Positions 1-35,672 of a stretch of DNA of 35,672 nt are shown piece by piece (positions within the stretch are counted from its first letter, which is position 1; each line of letters starts with the position of its first letter). Origin of the DNA: Candidatus Berkelbacteria bacterium (GTDB lineage: Bacteria; Patescibacteriota; UBA1384; XYA2-FULL-43-10; CAINNR01). The position numbers and the translations under genes were made by a program. The stretch is taken from assembly GCA_037128645.1 (NCBI GenBank), contig JBAXWD010000001.1, forward strand, positions 1-35,672, in the 5' to 3' direction. The notes beneath the pieces are model-generated. The model was not told the DNA's origin, did not search any database, and was given only the letters and a program-made list of their open reading frames with translations.

Positions 1-2070
1 CTCAACTGTCGGCACTAATTTCAAATCAAATAAAAACTTATGCCAAAAACGAGAGTAAAGCAAATGAAGTGTTGTATGTTCCATTCCACCGTTATACCAA
101 TCGACCGGTGTCCAATATTTTAAATTTTTCTTACTAGCAAATTCTTTTTTATTTTTTGGATCAGCATAACGCAAATAGTACCATGATGACCCTGCCCAGT
201 TTGGCATAGTATCTGTCTCTCTTTTTGCTTTCCCTCCACACTTTGGACATTTAGTATTTACCCATTTTGATATTGTAGCTAATGGACTCTCACCACTATC
301 TGTGGGTTTATAACTTTTCACTGGTGGCAATTTTATTGGCAAGTCTTTTTCTTTTACCGGAACAAGTCCACACTTTTCACAATTCACAACAGGAATAGGT
401 TCACCCCAATATCGCTGTCGAGAAAAAACCCAATCACGAAGTTTGTAATTAACGGTAAAATCACCGTGACCAGATTCTTTTAGTTTTTCAGTAATTTTCT
501 TTTTAGCATCGGCCGATGAAAGACCATTAAATTCCTCGGAATTTACCAAAAATCCATAATCCTCAATCGCTTTATCTTCACTATCAATTCCGCGCATCCA
601 GTATTCAAAACTAGCACAAACAATACGTTCGATCTTTAATTCTTCGCGCGAAAGCCAATTAACTTCATGGATGGCTTTTTCGTCACCCGACATCTCATTT
701 CGCTCATCATCAACTAGCTCGAAAAGAAAGCCTTCCATATTACCAACACGATTTTCATTTTTGTGTGCAGCGTGAAAAACCGCCCGAGTTCTGCCAAGAG
801 ACTTTATGAGTTTAATATTTTTATAACCAGTTTCTTCTAAAACTTCGCGCTTTGCAGCACTTAGATAATCCTCGCCGTCATCAACACCGCCAGTAATAAA
901 TGTTGTCCAGGGCTGGTTCTTCCACTCAAGACAAAGGTACTTATCAGTTTTTGGATCGCGGACTATAACCTCAATGCTGTTTCTCTCAACATAAGGTAAA
1001 CCATCTTTCGGTGGAGTTTTGTAATATGTAACTTGCGGCGCAATTGTTTGGATAATATCAATGTTATATTTTTTGGCAAATTCAAAGTCCCGTTCATCGT
1101 GAGCAGGTACTGCCATCACAGCACCGGTTCCGTAATGGCCCAAGACATAATCGGCAATCCAAACAGCAACTTCTTTGCCGTTAATAGGATTTATGGCCTT
1201 AATACCTTTTAATTCGACGCCAGTTTTCTCTTTTTGTAATTCCGTTCGTTCGAGATCTGATTTGTTTTTGGATTTTTTAATGTATTCATCAATTTCTGCT
1301 TGATTTTCACTTTCAACTTTTAACTTGTTAACTAGTATGTGTTCCGGAGCTAAAACCACCCAGGTACAACCATACAAAGTATCAGCCCTGGTGGTGTAAA
1401 CTTCTATTTCCGTATCTTTATTGTTTAATCTTGAATCTTTAATCTTATATCTTATATTCGATCCTTCTGATCGACCAATCCAGTTTTTCTGCATTTCTTT
1501 AATTGGTTCCGGCCAATCCAGACCATCGAGATCGGAAAGTAGGCGATCGGCATATTCGGTAATTTTTAAGATCCATTGGCGGATATTTTTTCTCTCAACC
1601 GCAGTTCCACAGCGTTCACACTTACCGCCAACAACTTCTTCATTCGCCAAACCGGTTTTGCAAGATGGGCAGTAGTTAATTGGCACTTCAGCTTCATAGG
1701 CCAAACCGCGTTCAAATAATTTCAGGAATATAAATTGCGTCCAACGATAATATTTGGGGTCAGTAGTATTTACTTCTTTTTCCCAGTCATATGAAAGATC
1801 AAACTTTTCTAGCTGAGACTTAAAGTGAGCAACATTTTCCTCAACGACTTTTGATGGATGAGTTTTGTTTTTGATAGCATAATTTTCAGCAGGGAGTCCA
1901 AAAGCGTCCCAACCCATTGGGTGGAGAACGTTAAAACCTTGGAGTTTTTTGAAACGAGAGTAAACATCGGTGGCAGTATAACCACGCGGATGGCCAACAT
2001 GCAAACCACTTCCCGATGGATACGGGAACATATCTAAGCAATAAAAGTTCTTTTTTTCTTTATCTGTCAT
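1..2070 (-). CDS. leuS: leucyl-tRNA synthetase, N-terminal ~690 codons (C-terminus lies beyond the window start); carries an internal Nudix-domain insertion
   Basis: Absent from the ORF track because it runs off the left edge. Reverse-strand translation from the ATG at 2068-2070 reads [67 protein letters not shown] (class-I HIGH-type motif). Further LeuS motifs follow: [90 protein letters not shown] and [19 protein letters not shown]. The frame is open to nt 1. Confidence 0.92.
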
Positions 2071-2168
2071 GATATTTTTTGGTGGGCTTGAGCGACTTTC
2101 ATTTGAACACCTTTTGAGCTGGCTAAGCCAGTTAATGGTGTCTTTTGATGAAGACGGACAAGATGAAA

Positions 2169-2378
2169 CTAATTGAAATCAAGCGATTTGATCTTTAACA
2201 CTTTCCCGATCGCTTGAAGTTTTTCGTATGAGGGATTAACTTCGCCCCGTTCGATCTGAGCGTAGTAGGTAATATTAAGAGAAGCCGATTTAGCAACTTC
2301 TGTCTGCTTCAGCCCGGCCTTCTCTCTGGCATTCCTAATTTTATTACCTAGATCAATAAAGATCTTTTCGTCTCTCAT
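2169..2378 (-). CDS. XRE/Cro-C1-type helix-turn-helix transcriptional regulator (69 aa)
   Basis: ORF-track protein. [33 protein letters not shown] is a typical XRE HTH pattern. It is divergent from the PLD gene across a 67-bp gap. Confidence 0.8.
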
Positions 2379-2445
2379 ATTATGCCCAATATATCAGATT
2401 TATCCCTAAAAATCCAATAAATTTAACAAAATAACAAGGAGGAAT

Positions 2446-3168
2446 ATGATTTCACACGCTAAATCATTCAAGCAATTATTAAAAAGGAGAGATGACGCAA
2501 TTAAAGCCGAGAAAATATCAGAGTCGTCATCAATAGATTTGTACAACGAGCATACTTTTTACAAAGCACTTACCGCTGATATGCTGACTGCAAAAAGTGA
2601 GGTTATAATTTATAGTCCGTTTGTTTCGAAATTTAGAACAGATTTTCTCAAACCAACAATTGAGAAGTTAATCGACCGAAATATCGACATCTTTATCTTT
2701 ACCAGACCGATTGAAGAGTATGAAAATATCATACAACCACAAATAGAGTGCGCGCTAAAACGCCTTGAAGAGCTGGGTGTCTGCATTTTCTATCCAGGAA
2801 GGTATATTCATCAAAAGGTAGCAATTGTAGACAGAGAAGTCCTATGGGAGGGCAGTTTGAATATCCTCTCCCATCGAGCCAGCAATGAAATGATGAGAAG
2901 AACGGCTGACGGGGAATCTGCAACGCAGGTTATGTCTTATATCGGATTAAACGATCAGATTGCAGGTGCTTATAAGCTAAAATACGAAAAACTATATAAG
3001 GGTTTGGTAAATACTTCTAGGCAAAACTTCAAATTGAAAATGAAGATATTTTTACTAGGAATGACAATTCCGATAATTGTTTGGTTGATTATCGGCTTGG
3101 TAAATTTAAGACCAGTGCAAATATATACTTCGCTAGTAAATTCGATCATCGTATCGTTGCAACACTAA
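2446..3168 (+). CDS. PLD-superfamily (single HKD motif) Nuc-like nuclease/phosphodiesterase with a C-terminal transmembrane helix
   Basis: HKD signature HQKVAIVDREVLWEGSLNILS. Hydrophobic C-terminal segment MKIFLLGMTIPIIVWLIIGLV. AGGAGG lies 4 nt upstream of the ATG. Confidence 0.7.
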   Translation: MISHAKSFKQLLKRRDDAIKAEKISESSSIDLYNEHTFYKALTADMLTAKSEVIIYSPFVSKFRTDFLKPTIEKLIDRNIDIFIFTRPIEEYENIIQPQIECALKRLEELGVCIFYPGRYIHQKVAIVDREVLWEGSLNILSHRASNEMMRRTADGESATQVMSYIGLNDQIAGAYKLKYEKLYKGLVNTSRQNFKLKMKIFLLGMTIPIIVWLIIGLVNLRPVQIYTSLVNSIIVSLQH

Positions 3169-3335
3169 AACTCTTCCTCTTTCAACTTTTCAAATCTCAT
3201 TTTAGAGAAATACTTTTGACAGGCTTTATTGTTGCATCTTGCAAAGCAACTTTTTTCATCAGAAATCCGCGAGGATGAAATGATTCCCGTTCGTGCAACT
3301 ACTTCGCCACATTTATCACAAACTTTATATTTCAT
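3165..3335 (-). CDS. possible small zinc-ribbon-like protein (56 aa), below the ORF-track size cutoff
   Basis: Hand translation gives MKYKVCDKCGEVVARTGIISSSRISDEKSCFARCNNKACQKYFSKMRFEKLKEEEF, with a CxxC pair plus further Cys residues. It overlaps the PLD gene stop convergently by 4 nt. No clear SD. Confidence 0.3.
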   Translation of the reverse strand: MKYKVCDKCGEVVARTGIISSSRISDEKSCFARCNNKACQKYFSKMRFEKLKEEEF

Positions 3336-3369
3336 GACTATCTATGATTTTTCTAAGTTAATTCTTTCG

Positions 3370-4131
3370 CTATTCCCTCGAACAATTTATTTTTATTCCT
3401 AAATCTTTGCCGTTTAATGAAAATTCCGGAACAACAAACTCTATGCGAATCTTTCCCTCGGGCTCCCCGAAAAACATAGGCAATACGATTCCATCGGTGT
3501 ATTGGACCATGTGTTTCTTGGGCCATTTATCCATGTATTTTGTCCGGTAAATGACCATGAAAATATCATGGTGGATTAGGGGAAAAGTTATTATACCTAA
3601 AATTCCAGGAATATCTTCTGCTTCTAAGTCGTCGATGCAAAATGATAACTGCAAGTTTATGTTAAGGCCAACCCTAGGCAAGGCATAAGCCAAAATTACA
3701 GAAGGACGTAATGACTTGGTCGTATTCACTATAACATCGCTTTTTCTTGTGCCGGCTTCGGATTTTGAAGCGTTCTCAGGTTTTCTGGGAAATATGGTAA
3801 ATAAATGTCGTAAGCTAATATCTTTTTCAATTTTCTTTAGTAAGTGGTGCCCATTAATAACAAGCTGTTCACTATGATCATCGGAAGTAACTCGAGTTTG
3901 TCCAGAGGCATGGATACTTAGGTGGCCATTAGAATTCTGAACAATCTTAAATGGTTTGAGTTCATTTTTTTCTTCTTTAAAAGTGAGCCATTCAAATGCA
4001 GTAAATTCCAGTGACCCGAGATAAATACTTCCATCATTTTTATTTTGAGACAGTGAAAACAATTGCCAGATGCTCTCGTCGATGTCTTTAATGAAAACTC
4101 TGCATTGTTTATTGCCTTCCATCTCATTCAT
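3370..4131 (-). CDS. hypothetical protein (253 aa), no motif recognised
   Basis: Long ORF on the same strand as the upstream array, with GAGGGA about 9 nt upstream of the ATG. No recognisable domain by eye. Confidence 0.6.
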   Translation of the reverse strand: MNEMEGNKQCRVFIKDIDESIWQLFSLSQNKNDGSIYLGSLEFTAFEWLTFKEEKNELKPFKIVQNSNGHLSIHASGQTRVTSDDHSEQLVINGHHLLKKIEKDISLRHLFTIFPRKPENASKSEAGTRKSDVIVNTTKSLRPSVILAYALPRVGLNINLQLSFCIDDLEAEDIPGILGIITFPLIHHDIFMVIYRTKYMDKWPKKHMVQYTDGIVLPMFFGEPEGKIRIEFVVPEFSLNGKDLGIKINCSRE

Positions 4132-4405
4132 TTCGCTGATCCCTCGTTGATTTTTATTCCGTAAACAAGTTTCTTATCGCCAATTCCACCTCACTTGGGA
4201 AGCGTCCCCGAAATTTACTTCCAGGTCAAATAACTATTCATTATTACGGATAGTGTTTTTAAATCGTCTTCTAAAATTAAAATACGGGCGGTATTCATAT
4301 TAGTTAATCCTCTATGATTTTTATTGAGTTATACCTTATTGTCTAACAGCTACGAATAGTGAAGTGTCCCCAAAAAGTTTAGAAATGGTTTTTGAGTTTA
4401 CTTTT

Positions 4406-5047
4406 TTATTTTAAAGAATCAATTTTACAACTGATAGTGTAATTATCTCCTGTTAATTCTTTGATTGCGACTTCCAATAATTCTGGCGCTTTACAAAATA
4501 ACAATCTATCATAATGAAATTTATACTTCATTTTCAATATAATTTCTTTGCCGATAATATCAGCTTTACAATTTTGCAGGAGTAAAGTTAGCCGCGGCTC
4601 CATTTCTCCAACCTTTTTTACAGCGTCTTGCCATGCCTCTTCAGACAAGCTACTGACGCATTTACCTTCTTTAGGTTGTGTCATGTTGAGTTGTATATCT
4701 TGGGTTTTAATCCAGTTTTTCTGACGATCTTTCCATGACGAGAGAAGAAATTCACATCGCTTTGGATCATTAAAATCCTTTGCAGCTCGTGATAATGCCT
4801 CGTCGTCATTAACATAAAACCCAGTTACAACCACAGATTGCTCTTGATAAATTCTGACCATTCGCTTGTCTCCCAGCTTTTGGTGATGCTCTATTGCTAT
4901 ATGAAAAGCTTCGTATAAGATATCTTTTGGAAAAGGCAAAAATGATTCGGGGATCTTAGTGCTAAAAATATACATTAATATTCCTTCTGCGTACTCAACA
5001 TATTTTCCGTAAATTGGCAAAATCTTATCTACTTCTTCTAGCGTCAT
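4406..5047 (-). CDS. hypothetical protein (213 aa)
   Basis: ORF-track protein, 45 bp downstream of the HNH gene on the same strand. The C-terminal ~80 aa (WQDAVKKVGEMEPRLTLLLQNCKADIIGKEIILKMKYKFHYDRL...) loosely recalls the C-terminal region of DnaX-type proteins. This is a weak impression only. Confidence 0.6.
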   Translation of the reverse strand: MTLEEVDKILPIYGKYVEYAEGILMYIFSTKIPESFLPFPKDILYEAFHIAIEHHQKLGDKRMVRIYQEQSVVVTGFYVNDDEALSRAAKDFNDPKRCEFLLSSWKDRQKNWIKTQDIQLNMTQPKEGKCVSSLSEEAWQDAVKKVGEMEPRLTLLLQNCKADIIGKEIILKMKYKFHYDRLLFCKAPELLEVAIKELTGDNYTISCKIDSLK

Positions 5048-5091
5048 AATGTTCCCTTTCAGGTTATAAATCTATGCTCTAAGTTTAAGAT

Positions 5092-5634
5092 CTAAGTAAC
5101 CGATACTCTCTTGTTTCGGTTACAAGCGCCACAAAGTATTTGAAGATTTTCTGGTGCACTTGATCCCCCAACAGAAAAAGGAATAATATGGTCAAATTGT
5201 AATTCGGATTGTGATCCGCATTTTACACAGCGACCTTTATCTCTTTGCCAAACAAGTTGCTTTATATCGTCAGGTATCGCACCACGTTGTAATTTAGCCT
5301 GAATTTTCGGAGCAGCGGTTATGGTTTTGGCTCGATTAATTCGATCTTGTTGCAAGCGCTTTCGCGATAATATCAGAGCCTTAACAGATTCATGATCAAG
5401 ATCATCTGTATCTTTATAAAACTTGTTTTCAAACAGCCAATAGTTTTTATTGCCTATACAAAACTGGAAAGGTGTTTCATGTCTTTCTGCCAAAAATGAT
5501 GAATATTCTTCACGGGTTAGCCGGAAACTTCTAAAATCATGAATGGATTTTCCAACCACAAGACCAATATGCCCCTTCCTTGATAGAAAGTGCGGTGAAA
5601 AATAAATTGAAATGTTCTCGATTTGCTTGAGCAT
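5092..5634 (-). CDS. HNH endonuclease-domain protein (180 aa) with an uncharacterised N-terminal domain
   Basis: C-terminal HNH motif CVKCGSQSELQFDHIIPFSVGGSSAPENLQILCGACNRNK. Confidence 0.75.
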   Translation of the reverse strand: MLKQIENISIYFSPHFLSRKGHIGLVVGKSIHDFRSFRLTREEYSSFLAERHETPFQFCIGNKNYWLFENKFYKDTDDLDHESVKALILSRKRLQQDRINRAKTITAAPKIQAKLQRGAIPDDIKQLVWQRDKGRCVKCGSQSELQFDHIIPFSVGGSSAPENLQILCGACNRNKRVSVT

Positions 5635-5648
5635 ATTTTTTGAACTAT

Positions 5649-8600
5649 TTAATCGGCCTTAACAACTTCCTCTAGCCCCCAGAAAATACTGCCACCTTCA
5701 CGGATCAAATCGTTAATAAGGTCATAAACCTCAGATTTTATTTTTTGGTCGTTGGTATTATAGATGATCTGAAATGCCTCCAGCCATTCCTTATCAATAT
5801 GAAAAAACATACTACCGCGATCCGTACTCATTAAGCCATCGTACAGGTATAGTCGGGCAATTTTCAAGGTTTCAAGAGGGTCCGTTTCCGCAAATTCAAC
5901 GATCGAATTTGCAAGACCGAGTTCCCAGTGTATGACACCCTTTGTTTTTTCAAGTGTTCTCCTGACTCGCTCGGCAAGCCAAATTGGTTCAAACAATTTC
6001 TTTTCTAAATTTACCCATGTTCCAAACTCATCAAATATTTCCCTTTCGTCTTTATTTTTAAGTGTCCAATCCCAAAACTCGAGCAATTTGTCTTTTGTTT
6101 GAGGATTTTTTGCGATAAACTCATTTGCTTCTTTATTGTCCCCACTAATAAGAGACCTGCCTATAAAGCTAACAAACTTTGAAAGTTGCTTGGTATTACT
6201 TTTCGTTAAAAAATACTGGAATAATGGATGCTTAAAATTAAAATCATTATAATAAATGAAGGCGAGAGCGAGGTGCGTTGCGAGGCCTTCGTCGAGACTG
6301 ACGAAAGAATCTTGTTTCGAAGGAATACCCACCTGTTGGTCGATGGCACGATAATACAATTTTTGAAAATCTGGATCGAAAAATATTTTCTCATATAGAT
6401 TATTGGAAAGATACCCTTCCCATGCTGCTGTATAAAATTTATTTTTATCTTTATCGGTTGGAAAGATAATCGGGAGCAAACTATTAATCCACAGCTCATC
6501 TCTATAATGAAAAGTTGGAACATGGCGCCCAAACATGAACATTATTGCACGAGTATTCTCTTTACGTAAGATTTCTTCATATAGTATTTTACAATCGGGA
6601 GAAATCTTAATTTTGTCATTTTTATCAAACTTCTTCCCGTCCTGATAAACAAATAGTACAAAAACCTCGTAAGCTCTGCCCCTAACCGAGTTAATTGCAA
6701 TTTGAAAAGGATCGCTTATTCTAGCTTCAGAGGCCCCTGGCGATTGTATCGTCATTTTTGCCGTTTTGGGTTCCTCGTCTTCTGGAATTGGATCGGGGTA
6801 TTCTAAAAGGTACCTTAGAATTAGCAGAATAGAATCGCGATATTTTGATAAGTCGAGAGTAGGATCGCCGCCTGTGTTGTCAAGTAACAATTCCTTAACA
6901 ACATCGGACATGGCGGAATTGACAGCATTCCAGCTCGCAAGCCAAGTGTTATGAGGATCAAATTTACCTTTATTGCGACTGGCTTCTTCGGTCTGATGCA
7001 ATTCAATGATATTATCGAAAAGCTTAATCAACCCGTCCCATTTAACCTTGGGATCAGTCGAGCGGTTATTTTTTATAGCCTCTTGAATACCCTGTAAAAA
7101 CGAGTAGGTATAATGTGAATTTAATTTAGCCTGGTCAAAAAATAGATTGGCATGATCTACATAATCCTGCAAACGATTAGCTATATCCATTTTTATTTGA
7201 TTGCCAAGACCCTCAGCATTTCGCCTACTTAAGAAATCGTCATTTTTGTATTTTTCACTCAGAGATTCTGGAGACCATTCATTTTGTAATTTTCCAGCGA
7301 TCTCTTCAATTGGTAGAGTATTTAATTCTTTTTGGTCAACTGGGGATTGGTCTTTAACAAATCCGCCCACAATCGAGCTTATCCTCGGTCTGGGGTCAAA
7401 TTTTACGTCTAACTTAAAACCAGCGTCTAACACAGACTTTTTAGTGTCTTCGCCTAAATGGCTTACGATAATCGACATAATTTCCGAGCCACGTACTCGC
7501 CACCACTTATTATTTTTATCGTCTTTTTCAACTGGATGGTTAAAGTACTCTATAGCTTTTTCTGCATAATCCCTTCTATCTGCTTCAGAGAGTGATCCAA
7601 AGCACTTATCCAATAGTTTTTCATATTCAGTCCCAGCAATAATATCGCTATAGTGTTCTGCATCGAACAGTCGAAACAGCGCGTCTTTTATAATCTCCTT
7701 ATAAACGTTAGAAGCTAAGCTCAGGATAAATAAACGCATTCGCCATATTAGCTGACTATCAGGTAGAGGATGAATATAGTTTTCGTAAATCTTCAATATT
7801 TTTTTAGGATTGTTTTTGTTGTTCACAATAAGCCTACTAGCTAAAGCTTTTATTACAGCGGCTAGTTCGTACACACTTTCGCGAGAAGATGAGTGTTTCC
7901 TGCCCGGTGTGGCTGCGAAAAAATCTAAGTCAAATAAGTAGAAAGAATCTTCTCTTTTGAATGTTGAGTCTTTGGGTGCTTCACTTCCCAAATAAACAAT
8001 TTGTTCCAAGGTTTTGATTGTCAGTATAAACGCTTTCTCTACCATCTCATTACTAATAGATAATAGAGATTCGAATATATCTGTGTAAGCCAGGTCATTA
8101 AAATAGAAGGGACTTTCAAAGCCAGCTTGCTTTCCGAGTTGCTGGATTTCTTCTTTTGTTTTCACTGACAGTATTGTTTCAGCAAGAGTTAAAATACTTT
8201 TTTCGTTTTTTGCTTCAGCAAGTATTCTTAATATTTTTTGGTATTCAAATTCTTGGTTATTAAATAATTTCATAAGTAAGACCCAGTTTTCTCTTCGGAT
8301 TTTTTGAACTACTTTGCCTAACTCACTTGCCGGCAAAGAACCACAAATATGTAAAAATTGGTCTATTACTTCAGGATTAAAGGTCCCCATAGAAATCGGA
8401 ACAGCTAGGATTATCACAGCAACCTTTTCTGGGACTTTTATAACCATCCTAACCAGATAATTTAATTCTGGCATCCGATAGTTATATTGTGTAGGATCTC
8501 CAGCTTTCTTTTTAATATCATCCAGAAAATCGTTTTTCCAGAGCCAATCTAGCCAGAGTTCATTTGCATTGGAAAAGAAGTAATTCTTCGCATCAGCATT

Positions 8601-8696
8601 TGACTTAAGGAGAAATTTTAATTCAGCCAGCTTCCCATCCGAGGGCCTGCTGGCTAACAATAAGTCGATAGAATTGTGTAGTTTGATTTGGTTCAT
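5649..8696 (-). CDS. large hypothetical protein (1015 aa); no P-loop or nuclease motif recognised
   Basis: Uninterrupted 3 kb ORF, 14 bp upstream of the HNH gene and 6 bp downstream of the TM-protein gene. Rich in W/F/Y/L. I found no GxxxxGK[ST], HKD, HNH or PD-ExK pattern. Confidence 0.75.
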   Translation of the reverse strand: MNQIKLHNSIDLLLASRPSDGKLAELKFLLKSNADAKNYFFSNANELWLDWLWKNDFLDDIKKKAGDPTQYNYRMPELNYLVRMVIKVPEKVAVIILAVPISMGTFNPEVIDQFLHICGSLPASELGKVVQKIRRENWVLLMKLFNNQEFEYQKILRILAEAKNEKSILTLAETILSVKTKEEIQQLGKQAGFESPFYFNDLAYTDIFESLLSISNEMVEKAFILTIKTLEQIVYLGSEAPKDSTFKREDSFYLFDLDFFAATPGRKHSSSRESVYELAAVIKALASRLIVNNKNNPKKILKIYENYIHPLPDSQLIWRMRLFILSLASNVYKEIIKDALFRLFDAEHYSDIIAGTEYEKLLDKCFGSLSEADRRDYAEKAIEYFNHPVEKDDKNNKWWRVRGSEIMSIIVSHLGEDTKKSVLDAGFKLDVKFDPRPRISSIVGGFVKDQSPVDQKELNTLPIEEIAGKLQNEWSPESLSEKYKNDDFLSRRNAEGLGNQIKMDIANRLQDYVDHANLFFDQAKLNSHYTYSFLQGIQEAIKNNRSTDPKVKWDGLIKLFDNIIELHQTEEASRNKGKFDPHNTWLASWNAVNSAMSDVVKELLLDNTGGDPTLDLSKYRDSILLILRYLLEYPDPIPEDEEPKTAKMTIQSPGASEARISDPFQIAINSVRGRAYEVFVLFVYQDGKKFDKNDKIKISPDCKILYEEILRKENTRAIMFMFGRHVPTFHYRDELWINSLLPIIFPTDKDKNKFYTAAWEGYLSNNLYEKIFFDPDFQKLYYRAIDQQVGIPSKQDSFVSLDEGLATHLALAFIYYNDFNFKHPLFQYFLTKSNTKQLSKFVSFIGRSLISGDNKEANEFIAKNPQTKDKLLEFWDWTLKNKDEREIFDEFGTWVNLEKKLFEPIWLAERVRRTLEKTKGVIHWELGLANSIVEFAETDPLETLKIARLYLYDGLMSTDRGSMFFHIDKEWLEAFQIIYNTNDQKIKSEVYDLINDLIREGGSIFWGLEEVVKAD

Positions 8697-8702
8697 TATT
8701 CC

Positions 8703-9374
8703 CTATTTTGCATAAAAACTATACATCTGCCTCTGAATTTTTTTGATTGACTCGTCAAAATCATCAGATCCATATGCGTCTAGATTCCATGATGTTAATT
8801 TGGTAATCTCTTGCTTTATCCCGTCAGCTGTTTCATCCTCACTAATTTCGGACATCAGGTCAGCTATTTGGCTGTAGATTCTTATATATAGTGTCGCTGA
8901 ATTCTGATGTTGACCCTTGACTCTATAGTCTTCCGCTCTAGCATAATCATCAATATAGTTAAATGATCTACCATTTTTTTCAAAAAGTTTTTTGGTCTCT
9001 GCACAGATGAATTCTACATCTTGAGAAATTGTAAATGCGTCTGGATTGCTCCCGGTTTGGGTTAGAGCATCTTTTTCATCTGCAGTCCGGGGTGATATAT
9101 TGAATGTTGTGTTTTGACTATCAGTTATCACTGCCTGGATTCCGGCACCTTGCTGAGTGTTTTCGCCAGTATTAACAGCATGAACAGCTGAGCCACCATT
9201 TGCTGAGTTAGCTTGGTTGGCAGAGCCCTTTTGGCTGACCCTCTGTTTGAACTTCTTGACAACGCTCAGTTTATTTTCAATAAAAATACCAGCTCCACCT
9301 CCAATCAATAGGCCCAGCAAACCTATTGCAGCATCTAGTATTAATTTGTTGAGATTGTAATCTTCGGTTGTCAT
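8703..9374 (-). CDS. hypothetical membrane-anchored protein (223 aa): N-terminal TM helix, low-complexity linker, C-terminal domain of unknown function
   Basis: TM segment LILDAAIGLLGLLIGGGAGIFI, Q/N/S/G-rich linker, GGAG about 12 nt upstream of the ATG. Confidence 0.65.
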   Translation of the reverse strand: MTTEDYNLNKLILDAAIGLLGLLIGGGAGIFIENKLSVVKKFKQRVSQKGSANQANSANGGSAVHAVNTGENTQQGAGIQAVITDSQNTTFNISPRTADEKDALTQTGSNPDAFTISQDVEFICAETKKLFEKNGRSFNYIDDYARAEDYRVKGQHQNSATLYIRIYSQIADLMSEISEDETADGIKQEITKLTSWNLDAYGSDDFDESIKKIQRQMYSFYAK

Positions 9375-9470
9375 TTTATGTTTTTTCTCCAGACAAGAAT
9401 ACTATATACAGTTTAAAACCTAGAGGGCACTGATCATTTTCCTGGATTGTTTTCTCTATTTAATATTGTT

Positions 9471-12400
9471 TCAGGCGCTGCTTGCCTTGCTTACCCTATT
9501 CCAAACTAAACGGCAAACAGCTCTGTAAACATCCTTCCGTTCTTCTGAAGTTAGCTCCAGGGCGTCGAAGACTACTTTATCTAGTTTGGCTCGATCTGGG
9601 AGCGGACATGGTTCCTGTTCCTCGATTGGGATCTTCAGTTGGGGGTCAATTCCACACTCCAAAAATATTGATTCTTTATCCTTTTTCAGCAATTCCAGAC
9701 CAACAATATTTAATTCCATGACTTGCAAACGCTTAACCTCGTATGTCTGAATCTTTAATAATCCACCACCAAATCCAACTCGACCGGTATTAAGTTGAAG
9801 CAAGTATGATACAGATGAATTAAGGAATAATTCAATATGTTTTTCTGTATGGATTTCTTGAAAATTATCACTTACGAAACATTCACCTACATATGAAGTT
9901 CCTACTTCGCTTATCAAGTAGTTAAAATTAATTTTTGCGGGTACCCGGTCACCCAAACTATACCAGTCTCTTCTTCCTGAAACACTCGGGACATCTTTCC
10001 AAAAAACCCCGTCTTTTGTTTTCTGTCGCTCGCCCCACTCAATATATTCTAAAGCCTTTGTACCAGCCAGGGCTTCTTTGCGTTTATTACAAATAAAGAG
10101 CTTGAAGCTGAGTTTTTTAGCATCGATCACAATACTTTTGCATTCACGAGGACTCTTGATTACTGGCTTCAAAAATTCATTTTCGATACCCCAACGACGA
10201 CTTTGTTCCTCATTAATATAAAAGAACTCATTCACACCTGTAGTAAAGCCTCGCCTTACAACAGCAACATCAGACAATTTGACAAGTTTATCTTTCCCTT
10301 TATTTAAGATGGTGAATAGAATATCGGGAGCGCGCAAGAATTTACTTCCCCATTTTTCTCCAATATATTTCCCGACTTTTAGTTTTTCCTGGGTTTCATC
10401 TTCAAATTCAATACCAGATTCTTCTAATTTGTCATTTGTAATCGGATATACCCTAAACATTTCATTGGAAGTTATTTCTTGAGCCTTTTCAATGGCAAGT
10501 AAATTTTCAGTATATATTACTTCCTCGAATGGTTTTTTAAATGCTATAAATTTTACGACATGGTCATCGCTAACACTTCTTTTTCTGTCAGCCAAAGGGG
10601 CGTGTATCACTGAGATAATTGTATTAACATCAGCAGCTTCGAAGCTTCTCTTTGCATGGTTATCTATTATAAGCTCGACTGGGGCACGTTCCAGTAAAAA
10701 CTTCTGAAGCCAAACTCCGTAGCCAACATCAAGCCAAGAGTTAGAGCAAATGAAAGTGTGTATTCCTTGAGGGTTGAGCAGACGCAGTCCACGAATATAA
10801 AAATAAGTATAGAGATCTGATTGGCCATTAATTTTAGTCTTTTGGGAAAAATCGTTTGGGAAATCTAGCTTAACCATTTCGGCAAGCAATCCCTTGTATT
10901 CTTTTTTATCCTTTATTCTACCCGTAGGGTCAGCAATATCTTCTTGTCTAACGTATGGAGGATTTCCGATAATGATGTCAAAGCCTCCTTTTTCAGTGAA
11001 GACCTCAGCGAATTCTATACACCAGACCAAAGGTTTATCTTTCCGCAAAACACTCTTCTGCTCCGAGAGTTCCAATATCTCGTTTTCCAATTGATCGATT
11101 TTTTCTTTGTTTAATTCGAGTGAAGTTTGTTGAGGAACTTCATCACCACCAAATAACGATGTTACTCGGAGAGTTTTCTGGCCCTTGAGACTCTTTAATT
11201 CATTTTGTTTTTCTTGTATCTCATTAGATAGAATTTCCTCATAAATCCTAAGCTCCTTTTGTCTAGGAACATCATAGTTTGCAAAAATAGTTTTATTATT
11301 AAAAAAATCAATTTTAAATGTTTTCAACTCAGTTATCTTCTTTTTTAATGAGCTCGTAAGTGCCTGGTTATAGCCAATAACTGGGAATAGCTTTGACCCA
11401 ACACGTTGAACTAAAGAATCGCCTTGCCGAACCTTAAAGTCAAGACTGGGGAGAATAGGTTTTTGTGACATTCTTAATTCTTCGGGTGCTTCAATAAACA
11501 AAGAGAGCCAAAGCCTTAACTGACAGATCCAAACTGCCCATTCCTTAACTTCAACACCATAAAGAGAGTTGCCAATAATTTGCTTTTTTCGGTCAAACGA
11601 ATCGCGACGGACAAGATCGAAACGTTCCCTTAAATTGTTTTCAACTTCATCTAGAACTTGCATCATTCCAACCAAGAAAGCACCTGAGCCAACTGCGGGG
11701 TCGCAAATAGCTAGGTTCTCGAGTAAATCCAAAGTTTCTATAGCTTCAACCTTAGAAAAGCTACCTACTTTTTGCTCATTATCCTTCTCACTTTCACGGA
11801 AGAATAGTTCGTAGAGGTTCTCTGATCTGATGTTGGAAGTTTGGTTCTTTTGCAACCATTTAACGAGACTTAACCTACACATATAGTCAACTTCGGTACG
11901 GGGTGTGTAAACGGCACCATCAGCCTTATTTACGATACGTTCAAAGATTATCCCCAAGAATTCCGGATTGAGCTGGAGATCTGAATCATCTATTGAGCTT
12001 TCCTCAATCGTGAAACTATGCGAAAACAGAAAATCAAAAAATTCGCCGATTTCCTGGTCTGGAATATACCAGCCATTTCCGTCATAGCCATCCTTCTCTC
12101 TAAAAAGGCCACCGTTTAGATATGGGGCAAGCTGTAGCGCTGAATTAATTTCTGCTGGTAAGTGTTGCCGAGGAAAGAACTTATTGTTCAGTGCTTCAAA
12201 GAAAAGGAGAGAGAGCCAATCTTCGTAAAATCTATTTTCAACTTTAGATTTTAGATAGCTGCTAAATAATTTTTGAATGAAATTCTGGTCGTCACCGAGC
12301 CAATTCCTTTTTTGAATGAATCCGAGAAAGATTGTTCGGATTGAGAATAAGAGAACGAAATCTCTTGCTTTTTCTTCGGTTATGCTATTCTTGACCGCCG

Positions 12401-12953
12401 CAACTTTAACAAGCTTGTTATATATATTAAAAAAATCTTTGTAGAATATCTCTGTAACTGGACCGACAGCAAATGCATCTTTGACCGAGGAGAATGAGGA
12501 AAAATTAGAACTACTCATCCTCTCTAAAAAGGTTTTATTAGTAAACTGTCTACTTACGAAATATGTAAATCGACGAAAATTAGACCATTGCCGACGCGTC
12601 CCGACCGCCTCAGGATAAATTAGTGAAAAACGAAAATTTCCAGATGAATCGAAAAACACGAATATGCCAGCTCCGAAATCATACTTTTTCAACAATGTCT
12701 TTGCGAACTCGTACTGGATTCTCTTTGAGCTTCTTTCGTCAAGTTCTCGTCCTACAAATGATTCTATAATTACGAGTTTTTCCCATGCTTTGAAATTAAT
12801 CTCTCCAATTTTTCTGGTTTGGGTTATTAATTGGCCATGGATGTCAGGTAAGGTTGCCATAGATCTTGTAAAGAGCGAAGATTTAGCTTCAAAAAAACTA
12901 GCTAATTTATCTGCATCATATTGAGCAATTAGTTGATCAAGAAATTCTTTCAT
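9471..12953 (-). CDS. N6-adenine DNA methyltransferase, large MmeI/PglX/YeeA-like (Eco57I-family) architecture, 1160 aa
   Basis: AdoMet motif I DPAVGSGAFLVGM lies upstream of catalytic motif IV IIIGNPPYV (gamma-class order). Long N-terminal region with no obvious PD-ExK triad. Large C-terminal specificity-like region. The start codon overlaps the helicase stop (ATGA at 12950-12953). Confidence 0.9.
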   Translation of the reverse strand: MKEFLDQLIAQYDADKLASFFEAKSSLFTRSMATLPDIHGQLITQTRKIGEINFKAWEKLVIIESFVGRELDERSSKRIQYEFAKTLLKKYDFGAGIFVFFDSSGNFRFSLIYPEAVGTRRQWSNFRRFTYFVSRQFTNKTFLERMSSSNFSSFSSVKDAFAVGPVTEIFYKDFFNIYNKLVKVAAVKNSITEEKARDFVLLFSIRTIFLGFIQKRNWLGDDQNFIQKLFSSYLKSKVENRFYEDWLSLLFFEALNNKFFPRQHLPAEINSALQLAPYLNGGLFREKDGYDGNGWYIPDQEIGEFFDFLFSHSFTIEESSIDDSDLQLNPEFLGIIFERIVNKADGAVYTPRTEVDYMCRLSLVKWLQKNQTSNIRSENLYELFFRESEKDNEQKVGSFSKVEAIETLDLLENLAICDPAVGSGAFLVGMMQVLDEVENNLRERFDLVRRDSFDRKKQIIGNSLYGVEVKEWAVWICQLRLWLSLFIEAPEELRMSQKPILPSLDFKVRQGDSLVQRVGSKLFPVIGYNQALTSSLKKKITELKTFKIDFFNNKTIFANYDVPRQKELRIYEEILSNEIQEKQNELKSLKGQKTLRVTSLFGGDEVPQQTSLELNKEKIDQLENEILELSEQKSVLRKDKPLVWCIEFAEVFTEKGGFDIIIGNPPYVRQEDIADPTGRIKDKKEYKGLLAEMVKLDFPNDFSQKTKINGQSDLYTYFYIRGLRLLNPQGIHTFICSNSWLDVGYGVWLQKFLLERAPVELIIDNHAKRSFEAADVNTIISVIHAPLADRKRSVSDDHVVKFIAFKKPFEEVIYTENLLAIEKAQEITSNEMFRVYPITNDKLEESGIEFEDETQEKLKVGKYIGEKWGSKFLRAPDILFTILNKGKDKLVKLSDVAVVRRGFTTGVNEFFYINEEQSRRWGIENEFLKPVIKSPRECKSIVIDAKKLSFKLFICNKRKEALAGTKALEYIEWGERQKTKDGVFWKDVPSVSGRRDWYSLGDRVPAKINFNYLISEVGTSYVGECFVSDNFQEIHTEKHIELFLNSSVSYLLQLNTGRVGFGGGLLKIQTYEVKRLQVMELNIVGLELLKKDKESIFLECGIDPQLKIPIEEQEPCPLPDRAKLDKVVFDALELTSEERKDVYRAVCRLVWNRVSKASSA

Positions 12954-15900
12954 TCTGAACCCTTTTGATTCTCAATTGAAATGATTACATCTTGAGTTAG
13001 CTTATTTGCTCGCTCTTTAATAGAATCGAGATAGTTGTCACCGCCAAGAAGTTTTTTTAAGTCCTTGATATCTTTAATTGACTCTTCAGATTTTGCATCA
13101 GAGCTAAAATTAAGTTTTTTAATTGTTCTTTGAGTATATTCTGATAAAGTTTTGTATTCGTACATGTCTTCAAGAAGGCTTTCAATGAATTTTTTATAAG
13201 GGTTGAGCTGATCGTCTTGAAGCTCTAGTAAATATTTGAGATTGTTTTTCGCCTGAACTTCAACACTTTGTTCGCTAGTTGCTCTTCTCAAATTCTCTTT
13301 GTAGTCGCTGATTTTCGTGTACGATTTCCAAAAATCAACACTAAGATCCAACCCGGTTGTTTCTGGTTCACATTTGATCAATTCATAACATTGGTCAACC
13401 CCACATTCATTAACAGGAGAGGTGAGATCTGATTGGTCTGTTGTACGGATGAAAAATCCCAAGCCTTTTCTTATAACCGTAACAAGAATATTTTTCTCAT
13501 ACTCTTTTGCAACTTTTACTCTATTTGGAAGCTTGGCTATTTTTTCTACTATATTTGGATTCTGTTTGCATAGTTCCATATACTCACGTCTGATTTTTGT
13601 TTGAAAACTTTCTTGTTCCAAGTTTTCTGGATTCTCATTGACTCGGTCATATAGACTAGCAGCGTGTGGGGTCTCGTCCGCATCGAATATTTTAGCATCT
13701 TCGCCCAAAACATTGTGAATCATAAACATTTTCTCTGCAGCTATTTGGCGGCTTTTAATGATATCCGCACCTTTCAAAGTCGGGAAGAAGTTGTGAATAT
13801 ATAAATATTCAAATACTTTTTTGCCTATTCTGTTTATTCTACCCACCCTCTGAATCACTCTGGTCGGATTCCAAGGTATATCATAATTGATGACAGATCC
13901 AGCCCTGTTTAGATTAAAACCTTCAGACATTTTGTCTGTTCCTAGTAGAATCTGATAGGTGTCTTCCTGCTCTTTGTAGTCTGCATCAAAGTTTTTTAAG
14001 ACATCATCAATCTTTGAATTCAGGTCATTTGTTACAGAAAGTACTTTCCCAGGAAATAAATTTTCAAGGATTGGTTTTAAGTAGTTTGCAGTATCAAGAT
14101 ACTCGGTGAAAATTATAACTTTTCTGTTCTTAACGTTATCAATACCGCCAGATATAATTTTGTTTATAGATTCTTCTAACTTTTCAATTTTCGGATCGTT
14201 TGCGACAAGATCTAGATCTTGTATCTTTTGCTTAAGTTCTGCAAATATATTGAGATCGGACTGCATGTCTTCTAAAAATTTATCTTTTTGCTTGAATTCG
14301 TCGATTTTATATCTCTGATATGATTTGGGATAATTTCCTTTTTCTAAGACTTCGGTATATTCGTCAAGTTTTTTCTGAACCTCTTCAATATCATCCTGCG
14401 ATATTTTTTCAATAAGTTTTCTGTCGAGAATAAACTCGCCAGTTTTATTGACGAAGTCAATGCAAAGTTTGGTTACCCTTTCAAAATTATTTATACTCTT
14501 TTCGAACGCGCCAAAAGAGCTCTCAAAACGTTTTACAAGAAGCCTTTTCATAAAATCATACAAGTTTTTCTGAATCAAAGACTGTCTATTACCTTCCTGG
14601 CCCAAAGCTTCAACGTCATCGGTATCAATCCCTTCTTGATAACGAAATGGCTGATAAATAGCACCTTTGAATTTACCGTTTTCACTAAAATAATCTTCAA
14701 TAACTTCATCATAGAATTTAGATTGTGCTTCGGTAAGCTCATAAAATTCTTCAACTGGAGGATCAGCTATCTCCGACAATTCTGTTACTTCTTTAGAGTA
14801 AACCGGGTCATTTTTTAGATCAAGCCTATTTCTTCGTATAGTAACTGGCTCAATCACAGATCGGATTCTTTCGGCTAAACTCTTTGCCCTCCCAAGAACA
14901 TCTTTGTCAACTTTCTCAAAAGAAATTTCTCTTTCGCCGAAAAGCGAACGATACTTTGCTTCCGCCTGTTTTCTTTTGTTTTCATCTGAAGACCGGATAT
15001 TTTTTTTAATATATGACAAGTCTTTGAATACTTTATTGTAATGAGAAAATTCAACGTCAAGATCATCGTTTAAAGTAAGCTCCGATTTACCAGAAATAAT
15101 AAATAGCTTAAGCAGTGAATATATATCAGCCGGAGAGTTATTAAATGGCGTAGCTGTCATTAAAATGACCACTTTATCTTTGCATATACCTCTTAATAAT
15201 TCATGATCTCTAGTATCTTGATTCCTAAATCTATGGGCTTCATCAATAATTATTACATCAACATCATTGTTTTGGACGTAATCAAATGCGTCTTCCAAAT
15301 TCCCTGATGACTTTATCTCCCAAGAATACAGTCCAAAATCTTTGCGATACTTTTTCCAACCAGACTTGTTGTTTGTGTCTCCTATTAGACCAGGAGGGCA
15401 AAGAATTAGGCCTTTTTTGTTTATCATTCTGCCAACCAAAGAACCAACTACACTTTTGCCAAGACCAACAACATCACAGATAATAGCACCGTTATATCGT
15501 TCAATCATGGCAAGAGCCTGAGTAACAGCGTCAACCTGATATTGGTAAGGTTTGTAACCAGCATCTTCTAAAATCAATTTTAGACTTTGCTCGGCTTTTT
15601 GTTGCTTGGTATATTCAACATAATTTCTTAACACTAAAGCAAATGCTTCGAACGGAGTAATTTTTGCTACAATGCTTTCCTGCTCTAGTGTTTTGATAAG
15701 TCTTTCTTTTATAACATCATTTTCTGTAATCTTCACCGAGCTTTCCCACAGTTCATCAAAAAAATCTTCAGCTTCTTTCGAATTGCTATCACTAACCTCT
15801 AAATTAAATTCTCCTTGAGAGACAAGACCAGCCCTGGTTAGGTTACTACTTCCGGTAATAAAAATAGATTCTCGGATTATTTTTGAGTCTTCATTCATTT

Positions 15901-16312
15901 TGAATATATACAACTTTGAATGATTTGGCTCTTTTGTTTTTCTAATTATTAAGCGGCCTTCTTTTATTGAATCTATGAAATATCTAATTTGTTCATAGTA
16001 CGCTTCTGAATCTAGTTCTTTGTGAGAAGTGGCTGTTTTTACAGAACCAATGTAGTTATTGGCTCTTTCGGAATCGTTTTTGGCTTGTAATCCAAGTTCT
16101 ACCAGTTGATCTGTTAACTGATCAACATTAAGGCCAACGAGTACATTCAACTTTATACTAGGGTTAAGTTTGAGGCATTCAAAAAGTTCAGCAATGCCAG
16201 AAAAGTAAAAAAAACCAACTAGAAATTTAAGCTCCTGGCTCTTAGAAGTAAGTTCGGAAATTCTATCGCGTAGCTTTCTTTCCTTGTTGTTGATGATATT
16301 TGCATTTGCCAT
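12950..16312 (-). CDS. fusion of an N-terminal PLD (HKD) nuclease domain and an SNF2-family helicase, 1120 aa
   Basis: HKD motif NHSKLYIF...ITGSSNLTRAGL. SNF2 motifs DVVGLGKS (I), IIIDEAHRFRN (II), LMTATPFNNSPADIYSLLKLF (III) and LLGTDKMSEGFNLNRAGSVINYDIPWNPTRVIQRVGRINRIG (V-VI). AAGGAA SD. Confidence 0.9.
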   Translation of the reverse strand: MANANIINNKERKLRDRISELTSKSQELKFLVGFFYFSGIAELFECLKLNPSIKLNVLVGLNVDQLTDQLVELGLQAKNDSERANNYIGSVKTATSHKELDSEAYYEQIRYFIDSIKEGRLIIRKTKEPNHSKLYIFKMNEDSKIIRESIFITGSSNLTRAGLVSQGEFNLEVSDSNSKEAEDFFDELWESSVKITENDVIKERLIKTLEQESIVAKITPFEAFALVLRNYVEYTKQQKAEQSLKLILEDAGYKPYQYQVDAVTQALAMIERYNGAIICDVVGLGKSVVGSLVGRMINKKGLILCPPGLIGDTNNKSGWKKYRKDFGLYSWEIKSSGNLEDAFDYVQNNDVDVIIIDEAHRFRNQDTRDHELLRGICKDKVVILMTATPFNNSPADIYSLLKLFIISGKSELTLNDDLDVEFSHYNKVFKDLSYIKKNIRSSDENKRKQAEAKYRSLFGEREISFEKVDKDVLGRAKSLAERIRSVIEPVTIRRNRLDLKNDPVYSKEVTELSEIADPPVEEFYELTEAQSKFYDEVIEDYFSENGKFKGAIYQPFRYQEGIDTDDVEALGQEGNRQSLIQKNLYDFMKRLLVKRFESSFGAFEKSINNFERVTKLCIDFVNKTGEFILDRKLIEKISQDDIEEVQKKLDEYTEVLEKGNYPKSYQRYKIDEFKQKDKFLEDMQSDLNIFAELKQKIQDLDLVANDPKIEKLEESINKIISGGIDNVKNRKVIIFTEYLDTANYLKPILENLFPGKVLSVTNDLNSKIDDVLKNFDADYKEQEDTYQILLGTDKMSEGFNLNRAGSVINYDIPWNPTRVIQRVGRINRIGKKVFEYLYIHNFFPTLKGADIIKSRQIAAEKMFMIHNVLGEDAKIFDADETPHAASLYDRVNENPENLEQESFQTKIRREYMELCKQNPNIVEKIAKLPNRVKVAKEYEKNILVTVIRKGLGFFIRTTDQSDLTSPVNECGVDQCYELIKCEPETTGLDLSVDFWKSYTKISDYKENLRRATSEQSVEVQAKNNLKYLLELQDDQLNPYKKFIESLLEDMYEYKTLSEYTQRTIKKLNFSSDAKSEESIKDIKDLKKLLGGDNYLDSIKERANKLTQDVIISIENQKGSE

Positions 16313-16575
16313 CTTTGTTCCTTGTCTGTTTACGATTTTGTTGCTTTCAGCGTACCACTTTACAGGGTAAAAATAAAGATTTACCGCTGTGTTTAATTAA
16401 GCTCCTTCTTTACTTTTTTGTCCAGTCCACCAATTTATGGCTGTTATGAAAAATCAGATTGAATCCTGACTGGATCCTTGCTTTTTCAGTTTAGATTTGC
16501 TAGATTGCGCTTGTACGCAAACAAGCTGTAAATTTCGTCAATTGCTTGATTAAAAGTGGAGGGGAGGGAGAATAT

Positions 16576-19506
16576 GTGCCAACAGGCCCAATCGATCCTC
16601 ATTTGCCTCCTGCAAGCTCAACACTACCTTCGATCTCAACATTTCAAGGCAGTTTTTTAACGGCCTATACTCCTTCTCCAAATGATAATAAGTTTGCTCT
16701 AGATCTATTACACGCAATCCAGAATCATACTCCATTAACTCTTTTACAAAAGATCTTTTTGGTTGTAGTCACAATACCCGGACCGATTGGTTGGAAACTA
16801 TCGTTTTTCAATTTCATAAGTTCGATCGGATCCACCGGTTCCAGTAGTTCGAACTCGCTGGCTCATTTTCTTATCATTTTAGCTGTCATCTGCATTGTTT
16901 TGATTCTTTTATTTTTGCTTCGCAAATTCGGCTGGCGATTCCTTGTTAAAAAACAACCTTTAATTTTTCTGGAATTAACCTTTCCCTCAATCACAACCAT
17001 AACCGCTAACACAACTGAGCAATTATTTACCTTGCTTCACTCTTTGGCAACACAGCAAAAATTTATTCATAAAATAATTGGGCATAAGAAACAATATGCG
17101 CTCGAGATTGTCGCCTCCAAAGAACAAGGAATCAGATATATACTAACTGTGCCGGATTCCGATTCTTCGTCTATTCAGAAAAGTTTGTTGTCATATTTGC
17201 CCGGACTAAAAATCAACAAAATCAAAGATTATCTACCGGCTGACCTTAATCCGCCAAAGAAAAATAAAAATTCTGTCAGACACCGCATCATCGAACTTAA
17301 ACTCTCCAATGATTATCTTTTGCCCTTGCAGGAATCAAAAACCCTCAAAGAACATGACCCGATTGCGTATCTAACCGGCAACATGACCAAACTGGAGCCC
17401 GATGAACTGATGGTTTTTCAAGTAGTTGTCTCTCCAATTACCAAATCCAGCCATAGCTCGGTTGTCCGGCATATCAATAAAATCAAACAGCGAATTTATA
17501 ATAAGCAAACTCTAGACGATAAACTTTTCGTCAATCACATATTGAATACGCTTAAAGTTTTTCAAATAATATTCATTGCCATTGCGAATTTTATCAAAGC
17601 GGTTGTCGTCTTTTTTGTTAGCCTGCCAATAGCTCTTTGGGATACAAAGGGTGAGAGTGTGCCTTTCTTCAAAAACGAGGCGAAAGTGATTGTAATCGAA
17701 GATTCTCTATCTCCCAGAGAACAAGAACTCCAAGTTGCAGTTAAGGAAAAAATTGACAAACCAATGTTTGAAACTTCACTTCGGCTGTTAATCTGTTCCG
17801 ATGACAAGGAAGGATGCAATTCCAGAGTCTCCGGTTTCCTGGCTTCATTCGGATCACTGAGCAGTACTTATCAAGCTTTGGTTTTGAAAGGTAAAAGCCT
17901 ATTCTCGCTTATTCAGCAACCGAAATTGGCTCTAGTAAGCAGACAAATATCGCTCTCAAATAACCCTATCCTGTCCGCTTCGGAGCTGACCGATATTTAT
18001 CATTTTCCGTATACCGAAACAACCAAGACTGAGGATCTGGTTAAATCCAAGAACCAGCCTTTGCCGGCTCCATTATCTTTTAAACAAACCAATCCGGAAT
18101 TTGATAATGTCTTCGCCAAAAATAGCTACGGTGGAACGGAAACTGTTGTCGGGCAGACTCTAAATGAGAGAAGACGCCATACATATATTTTGGGTGCTAC
18201 TGGCTCCGGTAAAACCACCTTGCTATCTACCATGATTTATCAGGACATCATAAACGGTAAAGGCCTGGCTGTGATTGATCCTCACGGACAATTGGTCGAA
18301 AAAATATTGTCGGTTATTCCCAAAGAGCGAATCAATGATGTGGTTTGGTTTGCTCCCGATGATGATGCTTATCCGATTGCTTTAAATCTGCTCGAACTGC
18401 CTAAAGATAATTTGTTAACTGCAAGCCAACTGCAGAAACAAAAGTCATTAGTGGCCAGCAGTATAATCTCCATTATTCAAAAGTTCTACGATAAAAAGTT
18501 CTTCGGTCCAAGAATGGAATATGTCCTACGGAATACAATTCTAACCGCTCTGGAAACTCCGGACCCGACGCTGGCTACAATTCTGGATCTTCTGACAAAC
18601 AAAAGCTACCGCAAGGAAATTATTAAGGGCTTGGAAAACAAGATATTAAAAGATTACTGGTTAAACGAATTTGAGAAACTGGGCAGCATGCAAAGAAACA
18701 ATGTCATTTCTCCAATCACCAACAAAATCGGTGGGATATTAGGCTCGCCGATCAATTACAATATACTGACACAACCGAAAAGCACCATCAATTTCGATCA
18801 AATAATGAACGAAGGAAAGATTCTGCTTTGTGATTTGTCCAAGGGGAAAATCGGCGAGGATGAATCAAGTTTCTTTGGCTCCCTGGTTATTGCCAAGATT
18901 CAGCTGGCGGCATTAAAAAGAGCCCAAATGCCCGAAGAAGAGCGGAATGATTTCTTTCTCTATGTCGATGAGTTTCAAAACTTTGCCACCCAGTCTTTTT
19001 CCGAACTGGTATCCGAAGCCAGAAAGTATCGGCTGGCAACAATCCTGGCCCATCAATCAATTTCTCAAATTGAAGACCGTGACATTATTAAAGTCATCTT
19101 GGCCAATGTCGCAACGGTCATTTGTTTTAAAACAGCCAACCCCGAAGACGAGCAATTTATCTTACCGATCTTTTCGCCCGAAGTCTCAAAACACGAGATC
19201 GGTAACCTTCCGCTTTATAACTTCTATATGAAAATATCAGTCGGCCAGGCCCAGGACACATTTTTAGCACAAGCGGACAACTTTACCGTTAAAGGCAGTG
19301 AGAAAACAGCGGAACTTGTGATTAATGAATCAAGAAAAAGATACGCAACAATTATTAACCAGACAAAGCAACGCAAAGAAAAACCTAAAGAAAAGGCAAC
19401 TGTTAAAAAGCCCGAAACGGCAAAAGCAAAGGTTGTGAAACCGCGAGAAAACAAATCAAAAGATACCAAACAAACTGGCAGTAATTTACTCCCGCGGCGG
19501 GAGTAG
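16576..19506 (+). CDS. type IV coupling protein-like (VirD4/TraD/TraG-type) membrane ATPase
   Basis: N-terminal hydrophobic segments (LAHFLIILAVICIVLILLFLL). Walker A YILGATGSGKTT, Walker B-like FFLYVDEFQNF, ILAHQSISQI, and a lysine-rich tail. The ORF track starts at TTG 16546. GTG at 16576 is preferred because the purine-rich SD GGAGGGGAGGGAG (16558-16570) sits 5 nt upstream. Confidence 0.78.
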   Translation: MPTGPIDPHLPPASSTLPSISTFQGSFLTAYTPSPNDNKFALDLLHAIQNHTPLTLLQKIFLVVVTIPGPIGWKLSFFNFISSIGSTGSSSSNSLAHFLIILAVICIVLILLFLLRKFGWRFLVKKQPLIFLELTFPSITTITANTTEQLFTLLHSLATQQKFIHKIIGHKKQYALEIVASKEQGIRYILTVPDSDSSSIQKSLLSYLPGLKINKIKDYLPADLNPPKKNKNSVRHRIIELKLSNDYLLPLQESKTLKEHDPIAYLTGNMTKLEPDELMVFQVVVSPITKSSHSSVVRHINKIKQRIYNKQTLDDKLFVNHILNTLKVFQIIFIAIANFIKAVVVFFVSLPIALWDTKGESVPFFKNEAKVIVIEDSLSPREQELQVAVKEKIDKPMFETSLRLLICSDDKEGCNSRVSGFLASFGSLSSTYQALVLKGKSLFSLIQQPKLALVSRQISLSNNPILSASELTDIYHFPYTETTKTEDLVKSKNQPLPAPLSFKQTNPEFDNVFAKNSYGGTETVVGQTLNERRRHTYILGATGSGKTTLLSTMIYQDIINGKGLAVIDPHGQLVEKILSVIPKERINDVVWFAPDDDAYPIALNLLELPKDNLLTASQLQKQKSLVASSIISIIQKFYDKKFFGPRMEYVLRNTILTALETPDPTLATILDLLTNKSYRKEIIKGLENKILKDYWLNEFEKLGSMQRNNVISPITNKIGGILGSPINYNILTQPKSTINFDQIMNEGKILLCDLSKGKIGEDESSFFGSLVIAKIQLAALKRAQMPEEERNDFFLYVDEFQNFATQSFSELVSEARKYRLATILAHQSISQIEDRDIIKVILANVATVICFKTANPEDEQFILPIFSPEVSKHEIGNLPLYNFYMKISVGQAQDTFLAQADNFTVKGSEKTAELVINESRKRYATIINQTKQRKEKPKEKATVKKPETAKAKVVKPRENKSKDTKQTGSNLLPRRE

Positions 19507-19524
19507 AAATTCAATACCTTTTGA

Positions 19525-19575
19525 GATCAAAATCGTTAAATATTTTGATCCCTACCTATACAAGTATGGTGTAGG
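19525..19575. repeat. two adjacent inverted repeats (9-bp perfect stem at 19525-19550; imperfect hairpin at 19551-19575) between the coupling-protein and relaxation-family genes
   Basis: gatcaaaat-cgttaaat-attttgatc, followed by cctacctatacaagtatggtgtagg. Confidence 0.5.
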
Positions 19576-19631
19576 TATGGATTGGTAAAAAAGTATATAA
19601 CTAACTACAAACTATTTCATCATCAAACTAA

Positions 19632-20405
19632 ATGACCAACTCACCAAACATAACTAAAAAACAACAACAGATTCTCCACCTACTATTTCAATTCAGATTT
19701 CTAAACCGTCCCCAAATTCAACAATTTCTAAAACACAAAGATCGTAGAGCAACAAACGATTTATTAAGTGATCTAGCAAACAAAGAATATATCGGTCGCA
19801 TTTATATTGAAACATTTCCAGAAAAGACCAAACCGGCAGTCTACTATCTGATTAAAGCAGGAGTACACTTTCTGAAATCAAAAGGATTTGACCAAAAGCA
19901 ATTGCATAAATTGTATTATGAAAACAAGCGATCGGAGAATTTTATCAGCCAATCATTACTGCTGGTCGATGTTTATCTCGATCTTTCAAACCGCAAAGAC
20001 GACAAGGCAAAGTTTACAATGGCAATTGCCAGCGATTACCCGAGTCACAGTTTAGGCGAATTCCTCGGGGATCTTTTGCCCAGCGCTTACATCGAACAAG
20101 AAAGTAACGAAGACACGGAGCATTATTTTTTGGAAATTCTTCCCGATGTACCAATTGAGAGACTGAGGCCAAGAATAAGAAAATACCTAGATTTTTACGA
20201 CAGCAGCGAATGGGAAGGTGAAACCAGCGAAGATTTTCCCACAGTTATTATGATTTGCCCGGATGTTAGTACCTTAATTTATGTTAAGCGATATTTGAAA
20301 AGAAAGTTTATCGAAATGGACGGGGAATCCTTGATTATTCACTTAACTACAATTGATAAATTTAAGGAGCATGGTCTAACCGGCGACATCTGGGAGAAGG
20401 TTTGA
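19632..20405 (+). CDS. replication-relaxation (Replic_Relax) family protein, 257 aa
   Basis: The N-terminal winged-helix-like pattern ITKKQQQILHLLFQFRFLNRPQIQQFLKHKDRRATNDLLSDLANKEYIGRIY matches my recollection of that family. It lies immediately downstream of a coupling ATPase. Confidence 0.55.
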   Translation: MTNSPNITKKQQQILHLLFQFRFLNRPQIQQFLKHKDRRATNDLLSDLANKEYIGRIYIETFPEKTKPAVYYLIKAGVHFLKSKGFDQKQLHKLYYENKRSENFISQSLLLVDVYLDLSNRKDDKAKFTMAIASDYPSHSLGEFLGDLLPSAYIEQESNEDTEHYFLEILPDVPIERLRPRIRKYLDFYDSSEWEGETSEDFPTVIMICPDVSTLIYVKRYLKRKFIEMDGESLIIHLTTIDKFKEHGLTGDIWEKV

Positions 20406-20431
20406 TATATTTATAAGAAGAAAGGCTTAAT

Positions 20432-21082
20432 ATGGAAATTGAAATCGAAGAATATCTGGCACTATCGGCTCCATACACAAAACACTGGATTCAAAAAATT
20501 GTTGACGCATGTTCTGAGCGGATAGATTTTAAGGATGCTAAAATCGGAATCTATTTGGTTTCTAAATCAGAAGAGTTGGAGGACTTAAACGGCGCCAGAG
20601 GTTACTGCCCCTCCGGTTCGCTTATTGAAATATCTGTCGACTTACTTAATCCTCATTTGGATTTTGACTACATTAAACTAACTATAGCTCATGAGCTTTA
20701 TCACCTGGCACGACGGCAATCCGGTATCAAGACTGGCGAAGACACGGTTTTGGAATGCCTGATAAGCGAAGGGCTGGCTGATAGATTTGTCTACGAAACC
20801 TATGGGCTACCTCCCGTCTGGGTTTCAAAAATTGATAAAACAGAGGCAATTAAACTATTAAAGAAAATATCTCCTATTTTAGACAAAAAAATTGACGATG
20901 AAATTTATAGCGATTGGTTTTCAAGAGGTTCTGAAAAACTCAAAATTAGAAAATGGTCGGGCTACGATCTCGGTTATGCATTGGTTTTGCAAATACTAAA
21001 GAAAGACAAAAAGTTAAGTTCGATCTCATTCCTTGATGTTCCTGCTAAGGAAATCGCCGAAATTACCGTGTTGTTACAGTAA
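20432..21082 (+). CDS. predicted Zn-dependent metalloprotease (HExxH; DUF2268-like), 216 aa
   Basis: TIAHELYHLARR contains HExxH. GAAAGG SD. Confidence 0.55.
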   Translation: MEIEIEEYLALSAPYTKHWIQKIVDACSERIDFKDAKIGIYLVSKSEELEDLNGARGYCPSGSLIEISVDLLNPHLDFDYIKLTIAHELYHLARRQSGIKTGEDTVLECLISEGLADRFVYETYGLPPVWVSKIDKTEAIKLLKKISPILDKKIDDEIYSDWFSRGSEKLKIRKWSGYDLGYALVLQILKKDKKLSSISFLDVPAKEIAEITVLLQ

Positions 21083-21193
21083 ATTACTGCCATTGACTAG
21101 AGAAAGCTCTGTTTACTTGGTTGACAACCAATGATGATATTCGGGAGGATAGAATAGACGCTGAGATCTGGGGATAATCTTTGTTCTCTAGCT

Positions 21194-21232
21194 AAATGGA
21201 AACCTACAAACTGTTAGTGGTTTCCATTTTTT
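21194..21232 (+). terminator. Rho-independent terminator after the metalloprotease gene
   Basis: An 11-bp stem aaatggaaacc/ggtttccattt with a 14-nt loop, running into a T tract. Confidence 0.6.
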
Positions 21233-21257
21233 GTTGACTTTTATTTTATAATTTGCT

Positions 21258-21622
21258 AGTTTGAAATTAGTCGCAGATGTAGCTCGAGCACTGGAAGGGA
21301 GAAGCCTTTGGGCTGACAGTGTCGTTTGACACGCGAAGCTGATTGATCAGCAACCTTAGCCACCTGCTATTAAGCGCCGCCTTCATGGGGTTGACCAAAA
21401 TAGTAGACCTAATTTGGACCCTAGAGTCCAAGATCAATCAGTTGTTGCACAGCGTGCAAGTTGGTGTTTTCACACGCGTGTGGGAAAAAACCAGAGACGC
21501 ATCTGCTGCGCTGAGCTCCTCGCATAGGGGGTCGGCGCACGCCATCATTTAAGGCGACTGCTCAGGCGGTTGCTATCCTATCCGAGAGCTGATCAACGCA
21601 CCGATCAGCTCTCTTTACTTTT
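21258..21622 (+). ncRNA. candidate structured non-coding transcript (~360 nt), family not recognised
   Basis: G+C-rich, ORF-poor segment between an upstream terminator and its own terminator. Several local hairpins: gtgtc-gtt-gacac, gctgat-tg-atcagc, cacacgcgtgtg. The only ORF (21343-21552) starts at TTG with no SD. Confidence 0.3.
21584..21622 (+). terminator. Rho-independent terminator (plus strand)
   Basis: An 11-bp perfect stem gagagctgatc/gatcagctctc, loop aacgcacc, then tttactttt. Confidence 0.6.
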
Positions 21623-21631
21623 AATTAAGAT

Positions 21632-21665
21632 AAAAAAACGCCCGTAGCTGGGTAAGCTGCGGACG
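21632..21665 (-). terminator. Rho-independent terminator for the 149-aa gene (minus strand), convergent with the previous one
   Basis: The minus strand reads cgtccgcagc-ttaccca-gctacgggcg (10 positions, one mismatch, one GU) followed by TTTTTTT. Confidence 0.55.
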
Positions 21666-21688
21666 ATGGGGGCTAGCGGTTATTGCCG

Positions 21689-22138
21689 CTAGTAGTTCTG
21701 ATGTGGTTCCGGCACTTCTTCCTGACTCGCTGAAGGTGGCTCCTCTTTGGCACGTTGCCTTGGCAGATAGGGTAACTTCTCTCCGGTGTAGACATCTTCC
21801 GTTCTACAGAGCTTCACTAGGCCCTTAGTTGGGTGACGATGATAGAGCCAGAATTCGTCTTCGACGTTGACGTCGAGGAGCTCGTATTCGACAAGTTCCT
21901 TACCATGGATCGCCATGATCCCTGTCTTCGTCAGGTCGGCCAGAAATTGTTCTATCTGGTCGATGTTCATCAAAGTCTCGGTAAATTCGATCCGAAGTGC
22001 TACTCGGTCGAATCGCCTGAGAAAATGAAAGAACCACTCTTCTACGCTGGGCAGGCCATAACAGCCCGCATTTTCGATGATTCTACAGGCATCGAGATAT
22101 GGTAGCCCTGTAGTGTCCATCAATATTGCGTGAGGCAC
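21689..22138 (-). CDS. hypothetical protein (149 aa), GTG start
   Basis: ORF-track protein. AGGAGG lies 9 nt upstream of the GTG. Intermediate G+C content. No domain recognised. Confidence 0.6.
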   Translation of the reverse strand: MPHAILMDTTGLPYLDACRIIENAGCYGLPSVEEWFFHFLRRFDRVALRIEFTETLMNIDQIEQFLADLTKTGIMAIHGKELVEYELLDVNVEDEFWLYHRHPTKGLVKLCRTEDVYTGEKLPYLPRQRAKEEPPSASQEEVPEPHQNY

Positions 22139-22305
22139 CTTAATCGACCTCCTGTCAGTGATGTTCTATCCGCAATCACTTTATTCCAAAAAGCTCAAAT
22201 AGTCAATGATCTCGAGCCCTATGTTTTATGTAGAGAAGTATGATGAAGTATGAACTTTGACCACAAAAAAGGCCTGAGAACTTAAAGGCTCCCAGGCCTA
22301 ATTGA

Positions 22306-22626
22306 TCAGTACTCTTCGGCTAACATGACGGTCATCACACGCTTGCAGGTCGGTGAGAGCGGATCCTCAAAACAGGTCAACTGGTCGTTGTAATAATCAA
22401 TCTTCCAGAAGACCTTTTCACCATGCCATTCTATCTTACCCATATCGTGCTCAAAATAAGGATCATTGGCCTCGCTAAAATCGTTAAAATCTCTGACCTT
22501 TTGCATTAACCCAATGACATCAGGTAAGTCAGCTGCTCCGCAAGTCATCGTAACCCCGAAGCCTAACTTTCTAAACACATCGTTTTTGTCTGCTATTTCT
22601 GCATTCTTTACAATCTCTAATTCCAT
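22306..22626 (-). CDS. DUF3768-family protein (106 aa), a family typical of plasmids and conjugative elements
   Basis: Pattern VRDFNDFSEANDPYFEHDMGKIEWHGEKVFWKIDYYND...RVMTVMLAEEY matches the DUF3768 consensus as I remember it (NDP..EHDFG...FWKIDYYD...RVLTIMLA.EY). AGGAGG SD. Confidence 0.72.
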   Translation of the reverse strand: MELEIVKNAEIADKNDVFRKLGFGVTMTCGAADLPDVIGLMQKVRDFNDFSEANDPYFEHDMGKIEWHGEKVFWKIDYYNDQLTCFEDPLSPTCKRVMTVMLAEEY

Positions 22627-22687
22627 ATTATCCTCCTATTATTAATACCCTCTGCGATTCGACCTACCGCCTGTCTAGACATAGAAC

Positions 22688-22764
22688 AGAACAATGGCTG
22701 AATTCGGGTCAAGGTGGAGCACCCCACGAGATGAACGACCTTGAGGCGAAACAGCCATTGTTCT
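22688..22764. repeat. 13-bp perfect inverted repeat separated by 51 nt, with a nested 6-bp hairpin
   Basis: agaacaatggctg (22688-22700) pairs with cagccattgttct (22752-22764). Inner tcaagg/ccttga pair. Confidence 0.6.
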
Positions 22765-23181
22765 ATACAATTGGAAGACATGGCGGGAGAAATCTCCATA
22801 ATTATCTGGTGTATTCGCGAGCCAGTATCTTTTGCGTAAATGCAATTGGAGTAAAAGTTGCTGAGTGAGCAATGATGTGCGGATGAATAAGCAAGCACTC
22901 TCTGAAAGAGTGTGCGAAGCGCATGAAGAAGCACAACCAACCAAGCCTTGATTCCTGTTTTCAAGGCAAGATTTCAAGACGAATAAGCGTCTAGCGAGGC
23001 ACGAGATTGTCGCGAAATGAGTTGAAGAAAACGAGCCTTATTGAACTTTAAACTTATCAACCCCATATACGCTTTTTGGATAGACTTTATCGGCACTCGT
23101 GGTTCAATCGGCTGATCAACGAGTCCGCATTTCCATTTTCGGATCAATATATATGCCATGCCTGATAACCCGAGAACATTT

Positions 23182-23211
23182 TTGACTGGAAATCCGTAAT
23201 ATTGTGATAAT
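23182..23211 (+). promoter_or_regulatory. sigma70-like promoter (TTGACT, 18 nt spacer, GATAAT with upstream TG)
   Basis: -35 at 23182-23187, -10 at 23206-23211. Confidence 0.4.
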
Positions 23212-23253
23212 ATTGATACAGAATCAGGCTCAGAGATAAAACCTACACGAATG

Positions 23254-23282
23254 TTGACTTTTTCTCTCTGATATGGTATGAT
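23254..23282 (+). promoter_or_regulatory. sigma70-like promoter (TTGACT, 17 nt spacer, TATGAT with TGn extension) upstream of the DGR target gene
   Basis: -35 at 23254-23259, -10 at 23277-23282. Confidence 0.5.
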
Positions 23283-23313
23283 TCAAAGTTAATTTATGTA
23301 CCTTTACAAGATT

Positions 23314-23362
23314 GGAACAAGCATTTTGCTAATAATCACTTTGTTATCAAAATGCTTGTTCC
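23314..23362 (+). promoter_or_regulatory. 14-bp perfect stem-loop in the target-gene leader; the right arm contains the ATG at 23352
   Basis: ggaacaagcatttt (23314-23327) pairs with aaaatgcttgttcc (23349-23362). 21-nt loop. Confidence 0.5.
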
Positions 23363-24317
23363 AGACAAGGGACACAGCCTGCCTTCAGGCAGATCACATA
23401 GTGGAAGGATGATGACGATGTCCAATGAGGCATTGATCCCGTCCGTGACGCACCCAAAACGTCGTGAAGTGCTGCGCAACTGCGCAGTCGGTCTGGATAG
23501 GGCCGGACTGGACGAGGATGGACTCCAGCAGATCGTGCACCGCGCTGGCGAATTGCAGCAGGGCATGATCGAGTTGGTCAAGCGCCTGTCGCTTTCCAAC
23601 CAGTTCGCGAGCGAAGAGACGGCGTCCAACTACACCTACCCACCTGAGTACAAGGGCCCGAAGCCGATCGAGGAACAGATCACGGCACTCGCCAAGATGC
23701 TCGACCTCGACCCGGCCTCCGCCCTCGCGTTCGCAATGAACCTACCAGCTCTTCCCGAAGGTGCCGAAGGATGGTTTGCCATCCCGTCGCCCGTCGCACT
23801 GGCTGCCAAGCACTTTGCCAATCTGGCAGACCCCGCCGAGCAGAACTGCGCCGGAATCAGCCTGATCCACGCCAAGATCGCGGCATCGCGGAAGTTCTAC
23901 AACTACCGCGAAGGCCAGATCACGACGACACAGTTGCGGGTTGCAATCCGCACAGCCGAGGCGCTGGCCCAGATCACCGAGACCCAGAAGGGCGACATCC
24001 TGATCATCGCTGCCCAGCTCGGGCTTCGCCACCGCGGCAAGTCCGTTCGTCGGGCACGTGAAGTGATGAGCGCCAATGAGTTCGGTCTCGGCTCACTGAT
24101 GATCGGCTCCATTGTACTGACTCACCCCGAGCGGTTTGTCCGCTGGGAGCAGTTGCACATGGATTGCGCCGGCGATGAGTTCAGTCCGGGGGCCGGAGGC
24201 GACTTCGTCAACGCGCCGTACTTACGCTTCGGCGACGGCGAGGTCCGGTTCAGCACCTACTGGGTCAGCAGTGCCCACGCCCACTATGGCTCGGCCTCGG
24301 CTTTCCTCCCGCAGTAG
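23352..24317 (+). CDS. DGR target (variable) protein, G+C-rich, no signal peptide seen; the C-terminal ~43 aa are encoded by the VR
   Basis: Long ORF whose last 130 nt form the VR. The start is uncertain: ATG 23352 has no SD and lies inside the hairpin. The ATGs at 23409, 23412 and 23418 follow GGAAGG (23403-23408), and 23418 has the best spacing. Confidence 0.8.
   Translation: MLVPDKGHSLPSGRSHSGRMMTMSNEALIPSVTHPKRREVLRNCAVGLDRAGLDEDGLQQIVHRAGELQQGMIELVKRLSLSNQFASEETASNYTYPPEYKGPKPIEEQITALAKMLDLDPASALAFAMNLPALPEGAEGWFAIPSPVALAAKHFANLADPAEQNCAGISLIHAKIAASRKFYNYREGQITTTQLRVAIRTAEALAQITETQKGDILIIAAQLGLRHRGKSVRRAREVMSANEFGLGSLMIGSIVLTHPERFVRWEQLHMDCAGDEFSPGAGGDFVNAPYLRFGDGEVRFSTYWVSSAHAHYGSASAFLPQ
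24186..24315 (+). repeat. DGR variable region (VR)
   Basis: 130-nt gap-free alignment to 24746-24875. Of the 21 mismatches, 19 lie where the TR has A. Confidence 0.88.
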
Positions 24318-24381
24318 AAGTTTGTACCTTGTTTCTTAAATCCCTTGAGACTTTTGGCATCTTGATACTTGTCTCTCGGGT

Positions 24382-24397
24382 ACCGCCGATAGGCGGT
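24382..24397 (+). promoter_or_regulatory. GC-rich 6-bp hairpin with a 4-nt loop (accgcc-gata-ggcggt) downstream of the VR
   Basis: Seen directly, 67 nt after the VR end. In the BPP-1 DGR paradigm a GC-rich hairpin with a 4-nt loop lies downstream of the VR. Confidence 0.35.
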
Positions 24398-24408
24398 TCG
24401 ACACATCC

Positions 24409-24446
24409 GGGCTACCAGTCACCATACTGGTAGCCCGTTTTCTTTT
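24409..24446 (+). terminator. Rho-independent terminator of the target gene
   Basis: An 11-bp perfect stem gggctaccagt/actggtagccc, loop caccat, then gttttctttt. Confidence 0.6.
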
Positions 24447-24745
24447 GCAAAATTAAGTAAATATGGTATATACTCTAAACGAAAGTAGGCTAATGCACAG
24501 TCGTCTAAGGATTGCTGTCGCCGAAATTTCAAGTCAACAAAACAGATCGGAATTTTAGTGTTTACGGATACTAAAAGTGCATCTGTGTTGAGGAGATACT
24601 GCTTGCCCTTGCCTGGTGCAGGTGTCGCTTCGGCGACTGCTGCCAAATAAAATACAGAAAAGAGAATATATAGTTTGGTTCTCCCGAGGAGAGCTAAAGG
24701 CAAAATTCAATTTTCAGTGCACATAGATGGGCAGAGGGCAATTTA

Positions 24746-24875
24746 CCGGAAGCCGATGGCGACTTCGACAACGCGCCGTACTTCAACTTCAACGACGGCA
24801 AGGTCAAGTTCAACACCAACTGGGTCAGCAATACCAACGCCAACTATGGCTCAGCCTCGGCTTTCCTCCCGAAGT
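24746..24875 (+). repeat. DGR template region (TR)
   Basis: Invariant, A-rich copy of the VR. In the VR reading frame it is rich in AAC/AAT/AAG codons (...FNFNDGKVKFNTNWVSNTNANYGSASAFLPK). Confidence 0.88.
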
Positions 24876-24949
24876 CTCTCCTTAATTAAAGAAAATACGC
24901 CCAGTCCGCCAAACAGCGGATCAAGCGTATTTTCTTGTTCTTTTTGTGG

Positions 24950-25297
24950 CTATTCTTTGGTTGATTTAATCCAGCCACCGAGCATACGACCGATTTCGTC
25001 GAGATCCATTTCAATCGATGTATAAGTTTTAAGCTCTATTGTTTTAACATCTTTCATCAAACGGACAAAAACCTTTAACAAGCTGAGGTTGGAACTGGCA
25101 TCTATCAGAGATGGAAGTTTCTCGTCCTTACCAAGTTGGCTGGCCTTGAGAATGCCCTCAATAACTTTCAAAAGATAATTTTCTGATTTGAGAAATATTG
25201 AGTAGCGATCCTGTTTTGGCACTTTGGTGCCGAGAGTGTGGAATTGTTTATATAATTCATAAGCCTTTTTAAAAATCGGGATGTCAAATTCCTGCAT
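24950..25297 (-). CDS. avd: DGR accessory variability determinant (Avd-like four-helix-bundle protein), 115 aa
   Basis: Size, composition and the FKKAYELYKQFHTLGTKVPKQDRYSIFLKSENYLLKVIEGILKA pattern fit the Avd-like four-helix-bundle family. It lies next to the TR and RT. GAAAGGAAC SD. Confidence 0.75.
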   Translation of the reverse strand: MQEFDIPIFKKAYELYKQFHTLGTKVPKQDRYSIFLKSENYLLKVIEGILKASQLGKDEKLPSLIDASSNLSLLKVFVRLMKDVKTIELKTYTSIEMDLDEIGRMLGGWIKSTKE

Positions 25298-25310
25298 AGG
25301 TTCCTTTCAT

Positions 25311-25952
25311 ATGAAATATTACAAAAATATATTTGAAAAAATTATCAACCCGAACAATTTGTTCACCGCTTGGGATGAGTTTAAAATAGGCAAACTCCGC
25401 AAGACCGATGTTTTAGAATTCGTAGCTGGGCTGGAAGAAAATATCTTTAAACTCTACCGTGATCTAAAATACCACAGTTACAAACACGGTGTCTATCGGT
25501 CATTCTATATTACCGACCCGAAATTAAGAGAAATTAACAAGGCAATGGTCAGAGATAGAGTTTTACATCATGCCGTTTTTCAGATTCTATACCCGATGTT
25601 TGAGCCGACATTCATTTCAAATTCTTTTTCTTGCCGTGACGAAAAGGGAAATCACAAGGGCGTTGATTATCTAGAAAAAATAATCCGGGAGGTTAGCAGA
25701 AACTATACCCGAGATTGCTTTGTTATGAAATGCGATATACGAAAATTCTTTGGTTCGGTCGATCATCGGATTTTATTGGAAATTATTCAGCGAAAAGTTA
25801 AAGATGAAGATTTTAATTGGCTGATTAAGGAAATCATTGGCAGTTTTGGTTCAAAAACCGACTATCAACCACAATTACAACTGTTCGATTTTCGAGTCGA
25901 AAATCCAGAGAGAGAGAGAAAGAAAGAGCAGCCTTCGGCTGCTTGGGGGTAG
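25311..25952 (+). CDS. DGR reverse transcriptase, N-terminal fragment (motifs 1-3), ending at an in-frame TAG after a G5 run
   Basis: FYITDPKLREI, DRVLHHAVFQILYPMFEPTFISNSFSCRDEKGNHKG, VMKCDIRKFFGSVDHRILL. ATG 25311 is preferred over the track start at 25281, which would overlap the avd start. Confidence 0.85.
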   Translation: MKYYKNIFEKIINPNNLFTAWDEFKIGKLRKTDVLEFVAGLEENIFKLYRDLKYHSYKHGVYRSFYITDPKLREINKAMVRDRVLHHAVFQILYPMFEPTFISNSFSCRDEKGNHKGVDYLEKIIREVSRNYTRDCFVMKCDIRKFFGSVDHRILLEIIQRKVKDEDFNWLIKEIIGSFGSKTDYQPQLQLFDFRVENPERERKKEQPSAAWG

Positions 25953-26431
25953 GTATTCCCATTGGCAATTTAACCAGTCAACTCTTCGCTAATGTATATA
26001 TGAATGAGTTTGACCAGTTTGTAAAACATAAATTAAAAGTCAAGCATTATTGCCGGTATACTGATGATTTTGTTGTCGTATCTGATAATCGTGAATATCT
26101 CCAGGACTTATTGCCGAAAATTGAATCGTTTATTAATGAAAATCTGAAACTCAAGTTACATCCGGAAAAAGTTTCAATCCGTAAATATCAGCAAGGTGCT
26201 GACTTTCTCGGCTATGTGATTTTGCCTCATCATCGCTTAGTCAGAACAAAAACCAGGAAAAGGATATTTGAAAAGCTCAAAAACAGGGTTAAGGAATTCA
26301 AAAATGGGCAAATTAGCGAAGAAAAACTTAAACAATCACTGAATTCGTTTCTGGGTGTTTTTTCACATGCCGACTGTCATGATTTAGAGCAGGAGCTGAT
26401 AAACAAATTTTGGTTTTGGCTTTCAGAATAA
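25943..26431 (+). CDS. DGR reverse transcriptase, C-terminal fragment (motifs 4-7) in the -1 frame
   Basis: DGR-diagnostic IGNLTSQ (25961-25981), catalytic YTDD (26057-26068), ADFLGY. This frame is open from 25829, so it overlaps the end of the N-terminal fragment. Confidence 0.85.
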   Translation: MGVGIPIGNLTSQLFANVYMNEFDQFVKHKLKVKHYCRYTDDFVVVSDNREYLQDLLPKIESFINENLKLKLHPEKVSIRKYQQGADFLGYVILPHHRLVRTKTRKRIFEKLKNRVKEFKNGQISEEKLKQSLNSFLGVFSHADCHDLEQELINKFWFWLSE

Positions 26432-26843
26432 AATTCTGATAACTCAGCAATCCTTGACAAATATTTTCAAAATTTAAATTTATTGCAATACTTGATATGA
26501 TGGAGCAGGAATAGTGAGAGTTGGTATTTTTCGAAGTTTACTTCGGAAACATGGTTGCGCATTAAACCCGCCTCGTGCGGTCAAAAACAACGGTGGCTTA
26601 CGGGCATATCAAGAGCCGCTTTGCGGGAGCGATTAAAGGCAGACAAGCGACGAAATCTTGTTTCCTTTAAAAGCTTGCTATTCCAACAAAAAGCTTTCAA
26701 TCATGGAAGCTTTTTGTTATCTGTGTGTGCGTGGATTAATCCGATTAATTCATACCGGTCAATCCTATGACATTCCTAACTGGCAACTAATAATTTACTT
26801 ATCTAGTACTTACTATTTTAAATAGAATTATTTGAACACCCTC

Positions 26844-26873
26844 TTGACACTGTGCATATATACTTAGTATACT
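26844..26873 (+). promoter_or_regulatory. sigma70-like promoter (TTGACA, 18 nt spacer, TATACT) for the recombinase operon
   Basis: -35 at 26844-26849, -10 at 26868-26873. Confidence 0.5.
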
Positions 26874-26904
26874 GTTTATATATACACACTTGGGAGGGTG
26901 TTCA

Positions 26905-27261
26905 ATGTTAGATCAAATGCAACTCACGGATCTGCAAAACATGGCTGTTGAAAGTAAAACAGCTGCCAAATTTGCAATTGACCTCTCAAAGAACGCTACA
27001 ACAAACATACAAAACAGTTTTGCTGTCTCGGATAGAAAATCGCTTGAAAGAACTCTCAGTAATATCTTCCCGTCACAAAAAGATGAGAACAATCTTCAAA
27101 GGGCAAGAAGAATCCTTGGAGATCTTGCGACTTCTTTGTCAGACCCGGAACTTGAAACATATTTAGTCGAATTTGAATATCTCATAGATTCATGGCTCGA
27201 TGAATTTGAGAAAAATATTTTCAATGACAAAACATTAATGCAATTATTAAAGGAGGGATAG
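26905..27261 (+). CDS. hypothetical protein (118 aa) abutting the recombinase gene
   Basis: ATG 26905 is preceded by GGGAGGG (26892-26898); the track start at TTG 26890 is less likely. Its TAG stop is immediately followed by the recombinase ATG. Confidence 0.6.
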   Translation: MLDQMQLTDLQNMAVESKTAAKFAIDLSKNATTNIQNSFAVSDRKSLERTLSNIFPSQKDENNLQRARRILGDLATSLSDPELETYLVEFEYLIDSWLDEFEKNIFNDKTLMQLLKEG

Positions 27262-28845
27262 ATGGACAATTCGTTATCGAAAAAAAGTTTGGCTGATTTA
27301 GGTAAAGCAGTTATCTATTTGCGAGTTTCAACCGAAGAGCAGGTTGATAATTATTCACTAGAAACGCAAGAGAACATTTGCAAAAAAGAAGCTGAGCGAA
27401 TGAAAATTGAAGTTGATCGAGTCTTTCGAGAAGAAGGTCGATCAGCCAAAACAATTACCGGTCGACCGGCATTGGTTGAGTTACTGGAATACTGCAGAAA
27501 AAACAAGCGGGAGATCGGAGTTGTTATCGTCTATCGCTTGGATAGAATCTCAAGACAAACGGCTGATTATCTGGCAATTAGAAAAAAGCTTGCCGAGTGC
27601 GAGATCGCACTCATATCAGCCACGGAGCCAACAGGTAACTCGCCTACAGAAAAGTTTGTAGAGACCATGCTGGCAGGTTTCGCACAGATGGACAATGATG
27701 TACGTTCTGAGCGGTCTAAGAACGGCATGAGAGCCAGATTCTTGGCTGGCCTAAGCAATGGCTATGTCCCGATGGGATATCTTAACCGAAACGGCTATGC
27801 GATCAAAGATCCGGAAACATTCGATCAAATGAAAAAAGCTTGGGATTTAATGGCAACCGGCACAAAATCTCTTCGAGGGATAACTGACCTTCTTATTAAG
27901 CAAGGAATGAAAGGAGGTCGTAGAAACAACAAGAAAGATCACATTCTACGTCCACAAACGATGAATGCCATCTTTCGCAATAAATTCTACACCGGCAAAA
28001 TCATTTCGAAGAAATACGAGCTCGAAGTTCAAGGGCAGCATCCTGCCATGGTCACCGAAGAACAGTTTTATAAGGTGCAATCAATCCTTGACGGTCGAAA
28101 TACTCAGATTGCTTCACCATTGACCAGAAGAAATGTCGATAACCCTGATTTTCCACTCAGGCGTATTGTAAAATGCACAAAATGCGGCGCTTCGATGACT
28201 GGTGGTTGGTGCAAAGGAAAACGAAAACACTATGCTTTCTATTTCTGTCTTAACAAGTGTAAGGGTTTAAATACTTCTAAGGCAAAAATCGACGAAGAAA
28301 CAACAAAGACACTTGATGGGATTAAACTTCATGACAAATCTGTTGATCTGTTCAACGCCTGGCTGCGCAGAAAATACTACGAACGACTTTCTTCATTACA
28401 GAAAAGACGGGATGTCGCTGATATCGAGTTAAAAAAGCTTTACGAGTTCCGACAGTCGCTAATAGAAAAGAATATCTCCGGAGTTTATTCGGACGATATA
28501 TTCAAAGAGCAGAACCAGATTGTCCAAGATAAGATAAAAATCCTTCAGATAACAAAAAATGATGACATGATCCAAAAGTATAATTTGGAAGCCATCACTT
28601 TATTTGTGAAATCAAAGCTGGACAATGTTACACGAACCTTCGAAAAATCCAATCTGCAACAGAAGAGAATGCTCTTGTGTTCAATATTCCCCTCTGGACT
28701 GCACTGGAACGGAAGTACCTACTTGAACACCCAGATTAGTGTGTTCTACACCGAGTTATTACGTTTAAATAAGGGGGGTGTCGTGTTTGGTGGACCCAAG
28801 CGGATTCGAACCGCTGACCTCTTCGCTGCCAGCGAAGCGTTCTAG
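27262..28845 (+). CDS. large serine recombinase (integrase-type), 527 aa
   Basis: Resolvase catalytic domain AVIYLRVSTEEQ...YRLDRISRQ, recombinase domain, Cys cluster CTKCGASMTGGWC...FCLNKC, and a C-terminal region compatible with a coiled coil. AGGAGGGA SD. The last 58 nt are antisense to tRNA-Ala. Confidence 0.88.
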   Translation: MDNSLSKKSLADLGKAVIYLRVSTEEQVDNYSLETQENICKKEAERMKIEVDRVFREEGRSAKTITGRPALVELLEYCRKNKREIGVVIVYRLDRISRQTADYLAIRKKLAECEIALISATEPTGNSPTEKFVETMLAGFAQMDNDVRSERSKNGMRARFLAGLSNGYVPMGYLNRNGYAIKDPETFDQMKKAWDLMATGTKSLRGITDLLIKQGMKGGRRNNKKDHILRPQTMNAIFRNKFYTGKIISKKYELEVQGQHPAMVTEEQFYKVQSILDGRNTQIASPLTRRNVDNPDFPLRRIVKCTKCGASMTGGWCKGKRKHYAFYFCLNKCKGLNTSKAKIDEETTKTLDGIKLHDKSVDLFNAWLRRKYYERLSSLQKRRDVADIELKKLYEFRQSLIEKNISGVYSDDIFKEQNQIVQDKIKILQITKNDDMIQKYNLEAITLFVKSKLDNVTRTFEKSNLQQKRMLLCSIFPSGLHWNGSTYLNTQISVFYTELLRLNKGGVVFGGPKRIRTADLFAASEAF

Positions 28846-28864
28846 CCAACTAAACTATGGGCCC
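28788..28864 (-). tRNA. tRNA-Ala (anticodon GGC), CCA encoded
   Basis: The reverse complement is GGGCCCATAGTTTAGTTGGCTAGAACGCTTCGCTGGCAGCGAAGAGGTCAGCGGTTCGAATCCGCTTGGGTCCACCA. It folds by hand into a 7/4/5/5 cloverleaf with anticodon loop CT-GGC-AG, T-loop TTCGAAT and the G3:U70 alanine identity pair. Confidence 0.9.
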
Positions 28865-28919
28865 AAAAATCAATCGTTGATAAAATATTAGCACAAATTG
28901 AGCTCAAGTTCAACTGCAA

Positions 28920-28997
28920 CTACTTTGATTGGTTAAAGGCCCACCAAAGCAGAATCGCAATAATTATCGCAGTAATCAGCCACCAGTACCAAACCAC
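28920..28997 (-). CDS. possible 25-aa hydrophobic micro-protein
   Basis: GGTGGAGG SD 5 nt upstream of GTG. Translation VVWYWWLITAIIIAILLWWAFNQSK forms a single TM-like helix. Confidence 0.3.
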   Translation of the reverse strand: MVWYWWLITAIIIAILLWWAFNQSK

Positions 28998-29019
28998 GTT
29001 AGCCTCCACCTAAATTAGC

Positions 29020-29541
29020 TTATATCAACCCTAAACTTTTTATCTGGCTAAGTGCATTAAGAGTTATTCGTTTCTTGCCCTGTTGGTACATTTCATTGCA
29101 CAGAACCAATGCTTCTGCGTGTGTGACCCATTTATAGTCATCAAACTCAGTTTCTGTAATATCAATTTCCGAGGTGTCGGAGGTTGCAGCAATAAAGAAG
29201 TATTGCTTGCCTTTCATAAAAATAATTTCTCCTTCATCATTTTTTAGCTCGCGTGAATTCTGAGTTTGCTTTGGAAAATCAATTTCATCGCTACCAACCA
29301 GGCTTATATCGCTTGCTACCGAGGCTGAAAACTTTCCGCCAAGCTCTTCTGTCATTTCCCGTGTAAATGAATCATCAATGTCCTCACCATTGTCAATTCC
29401 ACCCTGAGGTAATTGCCAAAGATCGTAAATTTTTTTATATAAAAATAGAATCTTTCTATCATTTATAAAACAACCAACAACTTGAGGCCGAAAACCGCTA
29501 TTTCGCACGTCGTCAATTTCAGCAATTGTGAGTTTTTCCAT
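29020..29541 (-). CDS. Nudix hydrolase, 173 aa
   Basis: Nudix box GGIDNGEDIDDSFTREMTEELGG fits GX5EX7REUXEEXGU. Confidence 0.85.
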   Translation of the reverse strand: MEKLTIAEIDDVRNSGFRPQVVGCFINDRKILFLYKKIYDLWQLPQGGIDNGEDIDDSFTREMTEELGGKFSASVASDISLVGSDEIDFPKQTQNSRELKNDEGEIIFMKGKQYFFIAATSDTSEIDITETEFDDYKWVTHAEALVLCNEMYQQGKKRITLNALSQIKSLGLI

Positions 29542-29548
29542 TTACAGA

Positions 29549-30373
29549 TTATTTTTTAATAACTCTAATAGCCGAATCGGGGCAAAAACGGAAACAATTT
29601 CCACAGGCTATACATTTTTCGATATCAATATCAGGAATAGGTGTGCCATAAACACCTAGTGTTTTGCCAAAAGACAGTGCCTTAACCGGACATTTAAGTA
29701 CGCAAATTCCGCAACCCTTGCAATACTTTGGCACAATAACAGCCGTTCGTTGCGAATTCTTTCTAATAACTATTTCATCGCAAGTATCATACTCTGGCTT
29801 AGTAAATTTCTTAGTTTCAAGTTGAAAATCATATGCAAAATCAAAAGCTAGCTTTGATTTGTCTGCTAAATCCTTATTTTTAGCAAACTTTTTTCCTAAC
29901 TGAGTAGAAATTATCTCCCACATCGCGTTTTTGGGGTAATCAAGAAAATTATTCGCCAAGACTCCGAGAGCTAAAATATTTTGATTTTTATTGCCAAATT
30001 GCTCCTCAGCAAGTTTAGTAGCGGGTATTGCAAAAACTCTGGAGTTATTAAGAGAAAATTTTTGCCTAGAAATTGTAGATGAATCGAAAAGTAGTTGAGT
30101 CCTCGATCCAATATAGCCTTCAATGGTTTTAATGGCCCGTCGGCGTAAAACCATTACAATGTCGGCGGTATCGAATTTGGGATAGGTAATTTCTGACTTG
30201 GAAAATTGGATAAAAGATACCGAAGGGGTTCCACGTTGCTCAGGACCGAATTGGGGAATGTAACTGACGAAAAAGCCAGCAGACACAAGAGCGGTCGACA
30301 AAACCTTGGCAATTGTTTGAATGCCCTGGCCACCTTCACCAGCAAGAACAATTTTTGTTATTTCATTTTTCAT
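29549..30373 (-). CDS. 2-oxoacid:ferredoxin oxidoreductase gamma subunit fused to a 2x[4Fe-4S] delta/ferredoxin domain
   Basis: IVLAGEGGQGIQT gamma-subunit N-terminus. CKGCGICVLKCP and CIACGNCFRFCP clusters. ATG 30373 (MKNEITK...) is preferred because the track start at 30430 would overlap the beta gene by 53 nt. Confidence 0.8.
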   Translation of the reverse strand: MKNEITKIVLAGEGGQGIQTIAKVLSTALVSAGFFVSYIPQFGPEQRGTPSVSFIQFSKSEITYPKFDTADIVMVLRRRAIKTIEGYIGSRTQLLFDSSTISRQKFSLNNSRVFAIPATKLAEEQFGNKNQNILALGVLANNFLDYPKNAMWEIISTQLGKKFAKNKDLADKSKLAFDFAYDFQLETKKFTKPEYDTCDEIVIRKNSQRTAVIVPKYCKGCGICVLKCPVKALSFGKTLGVYGTPIPDIDIEKCIACGNCFRFCPDSAIRVIKK

Positions 30374-30377
30374 AATG

Positions 30378-31151
30378 TTATTTGGAGATAGGTTCGGAAT
30401 CTTTAACTGATCTATTTTTGATAATTTCACCGACAGGATAAACTTTTTCCAGCTTGGCTAGGAATTCAAAACTTTCAGAAGCATTCATCTTCCAATTTGT
30501 CGGGCAAATTGAAAGAATCTCTACCATTGAAAAACTCTTATTTTCAATTTGATTATTTATTGCCCTAGCGATAGCAGTCTCCATCATAGTTGGGTTGGAA
30601 ACTGTGGCGCGTGCGATAAAAGCTTCTGGAGCGGCAATTTGGCGTACAAGTTCTGGACCATGAAATGCTGGGCCAAAAATACTAGCATTTTTGCCGAATG
30701 GGGAAGTGGCGGTAATTTCGCCAGGCAAGGAGGTTGGGGCCATTTGCCCGCCGGTCATTGAATACTCGGTGTTGTTAATAACAATCGCCAATATCGGATC
30801 ATTGCGAAACGCGGCGTGCAGAAGAGACTGAAGGCCAATAGCGTATGCGCCACCATCGCCCATTAGCGCAATTACAATTCTCTTGCCGTTTGCCATTTTA
30901 TAACCAACAGAAACCGGGACCGAGCGACCATGATGTGTTTGAATGGTATCAAAACTAAAGTAATTCCAGGACAAGAGCGTGCAGCCGATATCAATTGCCA
31001 ATGTGGTTTTTGACCCAATTTTTTCCGAGTCTATAACGTTGCCAAGATGTTTTAGAATCATGCTTTCGCCACAGCCAGGACAAAACAAACTCGGCTTCGA
31101 CTTAACATTGAAGCATGCCGGCATACCAAATTGCTCGTCTAGTTTTTTCAT
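30378..31151 (-). CDS. 2-oxoacid:ferredoxin oxidoreductase beta (TPP-binding) subunit
   Basis: CPGCGE, GDGGAYAIGLQSLLHA TPP motif. ATGA overlap with the alpha subunit stop. Confidence 0.85.
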   Translation of the reverse strand: MKKLDEQFGMPACFNVKSKPSLFCPGCGESMILKHLGNVIDSEKIGSKTTLAIDIGCTLLSWNYFSFDTIQTHHGRSVPVSVGYKMANGKRIVIALMGDGGAYAIGLQSLLHAAFRNDPILAIVINNTEYSMTGGQMAPTSLPGEITATSPFGKNASIFGPAFHGPELVRQIAAPEAFIARATVSNPTMMETAIARAINNQIENKSFSMVEILSICPTNWKMNASESFEFLAKLEKVYPVGEIIKNRSVKDSEPISK

Positions 31152-32191
31152 TGTTTATTATTTTTGACAATTTTATAAATTTCTTCCGGGGTGAAACCAA
31201 CGGCCGGTTTGAATACTTTAATCATTTTGCTGGCCAATTCCGGAACAACATATACTAAGAGTCGGGCAAACTGTTCAAAAGCAGACTCAATAACATAAAC
31301 TCTCTGCGCATTTTTAATTTGTGAGCGAATAGCCTTGGTATCTAGTGGTCGCAGCGTTATTGGCCGAATGAGCCCAGCCTTTACGCCATCAGCACGAAGA
31401 TCGTCAATTGCGGACCGGGCCGCCGACGCGACGCTTCCATGAGCCAAAATGACGTCGGTTGCACCGGAGACTTTATAGCTTTCGGATTCGGCGACCTTAT
31501 CAATTAAAAATTTATAATCAGAAATATTTCGCTGCAGAACCTTTGCAAACTCCGGCTCCGACCCAAAGCAGTTACGAATATGAGTTGGATTTAGCGAATC
31601 CTCTTTCAAAATTTTCCTAGCAGGAAATGGCCTAAGAGGCTTATTCAACTGTGTAGTGATTTTTTGTTTTCCGAGATAGCCATCGGTCAACATGAAAGTC
31701 GGGAAATTATACTTCCAGGCAGTAGAGAATATCTTGGCCGAAAGCTCATAACACTCAGCAACATTCGACGCGGAATATACTATTCTAAGCCCGTCGCCGT
31801 TTCCTCCGAGAGCAGTTAAATTAACCTCTTGCTGTGAATAAATTACAGTCCCGGTTGATGGGCCACCGCGCTGGGCTATAATTCCAACAAACGGCAACCT
31901 TTCATTCTCAGCCATCGAAATTGGATCCTGCATCAAAACATTTCCAACCCCAGCAGTGGCGGTAAAAGCTTTTTTTCCGGCTAAAATTGCGCCGATAGTA
32001 GCAAATCCAGATGCAATTTCATCTTCGGCCTGAAGATATTGAAGATTTTTATCTTCTGATGCCTTATTTATCCAGCCTTCAAGAATTTCAGTCGCTGGTG
32101 TAATTGGATATCCAAAAAACATCTCGGCGCCACCTTCAATTGCACCAAGAACCGCAGCTTCATTTCCAGTTATAAATTTCTTCTCGCTCAA
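31148..32191 (-). CDS. 2-oxoacid:ferredoxin oxidoreductase alpha subunit (TTG start)
   Basis: FITGNEAAVLGAIEGGAEMFFGYPITPATEI, the typical POR/KOR/VOR alpha N-terminus. AGGAG lies 5 nt upstream of the TTG. Confidence 0.85.
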   Translation of the reverse strand: MSEKKFITGNEAAVLGAIEGGAEMFFGYPITPATEILEGWINKASEDKNLQYLQAEDEIASGFATIGAILAGKKAFTATAGVGNVLMQDPISMAENERLPFVGIIAQRGGPSTGTVIYSQQEVNLTALGGNGDGLRIVYSASNVAECYELSAKIFSTAWKYNFPTFMLTDGYLGKQKITTQLNKPLRPFPARKILKEDSLNPTHIRNCFGSEPEFAKVLQRNISDYKFLIDKVAESESYKVSGATDVILAHGSVASAARSAIDDLRADGVKAGLIRPITLRPLDTKAIRSQIKNAQRVYVIESAFEQFARLLVYVVPELASKMIKVFKPAVGFTPEEIYKIVKNNKQ

Positions 32192-32223
32192 ATATCTCCT
32201 ACAATTTACAGAACATGTACGTA

Positions 32224-33222
32224 TTATACCTTTGTAATTAGCTTCTTGGCAATTGCCAATTCCTCATTTGGCTTAATAGCTTTTGTTTCGAAACCAAGAT
32301 AGTCCAGTCCAGCAGTAATTTTTTTTCTGATTAAAGATGAGCCAAAGCCAATCTCACCTGAAAAGACCACCGTGTCTACTCCACCAAGTGCAGCAGCATA
32401 GGCTCCAATATACTTTTTTGTTCGATAACAAAGAATGTCGATGGCAAGTTTTGGCATTTCGTCATCACTATCCAAAAGTTCTAACATGTCGCCTGATTTC
32501 CCAGAAATTCCAGCCAAACCAGAATGATTTTCTATTAAATCTCTGGCCTTTTTTTCACCAATCTTCTCAGTTAAAAACAAAACTATTTCTGGGTCAATAT
32601 CACCGCTCCGCTTTTGCATTGGCAATCCTTCAATTGGAGTAAACCCCATGGAAGTATCAATTGGTGCCCCACAATTGATGGCGGAGATACTAGAGCCTGC
32701 ACCCAAGTGAATTGTAATCAACTTTTTTTCATGCTCCGGATCAACTTCATCCAGCATTGCGCCATGTGATATCCCATGAAAACCAAAACGCCTAATGCCG
32801 TACTCCTCAGCTACTGCCTGATCAATCGGATAAGTTTTGGCTACTAATGGGAGATCTTTAAAGAATGCAGTATCGAATGCCACAAAATGCTGAGTAAGTG
32901 GAAGTTTTTCAATTAATGATTTAATCACCACTATTGCCGGCGGATTATGATGCGGCGCAAGCGGGGCAAATTCCTCAATAATTTTCATCGTCGGCAGGGT
33001 CACGGGTAAAATTTCATCAACTTCATCACCGCCATGAACAATACGATAACCGATTTTATTGATTTCATTCTTGTGGCTACCAATTTCTGCGACTACTTTA
33101 TCTATAACGCTAGATATTTGATTACCTGAAAAATCAAACTTTCCAGATTTAATTTCTTCCAAAGAATCATCAAAAAGCTTATATTTTACTGACGACGAAC
33201 CGGTGTTAACTATTAATATCAT
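32224..33222 (-). CDS. ackA: acetate kinase (compact 332-aa form)
   Basis: VNTGSSSVKYKLF, YRIVHGG, LAPHHNP, FDTAFF, RFGFHGISH, HLGAGSS, DTSMGFTPIEGL, RSGDIDP. Confidence 0.88.
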   Translation of the reverse strand: MILIVNTGSSSVKYKLFDDSLEEIKSGKFDFSGNQISSVIDKVVAEIGSHKNEINKIGYRIVHGGDEVDEILPVTLPTMKIIEEFAPLAPHHNPPAIVVIKSLIEKLPLTQHFVAFDTAFFKDLPLVAKTYPIDQAVAEEYGIRRFGFHGISHGAMLDEVDPEHEKKLITIHLGAGSSISAINCGAPIDTSMGFTPIEGLPMQKRSGDIDPEIVLFLTEKIGEKKARDLIENHSGLAGISGKSGDMLELLDSDDEMPKLAIDILCYRTKKYIGAYAAALGGVDTVVFSGEIGFGSSLIRKKITAGLDYLGFETKAIKPNEELAIAKKLITKV

Positions 33223-33794
33223 TTTTCATCCACAATTATTTCTCCGAAAGTTTTATCGGTTATTCCTGCGGCGTTACCTTCATCAGTGTCAAGATGAACG
33301 CGAAGTTGAAAATTTTTATCAATTTTAACATTTACATCTTCAAAAATAATTCTGCCCCTCGGCGTCTCGACTGCGATCCTTATCTGTTGTCCATCTTCTA
33401 TTCCCGCCTCCTCAGCTTCTGCATGGTTGGCGTGCAAATGTCGTTTAGCAATCATTACAGCGCAGCGCCGAACCTCGCCCCGACTAGTTTTTAAGATAAT
33501 ATCAGCGCAACCATTGGCAATTTGAGTTTCATACGGAGCGGTTACTCCGATTTGATAACAATCAGTGAGCGAAATTTCTGTTTGAGTTTCATCACGGAAA
33601 GGGGAGAGAAATCGGACCGGAAGCTCACCTTTGGGGCCAACGATTGTGACGACTTTGTCAGTGGCAAATTCATTGTGCTGACTTAACTCCTTAATTTTAA
33701 TAAATGGTGTATCAGTGCCGAACAAAAAATCATAATCATTTTTTGTTAAGTGAATATGCCGGGCCGAAACCTCGATCTCAACTTTTGTTTTCAT
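33219..33794 (-). CDS. pduL: phosphate propanoyl/acetyl-transferase PduL
   Basis: VSARHIHLTKNDYDFLFG and a second HLH..HAEAEEAGI half. ATGA coupling to ackA. Confidence 0.8.
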   Translation of the reverse strand: MKTKVEIEVSARHIHLTKNDYDFLFGTDTPFIKIKELSQHNEFATDKVVTIVGPKGELPVRFLSPFRDETQTEISLTDCYQIGVTAPYETQIANGCADIILKTSRGEVRRCAVMIAKRHLHANHAEAEEAGIEDGQQIRIAVETPRGRIIFEDVNVKIDKNFQLRVHLDTDEGNAAGITDKTFGEIIVDEK

Positions 33795-33810
33795 TTAATT
33801 TCTCTCTAAA

Positions 33811-35427
33811 TTATTTATTAACAATTATATCCGACAAAAGACTGGATCCGGTCATTGACTGGGGTTTCGGGATACCTAGTAACTCGAGAATAGTTGGGGC
33901 GATATCAGCCAACGATCTTTTCGATGAGATCATTGAAGACAATATGTCACCAGACGAACTTGCCCCCTGATTTTTCCCTCTCAAGTCAGAACGGACCAAG
34001 ACAAAGGGGACCGGGCTTAAACTATGAAAAGTTTCTCGATCATGTCCGGTGGTAACTTGAATCATTTGTTCCGCATTGCCATGATCAGCAGTTACAATTA
34101 AAGTTCCGCCAACTGCTAGGACCGCTTCAGCAAGCTCTTTGAGAGCCTCATCAACAAATGTTACAGCTTGCGTTGTAGCTATTAAGTCTCCCGTATGACC
34201 AACGCTATCAACATTGGCGTAATTTACCAAAGCAAATTGAAATTTTTGGGAACGAACTGCAGCAACTAATTTTTTTGTGATTTCAGCGGCTTGCATCTGA
34301 GGCTTTTGGTCAAAACCTTTAATTTCGTCTGATTGTATAATCACTCTTTCCTCTCCGGGAAACGGTTCCTCGACTCCACAATTGAAAAAGTAGCTGATAT
34401 GAGGATACTTTTCGCTTTCAGCAATGCGAAATTGAGCTAACCCCGAATCAGATACTAATTTGCCCAAAGTGTTCCCAACTAGCTCGGGCGGAAATGCGAT
34501 ATGAGTTTTTGCTTCAATCGACGCTGGCAGGTAGTAAGAAGAAAACGAAGTAAAGTATATATTATTCGGAGCCGGATATTTTGCTCCCATATTATGCATG
34601 CCCAAGAGCGCCAAAGTTAGCTGTCTGGCTCGGTCGGGTCGATAGTTAAAGAAGATAACACTATCATTATTCAAAATTTTGGCCACAGGCCCACGATCAT
34701 TTTTAATCACTGTCGGCGGAACGTATTGGTCAGTAAATCCGTTTTTATATGAGTTTGAAATAGCTGCAGCCGCTGAAGGCGCAAAAATTCCAACACCGTG
34801 GATCATAGCCTGGAGTGATTTTGTAATATTTTCCCAATGATTATCACGATTCATAGCTAGATGCCGACCAGTAACAGTGGCGATTTCCCCAATCCCAATC
34901 TCTGCCATGACTTTTTGCAAGTGTACTATAAAATCAAGAGCGCTTGTGCTGTCGGTATCTAGACCGTCGGTGATAACGTGGATGTATACCTTGGGAACAT
35001 TGTAAAATTTGGCCAGACGCAAAAGAGCGTACAGGTGATCGATGTGGCTGTGAATACCGCCATCAGATACCAGGCCGATGAGATGCAATGATGAGTTATA
35101 ACTAAGAGCATTGCGACAAGCACCAACCAATGACTCATTTTGAAAAAAGGTTTTATTTATAATTGAATCAGTAATTCGTTCCAAATCCTGAAAAACAATC
35201 TTTCCGGCACCAATGGAAGAATGCCCAATTTCCGAGTTTCCAACCATTTTGTAATTTCCTGCTACCTGACGAAATGCCTGCAAAACTGCATGAGGGTAAT
35301 CACGCCACAGTGAGTTCATTGTTTTTGGAGACGACATTGAGATCGCATTTCCACCCCAAGCAGCTGACATTCCCCAGCCATCTAAAATGGCAAGAACTAT
35401 TGGCGAGTGTGAATTATTATTGTCCAT
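33811..35427 (-). CDS. gpmI: 2,3-bisphosphoglycerate-independent phosphoglycerate mutase
   Basis: LAILDGWG, MVGNSEIGHSSIGAG, GLVSDGGIHSH, TADHGNAEQM, HSLSPVPF. Confidence 0.88.
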   Translation of the reverse strand: MDNNNSHSPIVLAILDGWGMSAAWGGNAISMSSPKTMNSLWRDYPHAVLQAFRQVAGNYKMVGNSEIGHSSIGAGKIVFQDLERITDSIINKTFFQNESLVGACRNALSYNSSLHLIGLVSDGGIHSHIDHLYALLRLAKFYNVPKVYIHVITDGLDTDSTSALDFIVHLQKVMAEIGIGEIATVTGRHLAMNRDNHWENITKSLQAMIHGVGIFAPSAAAAISNSYKNGFTDQYVPPTVIKNDRGPVAKILNNDSVIFFNYRPDRARQLTLALLGMHNMGAKYPAPNNIYFTSFSSYYLPASIEAKTHIAFPPELVGNTLGKLVSDSGLAQFRIAESEKYPHISYFFNCGVEEPFPGEERVIIQSDEIKGFDQKPQMQAAEITKKLVAAVRSQKFQFALVNYANVDSVGHTGDLIATTQAVTFVDEALKELAEAVLAVGGTLIVTADHGNAEQMIQVTTGHDRETFHSLSPVPFVLVRSDLRGKNQGASSSGDILSSMISSKRSLADIAPTILELLGIPKPQSMTGSSLLSDIIVNK

Positions 35428-35672
35428 TTGACCTTTCGAATAAGCTATTTGATGTCATTTCTGCGGGTTTTGGTATGCCCATTATTTCCAGAATAGTCGG
35501 GGCAATATTGCAAAGCGCACCGGTTGAAATCATTTTCTTCCTAGCAACCTCCATCTCTTTAGAGATTATAACAAATGGGACCGGGTTAGTGGTGTGTTCT
35601 GTATTTGGCTGGTTTGTTTTTGGATTTATGCTTTCTTCGGCATTGCCATGATCTGAGGTTATGGCAATAGAA
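35417..35672 (-). CDS. second iPGM-family paralogue, C-terminal part only (N-terminus beyond the window end)
   Basis: Hand translation gives ...SIAITSDHGNAEESINPKTNQPNTEHTTNPVPFVIISKEMEVARKKMISTGALCNIAPTILEIMGIPKPAEMTSNSLFERSNGQ. The stop at 35417-35419 overlaps the gpmI start by 11 nt. Confidence 0.7.
   Translation of the reverse strand, partial: SIAITSDHGNAEESINPKTNQPNTEHTTNPVPFVIISKEMEVARKKMISTGALCNIAPTILEIMGIPKPAEMTSNSLFERSNGQ

Follow-up and report, generated by a model that had tools for sequence, protein, structure and literature searches.

Systems of the PrrC/EcoprrI type link abortive infection to restriction-modification (R-M). In Avs/STAND proteins such as Avs4 (8dgf), a large alpha-solenoid binds a phage protein and carries a swappable N-terminal effector; Avs effectors include nuclease, protease and transmembrane (TM) modules. 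Many of the genes embedded in R-M, BREX, DISARM and Hma loci are independent defence systems (Payne et al. 2024, bioRxiv 10.1101/2024.01.29.577857). Such embedded genes are co-directional with the R-M genes and share their operon. Here we describe a two-gene cassette, p223 and p1015, that has the same bias in position and orientation but differs in its place within the operon: embedded genes sit between R-M genes, whereas the p223/p1015 cassette lies at the operon's 3' end. Like Avs, the p1015 family combines a large alpha-solenoid with a swappable N-terminal putative effector. Avs proteins hold a STAND (NACHT/NB-ARC-like) NTPase domain between effector and sensor; in contrast, neither p1015 nor the relatives of ~1000 aa contain an NTPase domain, Walker A motif, STAND match or NACHT match, and their putative effector is often a separate polypeptide. 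Unlike PrrC/EcoprrI-type and embedded systems, p223/p1015 includes neither an ABC ATPase nor a GmrSD-type enzyme. A sequence-only reading of the locus could assign its genes to no named system, and searches of PADLOC 2.0, Pfam, NCBIfam and PHROGs likewise gave us none for the pair. PADLOC 2.0, whose models include 145 embedded candidates, has nothing that matches p223, p1015 or the two alternative partners of the solenoid described below (N-ext and a CHAT protease).

The window, by which we mean the whole 35,672-nucleotide stretch analysed, comes from Candidatus Berkelbacteria and carries a conjugative island. Five minus-strand open reading frames (ORFs) of 223, 1015, 180, 213 and 253 aa lie behind a methyltransferase gene and a helicase gene, exactly where they had been placed before. 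From high to low coordinates, the features are:

12950..16312, minus strand: PLD(HKD)-nuclease + SNF2 helicase, 1120 aa; restriction/translocase half of an R-M-like pair.
9471..12953, minus strand: Eco57I/MmeI-type N6-adenine DNA methyltransferase, 1160 aa; modification and specificity half of the R-M-like pair.
8703..9374, minus strand: p223, 223 aa; 'c8' N-module, putative partner of the solenoid as effector or anchor.
5649..8696, minus strand: p1015, 1015 aa; HEAT/ARM-like solenoid, conserved core of the family, putative sensor or scaffold.
5092..5634, minus strand: HNH180, 180 aa; predicted stand-alone McrA/IscB-type HNH endonuclease.
4406..5047, minus strand: p213, 213 aa; orphan.
3370..4131, minus strand: p253, 253 aa; orphan.
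3165-3335, same direction as the five genes: Cys-rich ORF, 56 aa.
2446-3168: small PLD protein with weak resemblance to DrmC.

The helicase and methyltransferase genes overlap by 4 bp, and 96 bp separate the end of the methyltransferase gene from the p223 gene on the same strand. Spacers between the five ORFs are 6, 14, 44 and 274 bp; the first two agree with the sequence-only reading, and the other two had been given as 45 and 275 bp. The 6- and 14-bp gaps imply that the p223, p1015 and HNH180 genes are co-transcribed. After its 274-bp gap, p253 is probably a separate transcription unit. The 56-aa Cys-rich ORF, a sixth gene that the sequence-only reading did not include, begins 34 bp past the p253 gene.

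The p1015 protein had been described as non-enzymatic-looking, and both its sequence and its model bear this out. Searches of Pfam, NCBIfam, PHROGs, PADLOC and PDB sequences returned no match, and none of the Walker A, HKD, CxxC or DEAD motifs is present. The sole conserved D...DxK-like string (residues 662-688) falls where a helix, and no beta strand, is predicted. The AF2 model (mean pLDDT 87.6) is an all-alpha, HEAT/ARM-like solenoid of ~56 helices, composed wholly of helical repeats and lacking an NTPase domain. Foldseek against the PDB retrieved alpha-solenoids only, all at TM<=0.34, with the Avs4 sensor 8dgf ranked first and karyopherins, CAND1 and FANCI after it. This likeness to Avs4 is generic (TMq 0.34), eukaryotic karyopherins being nearly equal in score.

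Profile searches revealed that the family of ~1000-aa alpha-solenoids to which p1015 belongs is large and previously unannotated. Counted as clusters at 50% identity, it comprises 557 clusters under a strict cut-off (E<=1e-30) and 2640 under a looser one (E<=1e-3). At least 174 homologues are full-length, with 35-56% identity to p1015; in the 120 homologues listed, 97-100% of the length aligns, at the same 35-56% identity. The family is spread patchily over bacterial phyla and archaea, mostly in uncultivated bacteria, and its taxa include Patescibacteria, Caldilineaceae, Nitrospirales and Gammaproteobacteria. More distant homologues occur on Haloferax pHM100, where the solenoid region lies C-terminal to a weak STAND NTPase match, and on Legionella conjugative plasmids.

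Among 82 non-redundant loci for which upstream sequence was available, the solenoid seldom stands alone: in 74, one of three unrelated N-modules is either part of the same protein or encoded just ahead of the solenoid gene, mostly across gaps of -4 to +40 bp. The majority module, N-ext, occurs at 62 of the 82 loci, as a separate gene in 41 and fused to the solenoid in 21, a Rosetta-stone arrangement; 30 of the 120 homologues listed are 1140-1260 aa long and carry N-ext on the N-terminus of the solenoid. N-ext is a ~180-aa helical domain with an invariant Arg and an invariant His. It aligns partially with Pfam pP_pnuc_1 (profile positions ~10-40 of 133; one match reaches the gathering score), and Foldseek yielded no significant match for it, HEPN recurring among the non-significant ones. 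The domain is possibly a nuclease. A CHAT protease occupies the same place at 4 of the 82 loci and a c8/p223-like gene at 8. In these 8 loci the c8 gene (alignment A2, which includes p223) lies directly upstream of the solenoid gene, joined to it by a 4-bp ATGA-type overlap in 6 and by the 6-bp gap in the window. One module can thus stand in for another on the same solenoid, and the p223-p1015 pairing recurs.

Within p223, one strongly hydrophobic segment (residues 12-30, Kyte-Doolittle mean 1.92) agrees with the N-terminal TM helix read earlier from the sequence. Past it come a Q/N/S/G-rich low-complexity linker and a helical-looking C-terminal domain of ~110 aa. No library searched (Pfam, NCBIfam, PHROGs, PADLOC) holds a profile that matches p223, and comparison with N-ext detected no similarity (hhalign probability 14%). 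We regard p223 as a putative effector partner of the solenoid that may instead be an anchor. The earlier proposal that the 223- and 1015-aa genes are coupled holds: they form a conserved pair, syntenic at loci beyond this contig. Very probably, p223 and p1015 constitute a conserved unit that excludes the HNH, p213 and p253 genes.

Across the family, R-M operons of many types have this unit at their 3' end, the R-M genes ahead of it being type I, II, III or IIG-like. Proteins with methyltransferase motifs were found within 6 kb upstream at 35 of 66 loci, compared with 8 of 65 downstream (Fisher p=7e-7), and at 29 of the 66 the upstream protein is encoded on the same strand as the solenoid. Among 88 co-directional upstream genes scanned, the leading types were ResIII (13), Eco57I/N6_Mtase (11), N6_N4_Mtase (7), PLD (5), D12 (3), C5 (2) and DpnII (2). 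The window follows the same pattern, p223/p1015 being co-directional with and downstream of its R-M genes. Solenoid homologues are also frequently found on conjugative elements.

Our preferred reading, to which we give about an even chance, is that p223 and p1015 (5649-9374, minus strand) form a co-transcribed cassette, appended to R-M, in which a sensor or scaffold works with a swappable effector as a candidate accessory defence module. An effector-like variable module lies upstream of, or fused to, the solenoid N-terminus, and here that module is p223. We infer that the solenoid would serve as a ligand- or protein-binding sensor or scaffold, keeping the N-module inactive pending a trigger that may be tied to invading DNA or to a breakdown of the adjacent R-M system. 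Once triggered, it would release or activate the N-module. In the window the module set free would be p223, predicted to cross the membrane once. Its action would be to compromise the membrane, giving an abortive-infection-type back-up to restriction. The sequence-only reading had likewise proposed a sensor/effector defence system; residence in R-M operons and on mobile elements, patchy spread and module swapping fit that proposal, whereas its choice of the HNH protein as effector is not supported.

A bolder version of this mechanism, which we consider unlikely, casts the solenoid/N-module pair as a type-agnostic guard of R-M that unleashes its swappable effector when restriction is inhibited or bypassed. 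The solenoid would monitor the state of whichever R-M enzyme is co-transcribed with it, or bind the anti-restriction proteins and DNA mimics with which phages and plasmids counter R-M. The effectors would be a membrane protein here, the Arg/His helical putative nuclease at most loci and a CHAT protease in a few.

It is less likely still that the whole block (helicase, methyltransferase, p223 and p1015, with HNH as a possible further member) works as one multi-subunit R-M-like system resembling DISARM, BREX or Hma. In that case there would be no autonomous cassette, and the solenoid would be a subunit with a structural or regulatory role in the restriction complex. The upstream pair, whose presence the sequence-only reading had recognized, makes this worth weighing. 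Its methyltransferase matches PF07669 (E=3.5e-32), MmeI_Mtase and N6_Mtase, and in PADLOC type IIG REase-MTase (E=1e-45) and DrmMI (1e-24). The helicase contains Helicase_C, SNF2-rel_dom, RE_NgoFVII and PLDc_2 domains and matches PADLOC 'HKD+Snf2' C3a139 (E=3e-34), DrmD (9e-34) and, secondarily, DrmA (E=1e-20). With an SNF2 helicase bearing a fused nuclease and a large N6-adenine methyltransferase, the pair resembles DrmD + DrmMI of class 1 DISARM or HmaA + HmaB of Hma, and DrmD, DrmMI and HmaA models do match the two proteins. Its NCBIfam scores all fall far under the family cut-offs (DrmD 142.7 against 610 for the helicase; PglX models weak for the methyltransferase, 56.3 bits against 500). 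The two proteins have the look of a split type ISP/IIG-like R-M enzyme.

The genes of the block are co-directional and closely spaced, and the same helicase-methyltransferase pair precedes the solenoid in L009, L046, L077 and L083 (methyltransferase identity 55-59% in L046, L077 and L009). A more distant pair does so in L052, L019, L065 and L067, with solenoid and methyltransferase genes overlapping by 29 bp in L052, 17 bp in L065 and 11 bp in L019. Against a single complex, the R-M genes upstream are elsewhere unrelated. Among the closest relatives, L083 has a PLD-SNF2 helicase with a methyltransferase, but L081 has type I HsdRMS and L086 and L087 have type II NmeDI-like genes; DpnII/D12 genes also occur, and L061, L062 and L066 carry ResIII + N6_N4 type III-like R-M. 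Moreover, 31 of the 66 loci lack any methyltransferase-motif protein in the 6 kb upstream. Defining parts of the multi-subunit systems are also missing from the window. Within 3370-16312 there is no DrmB (DUF1998) match and no DrmA helicase protein separate from the PLD-SNF2 helicase, and the profile libraries gave no PglZ or BrxC match to window proteins. The DUF499/BrxC-like ATPase HmaC was not found either, and p223, p1015, HNH180, p213 and p253 have no ATPase domain or Walker A motif.

Slightly further down the scale of probability, the cassette may serve the mobile element itself, in establishment, exclusion, addiction or anti-defence, its proximity to R-M reflecting shared cargo regions. 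The window and its two closest relatives (L081 and L083) are conjugative elements, all with genes for a T4 coupling protein, Replic_Relax, T4SS pilin and PrgI/TraC-like proteins. Serine recombinases lie near the solenoid at 20 of 80 loci and ParB-fused orphan methyltransferases at 15, and the distant homologues noted above reside on Legionella conjugative plasmids and a Haloferax plasmid. However, mere co-residence would not be expected to produce so strong a same-strand, behind-R-M and often overlapping bias. Many of the loci belong to megabase-sized chromosomal contigs from Caldilineaceae and Nitrospirales, and the gene clusters that recur within 10 kb of them include none for mobility. Immune effectors, moreover, typically show the kind of exchange seen here between protease, membrane and Arg/His modules.

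The HNH180 protein had been read as the effector of a 223/1015/180-aa trio. An HNH domain (PF01844, E=1.8e-11, residues 136-175) occupies its C-terminus, with D148, H149, N163, N172 and four Cys invariant in the alignment, and all catalytic and zinc ligands are conserved. PDB profile matches were to Cas9 HNH, 4h9d, McrA 6ghc (E=3.5e-6) and IscB. It has the HNH catalytic core of a type IV (McrA-like) restriction endonuclease, sharing the conserved DH...N and two CxxC pairs with McrA/IscB-type HNH proteins, and no RuvC or RNA-guide parts. Enzymes of that type also have an N-terminal domain that reads modified DNA, and their cleavage depends on the modification. The N-terminal ~105 aa, noted earlier as unassigned, are conserved in the family (P55, W66 and R91 invariant) and have no family or PDB match and no known reader or DNA-binding domain. 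PADLOC PtuB models match at E=6e-4 to 5e-3 via the HNH core, with no PtuA-like ATPase of Septu alongside. An alignment of 28 full-length homologues favours the 180-aa start over the 155-aa start of the NCBI record.

Full-length HNH180 homologues (38-74% identity), several of them labelled McrA by JGI annotators, live alone or behind solenoid-free R-M operons. They stand alone in L092-L094, among ruv genes in L092, and in L090 follow type I R-M and YgjP and precede a MauJ-like gene. At none of the 86 other solenoid-homologue loci does the HNH180 family lie downstream of the solenoid, and the only HNH180 match by tblastn against 80 genome loci is to a distant HNH domain that in L054 precedes the unit. 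Neither p213 nor p253 has a homologue among the 89 related loci, in the plasmid collection or, by tblastn, at the 80 genome loci. p213 has sub-threshold matches only, to DnaX/PolC-N tails (E=2e-3 and 2e-4), and p253 matched no profile library searched. Genes downstream of the solenoid are not conserved among loci, and the slot between the solenoid and a conserved PLD gene varies among L017 (491/330/364-aa proteins), L081 (an opposite-strand 562-aa protein) and L083 (a MauJ-like gene). HNH180, p213 and p253 are separate cargo in this variable island slot. Judged by sequence and distribution, HNH180 is an independent single-gene cassette outside the conserved unit. Because its gene begins 14 bp past the solenoid gene, the two are surely co-transcribed here, and HNH180 may cooperate functionally with p223/p1015 in this window.

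A three-gene defence system with p223 as membrane sensor or anchor, p1015 as adaptor and HNH as effector, possibly joined by p213 and p253, is therefore very improbable: the short gaps, the intact HNH domain and the nucleases downstream of other solenoids (Mrr 3, SNase 2, PD-(D/E)XK 2 and NERD 1 among 63 co-directional genes from fewer than 40 loci) speak for it, but the slot differs in each close relative, HNH180 homologues live apart from solenoids and p213 and p253 have no relatives at the loci searched.

For annotation, the consequence is that the unit spans 5649-9374 rather than 5092-9374, with HNH180 a separate candidate single-gene restriction enzyme. If p223/p1015 is a defence cassette, its consistent placement behind R-M operons of every class makes testable the idea that guard or back-up modules are wired to restriction generally and not to one enzyme. 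With three unrelated N-modules on one conserved solenoid, nature would also have run its own test of how effectors can be exchanged where no NTPase acts as switch. The p1015 family escapes Pfam, NCBIfam, PHROGs and PADLOC and is concentrated in Patescibacteria/CPR, whose defence inventory is poorly known because discovery pipelines depend on cultured RefSeq genomes. If it is a defence module, the prokaryotic immune repertoire would grow by a large family whose sequence clusters number in the hundreds to thousands; and if the guard reading were true, the family would represent a widespread, NTPase-free second immune layer concentrated in CPR, which are largely without the well-known systems.

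Seven co-directional genes occupy the minus strand from 16312 to 3370, bearing out the sequence-only reading, which had placed five same-strand ORFs behind a methyltransferase gene.

Genes of the minus-strand block and the small ORF that follows it
12950-16312, minus strand: helicase with PLD (HKD) and SNF2 domains, 1120 aa
9471-12953, minus strand: Eco57I/MmeI-type N6-adenine methyltransferase, 1160 aa, its gene sharing 4 bp with the helicase gene
8703-9374, minus strand: p223, 223 aa
5649-8696, minus strand: p1015, 1015 aa
5092-5634, minus strand: HNH180, 180 aa
4406-5047, minus strand: p213, 213 aa
3370-4131, minus strand: p253, 253 aa
3165-3335, minus strand: small Cys-rich ORF, 56 aa, 34 bp after the p253 gene

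From the methyltransferase gene through p223, p1015, HNH180 and p213 to p253, successive gaps measure 96, 6, 14, 44 and 274 bp. Promoter and terminator counts between 3000 and 16700 did not exceed those of shuffled controls, which makes the scan uninformative on operon structure. The N-terminal TM helix proposed for p223 is present as a single hydrophobic helix (residues 12-30), and the 180-aa protein does carry a C-terminal HNH domain (E=1.8e-11). The 56-aa ORF, which the sequence-only reading left out and which gene callers also call in L095, a longer contig carrying the same element, has cysteines at C6, C9, C30, C34 and C39 and is possibly a zinc ribbon.

The largest of the five proteins, p1015, belongs to a broad family. 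Pfam, NCBIfam, PHROGs and PADLOC 2.0 gave zero matches to it, as did sequence searches of the PDB with either a single query or a 30-sequence profile. We found at least 174 homologues, the best 120 of which are 39-56% identical to p1015 across 97-100% of its length. An exhaustive profile search over 1.84 billion cluster representatives returned 2640 matches at E<=1e-3, 1774 at E<=1e-10 and 557 at E<=1e-30. Genome matches are almost all MAGs, most commonly Patescibacteria of many classes, and extend to Caldilineaceae, Nitrospirales, Gammaproteobacteria, Omnitrophota, Verrucomicrobia, Aminicenantia and one Methanosarcinales archaeon. In a phage collection, tblastn with p1015 found zero matches.

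The AlphaFold2 model of p1015, built from a 30-sequence alignment (mean pLDDT 87.6), consists only of helices, ~56 of them in repeat-like pairs. Foldseek searches of the PDB with this model retrieved alpha-solenoids exclusively. The top match was the sensor part of Avs4, an antiviral STAND protein (8dgf; E=1.4e-6, TMq 0.34), followed lower in the list by karyopherins, CAND1, SF3B1, FANCI and mTOR; among viral models, only generic repeat proteins of giant viruses were retrieved. The predicted model thus establishes the alpha-solenoid fold class, and a specific kinship with Avs4 is not established. That p1015 lacks a recognised enzymatic motif, as had been noted from its sequence, was confirmed by a motif scan in which Walker A, HKD, CxxC and DEAD were all missing. 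We rejected a conserved D662...D686-G-K688 string as a PD-(D/E)xK site because it falls in a predicted helix of an all-alpha protein.

Two distant relatives of this solenoid, both annotated as hypothetical, stand apart from the MAG-derived members. HFX_RS15310 of Haloferax mediterranei pHM100 (L085:5590-10041, 1483 aa) combines a weak N-terminal STAND-NTPase match (E=9e-4) with a C-terminal solenoid-like region (E=1e-7, 24% of the query), an architecture that is compatible, on thin evidence, with a sensor role for the solenoid. The other is a 789-aa gene product of a Legionella pneumophila conjugative plasmid (L084:8122-10491), encoded between IS elements.

To identify partners, we clustered all ORFs from 80 genome loci with 10-kb flanks and from contigs of the closest metagenomic homologues. 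The sole strongly conserved neighbour of the solenoid gene is the same-strand gene directly upstream. Among 82 non-redundant loci with upstream sequence, half (41) encode there a separate ~170-200-aa helical protein, N-ext; in another 21, N-ext is fused to the solenoid N-terminus, giving proteins of 1150-1210 aa. The p223 family (c8, alignment A2) takes its place in eight loci, the window among them, and a ~350-aa CHAT-domain protease in four (Pfam E=2.9e-6 and 1.8e-10). The remaining eight have another gene or none. The gap between this N-module and the solenoid is typically -4 to +40 bp, with a 4-bp overlap in 6 of the 8 c8 loci. Fusion of N-ext to the solenoid is Rosetta-stone evidence that N-module and solenoid act together, and the presence of p223 or CHAT at the position of N-ext indicates module swapping. 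The conserved unit therefore has two parts, a non-enzymatic solenoid and an N-module, the majority module also occurring fused to the solenoid; three unrelated N-modules swap, one a protease and one membrane-anchored.

The N-modules themselves offer few clues to activity. Searches of Pfam, NCBIfam, PHROGs and PADLOC with p223 gave zero matches, and its homologue search recovered only the identical protein from other assemblies; BLASTP and hhalign did not support p223 as a diverged copy of N-ext. N-ext is modelled as a six-helix bundle (pLDDT 80.8) with Arg and His invariant in the family, at R73 and H121 of the modelled P0038 segment. It matches Pfam pP_pnuc_1 ("predicted pPIWI-associating nuclease") weakly and partially, with 11 of 29 members at E<=1 and one just at the gathering score, and we treat a nuclease role as a hint from sequence and not a result. 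Foldseek returned nothing significant for the N-ext model; several HEPN toxins recurred at E 0.3-1.3, and we rejected a HEPN assignment as unproven on such values. An extra small protein with an N-terminal TM helix is encoded just upstream in six N-ext loci (L081, L083, L004, L020, L043 and L014), and in a seventh, L078, the TM helix lies in the N-ext protein itself. Membrane association is thus a recurrent theme.

No gene downstream of the solenoid is conserved across loci. The 63 co-directional downstream proteins of other loci include nucleases (Mrr 3, SNase 2, PD-(D/E)XK 2, NERD 1, HNH 1), as well as methyltransferases, a TOTE primase, trypsin-like proteases and ordinary metabolic enzymes. 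When HNH180, p213 and p253 were searched by tblastn against the 80 genome loci, we obtained one distant HNH domain only, located upstream of the unit in locus L054. HNH180 belongs to a separate family, aligned at full length with the N-terminal domain conserved (38-74% identity across 180-190 aa). This domain (~105 aa) has invariant P55, W66 and R91 and no known relatives; the HNH core is similar to its counterparts in Cas9, IscB and McrA. The NCBI record gives HNH180 as 155 aa from an internal Met; 28 homologues share the sequence from the upstream start onwards (ML..VEN...), which makes 180 aa the right length. Family members occur without the solenoid. One 74% identical (L090) is found behind a type I R-M operon plus YgjP-like gene, with a MauJ-like gene coming after it; another, 61% identical (L092-L094), sits alone on its own strand between ruv/polyprenyl synthase genes and AAA-ATPase genes.

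The proposal that HNH180 forms a trio with p223 and p1015 is not supported by these observations. We read HNH180 from its sequence and neighbourhoods as a candidate independent single-gene cassette sitting in the same variable "tail" slot at the end of R-M operons; plausible identities are a restriction enzyme of McrA type and a selfish HNH gene. A MauJ-family gene (PF17419, ~265 aa) lies after the solenoid gene in L083 (13609-14406) and after the HNH180 homologue in L090 (7547-8338), and looks like another interchangeable cassette of this kind; the L083 copy contains an R-x4-H string (FRDAFAH) resembling a HEPN motif. By sequence, p213 and p253 are orphans. p253 had zero matches in Pfam, NCBIfam, PHROGs and PADLOC. 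For p213, the last 75 residues gave two sub-threshold matches, one in NCBIfam to the C-terminal region of DnaX (gamma/tau; E=2e-4) and one in Pfam to N-terminal domain II of PolC (E=2e-3); coincidence, or a small helical domain common to these proteins, is the probable explanation. We hold it highly probable that p223 and p1015 make up the unit, with HNH180, p213 and p253 outside it. The interpretation first proposed holds in part: an accessory module, likely undescribed, is present, but it is the cassette of two genes, p223 and p1015, rather than a trio with HNH180 or a block of five.

The unit sits at the 3' end of R-M operons. Among 88 co-directional proteins encoded further upstream of solenoid units, R-M components prevail: ResIII (13), Eco57I/N6_Mtase (11), MmeI_Mtase (10), N6_N4_Mtase (7), TaqI_C (7), PLD (5), D12 methylase (3), C5 methylase (2), DpnII (2) and Vsr (2). 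Scoring proteins of >=200 aa with the amino-methyltransferase motif [DNS]PP[YFWH] within 6 kb of the unit, we found one upstream in 35 of 66 loci (29 on the same strand) compared with downstream in 8 of 65 (Fisher p=7e-7). Even among the closest relatives the R-M type differs.

Gene order in four loci closely related to the window
L081 (solenoid 55% identical): HsdR-HsdM-HsdS, 235-aa TM protein, N-ext, solenoid
L083: window-type PLD-SNF2 helicase and methyltransferase, 233-aa TM protein, fused N-ext-solenoid, MauJ-like gene
L086: HNH protein, NmeDI-like endonuclease, CHAT protein, solenoid
L087: NmeDI-like endonuclease, N4/N6 methylase, 383-aa protein, N-ext, solenoid

This variety indicates that the solenoid unit rides on R-M operons without being bound to one R-M chemistry.

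Known systems account for the locus poorly. The helicase-methylase pair resembles DrmD/DrmMI of DISARM and HmaA/HmaB of Hma, but DrmA and DrmB of DISARM, PglZ and BrxC of BREX and the DUF499 ATPase of Hma are missing, and all DISARM, BREX and Hma NCBIfam scores of the window proteins fall far under cut-offs. To judge from its sequence, the pair resembles a type ISP/IIG-like enzyme that has been split. By analogy, the solenoid unit would be most like an Avs-type sensor-effector protein minus its NTPase; we looked for the NTPase domain that marks Avs/STAND proteins and did not find it in the unit. In position, the cassette is like the genes that Payne et al. described as embedded in defence loci (bioRxiv 10.1101/2024.01.29.577857). 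No PADLOC model, including the candidates of that study, fits any part of it, in keeping with the earlier failure to match it to a named system. We did not find the solenoid family described in the literature on HEAT-repeat proteins tied to R-M or defence islands or on CPR defence systems.

The cassette is carried by an integrated conjugative-type island in this Candidatus Berkelbacteria genome, spanning about 2.1 to 28.9 kb of the window (2100-28900), which also has DUF2268 and DUF3768 genes.

Other features of the island
2169-2378, minus strand: HTH_3/HTH_31 regulator, divergent from the PLD gene
2446-3168, plus strand: PLD protein, 240 aa, with a hydrophobic C-terminal tail and weak PADLOC matches to MkoC and DrmC PLD domains
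16546-19506: type IV coupling protein
19632-20405: Replic_Relax protein
25281-25952 and 25943-26431, plus strand: reverse transcriptase in two overlapping ORFs, split apparently by a frameshift
27262-28845, plus strand: large serine recombinase
28788-28864, minus strand: tRNA-Ala(GGC), Rfam 65.7 bits

The tRNA gene overlaps the last ~58 bp (3' end) of the recombinase ORF on the opposite strand, suggesting that integration took place in the 3' end of this tRNA gene and that the island itself restores that end. Housekeeping genes begin to the right at 29020 (NUDIX, POR, acetate kinase (ackA) and iPGM), and on the left L095 shows a leuS-like gene just past the HTH/PLD pair. The related loci L081 and L083 are likewise conjugative elements of this type: they carry T4SS pilin, PrgI/TraC-like, T4CP, Replic_Relax and DUF3768 genes, and the HTH and PLD pair recurs in them (45-52% identity). 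The 240-aa PLD protein, kept at that identity beside R-M/solenoid cargo in L017 as well, may be one more nuclease component, or else cargo of these elements under the control of the regulator. To our knowledge, conjugative elements in CPR bacteria are scantly documented. Across the family, the distribution of the solenoid unit is patchy and HGT-like, often on mobile elements. Within the island, the split reverse transcriptase finds its best PADLOC matches among generic RTs and RT classes associated with defence, such as UG17 and Drt2/3a. An Rfam search of the window detected no group II intron RNA. The split gene may once have been DRT- or retron-like and since decayed. The stretch 21000-25000 has a G+C of 0.44-0.52 against 0.35-0.40 in the remaining island, holds family-less ORFs (for example 23352-24317, 321 aa) along with the DUF3768 gene, and may have been inserted secondarily from a different source.

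We surmise that the solenoid would serve as a binding sensor or scaffold controlling the N-module, which would act as effector, and that the cassette would provide a back-up or guard layer tied to restriction. In the window, the putative effector would be the membrane protein p223, pointing to a membrane-targeting abortive response. Taken whole, this reading of a sensor or scaffold with an effector, linked to restriction, strikes us as evenly balanced between right and wrong. Its new aspect, a sensor and swappable-effector cassette built from unannotated protein families and riding on R-M operons, is likely undescribed. The Haloferax and Legionella relatives belong to cultivable organisms and are possible experimental entry points to a large, unannotated solenoid family, which is concentrated in CPR bacteria and has a clear, testable genomic signature.

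Follow-up and report, generated by a model that had tools for sequence, protein, structure and literature searches.

Introduction

The diversity-generating retroelement (DGR) of Bordetella phage BPP-1, comprising the mtd VR, avd, TR and brt, is the prototype of these elements. Its TR and VR differ by A-specific mismatches at codon positions 1 and 2, its TR is rich in AAC, its VR lies at the C-terminus of the target protein, and the cassette encodes Avd and a reverse transcriptase (RT) with IGNxxSQ and YxDD motifs. The 3' ends of its TR and VR show a constant, IMH*/IMH-like difference, and the VR is followed by a GC inverted repeat. The cryo-EM structure of the BPP-1 RNP (bioRxiv 10.1101/2023.10.23.563531) contains a duplex flanking TR and a stem-loop after TR. 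All of these features have counterparts, the IMH-like difference and the inverted repeat as candidates and the last two as predictions, in a locus within the window analysed here, a stretch of 35,672 nucleotides of Candidatus Berkelbacteria DNA.

Paul and colleagues are said to have reported DGRs of CPR/Patescibacteria in 2017. A CPR-restricted DGR clade (clade 2) with targets that lack known domains was described by Roux et al. 2021 (PMC8144416), and a 'CPR set' of DGRs with UVR classes by Wu et al. 2018 (PMC5758913). Like the DGRs of these two studies, the locus in the window occurs in the same host group, is encoded by the cell rather than by a phage, and has a target with neither a transmembrane nor a known domain. 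Most simply, the locus is a member of this known group, to which it is matched by description, and the DGR finding itself is ordinary, one more curated example of a known CPR lineage. In the CPR DGR texts consulted, which include Roux et al. 2021 and Wu et al. 2018, we saw neither the leader RNA nor the convergent avd mentioned, nor the GA tract, CTTGA array or GC anomaly that are described below. In the survey of Wu et al., a premature stop led to the exclusion of a candidate (PMC5758913), a filter that would have dropped most of the tract-bearing RTs.

The GA tract resembles the SSR contingency loci of Neisseria, Haemophilus, Campylobacter and Helicobacter. Like them, it is intragenic and has a repeat unit that is not a multiple of three; all three phases are found in nature, near-identical alleles are one unit apart, and the remainder of the gene is under purifying selection. 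Classical contingency loci, however, concern surface antigens or restriction-modification genes of host-adapted pathogens, whereas here the switched gene would be that of a mutator enzyme (the DGR RT) in CPR bacteria, and the tract in the window is interrupted. We hold it highly probable that the locus is a CPR/Patescibacteria-restricted DGR with an RT frame broken at the (GA)n tract and most likely off, an SSR on/off switch being the best reading of the tract.

TR/VR repeat pair

The VR (24186-24315), which forms the last 43 codons of the target gene, and the TR (24746-24875) can be aligned over 130 nt with no gap, at an offset of 560 (coordinates are those of the window; features are on the plus strand unless stated otherwise). 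Recomputation of the alignment gave 21 mismatches, 19 of which are at the 34 adenines of the TR, exactly as counted in the earlier note. The changes from TR to VR at adenines are A>G (12), A>C (5) and A>T (2). The two mismatches at non-A positions are also those that the note gave, at 24757 (T vs A) and 24784 (C vs A), and each adjoins an A mismatch. The mismatches are thus far from evenly spread over the four bases, with a hypergeometric p of 9.8e-12 for at least 19 of 21 mismatches on 34 of 130 TR positions. The homology ends sharply on either side. A repeat search found no other long direct repeat in 22000-28000 or in 17000-30000, the 24-nt 3' core of the pair occurs twice in the whole window, and no further VR for this TR was found there.

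The VR is in frame with the target, and 17 of the 19 A mismatches fall on codon position 1 or 2. In the same frame, the TR contains seven AAC codons and one AAT codon. The translations of TR and VR given in the earlier note are correct, and its placement of the VR at the 3' end of a 321-aa ORF and of the TR in intergenic DNA agrees with ORF 23352-24317 and with the position of the TR between ORFs.

The A>C change at 24872/24312 turns the last codon from AAG in the TR to CAG in the VR. Nearly all of 32 related TR/VR pairs show this same fixed change, which is therefore more likely to be a constant difference of the IMH*/IMH type than the outcome of random mutagenesis. The GC-rich 3' stretch that precedes it had been compared to an IMH. 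Because that stretch has no adenines in the TR, its invariance taken alone carries no information; the fixed AAG/CAG difference just 3' of the stretch would be the better IMH-like marker.

Dozens of CPR genomes contain the same cassette. A-specific TR/VR pairs are present in 33 related loci, 600 of the 619 mismatches pooled from 32 related pairs are at TR adenines, and the region homologous to the VR is hypervariable on a fixed scaffold throughout the family. Over ~2.9 kb that include the TR, two related loci, L087 and L111, have the same sequence apart from a 2-nt GA indel and 19 VR positions, 18 of which correspond to TR adenines. VR turnover at TR adenines has therefore been recent in this related lineage.

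A plain duplication followed by divergence, or a pseudogene fragment from the target 3' end, in which some other strand-specific mutation process created the A bias, would account for the existence of the repeat and for the two mismatches at non-A sites, and for nothing beyond these. It is contradicted by the size of the A bias (chance ~1e-11), by the replacement of adenines with all three other bases, by the adjacent RT and Avd, by the same asymmetric pattern in 32 pairs, and by the L087/L111 comparison, in which the TR is invariant while the VR changes. The bias, the 32-pair pattern and L087/L111 effectively refute such a duplication, whose probability we consider negligible. The DGR reading already proposed in the earlier note is supported by the adjacent Avd, by the DGR-type RT and by the same signature in related CPR loci.

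Avd and reverse transcriptase

The avd gene (accessory variability determinant; 24950-25297, minus strand) is convergent with the TR RNA and divergent from the RT gene. Its product is a member of PF22296 (bAvd), with an E value of 2.4e-17 and a score of 63.8 bits against a cut-off of 40; the match to NF033474 (E 2.9e-21, 75.7 bits) is below the cut-off of 80. The orientation of avd is alike in all related cassettes. In contrast to BPP-1, avd lies 3' of the TR and is encoded on the opposite strand, which means that no avd sequence can be part of the TR RNA. The cassette adjoins a serine-recombinase/tRNA-Ala island of the Candidatus Berkelbacteria genome; a search for att repeats found no repeat of the tRNA-Ala end in the window.

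The RT gene (25311-26431) is of DGR type and is split by a -1 frameshift at 25906-25952, so that it is not an intact ORF. Specifically, the N-terminal part (25311-25952; 213 aa) contains motifs 1-3 and stops at TAG, while the C-terminal part (25943-26431) is in the -1 frame, which is open from 25829, and contains the DGR-type motifs IPIGNLTSQ and YTDD and the thumb. RVT_1 matches both halves. Removal of one GA unit restores an RT of 372 aa whose alignment with phage DGR RTs runs from end to end, with 96-98% of its length aligned to 135 phage RT records, Bordetella phages included. Both halves are otherwise intact, and dN/dS between out-of-frame lineages is 0.03-0.11 (dS saturated), which points to strong purifying selection on the RT halves.

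The identical frameshift is present in five further independent assemblies. The VR is the same in the window and in the three other assemblies that cover it (L081, L082 and L085), and the window population shows no variation of VR or tract at consensus level. Because the RT frame is broken (-1) at the (GA)n tract, the element is at present most likely off. The earlier claim that the cassette has been active on this locus therefore holds for the past; for the present, the frameshifted RT and the identity of the VR across the assemblies covering it speak against activity.

(GA)n tract in the RT gene

The frame of the RT changes at a degenerate (GA)n tract (25906-25928), a feature that sets the window apart from BPP-1. 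The tract consists of a pure run (25907-25919) followed by AAGAAAGAG, that is, 13 pure nt within a degenerate tract of 23 nt. Directly 3' of it lies a GC hairpin, AGCAGCC-TTC-GGCTGCT (25927-25943; no strand assigned). More than 110 loci have a (GA)n tract of 10-51 nt at this one site in the RT, and its length varies in 2-nt steps; in L045, a G10 repeat occupies the same site instead.

Of 20 RTs that lack a tract, 19 are in frame. Tract-bearing relatives, counted as 106 de-duplicated clusters, comprise 23 in frame, 45 that need a +1 shift and 38 that need a -1 shift. In-frame tracts (22% of the 106 clusters) are rarer than one-third (p 0.006), a scarcity that fits a costly ON state, but also a recoding mechanism or decay. 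Different phases occur within one cluster at an identity of at least 95% in three clusters. Near-identical loci that differ in tract length are L087/L121 versus L111, L159 versus L172, and L129 versus L153. Specifically, the RT of L111 is a single ORF of 366 aa, while that of its twin L087 is split.

The best reading of the tract is that of a contingency-locus-type switch that would turn mutagenesis on and off. Slippage by one GA unit would bring the RT into or out of frame, and targeted hypermutation would itself be phase-variable. A DGR is costly if it is always on, and a switch of the RT by a repeat tract would, if true, be a simple answer to how mutagenesis is regulated; surveys that drop 'broken' RTs would in that case have removed elements that are switched off but functional. 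In the window, the reversibility of the tract is doubtful because the tract is interrupted and has only 13 pure nt. The switch would have partly decayed here and may be locked off, and this copy could be a young pseudogene.

Decay of the whole element could also explain a split RT. The DGR would then have been active once, the frameshift would be a plain inactivating mutation at a mutation-prone repeat, the tract would be non-regulatory, and the locus would be a relic. The same split RT in five further assemblies, with an identical VR wherever it is covered, the degenerate tract in the window, the ~78% of tract-bearing RTs that are out of frame, and the inactivation of more than half of candidate DGRs by stops or truncations (Wu et al. 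2018, PMC5758913) are consistent with decay. Nevertheless, avd, TR, leader RNA and RT (tract aside) are intact in every out-of-frame locus examined, A-specific VR changes are as many in out-of-frame loci as in in-frame loci, and the purifying selection on both RT halves is strong between out-of-frame lineages. Moreover, pairs with identical flanks differ in phase with one member in frame, and the repeat in L045 is a different one at the same site. We thus regard decay as possible, though rather unlikely.

Alternatively, full-length RT could be produced at the GA tract by ribosomal frameshifting or by slippage during transcription, with the help of the hairpin that follows or of the GGGGG-TAG site (25945-25952), and the DGR in the window would be active. 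The hairpin 3' of the tract is stable (-12 kcal/mol) in the window and in some relatives, ORF1 ends with G GGG G before the TAG, where a -1 slip of tRNA-Gly would reach the frame of ORF2, and the under-representation of in-frame alleles is in line with recoding. However, the required shift is +1 in 45 clusters, -1 in 38 and none in 23, and because it differs among clusters, no single frameshift signal fits the family. A programmed frameshift was therefore rejected as the general mechanism for the split RT. The hairpin is missing from most tract-bearing RTs (present in only 19-34 of 121 tract-bearing relatives), and the VR is identical in all assemblies of the window population that cover it, which also argue against recoding. 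To our knowledge, (GA)n lies outside the known slippery motifs. Recoding is accordingly an improbable explanation, and the contingency-type switch is the reading retained below.

TR RNA

The TR is predicted to be transcribed as a small RNA of its own, made up of a 265-nt leader, the 130-nt TR and a stem-loop terminator. The putative promoter (24445-24474) has the boxes TTGCAA and TATACT separated by 18 nt, and its -10 box is conserved at the head of an alignment of 30 loci. The structured leader (24481-24745) contains helices P1 (24488-24522) and P2 (24544-24585), and helix P3 (24603-24614 with 24729-24741), which encloses hairpins P4 (24618-24643) and P5 (24657-24715).

The leader structure is conserved. 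RNAalifold on 30 loci gave 72 pairs, 48 of which show compensatory changes, and 93.5% of the cells of the alignment are paired. The covariation score is 0.64, compared with 0.27 for shuffled and 0.12-0.18 for slid controls, and the MFE fold of the window's own sequence gives the same structure (z -5.6). The covariance model has one match per locus in 40 genome loci and in 37 metagenome loci, the latter fetched independently of the model. No Rfam family matches the TR RNA at gathering or permissive thresholds. In L004, L050, L078 and L080, whose cassettes have the opposite orientation to the target, the position of the leader relative to the TR is unchanged. We place the TR in its own predicted transcript, behind a leader whose structure is supported by covariation.

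A long-range duplex (helix 6) is predicted between 24587-24596 in the leader and 24877-24886, the 10 nt that start 2 nt after the TR (UCUCUCC...). Three of four pairs covary, and formation of the duplex would close the TR into a loop. A stem-loop with a T run (24889-24936) follows 3' of the TR and is present in every related locus. It would serve as the terminator of the TR RNA and, in the opposite direction, of avd, and it is a candidate Avd-binding stem-loop. A stem-loop after the TR has been described as a common feature of DGRs (bioRxiv 10.1101/2023.10.23.563531).

The arrangement differs from that of BPP-1. Most of the structured RNA of the window lies 5' of the TR (265 nt), its counterpart in the phage being a spacer of 140 nt on the 3' side of the TR, and the TR RNA of the window has its own predicted promoter and terminator. 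The conserved leader thus provides a second, differently arranged DGR RNA with which the generality of the RNP architecture of the Bordetella phage can be tested.

By analogy with the Bordetella phage system, RT together with Avd would copy the TR into cDNA and misincorporate opposite adenines, and the cDNA would replace the last 43 codons of the target, so that about 15 residues would be recoded on a fixed scaffold. We infer cDNA synthesis, homing and switching for the element in the window. A broader proposal concerns a large branch of CPR DGRs, in which a (GA)n or occasionally poly-G tract inserted between RT motifs 3 and 4 would gate the RT by slippage, with most cells off, and a permuted RNA would organise the RNP through its 5' leader. 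For this proposal as a whole, we consider the chances evenly balanced.

Target gene and VR 3' flank

The target gene (23418-24317) has its annotated start at 23418 and encodes a protein of 299 aa that matches MEI6143983.1 exactly; in the ORF, in-frame upstream ATGs are present at 23352, 23409 and 23412. The protein belongs to an uncharacterised CPR family with more than 2400 homologues, in which the C-terminus is hypervariable on a fixed scaffold. Unlike the target of BPP-1, it is a cellular protein without recognisable domains and not a phage tail fibre. Specifically, sequence and profile searches found no match in Pfam, NCBIfam or PDB, the protein has no signal peptide, and no phage homologues of it were found. 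An AF2 model, built from 143 sequences including distant paralogues, has a pLDDT of 93. Foldseek searches of PDB and BFVD with this model gave no match below E 0.6; the weak matches (all with E of at least 0.6) include C-type-lectin-like folds, namely TvpA (2y3c), snaclecs and PvdO.

The GC content of the target gene is 62% and its GC3 is 78%, compared with 37% GC for the genome. Depletion of A was ruled out as the cause, A being more frequent than T on the coding strand. Directly 3' of the target stop codon lies an array of about six degenerate copies of a CTTG(A) octamer (24318-24380). All 24 related VR 3' flanks have kept the array, also where the cassette is inverted. CTTG occurs in these flanks 3.0 times per 80 nt, compared with 0.35 in the background, and its modal spacing is 8 nt. 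The array possibly serves in recognition of the target site. The GC3 excess of the target and the CTTGA array are features of the whole family; they may bear on how the cDNA finds and replaces the target, the least understood step.

Further downstream of the VR, the sequence contains a GC-rich inverted repeat, ACCGCC-GATA-GGCGGT (24382-24397; no strand assigned), followed by a hairpin with a T run (24408-24437) that resembles a terminator and is predicted to end the target transcript. Hairpins of the CCGCC-N4-GGCGG type are found at the matching position in many relatives, and the inverted repeat is a candidate counterpart of the post-IMH hairpin/cruciform of the Bordetella phage DGR.

Repeat pair and DGR family

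Recomputation of the alignment between the variable region (VR, 24186–24315) and the template region (TR, 24746–24875) of the proposed diversity-generating retroelement (DGR) reproduces what the earlier note had described. Specifically, the gapless alignment of the two copies covers 130 nt, with an offset of 560 nt, 19 of the 21 mismatches fall on the 34 adenines of the downstream copy, and the two non-adenine mismatches are at exactly the positions named, 24757 and 24784. The substitutions, reported as changes to G, C or T, are 12 A>G, five A>C and two A>T. The upstream copy, said to be the 3’ end of an ORF, forms the last 43 codons of ORF 23352–24317, and codon positions 1 and 2 of this ORF take most of the mismatches. 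At least 19 of 21 mismatches would fall on 34 of 130 positions by chance with P = 9.8e-12. The alignment shows that the similarity has abrupt limits at both ends, and a repeat search indicates that VR/TR is the sole long repeat in the neighbourhood.

The GC-rich invariant stretch, previously likened to an IMH element, contains no adenine in TR and is therefore unable to vary. The informative site is the last codon, AAG in TR and CAG in VR (24872 and 24312 in the window), which differs in the same way in nearly every one of 32 related pairs. To judge from the sequences, the difference is fixed and IMH*/IMH-like, not a random substitution of A.

Self-comparison of 80 related loci fetched from GTDB genomes yields 33 TR/VR pairs, with mismatches confined to TR adenines in nearly all; in 32 related pairs taken together, TR adenines account for 600 of 619 mismatches. 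The order target (with VR), ~430 nt, TR, avd (accessory variability determinant; opposite strand) and reverse transcriptase (RT) is conserved; four loci have the TR-avd-RT block in inverted orientation, upstream of the target. In the window, avd (24950–25297, minus strand) encodes a 115-aa protein annotated as ‘four helix bundle protein’, which matches bAvd PF22296 (E 2.4e-17) and the NCBIfam DGR Avd model (E 2.9e-21), and the RT (25311–26431, plus strand) carries a DGR-type IPIGNLTSQ motif and YTDD. Roux et al. 2021 (PMC8144416) described a DGR clade restricted to Patescibacteria/CPR, with targets without recognisable domains, and Wu et al. 2018 (PMC5758913) a ‘CPR set’ with unclassified VR types. 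The window element fits this known group, which supports the DGR interpretation; the call is correct, and the element belongs to an already known CPR lineage. Four family-level observations go beyond the descriptions that we found and deserve specialist attention: the apparent repeat-tract switch in the RT, the structured TR RNA 5’ of TR, a CTTGA array and the GC-rich target.

A GA repeat tract in the RT

The RT of the window is split. Specifically, 25311–25952 is closed by TAG, and the remainder continues from 25943 (open from 25829) in the −1 frame. The frame change coincides with a (GA)n tract region, AGAGAGAGAGAGA-AAGAAAGAG, with a GC hairpin after it (25906–25943). The locus is also covered by five assemblies from other samples, which are identical to the window in TR and the frameshift wherever they overlap these; thus, the break is real. 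VR is identical in the three of these assemblies that cover it, indicating no consensus-level VR turnover in the population. Removal of one GA unit gives a 372-aa RT, which can be aligned with 135 phage RT records, Bordetella phages included, along 96–98% of its length. The window copy is probably switched off, and it may be locked off because its tract is a degenerate form of the pure 23-nt tract in the related locus L171.

A (GA)n run of 13–35 nt is present in 11 of 26 related RTs, always at one exact site between motif 3 and motif 4, and the RTs without the run are intact. Scanning metagenomes for (GA)5 ahead of the motif-4 codons adds at least 119 loci. RT phase was defined as the distance from motif 3 to motif 4 modulo 3, and tract-bearing RTs were de-duplicated at 95%. 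Of 20 tract-less RTs, 19 are in frame; the other one, L045, has a G10 run at the tract site. Among the matches listed, 23 tract-bearing RTs are in frame, 45 are at +1 and 38 are at +2, so that ~78% are out of frame. Tract length ranges from 10 to 51 nt in the relatives L001, L013, L019, L030, L031, L049, L055, L061, L063, L077 and L086–L204. In one of the relatives, L104, a G10 run directly follows the GA tract, and two simple repeats adjoin at one site.

Three near-identical clusters among the matches listed contain different phases. The clearest pair, L087 and L111, shares ~2.9 kb of identical sequence, spanning RT, avd, TR, the leader and most of the target. The only differences are one GA unit and 19 VR positions, of which 18 correspond to TR adenines; the RT of L111 is a single 366-aa ORF, and that of L087 is split. 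In every out-of-frame locus examined, both RT halves are otherwise intact, and both are under strong purifying selection, with dN/dS of 0.03–0.11 where computable and dS saturated. A single programmed-frameshift signal was considered and rejected; it is inadequate because shifts of both signs would be required, and the GC hairpin that follows the window tract is missing from most tract-bearing RTs. The (GA)n tract is instead best read as a hypermutable repeat that would act as a phase-variable on/off switch of the RT. Nothing in the literature searched links DGR RTs to repeat-tract switching. Candidates with premature stops were discarded by Wu et al. 2018 (PMC5758913).

A structured RNA 5’ of TR

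In an alignment of 30 loci, a conserved −10 box is followed by ~265 nt of conserved sequence, TR, a conserved GAAGUCUCUCC, and a stem-loop plus T run. RNAalifold on these loci predicts 72 pairs, 48 of which show compensatory changes. Among the 60 pairs outside TR, 93.5% of cells are paired and the covariation score is 0.64, compared with 0.27 for shuffled controls (none of 500 reaches 0.64) and 0.12–0.18 for slid controls. In the window, the structured leader, with a promoter-like site of its own, spans 24481–24745. It contains helices P1 (24488–24522), P2 (24544–24585) and P3 (24603–24614 with 24729–24741), the last of which encloses the P4 (24618–24643) and P5 (24657–24715) hairpins. A long-range duplex between 24587–24596 and 24877–24886 closes TR into a loop, and its 3’ strand together with the terminal stem-loop occupies 24877–24936. 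All leader helices and the long-range duplex are recovered in the minimum-energy fold of the window’s own sequence (z −5.6).

With a covariance model of the P3–P5 domain, a single copy is detected in each of 40 genome loci and 37 metagenome loci (77 in total), the latter having been fetched via the RT tract and not via the RNA. An Rfam search returned no family matching the TR RNA. [quoted passage not shown] Unlike in that RNP, the large structured section precedes TR on its 5’ side, and avd and the TR RNA converge. This makes the arrangement a permuted one, and it may have a role in priming.

The target gene and its 3’ flank

The target gene (23418–24317), annotated as ‘hypothetical’, has more than 2400 homologues of about 297–300 aa, essentially all from CPR bacteria, and no Pfam domain was found in the protein family. 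The last 45 residues of the family are hypervariable on a fixed scaffold (...DCxGDEFxPxADGxFxxAPxFxFxxGxVxFxxxxVxxxxxxxGSxSxFLxQ). The AlphaFold2 model, computed from a 143-sequence alignment that includes distant paralogues, is confident (pLDDT 93, pTM 0.84). Foldseek returned no significant match for it in PDB or BFVD; the weak, non-significant matches include several C-type-lectin-like folds, the DGR target TvpA among them.

The target gene has a GC content of 62% in a genome of ~37%, and its GC3 is 78%, versus 37–39% in the RT, avd and recombinase genes. In 78 of 80 related loci, GC content is more than 5 points higher in the target than in its flanks; RT and avd have no such excess. Directly 3’ of the stop codon is an array of ~6 CTTG(A) motifs spaced by ~8 nt (24318–24380), followed by a CCGCC-N4-GGCGG hairpin (24382–24397) that is present in many family members. 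The array is kept in all 24 related VR 3’ flanks, inverted-cassette loci included, at a motif density of 3.0 per 80 nt versus a background of 0.35. Array and hairpin are linked to the target gene and not to the TR block.

Two target genes lie in tandem in some relatives (L001, 219–2306; L030, 3248–5310; L060, 4925–6891). In L030 and L060 a single TR is matched by both VRs, with mismatches only at A; the L001 targets appear to behave likewise. The gene at 7133–8029 of L044 is a 28%-identical target paralogue, whose C-terminus does not look diversified.

Surroundings of the cassette

The DGR cassette lies within a mobile-looking island. The left part of the window (9471–20405) looks like a conjugative/defence island, with genes for an Eco57I-type methylase (9471–12953), a PLD-SNF2 helicase (12950–16312), a TraG/VirD4-like coupling protein (16546–19506) and a replication-relaxation protein (19632–20405). 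On the other side of the cassette, a large serine recombinase gene (27262–28845) overlaps at its 3’ end with tRNA-Ala(GGC) (28788–28864) on the opposite strand, to the right of which are housekeeping genes. No att repeat was found within the window. In the close relatives L030, L100, L171 and L175, the serine recombinase and ORF 26890–27261 travel with the DGR.

Follow-up and report, generated by a model that had tools for sequence, protein, structure and literature searches.

Results

A DGR cassette with a divided reverse transcriptase

The window, by which we mean the whole 35,672-nucleotide stretch of DNA analysed here, is the entire contig C1 of a 743-kb MAG (140 contigs, 72% complete) from an ultra-small bacterium. 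The nearest relatives of its proteins carry the names Berkelbacteria, Patescibacteria and other CPR bacteria. Between 23352 and 26431 lies a complete DGR cassette, made up of a target gene with a VR, a template repeat (TR), the accessory variability determinant bAvd and a reverse transcriptase (RT); coordinates are collected in Table 1. TR and VR form a pair of 130 nt that is 84% identical, with 19 of the 21 mismatches running from TR-A to VR-N. An earlier interpretation of this DNA, made without comparison to other genomes and called here the sequence-only reading, had taken the VR as a sign of past activity, and the TR/VR pair is genuine. The TR has one VR partner only, a second VR for it being absent from the 743-kb MAG. 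The target gene has no Pfam match and no recognised domain.

The RT is homologous to the Bordetella bRT (PDB 8ub7, E = 3.4e-49), its best solved relative. Several hallmarks of a DGR are present together, namely an RT with GIPIGNLTSQ and YTDD, an adenine-specific TR/VR pair and an Avd gene. An uninterrupted RT frame is the one that is absent, and two ORFs in different frames stand in its place. In every respect tested except this interruption, the cassette matches a DGR of the BPP-1 type, and it is a DGR in the OFF state. It shares with the DGR of Bordetella phage BPP-1 (TR, VR/mtd) a homologous RT, the motifs GVGIPIGxLTSQ and Y-x-DD, Avd, and adenine specificity between TR and VR. Unlike BPP-1, it has its avd gene on the opposite strand, a target without a recognised domain, an interrupted RT ORF, and a loop of about 43 rather than 11 residues within the RT.

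Table 1. Features of the DGR cassette in the window, with the evidence for each.
Feature	Position	Strand	Evidence or remark
DGR target gene	23352..24317	+	VR 24186-24315 at its 3' end; repeat-pair detection
Template repeat (TR)	24746..24875	+	Repeat-pair detection
Accessory variability determinant bAvd, intact, 115 aa	24950..25297	-	Pfam PF22296, E = 2.4e-17
RT N-terminal part, fingers, motifs 1-3, 213 aa	ORF 25281/25311-25952	+	Pfam RVT_1 positions 8-102
Degenerate GA microsatellite, c + 11 GA-equivalent units, 23 nt	25905..25927	+	DNA alignment with intact relatives
GC-rich hairpin of 7 bp, agcagcc-ttc-ggctgct, directly 3' of the tract	25927..25943	+	Fold, covariation
RT C-terminal part, motifs 4-7, 162 aa	ORF 25943-26431	+	RVT_1 positions 118-205
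G5 run, codons ttG GGG Gta (L-G-V) in the downstream frame	25945..25949	+	Gap-free alignment to tctgggg/tttgggg

The N-terminal part of the RT ends at TAG 25950-25952 and aligns to residues 3-160 of bRT 8ub7. The C-terminal part is read in the -1 frame relative to it (25829..26431, plus strand, with the stop at 26429-26431), contains the conserved GIPIGNLTSQ, which begins at 25952, together with YTDD, and aligns to bRT residues 172-315. ORF and Pfam analysis here agrees with the sequence-only reading, which had put the split at this TAG and motifs 4-7 in a -1 frame open from 25829. The (GA)n tract gagagagagagaaagaaagag, the 7-bp hairpin and the string t-ggggg-tag that it had described beside the split were all recovered, and translation confirms that the ORF becomes continuous with one extra G or with a -1 slip. 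Both halves are otherwise intact, as had been supposed: the RT keeps 91 of the 92 columns that are invariant in 20 intact relatives, and those relatives themselves miss 0-5. Because both frames are open from 25829 to 25950, the window sequence by itself cannot place the site of the shift; the relatives place it.

The DGR is contained in an apparent integrated mobile element that spans 16546-28864. A TraG/VirD4-like ATPase (16546-19506) and a relaxase-like gene (19632-20405) belong to the same presumed element, and the 3' end of a large serine recombinase (27262-28845) overlaps a tRNA-Ala(GGC) gene (28788-28864) on the opposite strand. A stretch of higher GC content, 0.47-0.52, lies at 21-25 kb. 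The ENA contig L005:1-64 joins the window at 24763, where the TR is fused to a different upstream sequence absent from the MAG; this could represent a second gene with a VR, or a chimera joined at the repeat. Assembly L006 has a 1-nt deletion at window position 24822, in a G run within the TR, which may be a genuine variant or an assembly error.

Comparison with relatives places the frame error in a GA tract

The closest intact RTs are P0001/L090, P0002/L091, L023 and L111, at 64-70% protein identity. They read ...QLQLFDFRGENRERE...RAAFGCSGVGIPIGN, and their hairpin and 'ggggtagg' are in the downstream frame of the window. The hairpin plus "GGGGTAGG" is gap-free in intact relatives, where it encodes AAFGC-x-GVG; GVGIPIG occurs in the Bordetella bRT as well. 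From the hairpin to GIPIGN, the window and intact relatives agree in DNA length, and the alignment of the window's 'cttgggggtagg' to 'ctctggggtagg' or 'ctttggggtagg' in relatives needs no gap, the latter form being that of L181. All length variation is confined to the interval between "gaaaat" and "gcagcc".

In-frame relatives have c+(GA)k with k = 7 (degenerate), 10, 16 or 25, corresponding to 15, 21, 33 and 51 nt. The window tract carries three substitutions, G>C at 25906 and G>A at 25920 and 25924, with a pure (GA)6 at 25908-25919. L181, which has a pure c+(GA)11 and the same hairpin as the window, is out of frame in the same register. On the evidence of these alignments the frame error lies in the GA tract at 25905-25927, which has one GA unit too many.

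The sequence-only reading had instead set the frame switch at the G5 run and considered four options there. One of these, phase variation of a homopolymer, survives in kind as a repeat-based on/off switch; the proposed G5/G6 repeat does not, as no relative compared shows length variation at that place. The repeat concerned is the (GA)n tract, which had been treated as context, so that the four options stand in part only. The comparison with orthologous RTs that had been suggested as a check shows the split to be real and its site to be the GA tract rather than G5. Since the G5 segment aligns to relatives without gaps, the run arose by substitution. G5 is ruled out as an indel site by the same alignment, and as an unusual feature by its frequency, which is below chance (10 such runs in the window versus 28.9 expected from shuffles).

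Slippage of the ribosomal P site at G5 finds no comparative support either, for relatives have G4 there and intact genes read the segment as G-V-G. Among relatives that share the split the run is not conserved, L181 having tttgggg, and intact relatives have tctgggg. The shift site has no slippery heptamer of the form X XXY YYZ, UGG GGG UAG permitting only a P-site slip from GGG to GGG. No stimulatory structure lies 5-9 nt downstream of the run; the strong hairpin is upstream, and a weak second stem includes G5 itself. No Rfam family matched within 24300-26900.

GA tracts recur at the same spot in related RTs

Metagenome contigs were scanned, blind to frame, for GAGAGAGAGAG followed after a gap of 12-42 nt by P-I-G-N-L-T. 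The scan returned at least 119 loci with the tract pattern, and 104 of the loci listed had both RT halves mapped by tblastn. Among these 104 scorable RTs listed, 21 are in frame, while the others are out of frame, the remainder being 1 in 44 of them and 2 in 39. As an independent sample, 400 genomes representing species of the phylum were scanned with the same pattern and contributed 7 loci in six genomes, 2 in frame and 5 out. Together the scans give at least 111 scorable RTs with a GA tract at the spot between motifs 3 and 4, with 23 in frame among those listed. Viral contigs gave no match to the scan pattern.

The halves on either side of the tract are well preserved. All 104 listed metagenome RTs together have only 3 stop codons in their aligned halves and show no other frame break; the 7 species-genome loci have no stop codon there. 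Within an ORF, (GA)n is a repeat whose unit length is not a multiple of three, as at 25905-25927 of the window, and whichever of the three frames is used, it reads as stop-free Arg-Glu repeats. In 86 of the 89 out-of-frame alleles among the matches listed, no stop interrupts the downstream frame back across the entire tract, and tract length alone therefore decides the register. No further GA or CT tract of five or more units occurs elsewhere in the approximately 165 RT genes examined. In the linkers of L131 and L184 a (CT)n run abuts the (GA)n run, as in ctctctctctctctcgagagagag, which makes a long inverted repeat.

The in-frame share falls below one third (21 of 101 dereplicated loci among the matches listed, p = 0.008, a figure that is only suggestive because the relatives are not independent of one another). 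This deficit of in-frame alleles suggests that the register matters. RTs without the tract are in frame in 76 of 76 cases, a weak control because that search favoured intact genes. The same tract occupies the same spot in more than 100 related genes, about four-fifths of them out of frame and yet intact, and it looks like a built-in on/off switch.

Near-identical relatives differ by whole repeat units

Locus L122 is in frame with a tract of 20 nt; L099 and L132, whose tract is 18 nt long, are out of frame. The loci are identical across TR, avd and RT; what separates them is one GA unit, seen as a 2-nt gap, and 19 substitutions in the VR, 18 of them at TR adenines. (The comparison sets aside the 5' end of the overlap, which diverges but lies far upstream of the cassette.) The TR of this lineage is only 23% A, against 18 of 19 VR changes at its adenines. 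With the cassette otherwise identical, both retrohoming and the change of one unit must have been very recent in one lineage. Tract differences of whole units occur in other near-identical pairs as well (L139 and L163, L169 and L182, L188 and L191), and in the first two of these pairs they toggle the frame. Such differences were seen in relatives; the eight assemblies of the window population are identical in their tract.

A proposed repeat switch

We favour the reading that the window RT is an OFF allele of a slipped-strand (GA)n repeat switch, and from the sequence comparisons above we give it a probability of about 0.6. The (GA)n microsatellite, situated in the loop between RT motifs 3 and 4, encodes (Arg-Glu)n. 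As no frame of the tract contains a stop, the number of units by itself sets the register of palm and thumb relative to the fingers. In the subfamily of the window the RT is in frame when the tract c+(GA)k has k = 1 mod 3. At k = 11 the window exceeds such a value by one unit, so translation should stop at TAG 25950; no full-length RT is expected, and hence no mutagenic retrohoming. Slipped-strand mispairing at replication, the mechanism that we infer for the unit changes, would restore ...VENPEREKERAAFGCLGVGIPIGN... by loss of one GA unit or gain of two. The tract would also have an adaptive role as an on/off control. The three point substitutions leave only a pure (GA)6 in the window copy, so switching there would probably be slow.

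The window population is uniformly OFF

Seven further contigs, taken from NCBI, ENA, Logan and JGI assemblies, have the identical pair of ORFs, 213 aa and 162 aa; they are 99.97-100% identical to the window and represent two haplotypes, distinguished by A or T at 30273. All eight assemblies share the same tract and, where it is covered, the same VR, and all are OFF. No near-identical protein in frame occurs in a collection of 5.8 billion sequence clusters, and neither protein search nor exact look-up of both halves found an allele of this population that is ON or in an alternative register. This absence of length variation in eight assemblies on two haplotypes counts against a living switch at this locus. 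With its tract worn to a pure (GA)6, every assembly OFF, the same VR throughout and no ON protein, the window copy is read as a slow or locked OFF allele: it may switch only slowly, or interruption of the tract may already have locked it.

The strongest competitor accepts the same lesion, an extra GA unit, and makes it a dead end, in which the tract is frozen, the RT is permanently off and the cassette is beginning to decay as a pseudogene. The three substitutions in the tract, the shared VR of the eight OFF assemblies and the lack of an ON allele in the protein collection all fit this account, and the second DGR RT of the same genome is out of frame too. The sequence-only reading had listed a recent inactivating mutation among its options, and this matches the present condition of the copy, which is OFF, otherwise intact and static in its VR. 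Decay itself is what the cassette does not show: the RT has no other lesion, and avd, TR and target gene are all intact. Dinucleotide runs of six units can still slip, as is general for simple sequence repeats, and the worn window copy may retain some ability to switch. We regard the dead end as rather unlikely, at something over one chance in five.

GA tracts are otherwise nearly absent from the 743-kb genome, and its three long ones all lie in its two DGR loci. The second DGR, also complete, is at G000:C24:8866-11025 (L002 covers 9083-12034), with its TR at 9588-9722, its VR at 8866-9000, and 19 of 20 mismatches running from A to N. Its RT is out of frame at a different place, between motifs 2 and 3, where a strongly folding palindromic element of about 125 nt (gtcattccgag...ctcaggatgac, -40.7 kcal/mol) precedes a pure GA tract, 11-12 units long, at 10320. 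No close relatives of this second RT were present among the loci fetched for RT comparison. A pure (GA)12 lies between genes at G000:C24:7753-7776, about 200 nt upstream of the target gene of the second DGR; it is preceded by a palindrome (ctcgagttcgaagttccgaactcgag) and has gtaaggag on its other side.

A covarying hairpin follows the tract

A stem-loop of the form NNNNNCC-TTC-GGNNNNN is kept after the tract in 11 distinct relatives, with 92% of cells paired. Both sides change in three pairs, from A-U to G-C and from G-C to A-U; one such pair occurs six times as A-U and five times as G-C. Covariation scores 0.338, as compared with 0.21 in shuffles (2 of 500 reach the score) and no more than 0.138 for slid controls. 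The local 66-nt fold has z = -1.15, which is not significant alone, and support for the hairpin comes from covariation only. The hairpin is read in two frames, giving AAFGC in some of the intact genes and PSAA in one other. Covariation together with reading in two frames points, from the alignments, to selection at the level of nucleic acid. Besides 25927-25943 of the window, the hairpin is found at the same spot in L090, L091, L092, L142, L181, L185, L193, L194 and L222; other subfamilies have unrelated GC-rich hairpins in the same place.

The linker of about 43 residues that contains the GA tract and the hairpin corresponds to an 11-residue loop, residues 161-171, in bRT. In the AlphaFold2 model of the intact relative P0001 the linker has pLDDT 43-54, as against an overall mean of 82, and is the only long internal segment of low confidence. 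The model fits a surface loop that would tolerate 5-25 Arg-Glu pairs. In a Magasanikbacteria RT (L037:3466-3606) the motif 3-4 loop contains an in-frame palindromic repeat element (CHPRENGNP...DPRLRGDD), and the loop may be a general hot spot for insertion.

A switch by DNA slippage does not need a conserved hairpin, and the presence of one counts against that mechanism in its pure form. The hairpin could promote slippage or act on RNA, and it keeps alive, at low probability, a model of recoding without any change in the DNA. Here the ribosome or RNA polymerase would slip 2 nt on the GA tract, aided by the hairpin, or -1 at GGG-G before UAG, yielding some full-length RT. A GA tract re-pairs perfectly after a 2-nt shift and is stop-free in all frames, and any -1 event between 25905 and 25949 would give an open frame. 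The two OFF registers are about equally common among the matches listed (44 and 39), and the hairpin, besides covarying, is translated in two frames. Structure is also stronger in the 40 nt behind the tract, at a mean of -8.4 kcal/mol, than in other windows from these genes, at -4.2 kcal/mol. This structure is, however, equally strong in in-frame alleles (-8.9 kcal/mol) and in out-of-frame alleles (-7.9 and -8.6 kcal/mol), and many tract-bearing loci have no room for any hairpin. Recoding is also opposed by the deficit of in-frame alleles, by the unit changes seen directly in the DNA of relatives, and, for the -1 slip, by the G5 run, which lacks conservation (L181 has tttgggg in the same register), a heptamer, a structure at 5-9 nt and an Rfam match. 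We consider recoding improbable, though not negligibly so, and attach the same low odds to the view of GA tract and covarying hairpin as a recoding device with which off-register genes still make a little full-length RT. If that were true, the register of the tract would adjust how fast targeted hypermutation proceeds in many CPR lineages and would not abolish it.

Two further explanations fare much worse. The RT might consist of two separately translated polypeptides, a fingers piece and a palm and thumb piece restarted at TTG 25943; both halves are intact and this TTG lies 7 nt before the stop, but in the 89 out-of-frame alleles listed the stop of the upstream frame is scattered (19 at 12 nt or less from the tract end, 43 at 13-60 nt, 27 further away), no stop-start arrangement is conserved, in-frame alleles exist in the same lineages, and we know of no split DGR RT; we regard this explanation as very improbable. 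An indel of sequencing or assembly, which the sequence-only reading had also allowed, is scarcely credible: repeats and homopolymers are classic sites of error, but the pure run is only 13 nt, and the seven contigs beyond the window, the products of at least four pipelines applied to several samples, show the same tract, G5 and split, with both haplotypes defined at 30273 represented.

Discussion

Phase variation through dinucleotide repeats inside genes is known from other bacteria. In the Mycoplasma mycoides M.MmyCI methyltransferase (mod gene), an (AG)12 tract runs into TAA, and (AG)10 is in frame and active (PMC3498834). Helicobacter pylori oipA varies in phase through intragenic CT repeats (PMC10564699). 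The GA tract of the DGR RTs resembles both in that a dinucleotide repeat lies inside the ORF, the number of units sets the frame, off registers soon meet a stop beyond the tract, and near-identical genomes differ by whole units, as seen here in relatives. It differs from both in its position, mid-gene in a loop between catalytic motifs, where it is translated as (Arg-Glu)n in the ON state, and in the gene that it would gate, which is that of a mutator enzyme, the DGR RT, and not one for restriction-modification or a surface protein. It is found in environmental CPR/Patescibacteria, off registers make up about 79% of the matches listed, and a covarying hairpin follows the tract. The window population differs further in being uniform in its tract across eight assemblies.

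Recoding by slippage has its own precedents. One is the -1 frameshifting of dnaX, a slippage-based form of recoding. Penno et al. in 2015 reportedly described hairpin-dependent transcriptional realignment in a Roseiflexus IS element, and Tamas et al. in 2008 are said to have described the rescue of genes frameshifted at poly(A) in endosymbionts. With these systems the DGR RTs have in common a slippery repeat beside a stable stem-loop, bacteria with small genomes, and split genes that are otherwise intact. Unlike them, the window has no canonical heptamer or homopolymer, and its hairpin comes after the GA tract and before G5. The unit changes are seen directly at the level of DNA, and the window case is known from DNA alone.

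In the literature searched, which leaves out most subscription journals, no paper was seen that connects DGR RTs to simple-sequence repeats or to phase variation. DGRs are currently treated as constitutive diversifiers, and surveys discard cassettes whose RTs are interrupted. The message of the window locus is by itself modest, as it offers a worn and currently OFF example, in which the G5 run is a red herring. The covarying hairpin beside the tract hints at a further layer. The GA switch gives a testable link, between the register of the tract and the turnover of the VR. If the reading is true, a heritable and stochastic switch would govern whether targeted hypermutation in CPR bacteria is on or off. 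Many DGRs taken for 'broken' would in that case be at rest, not dead, and counts of DGR activity in metagenomes would change.
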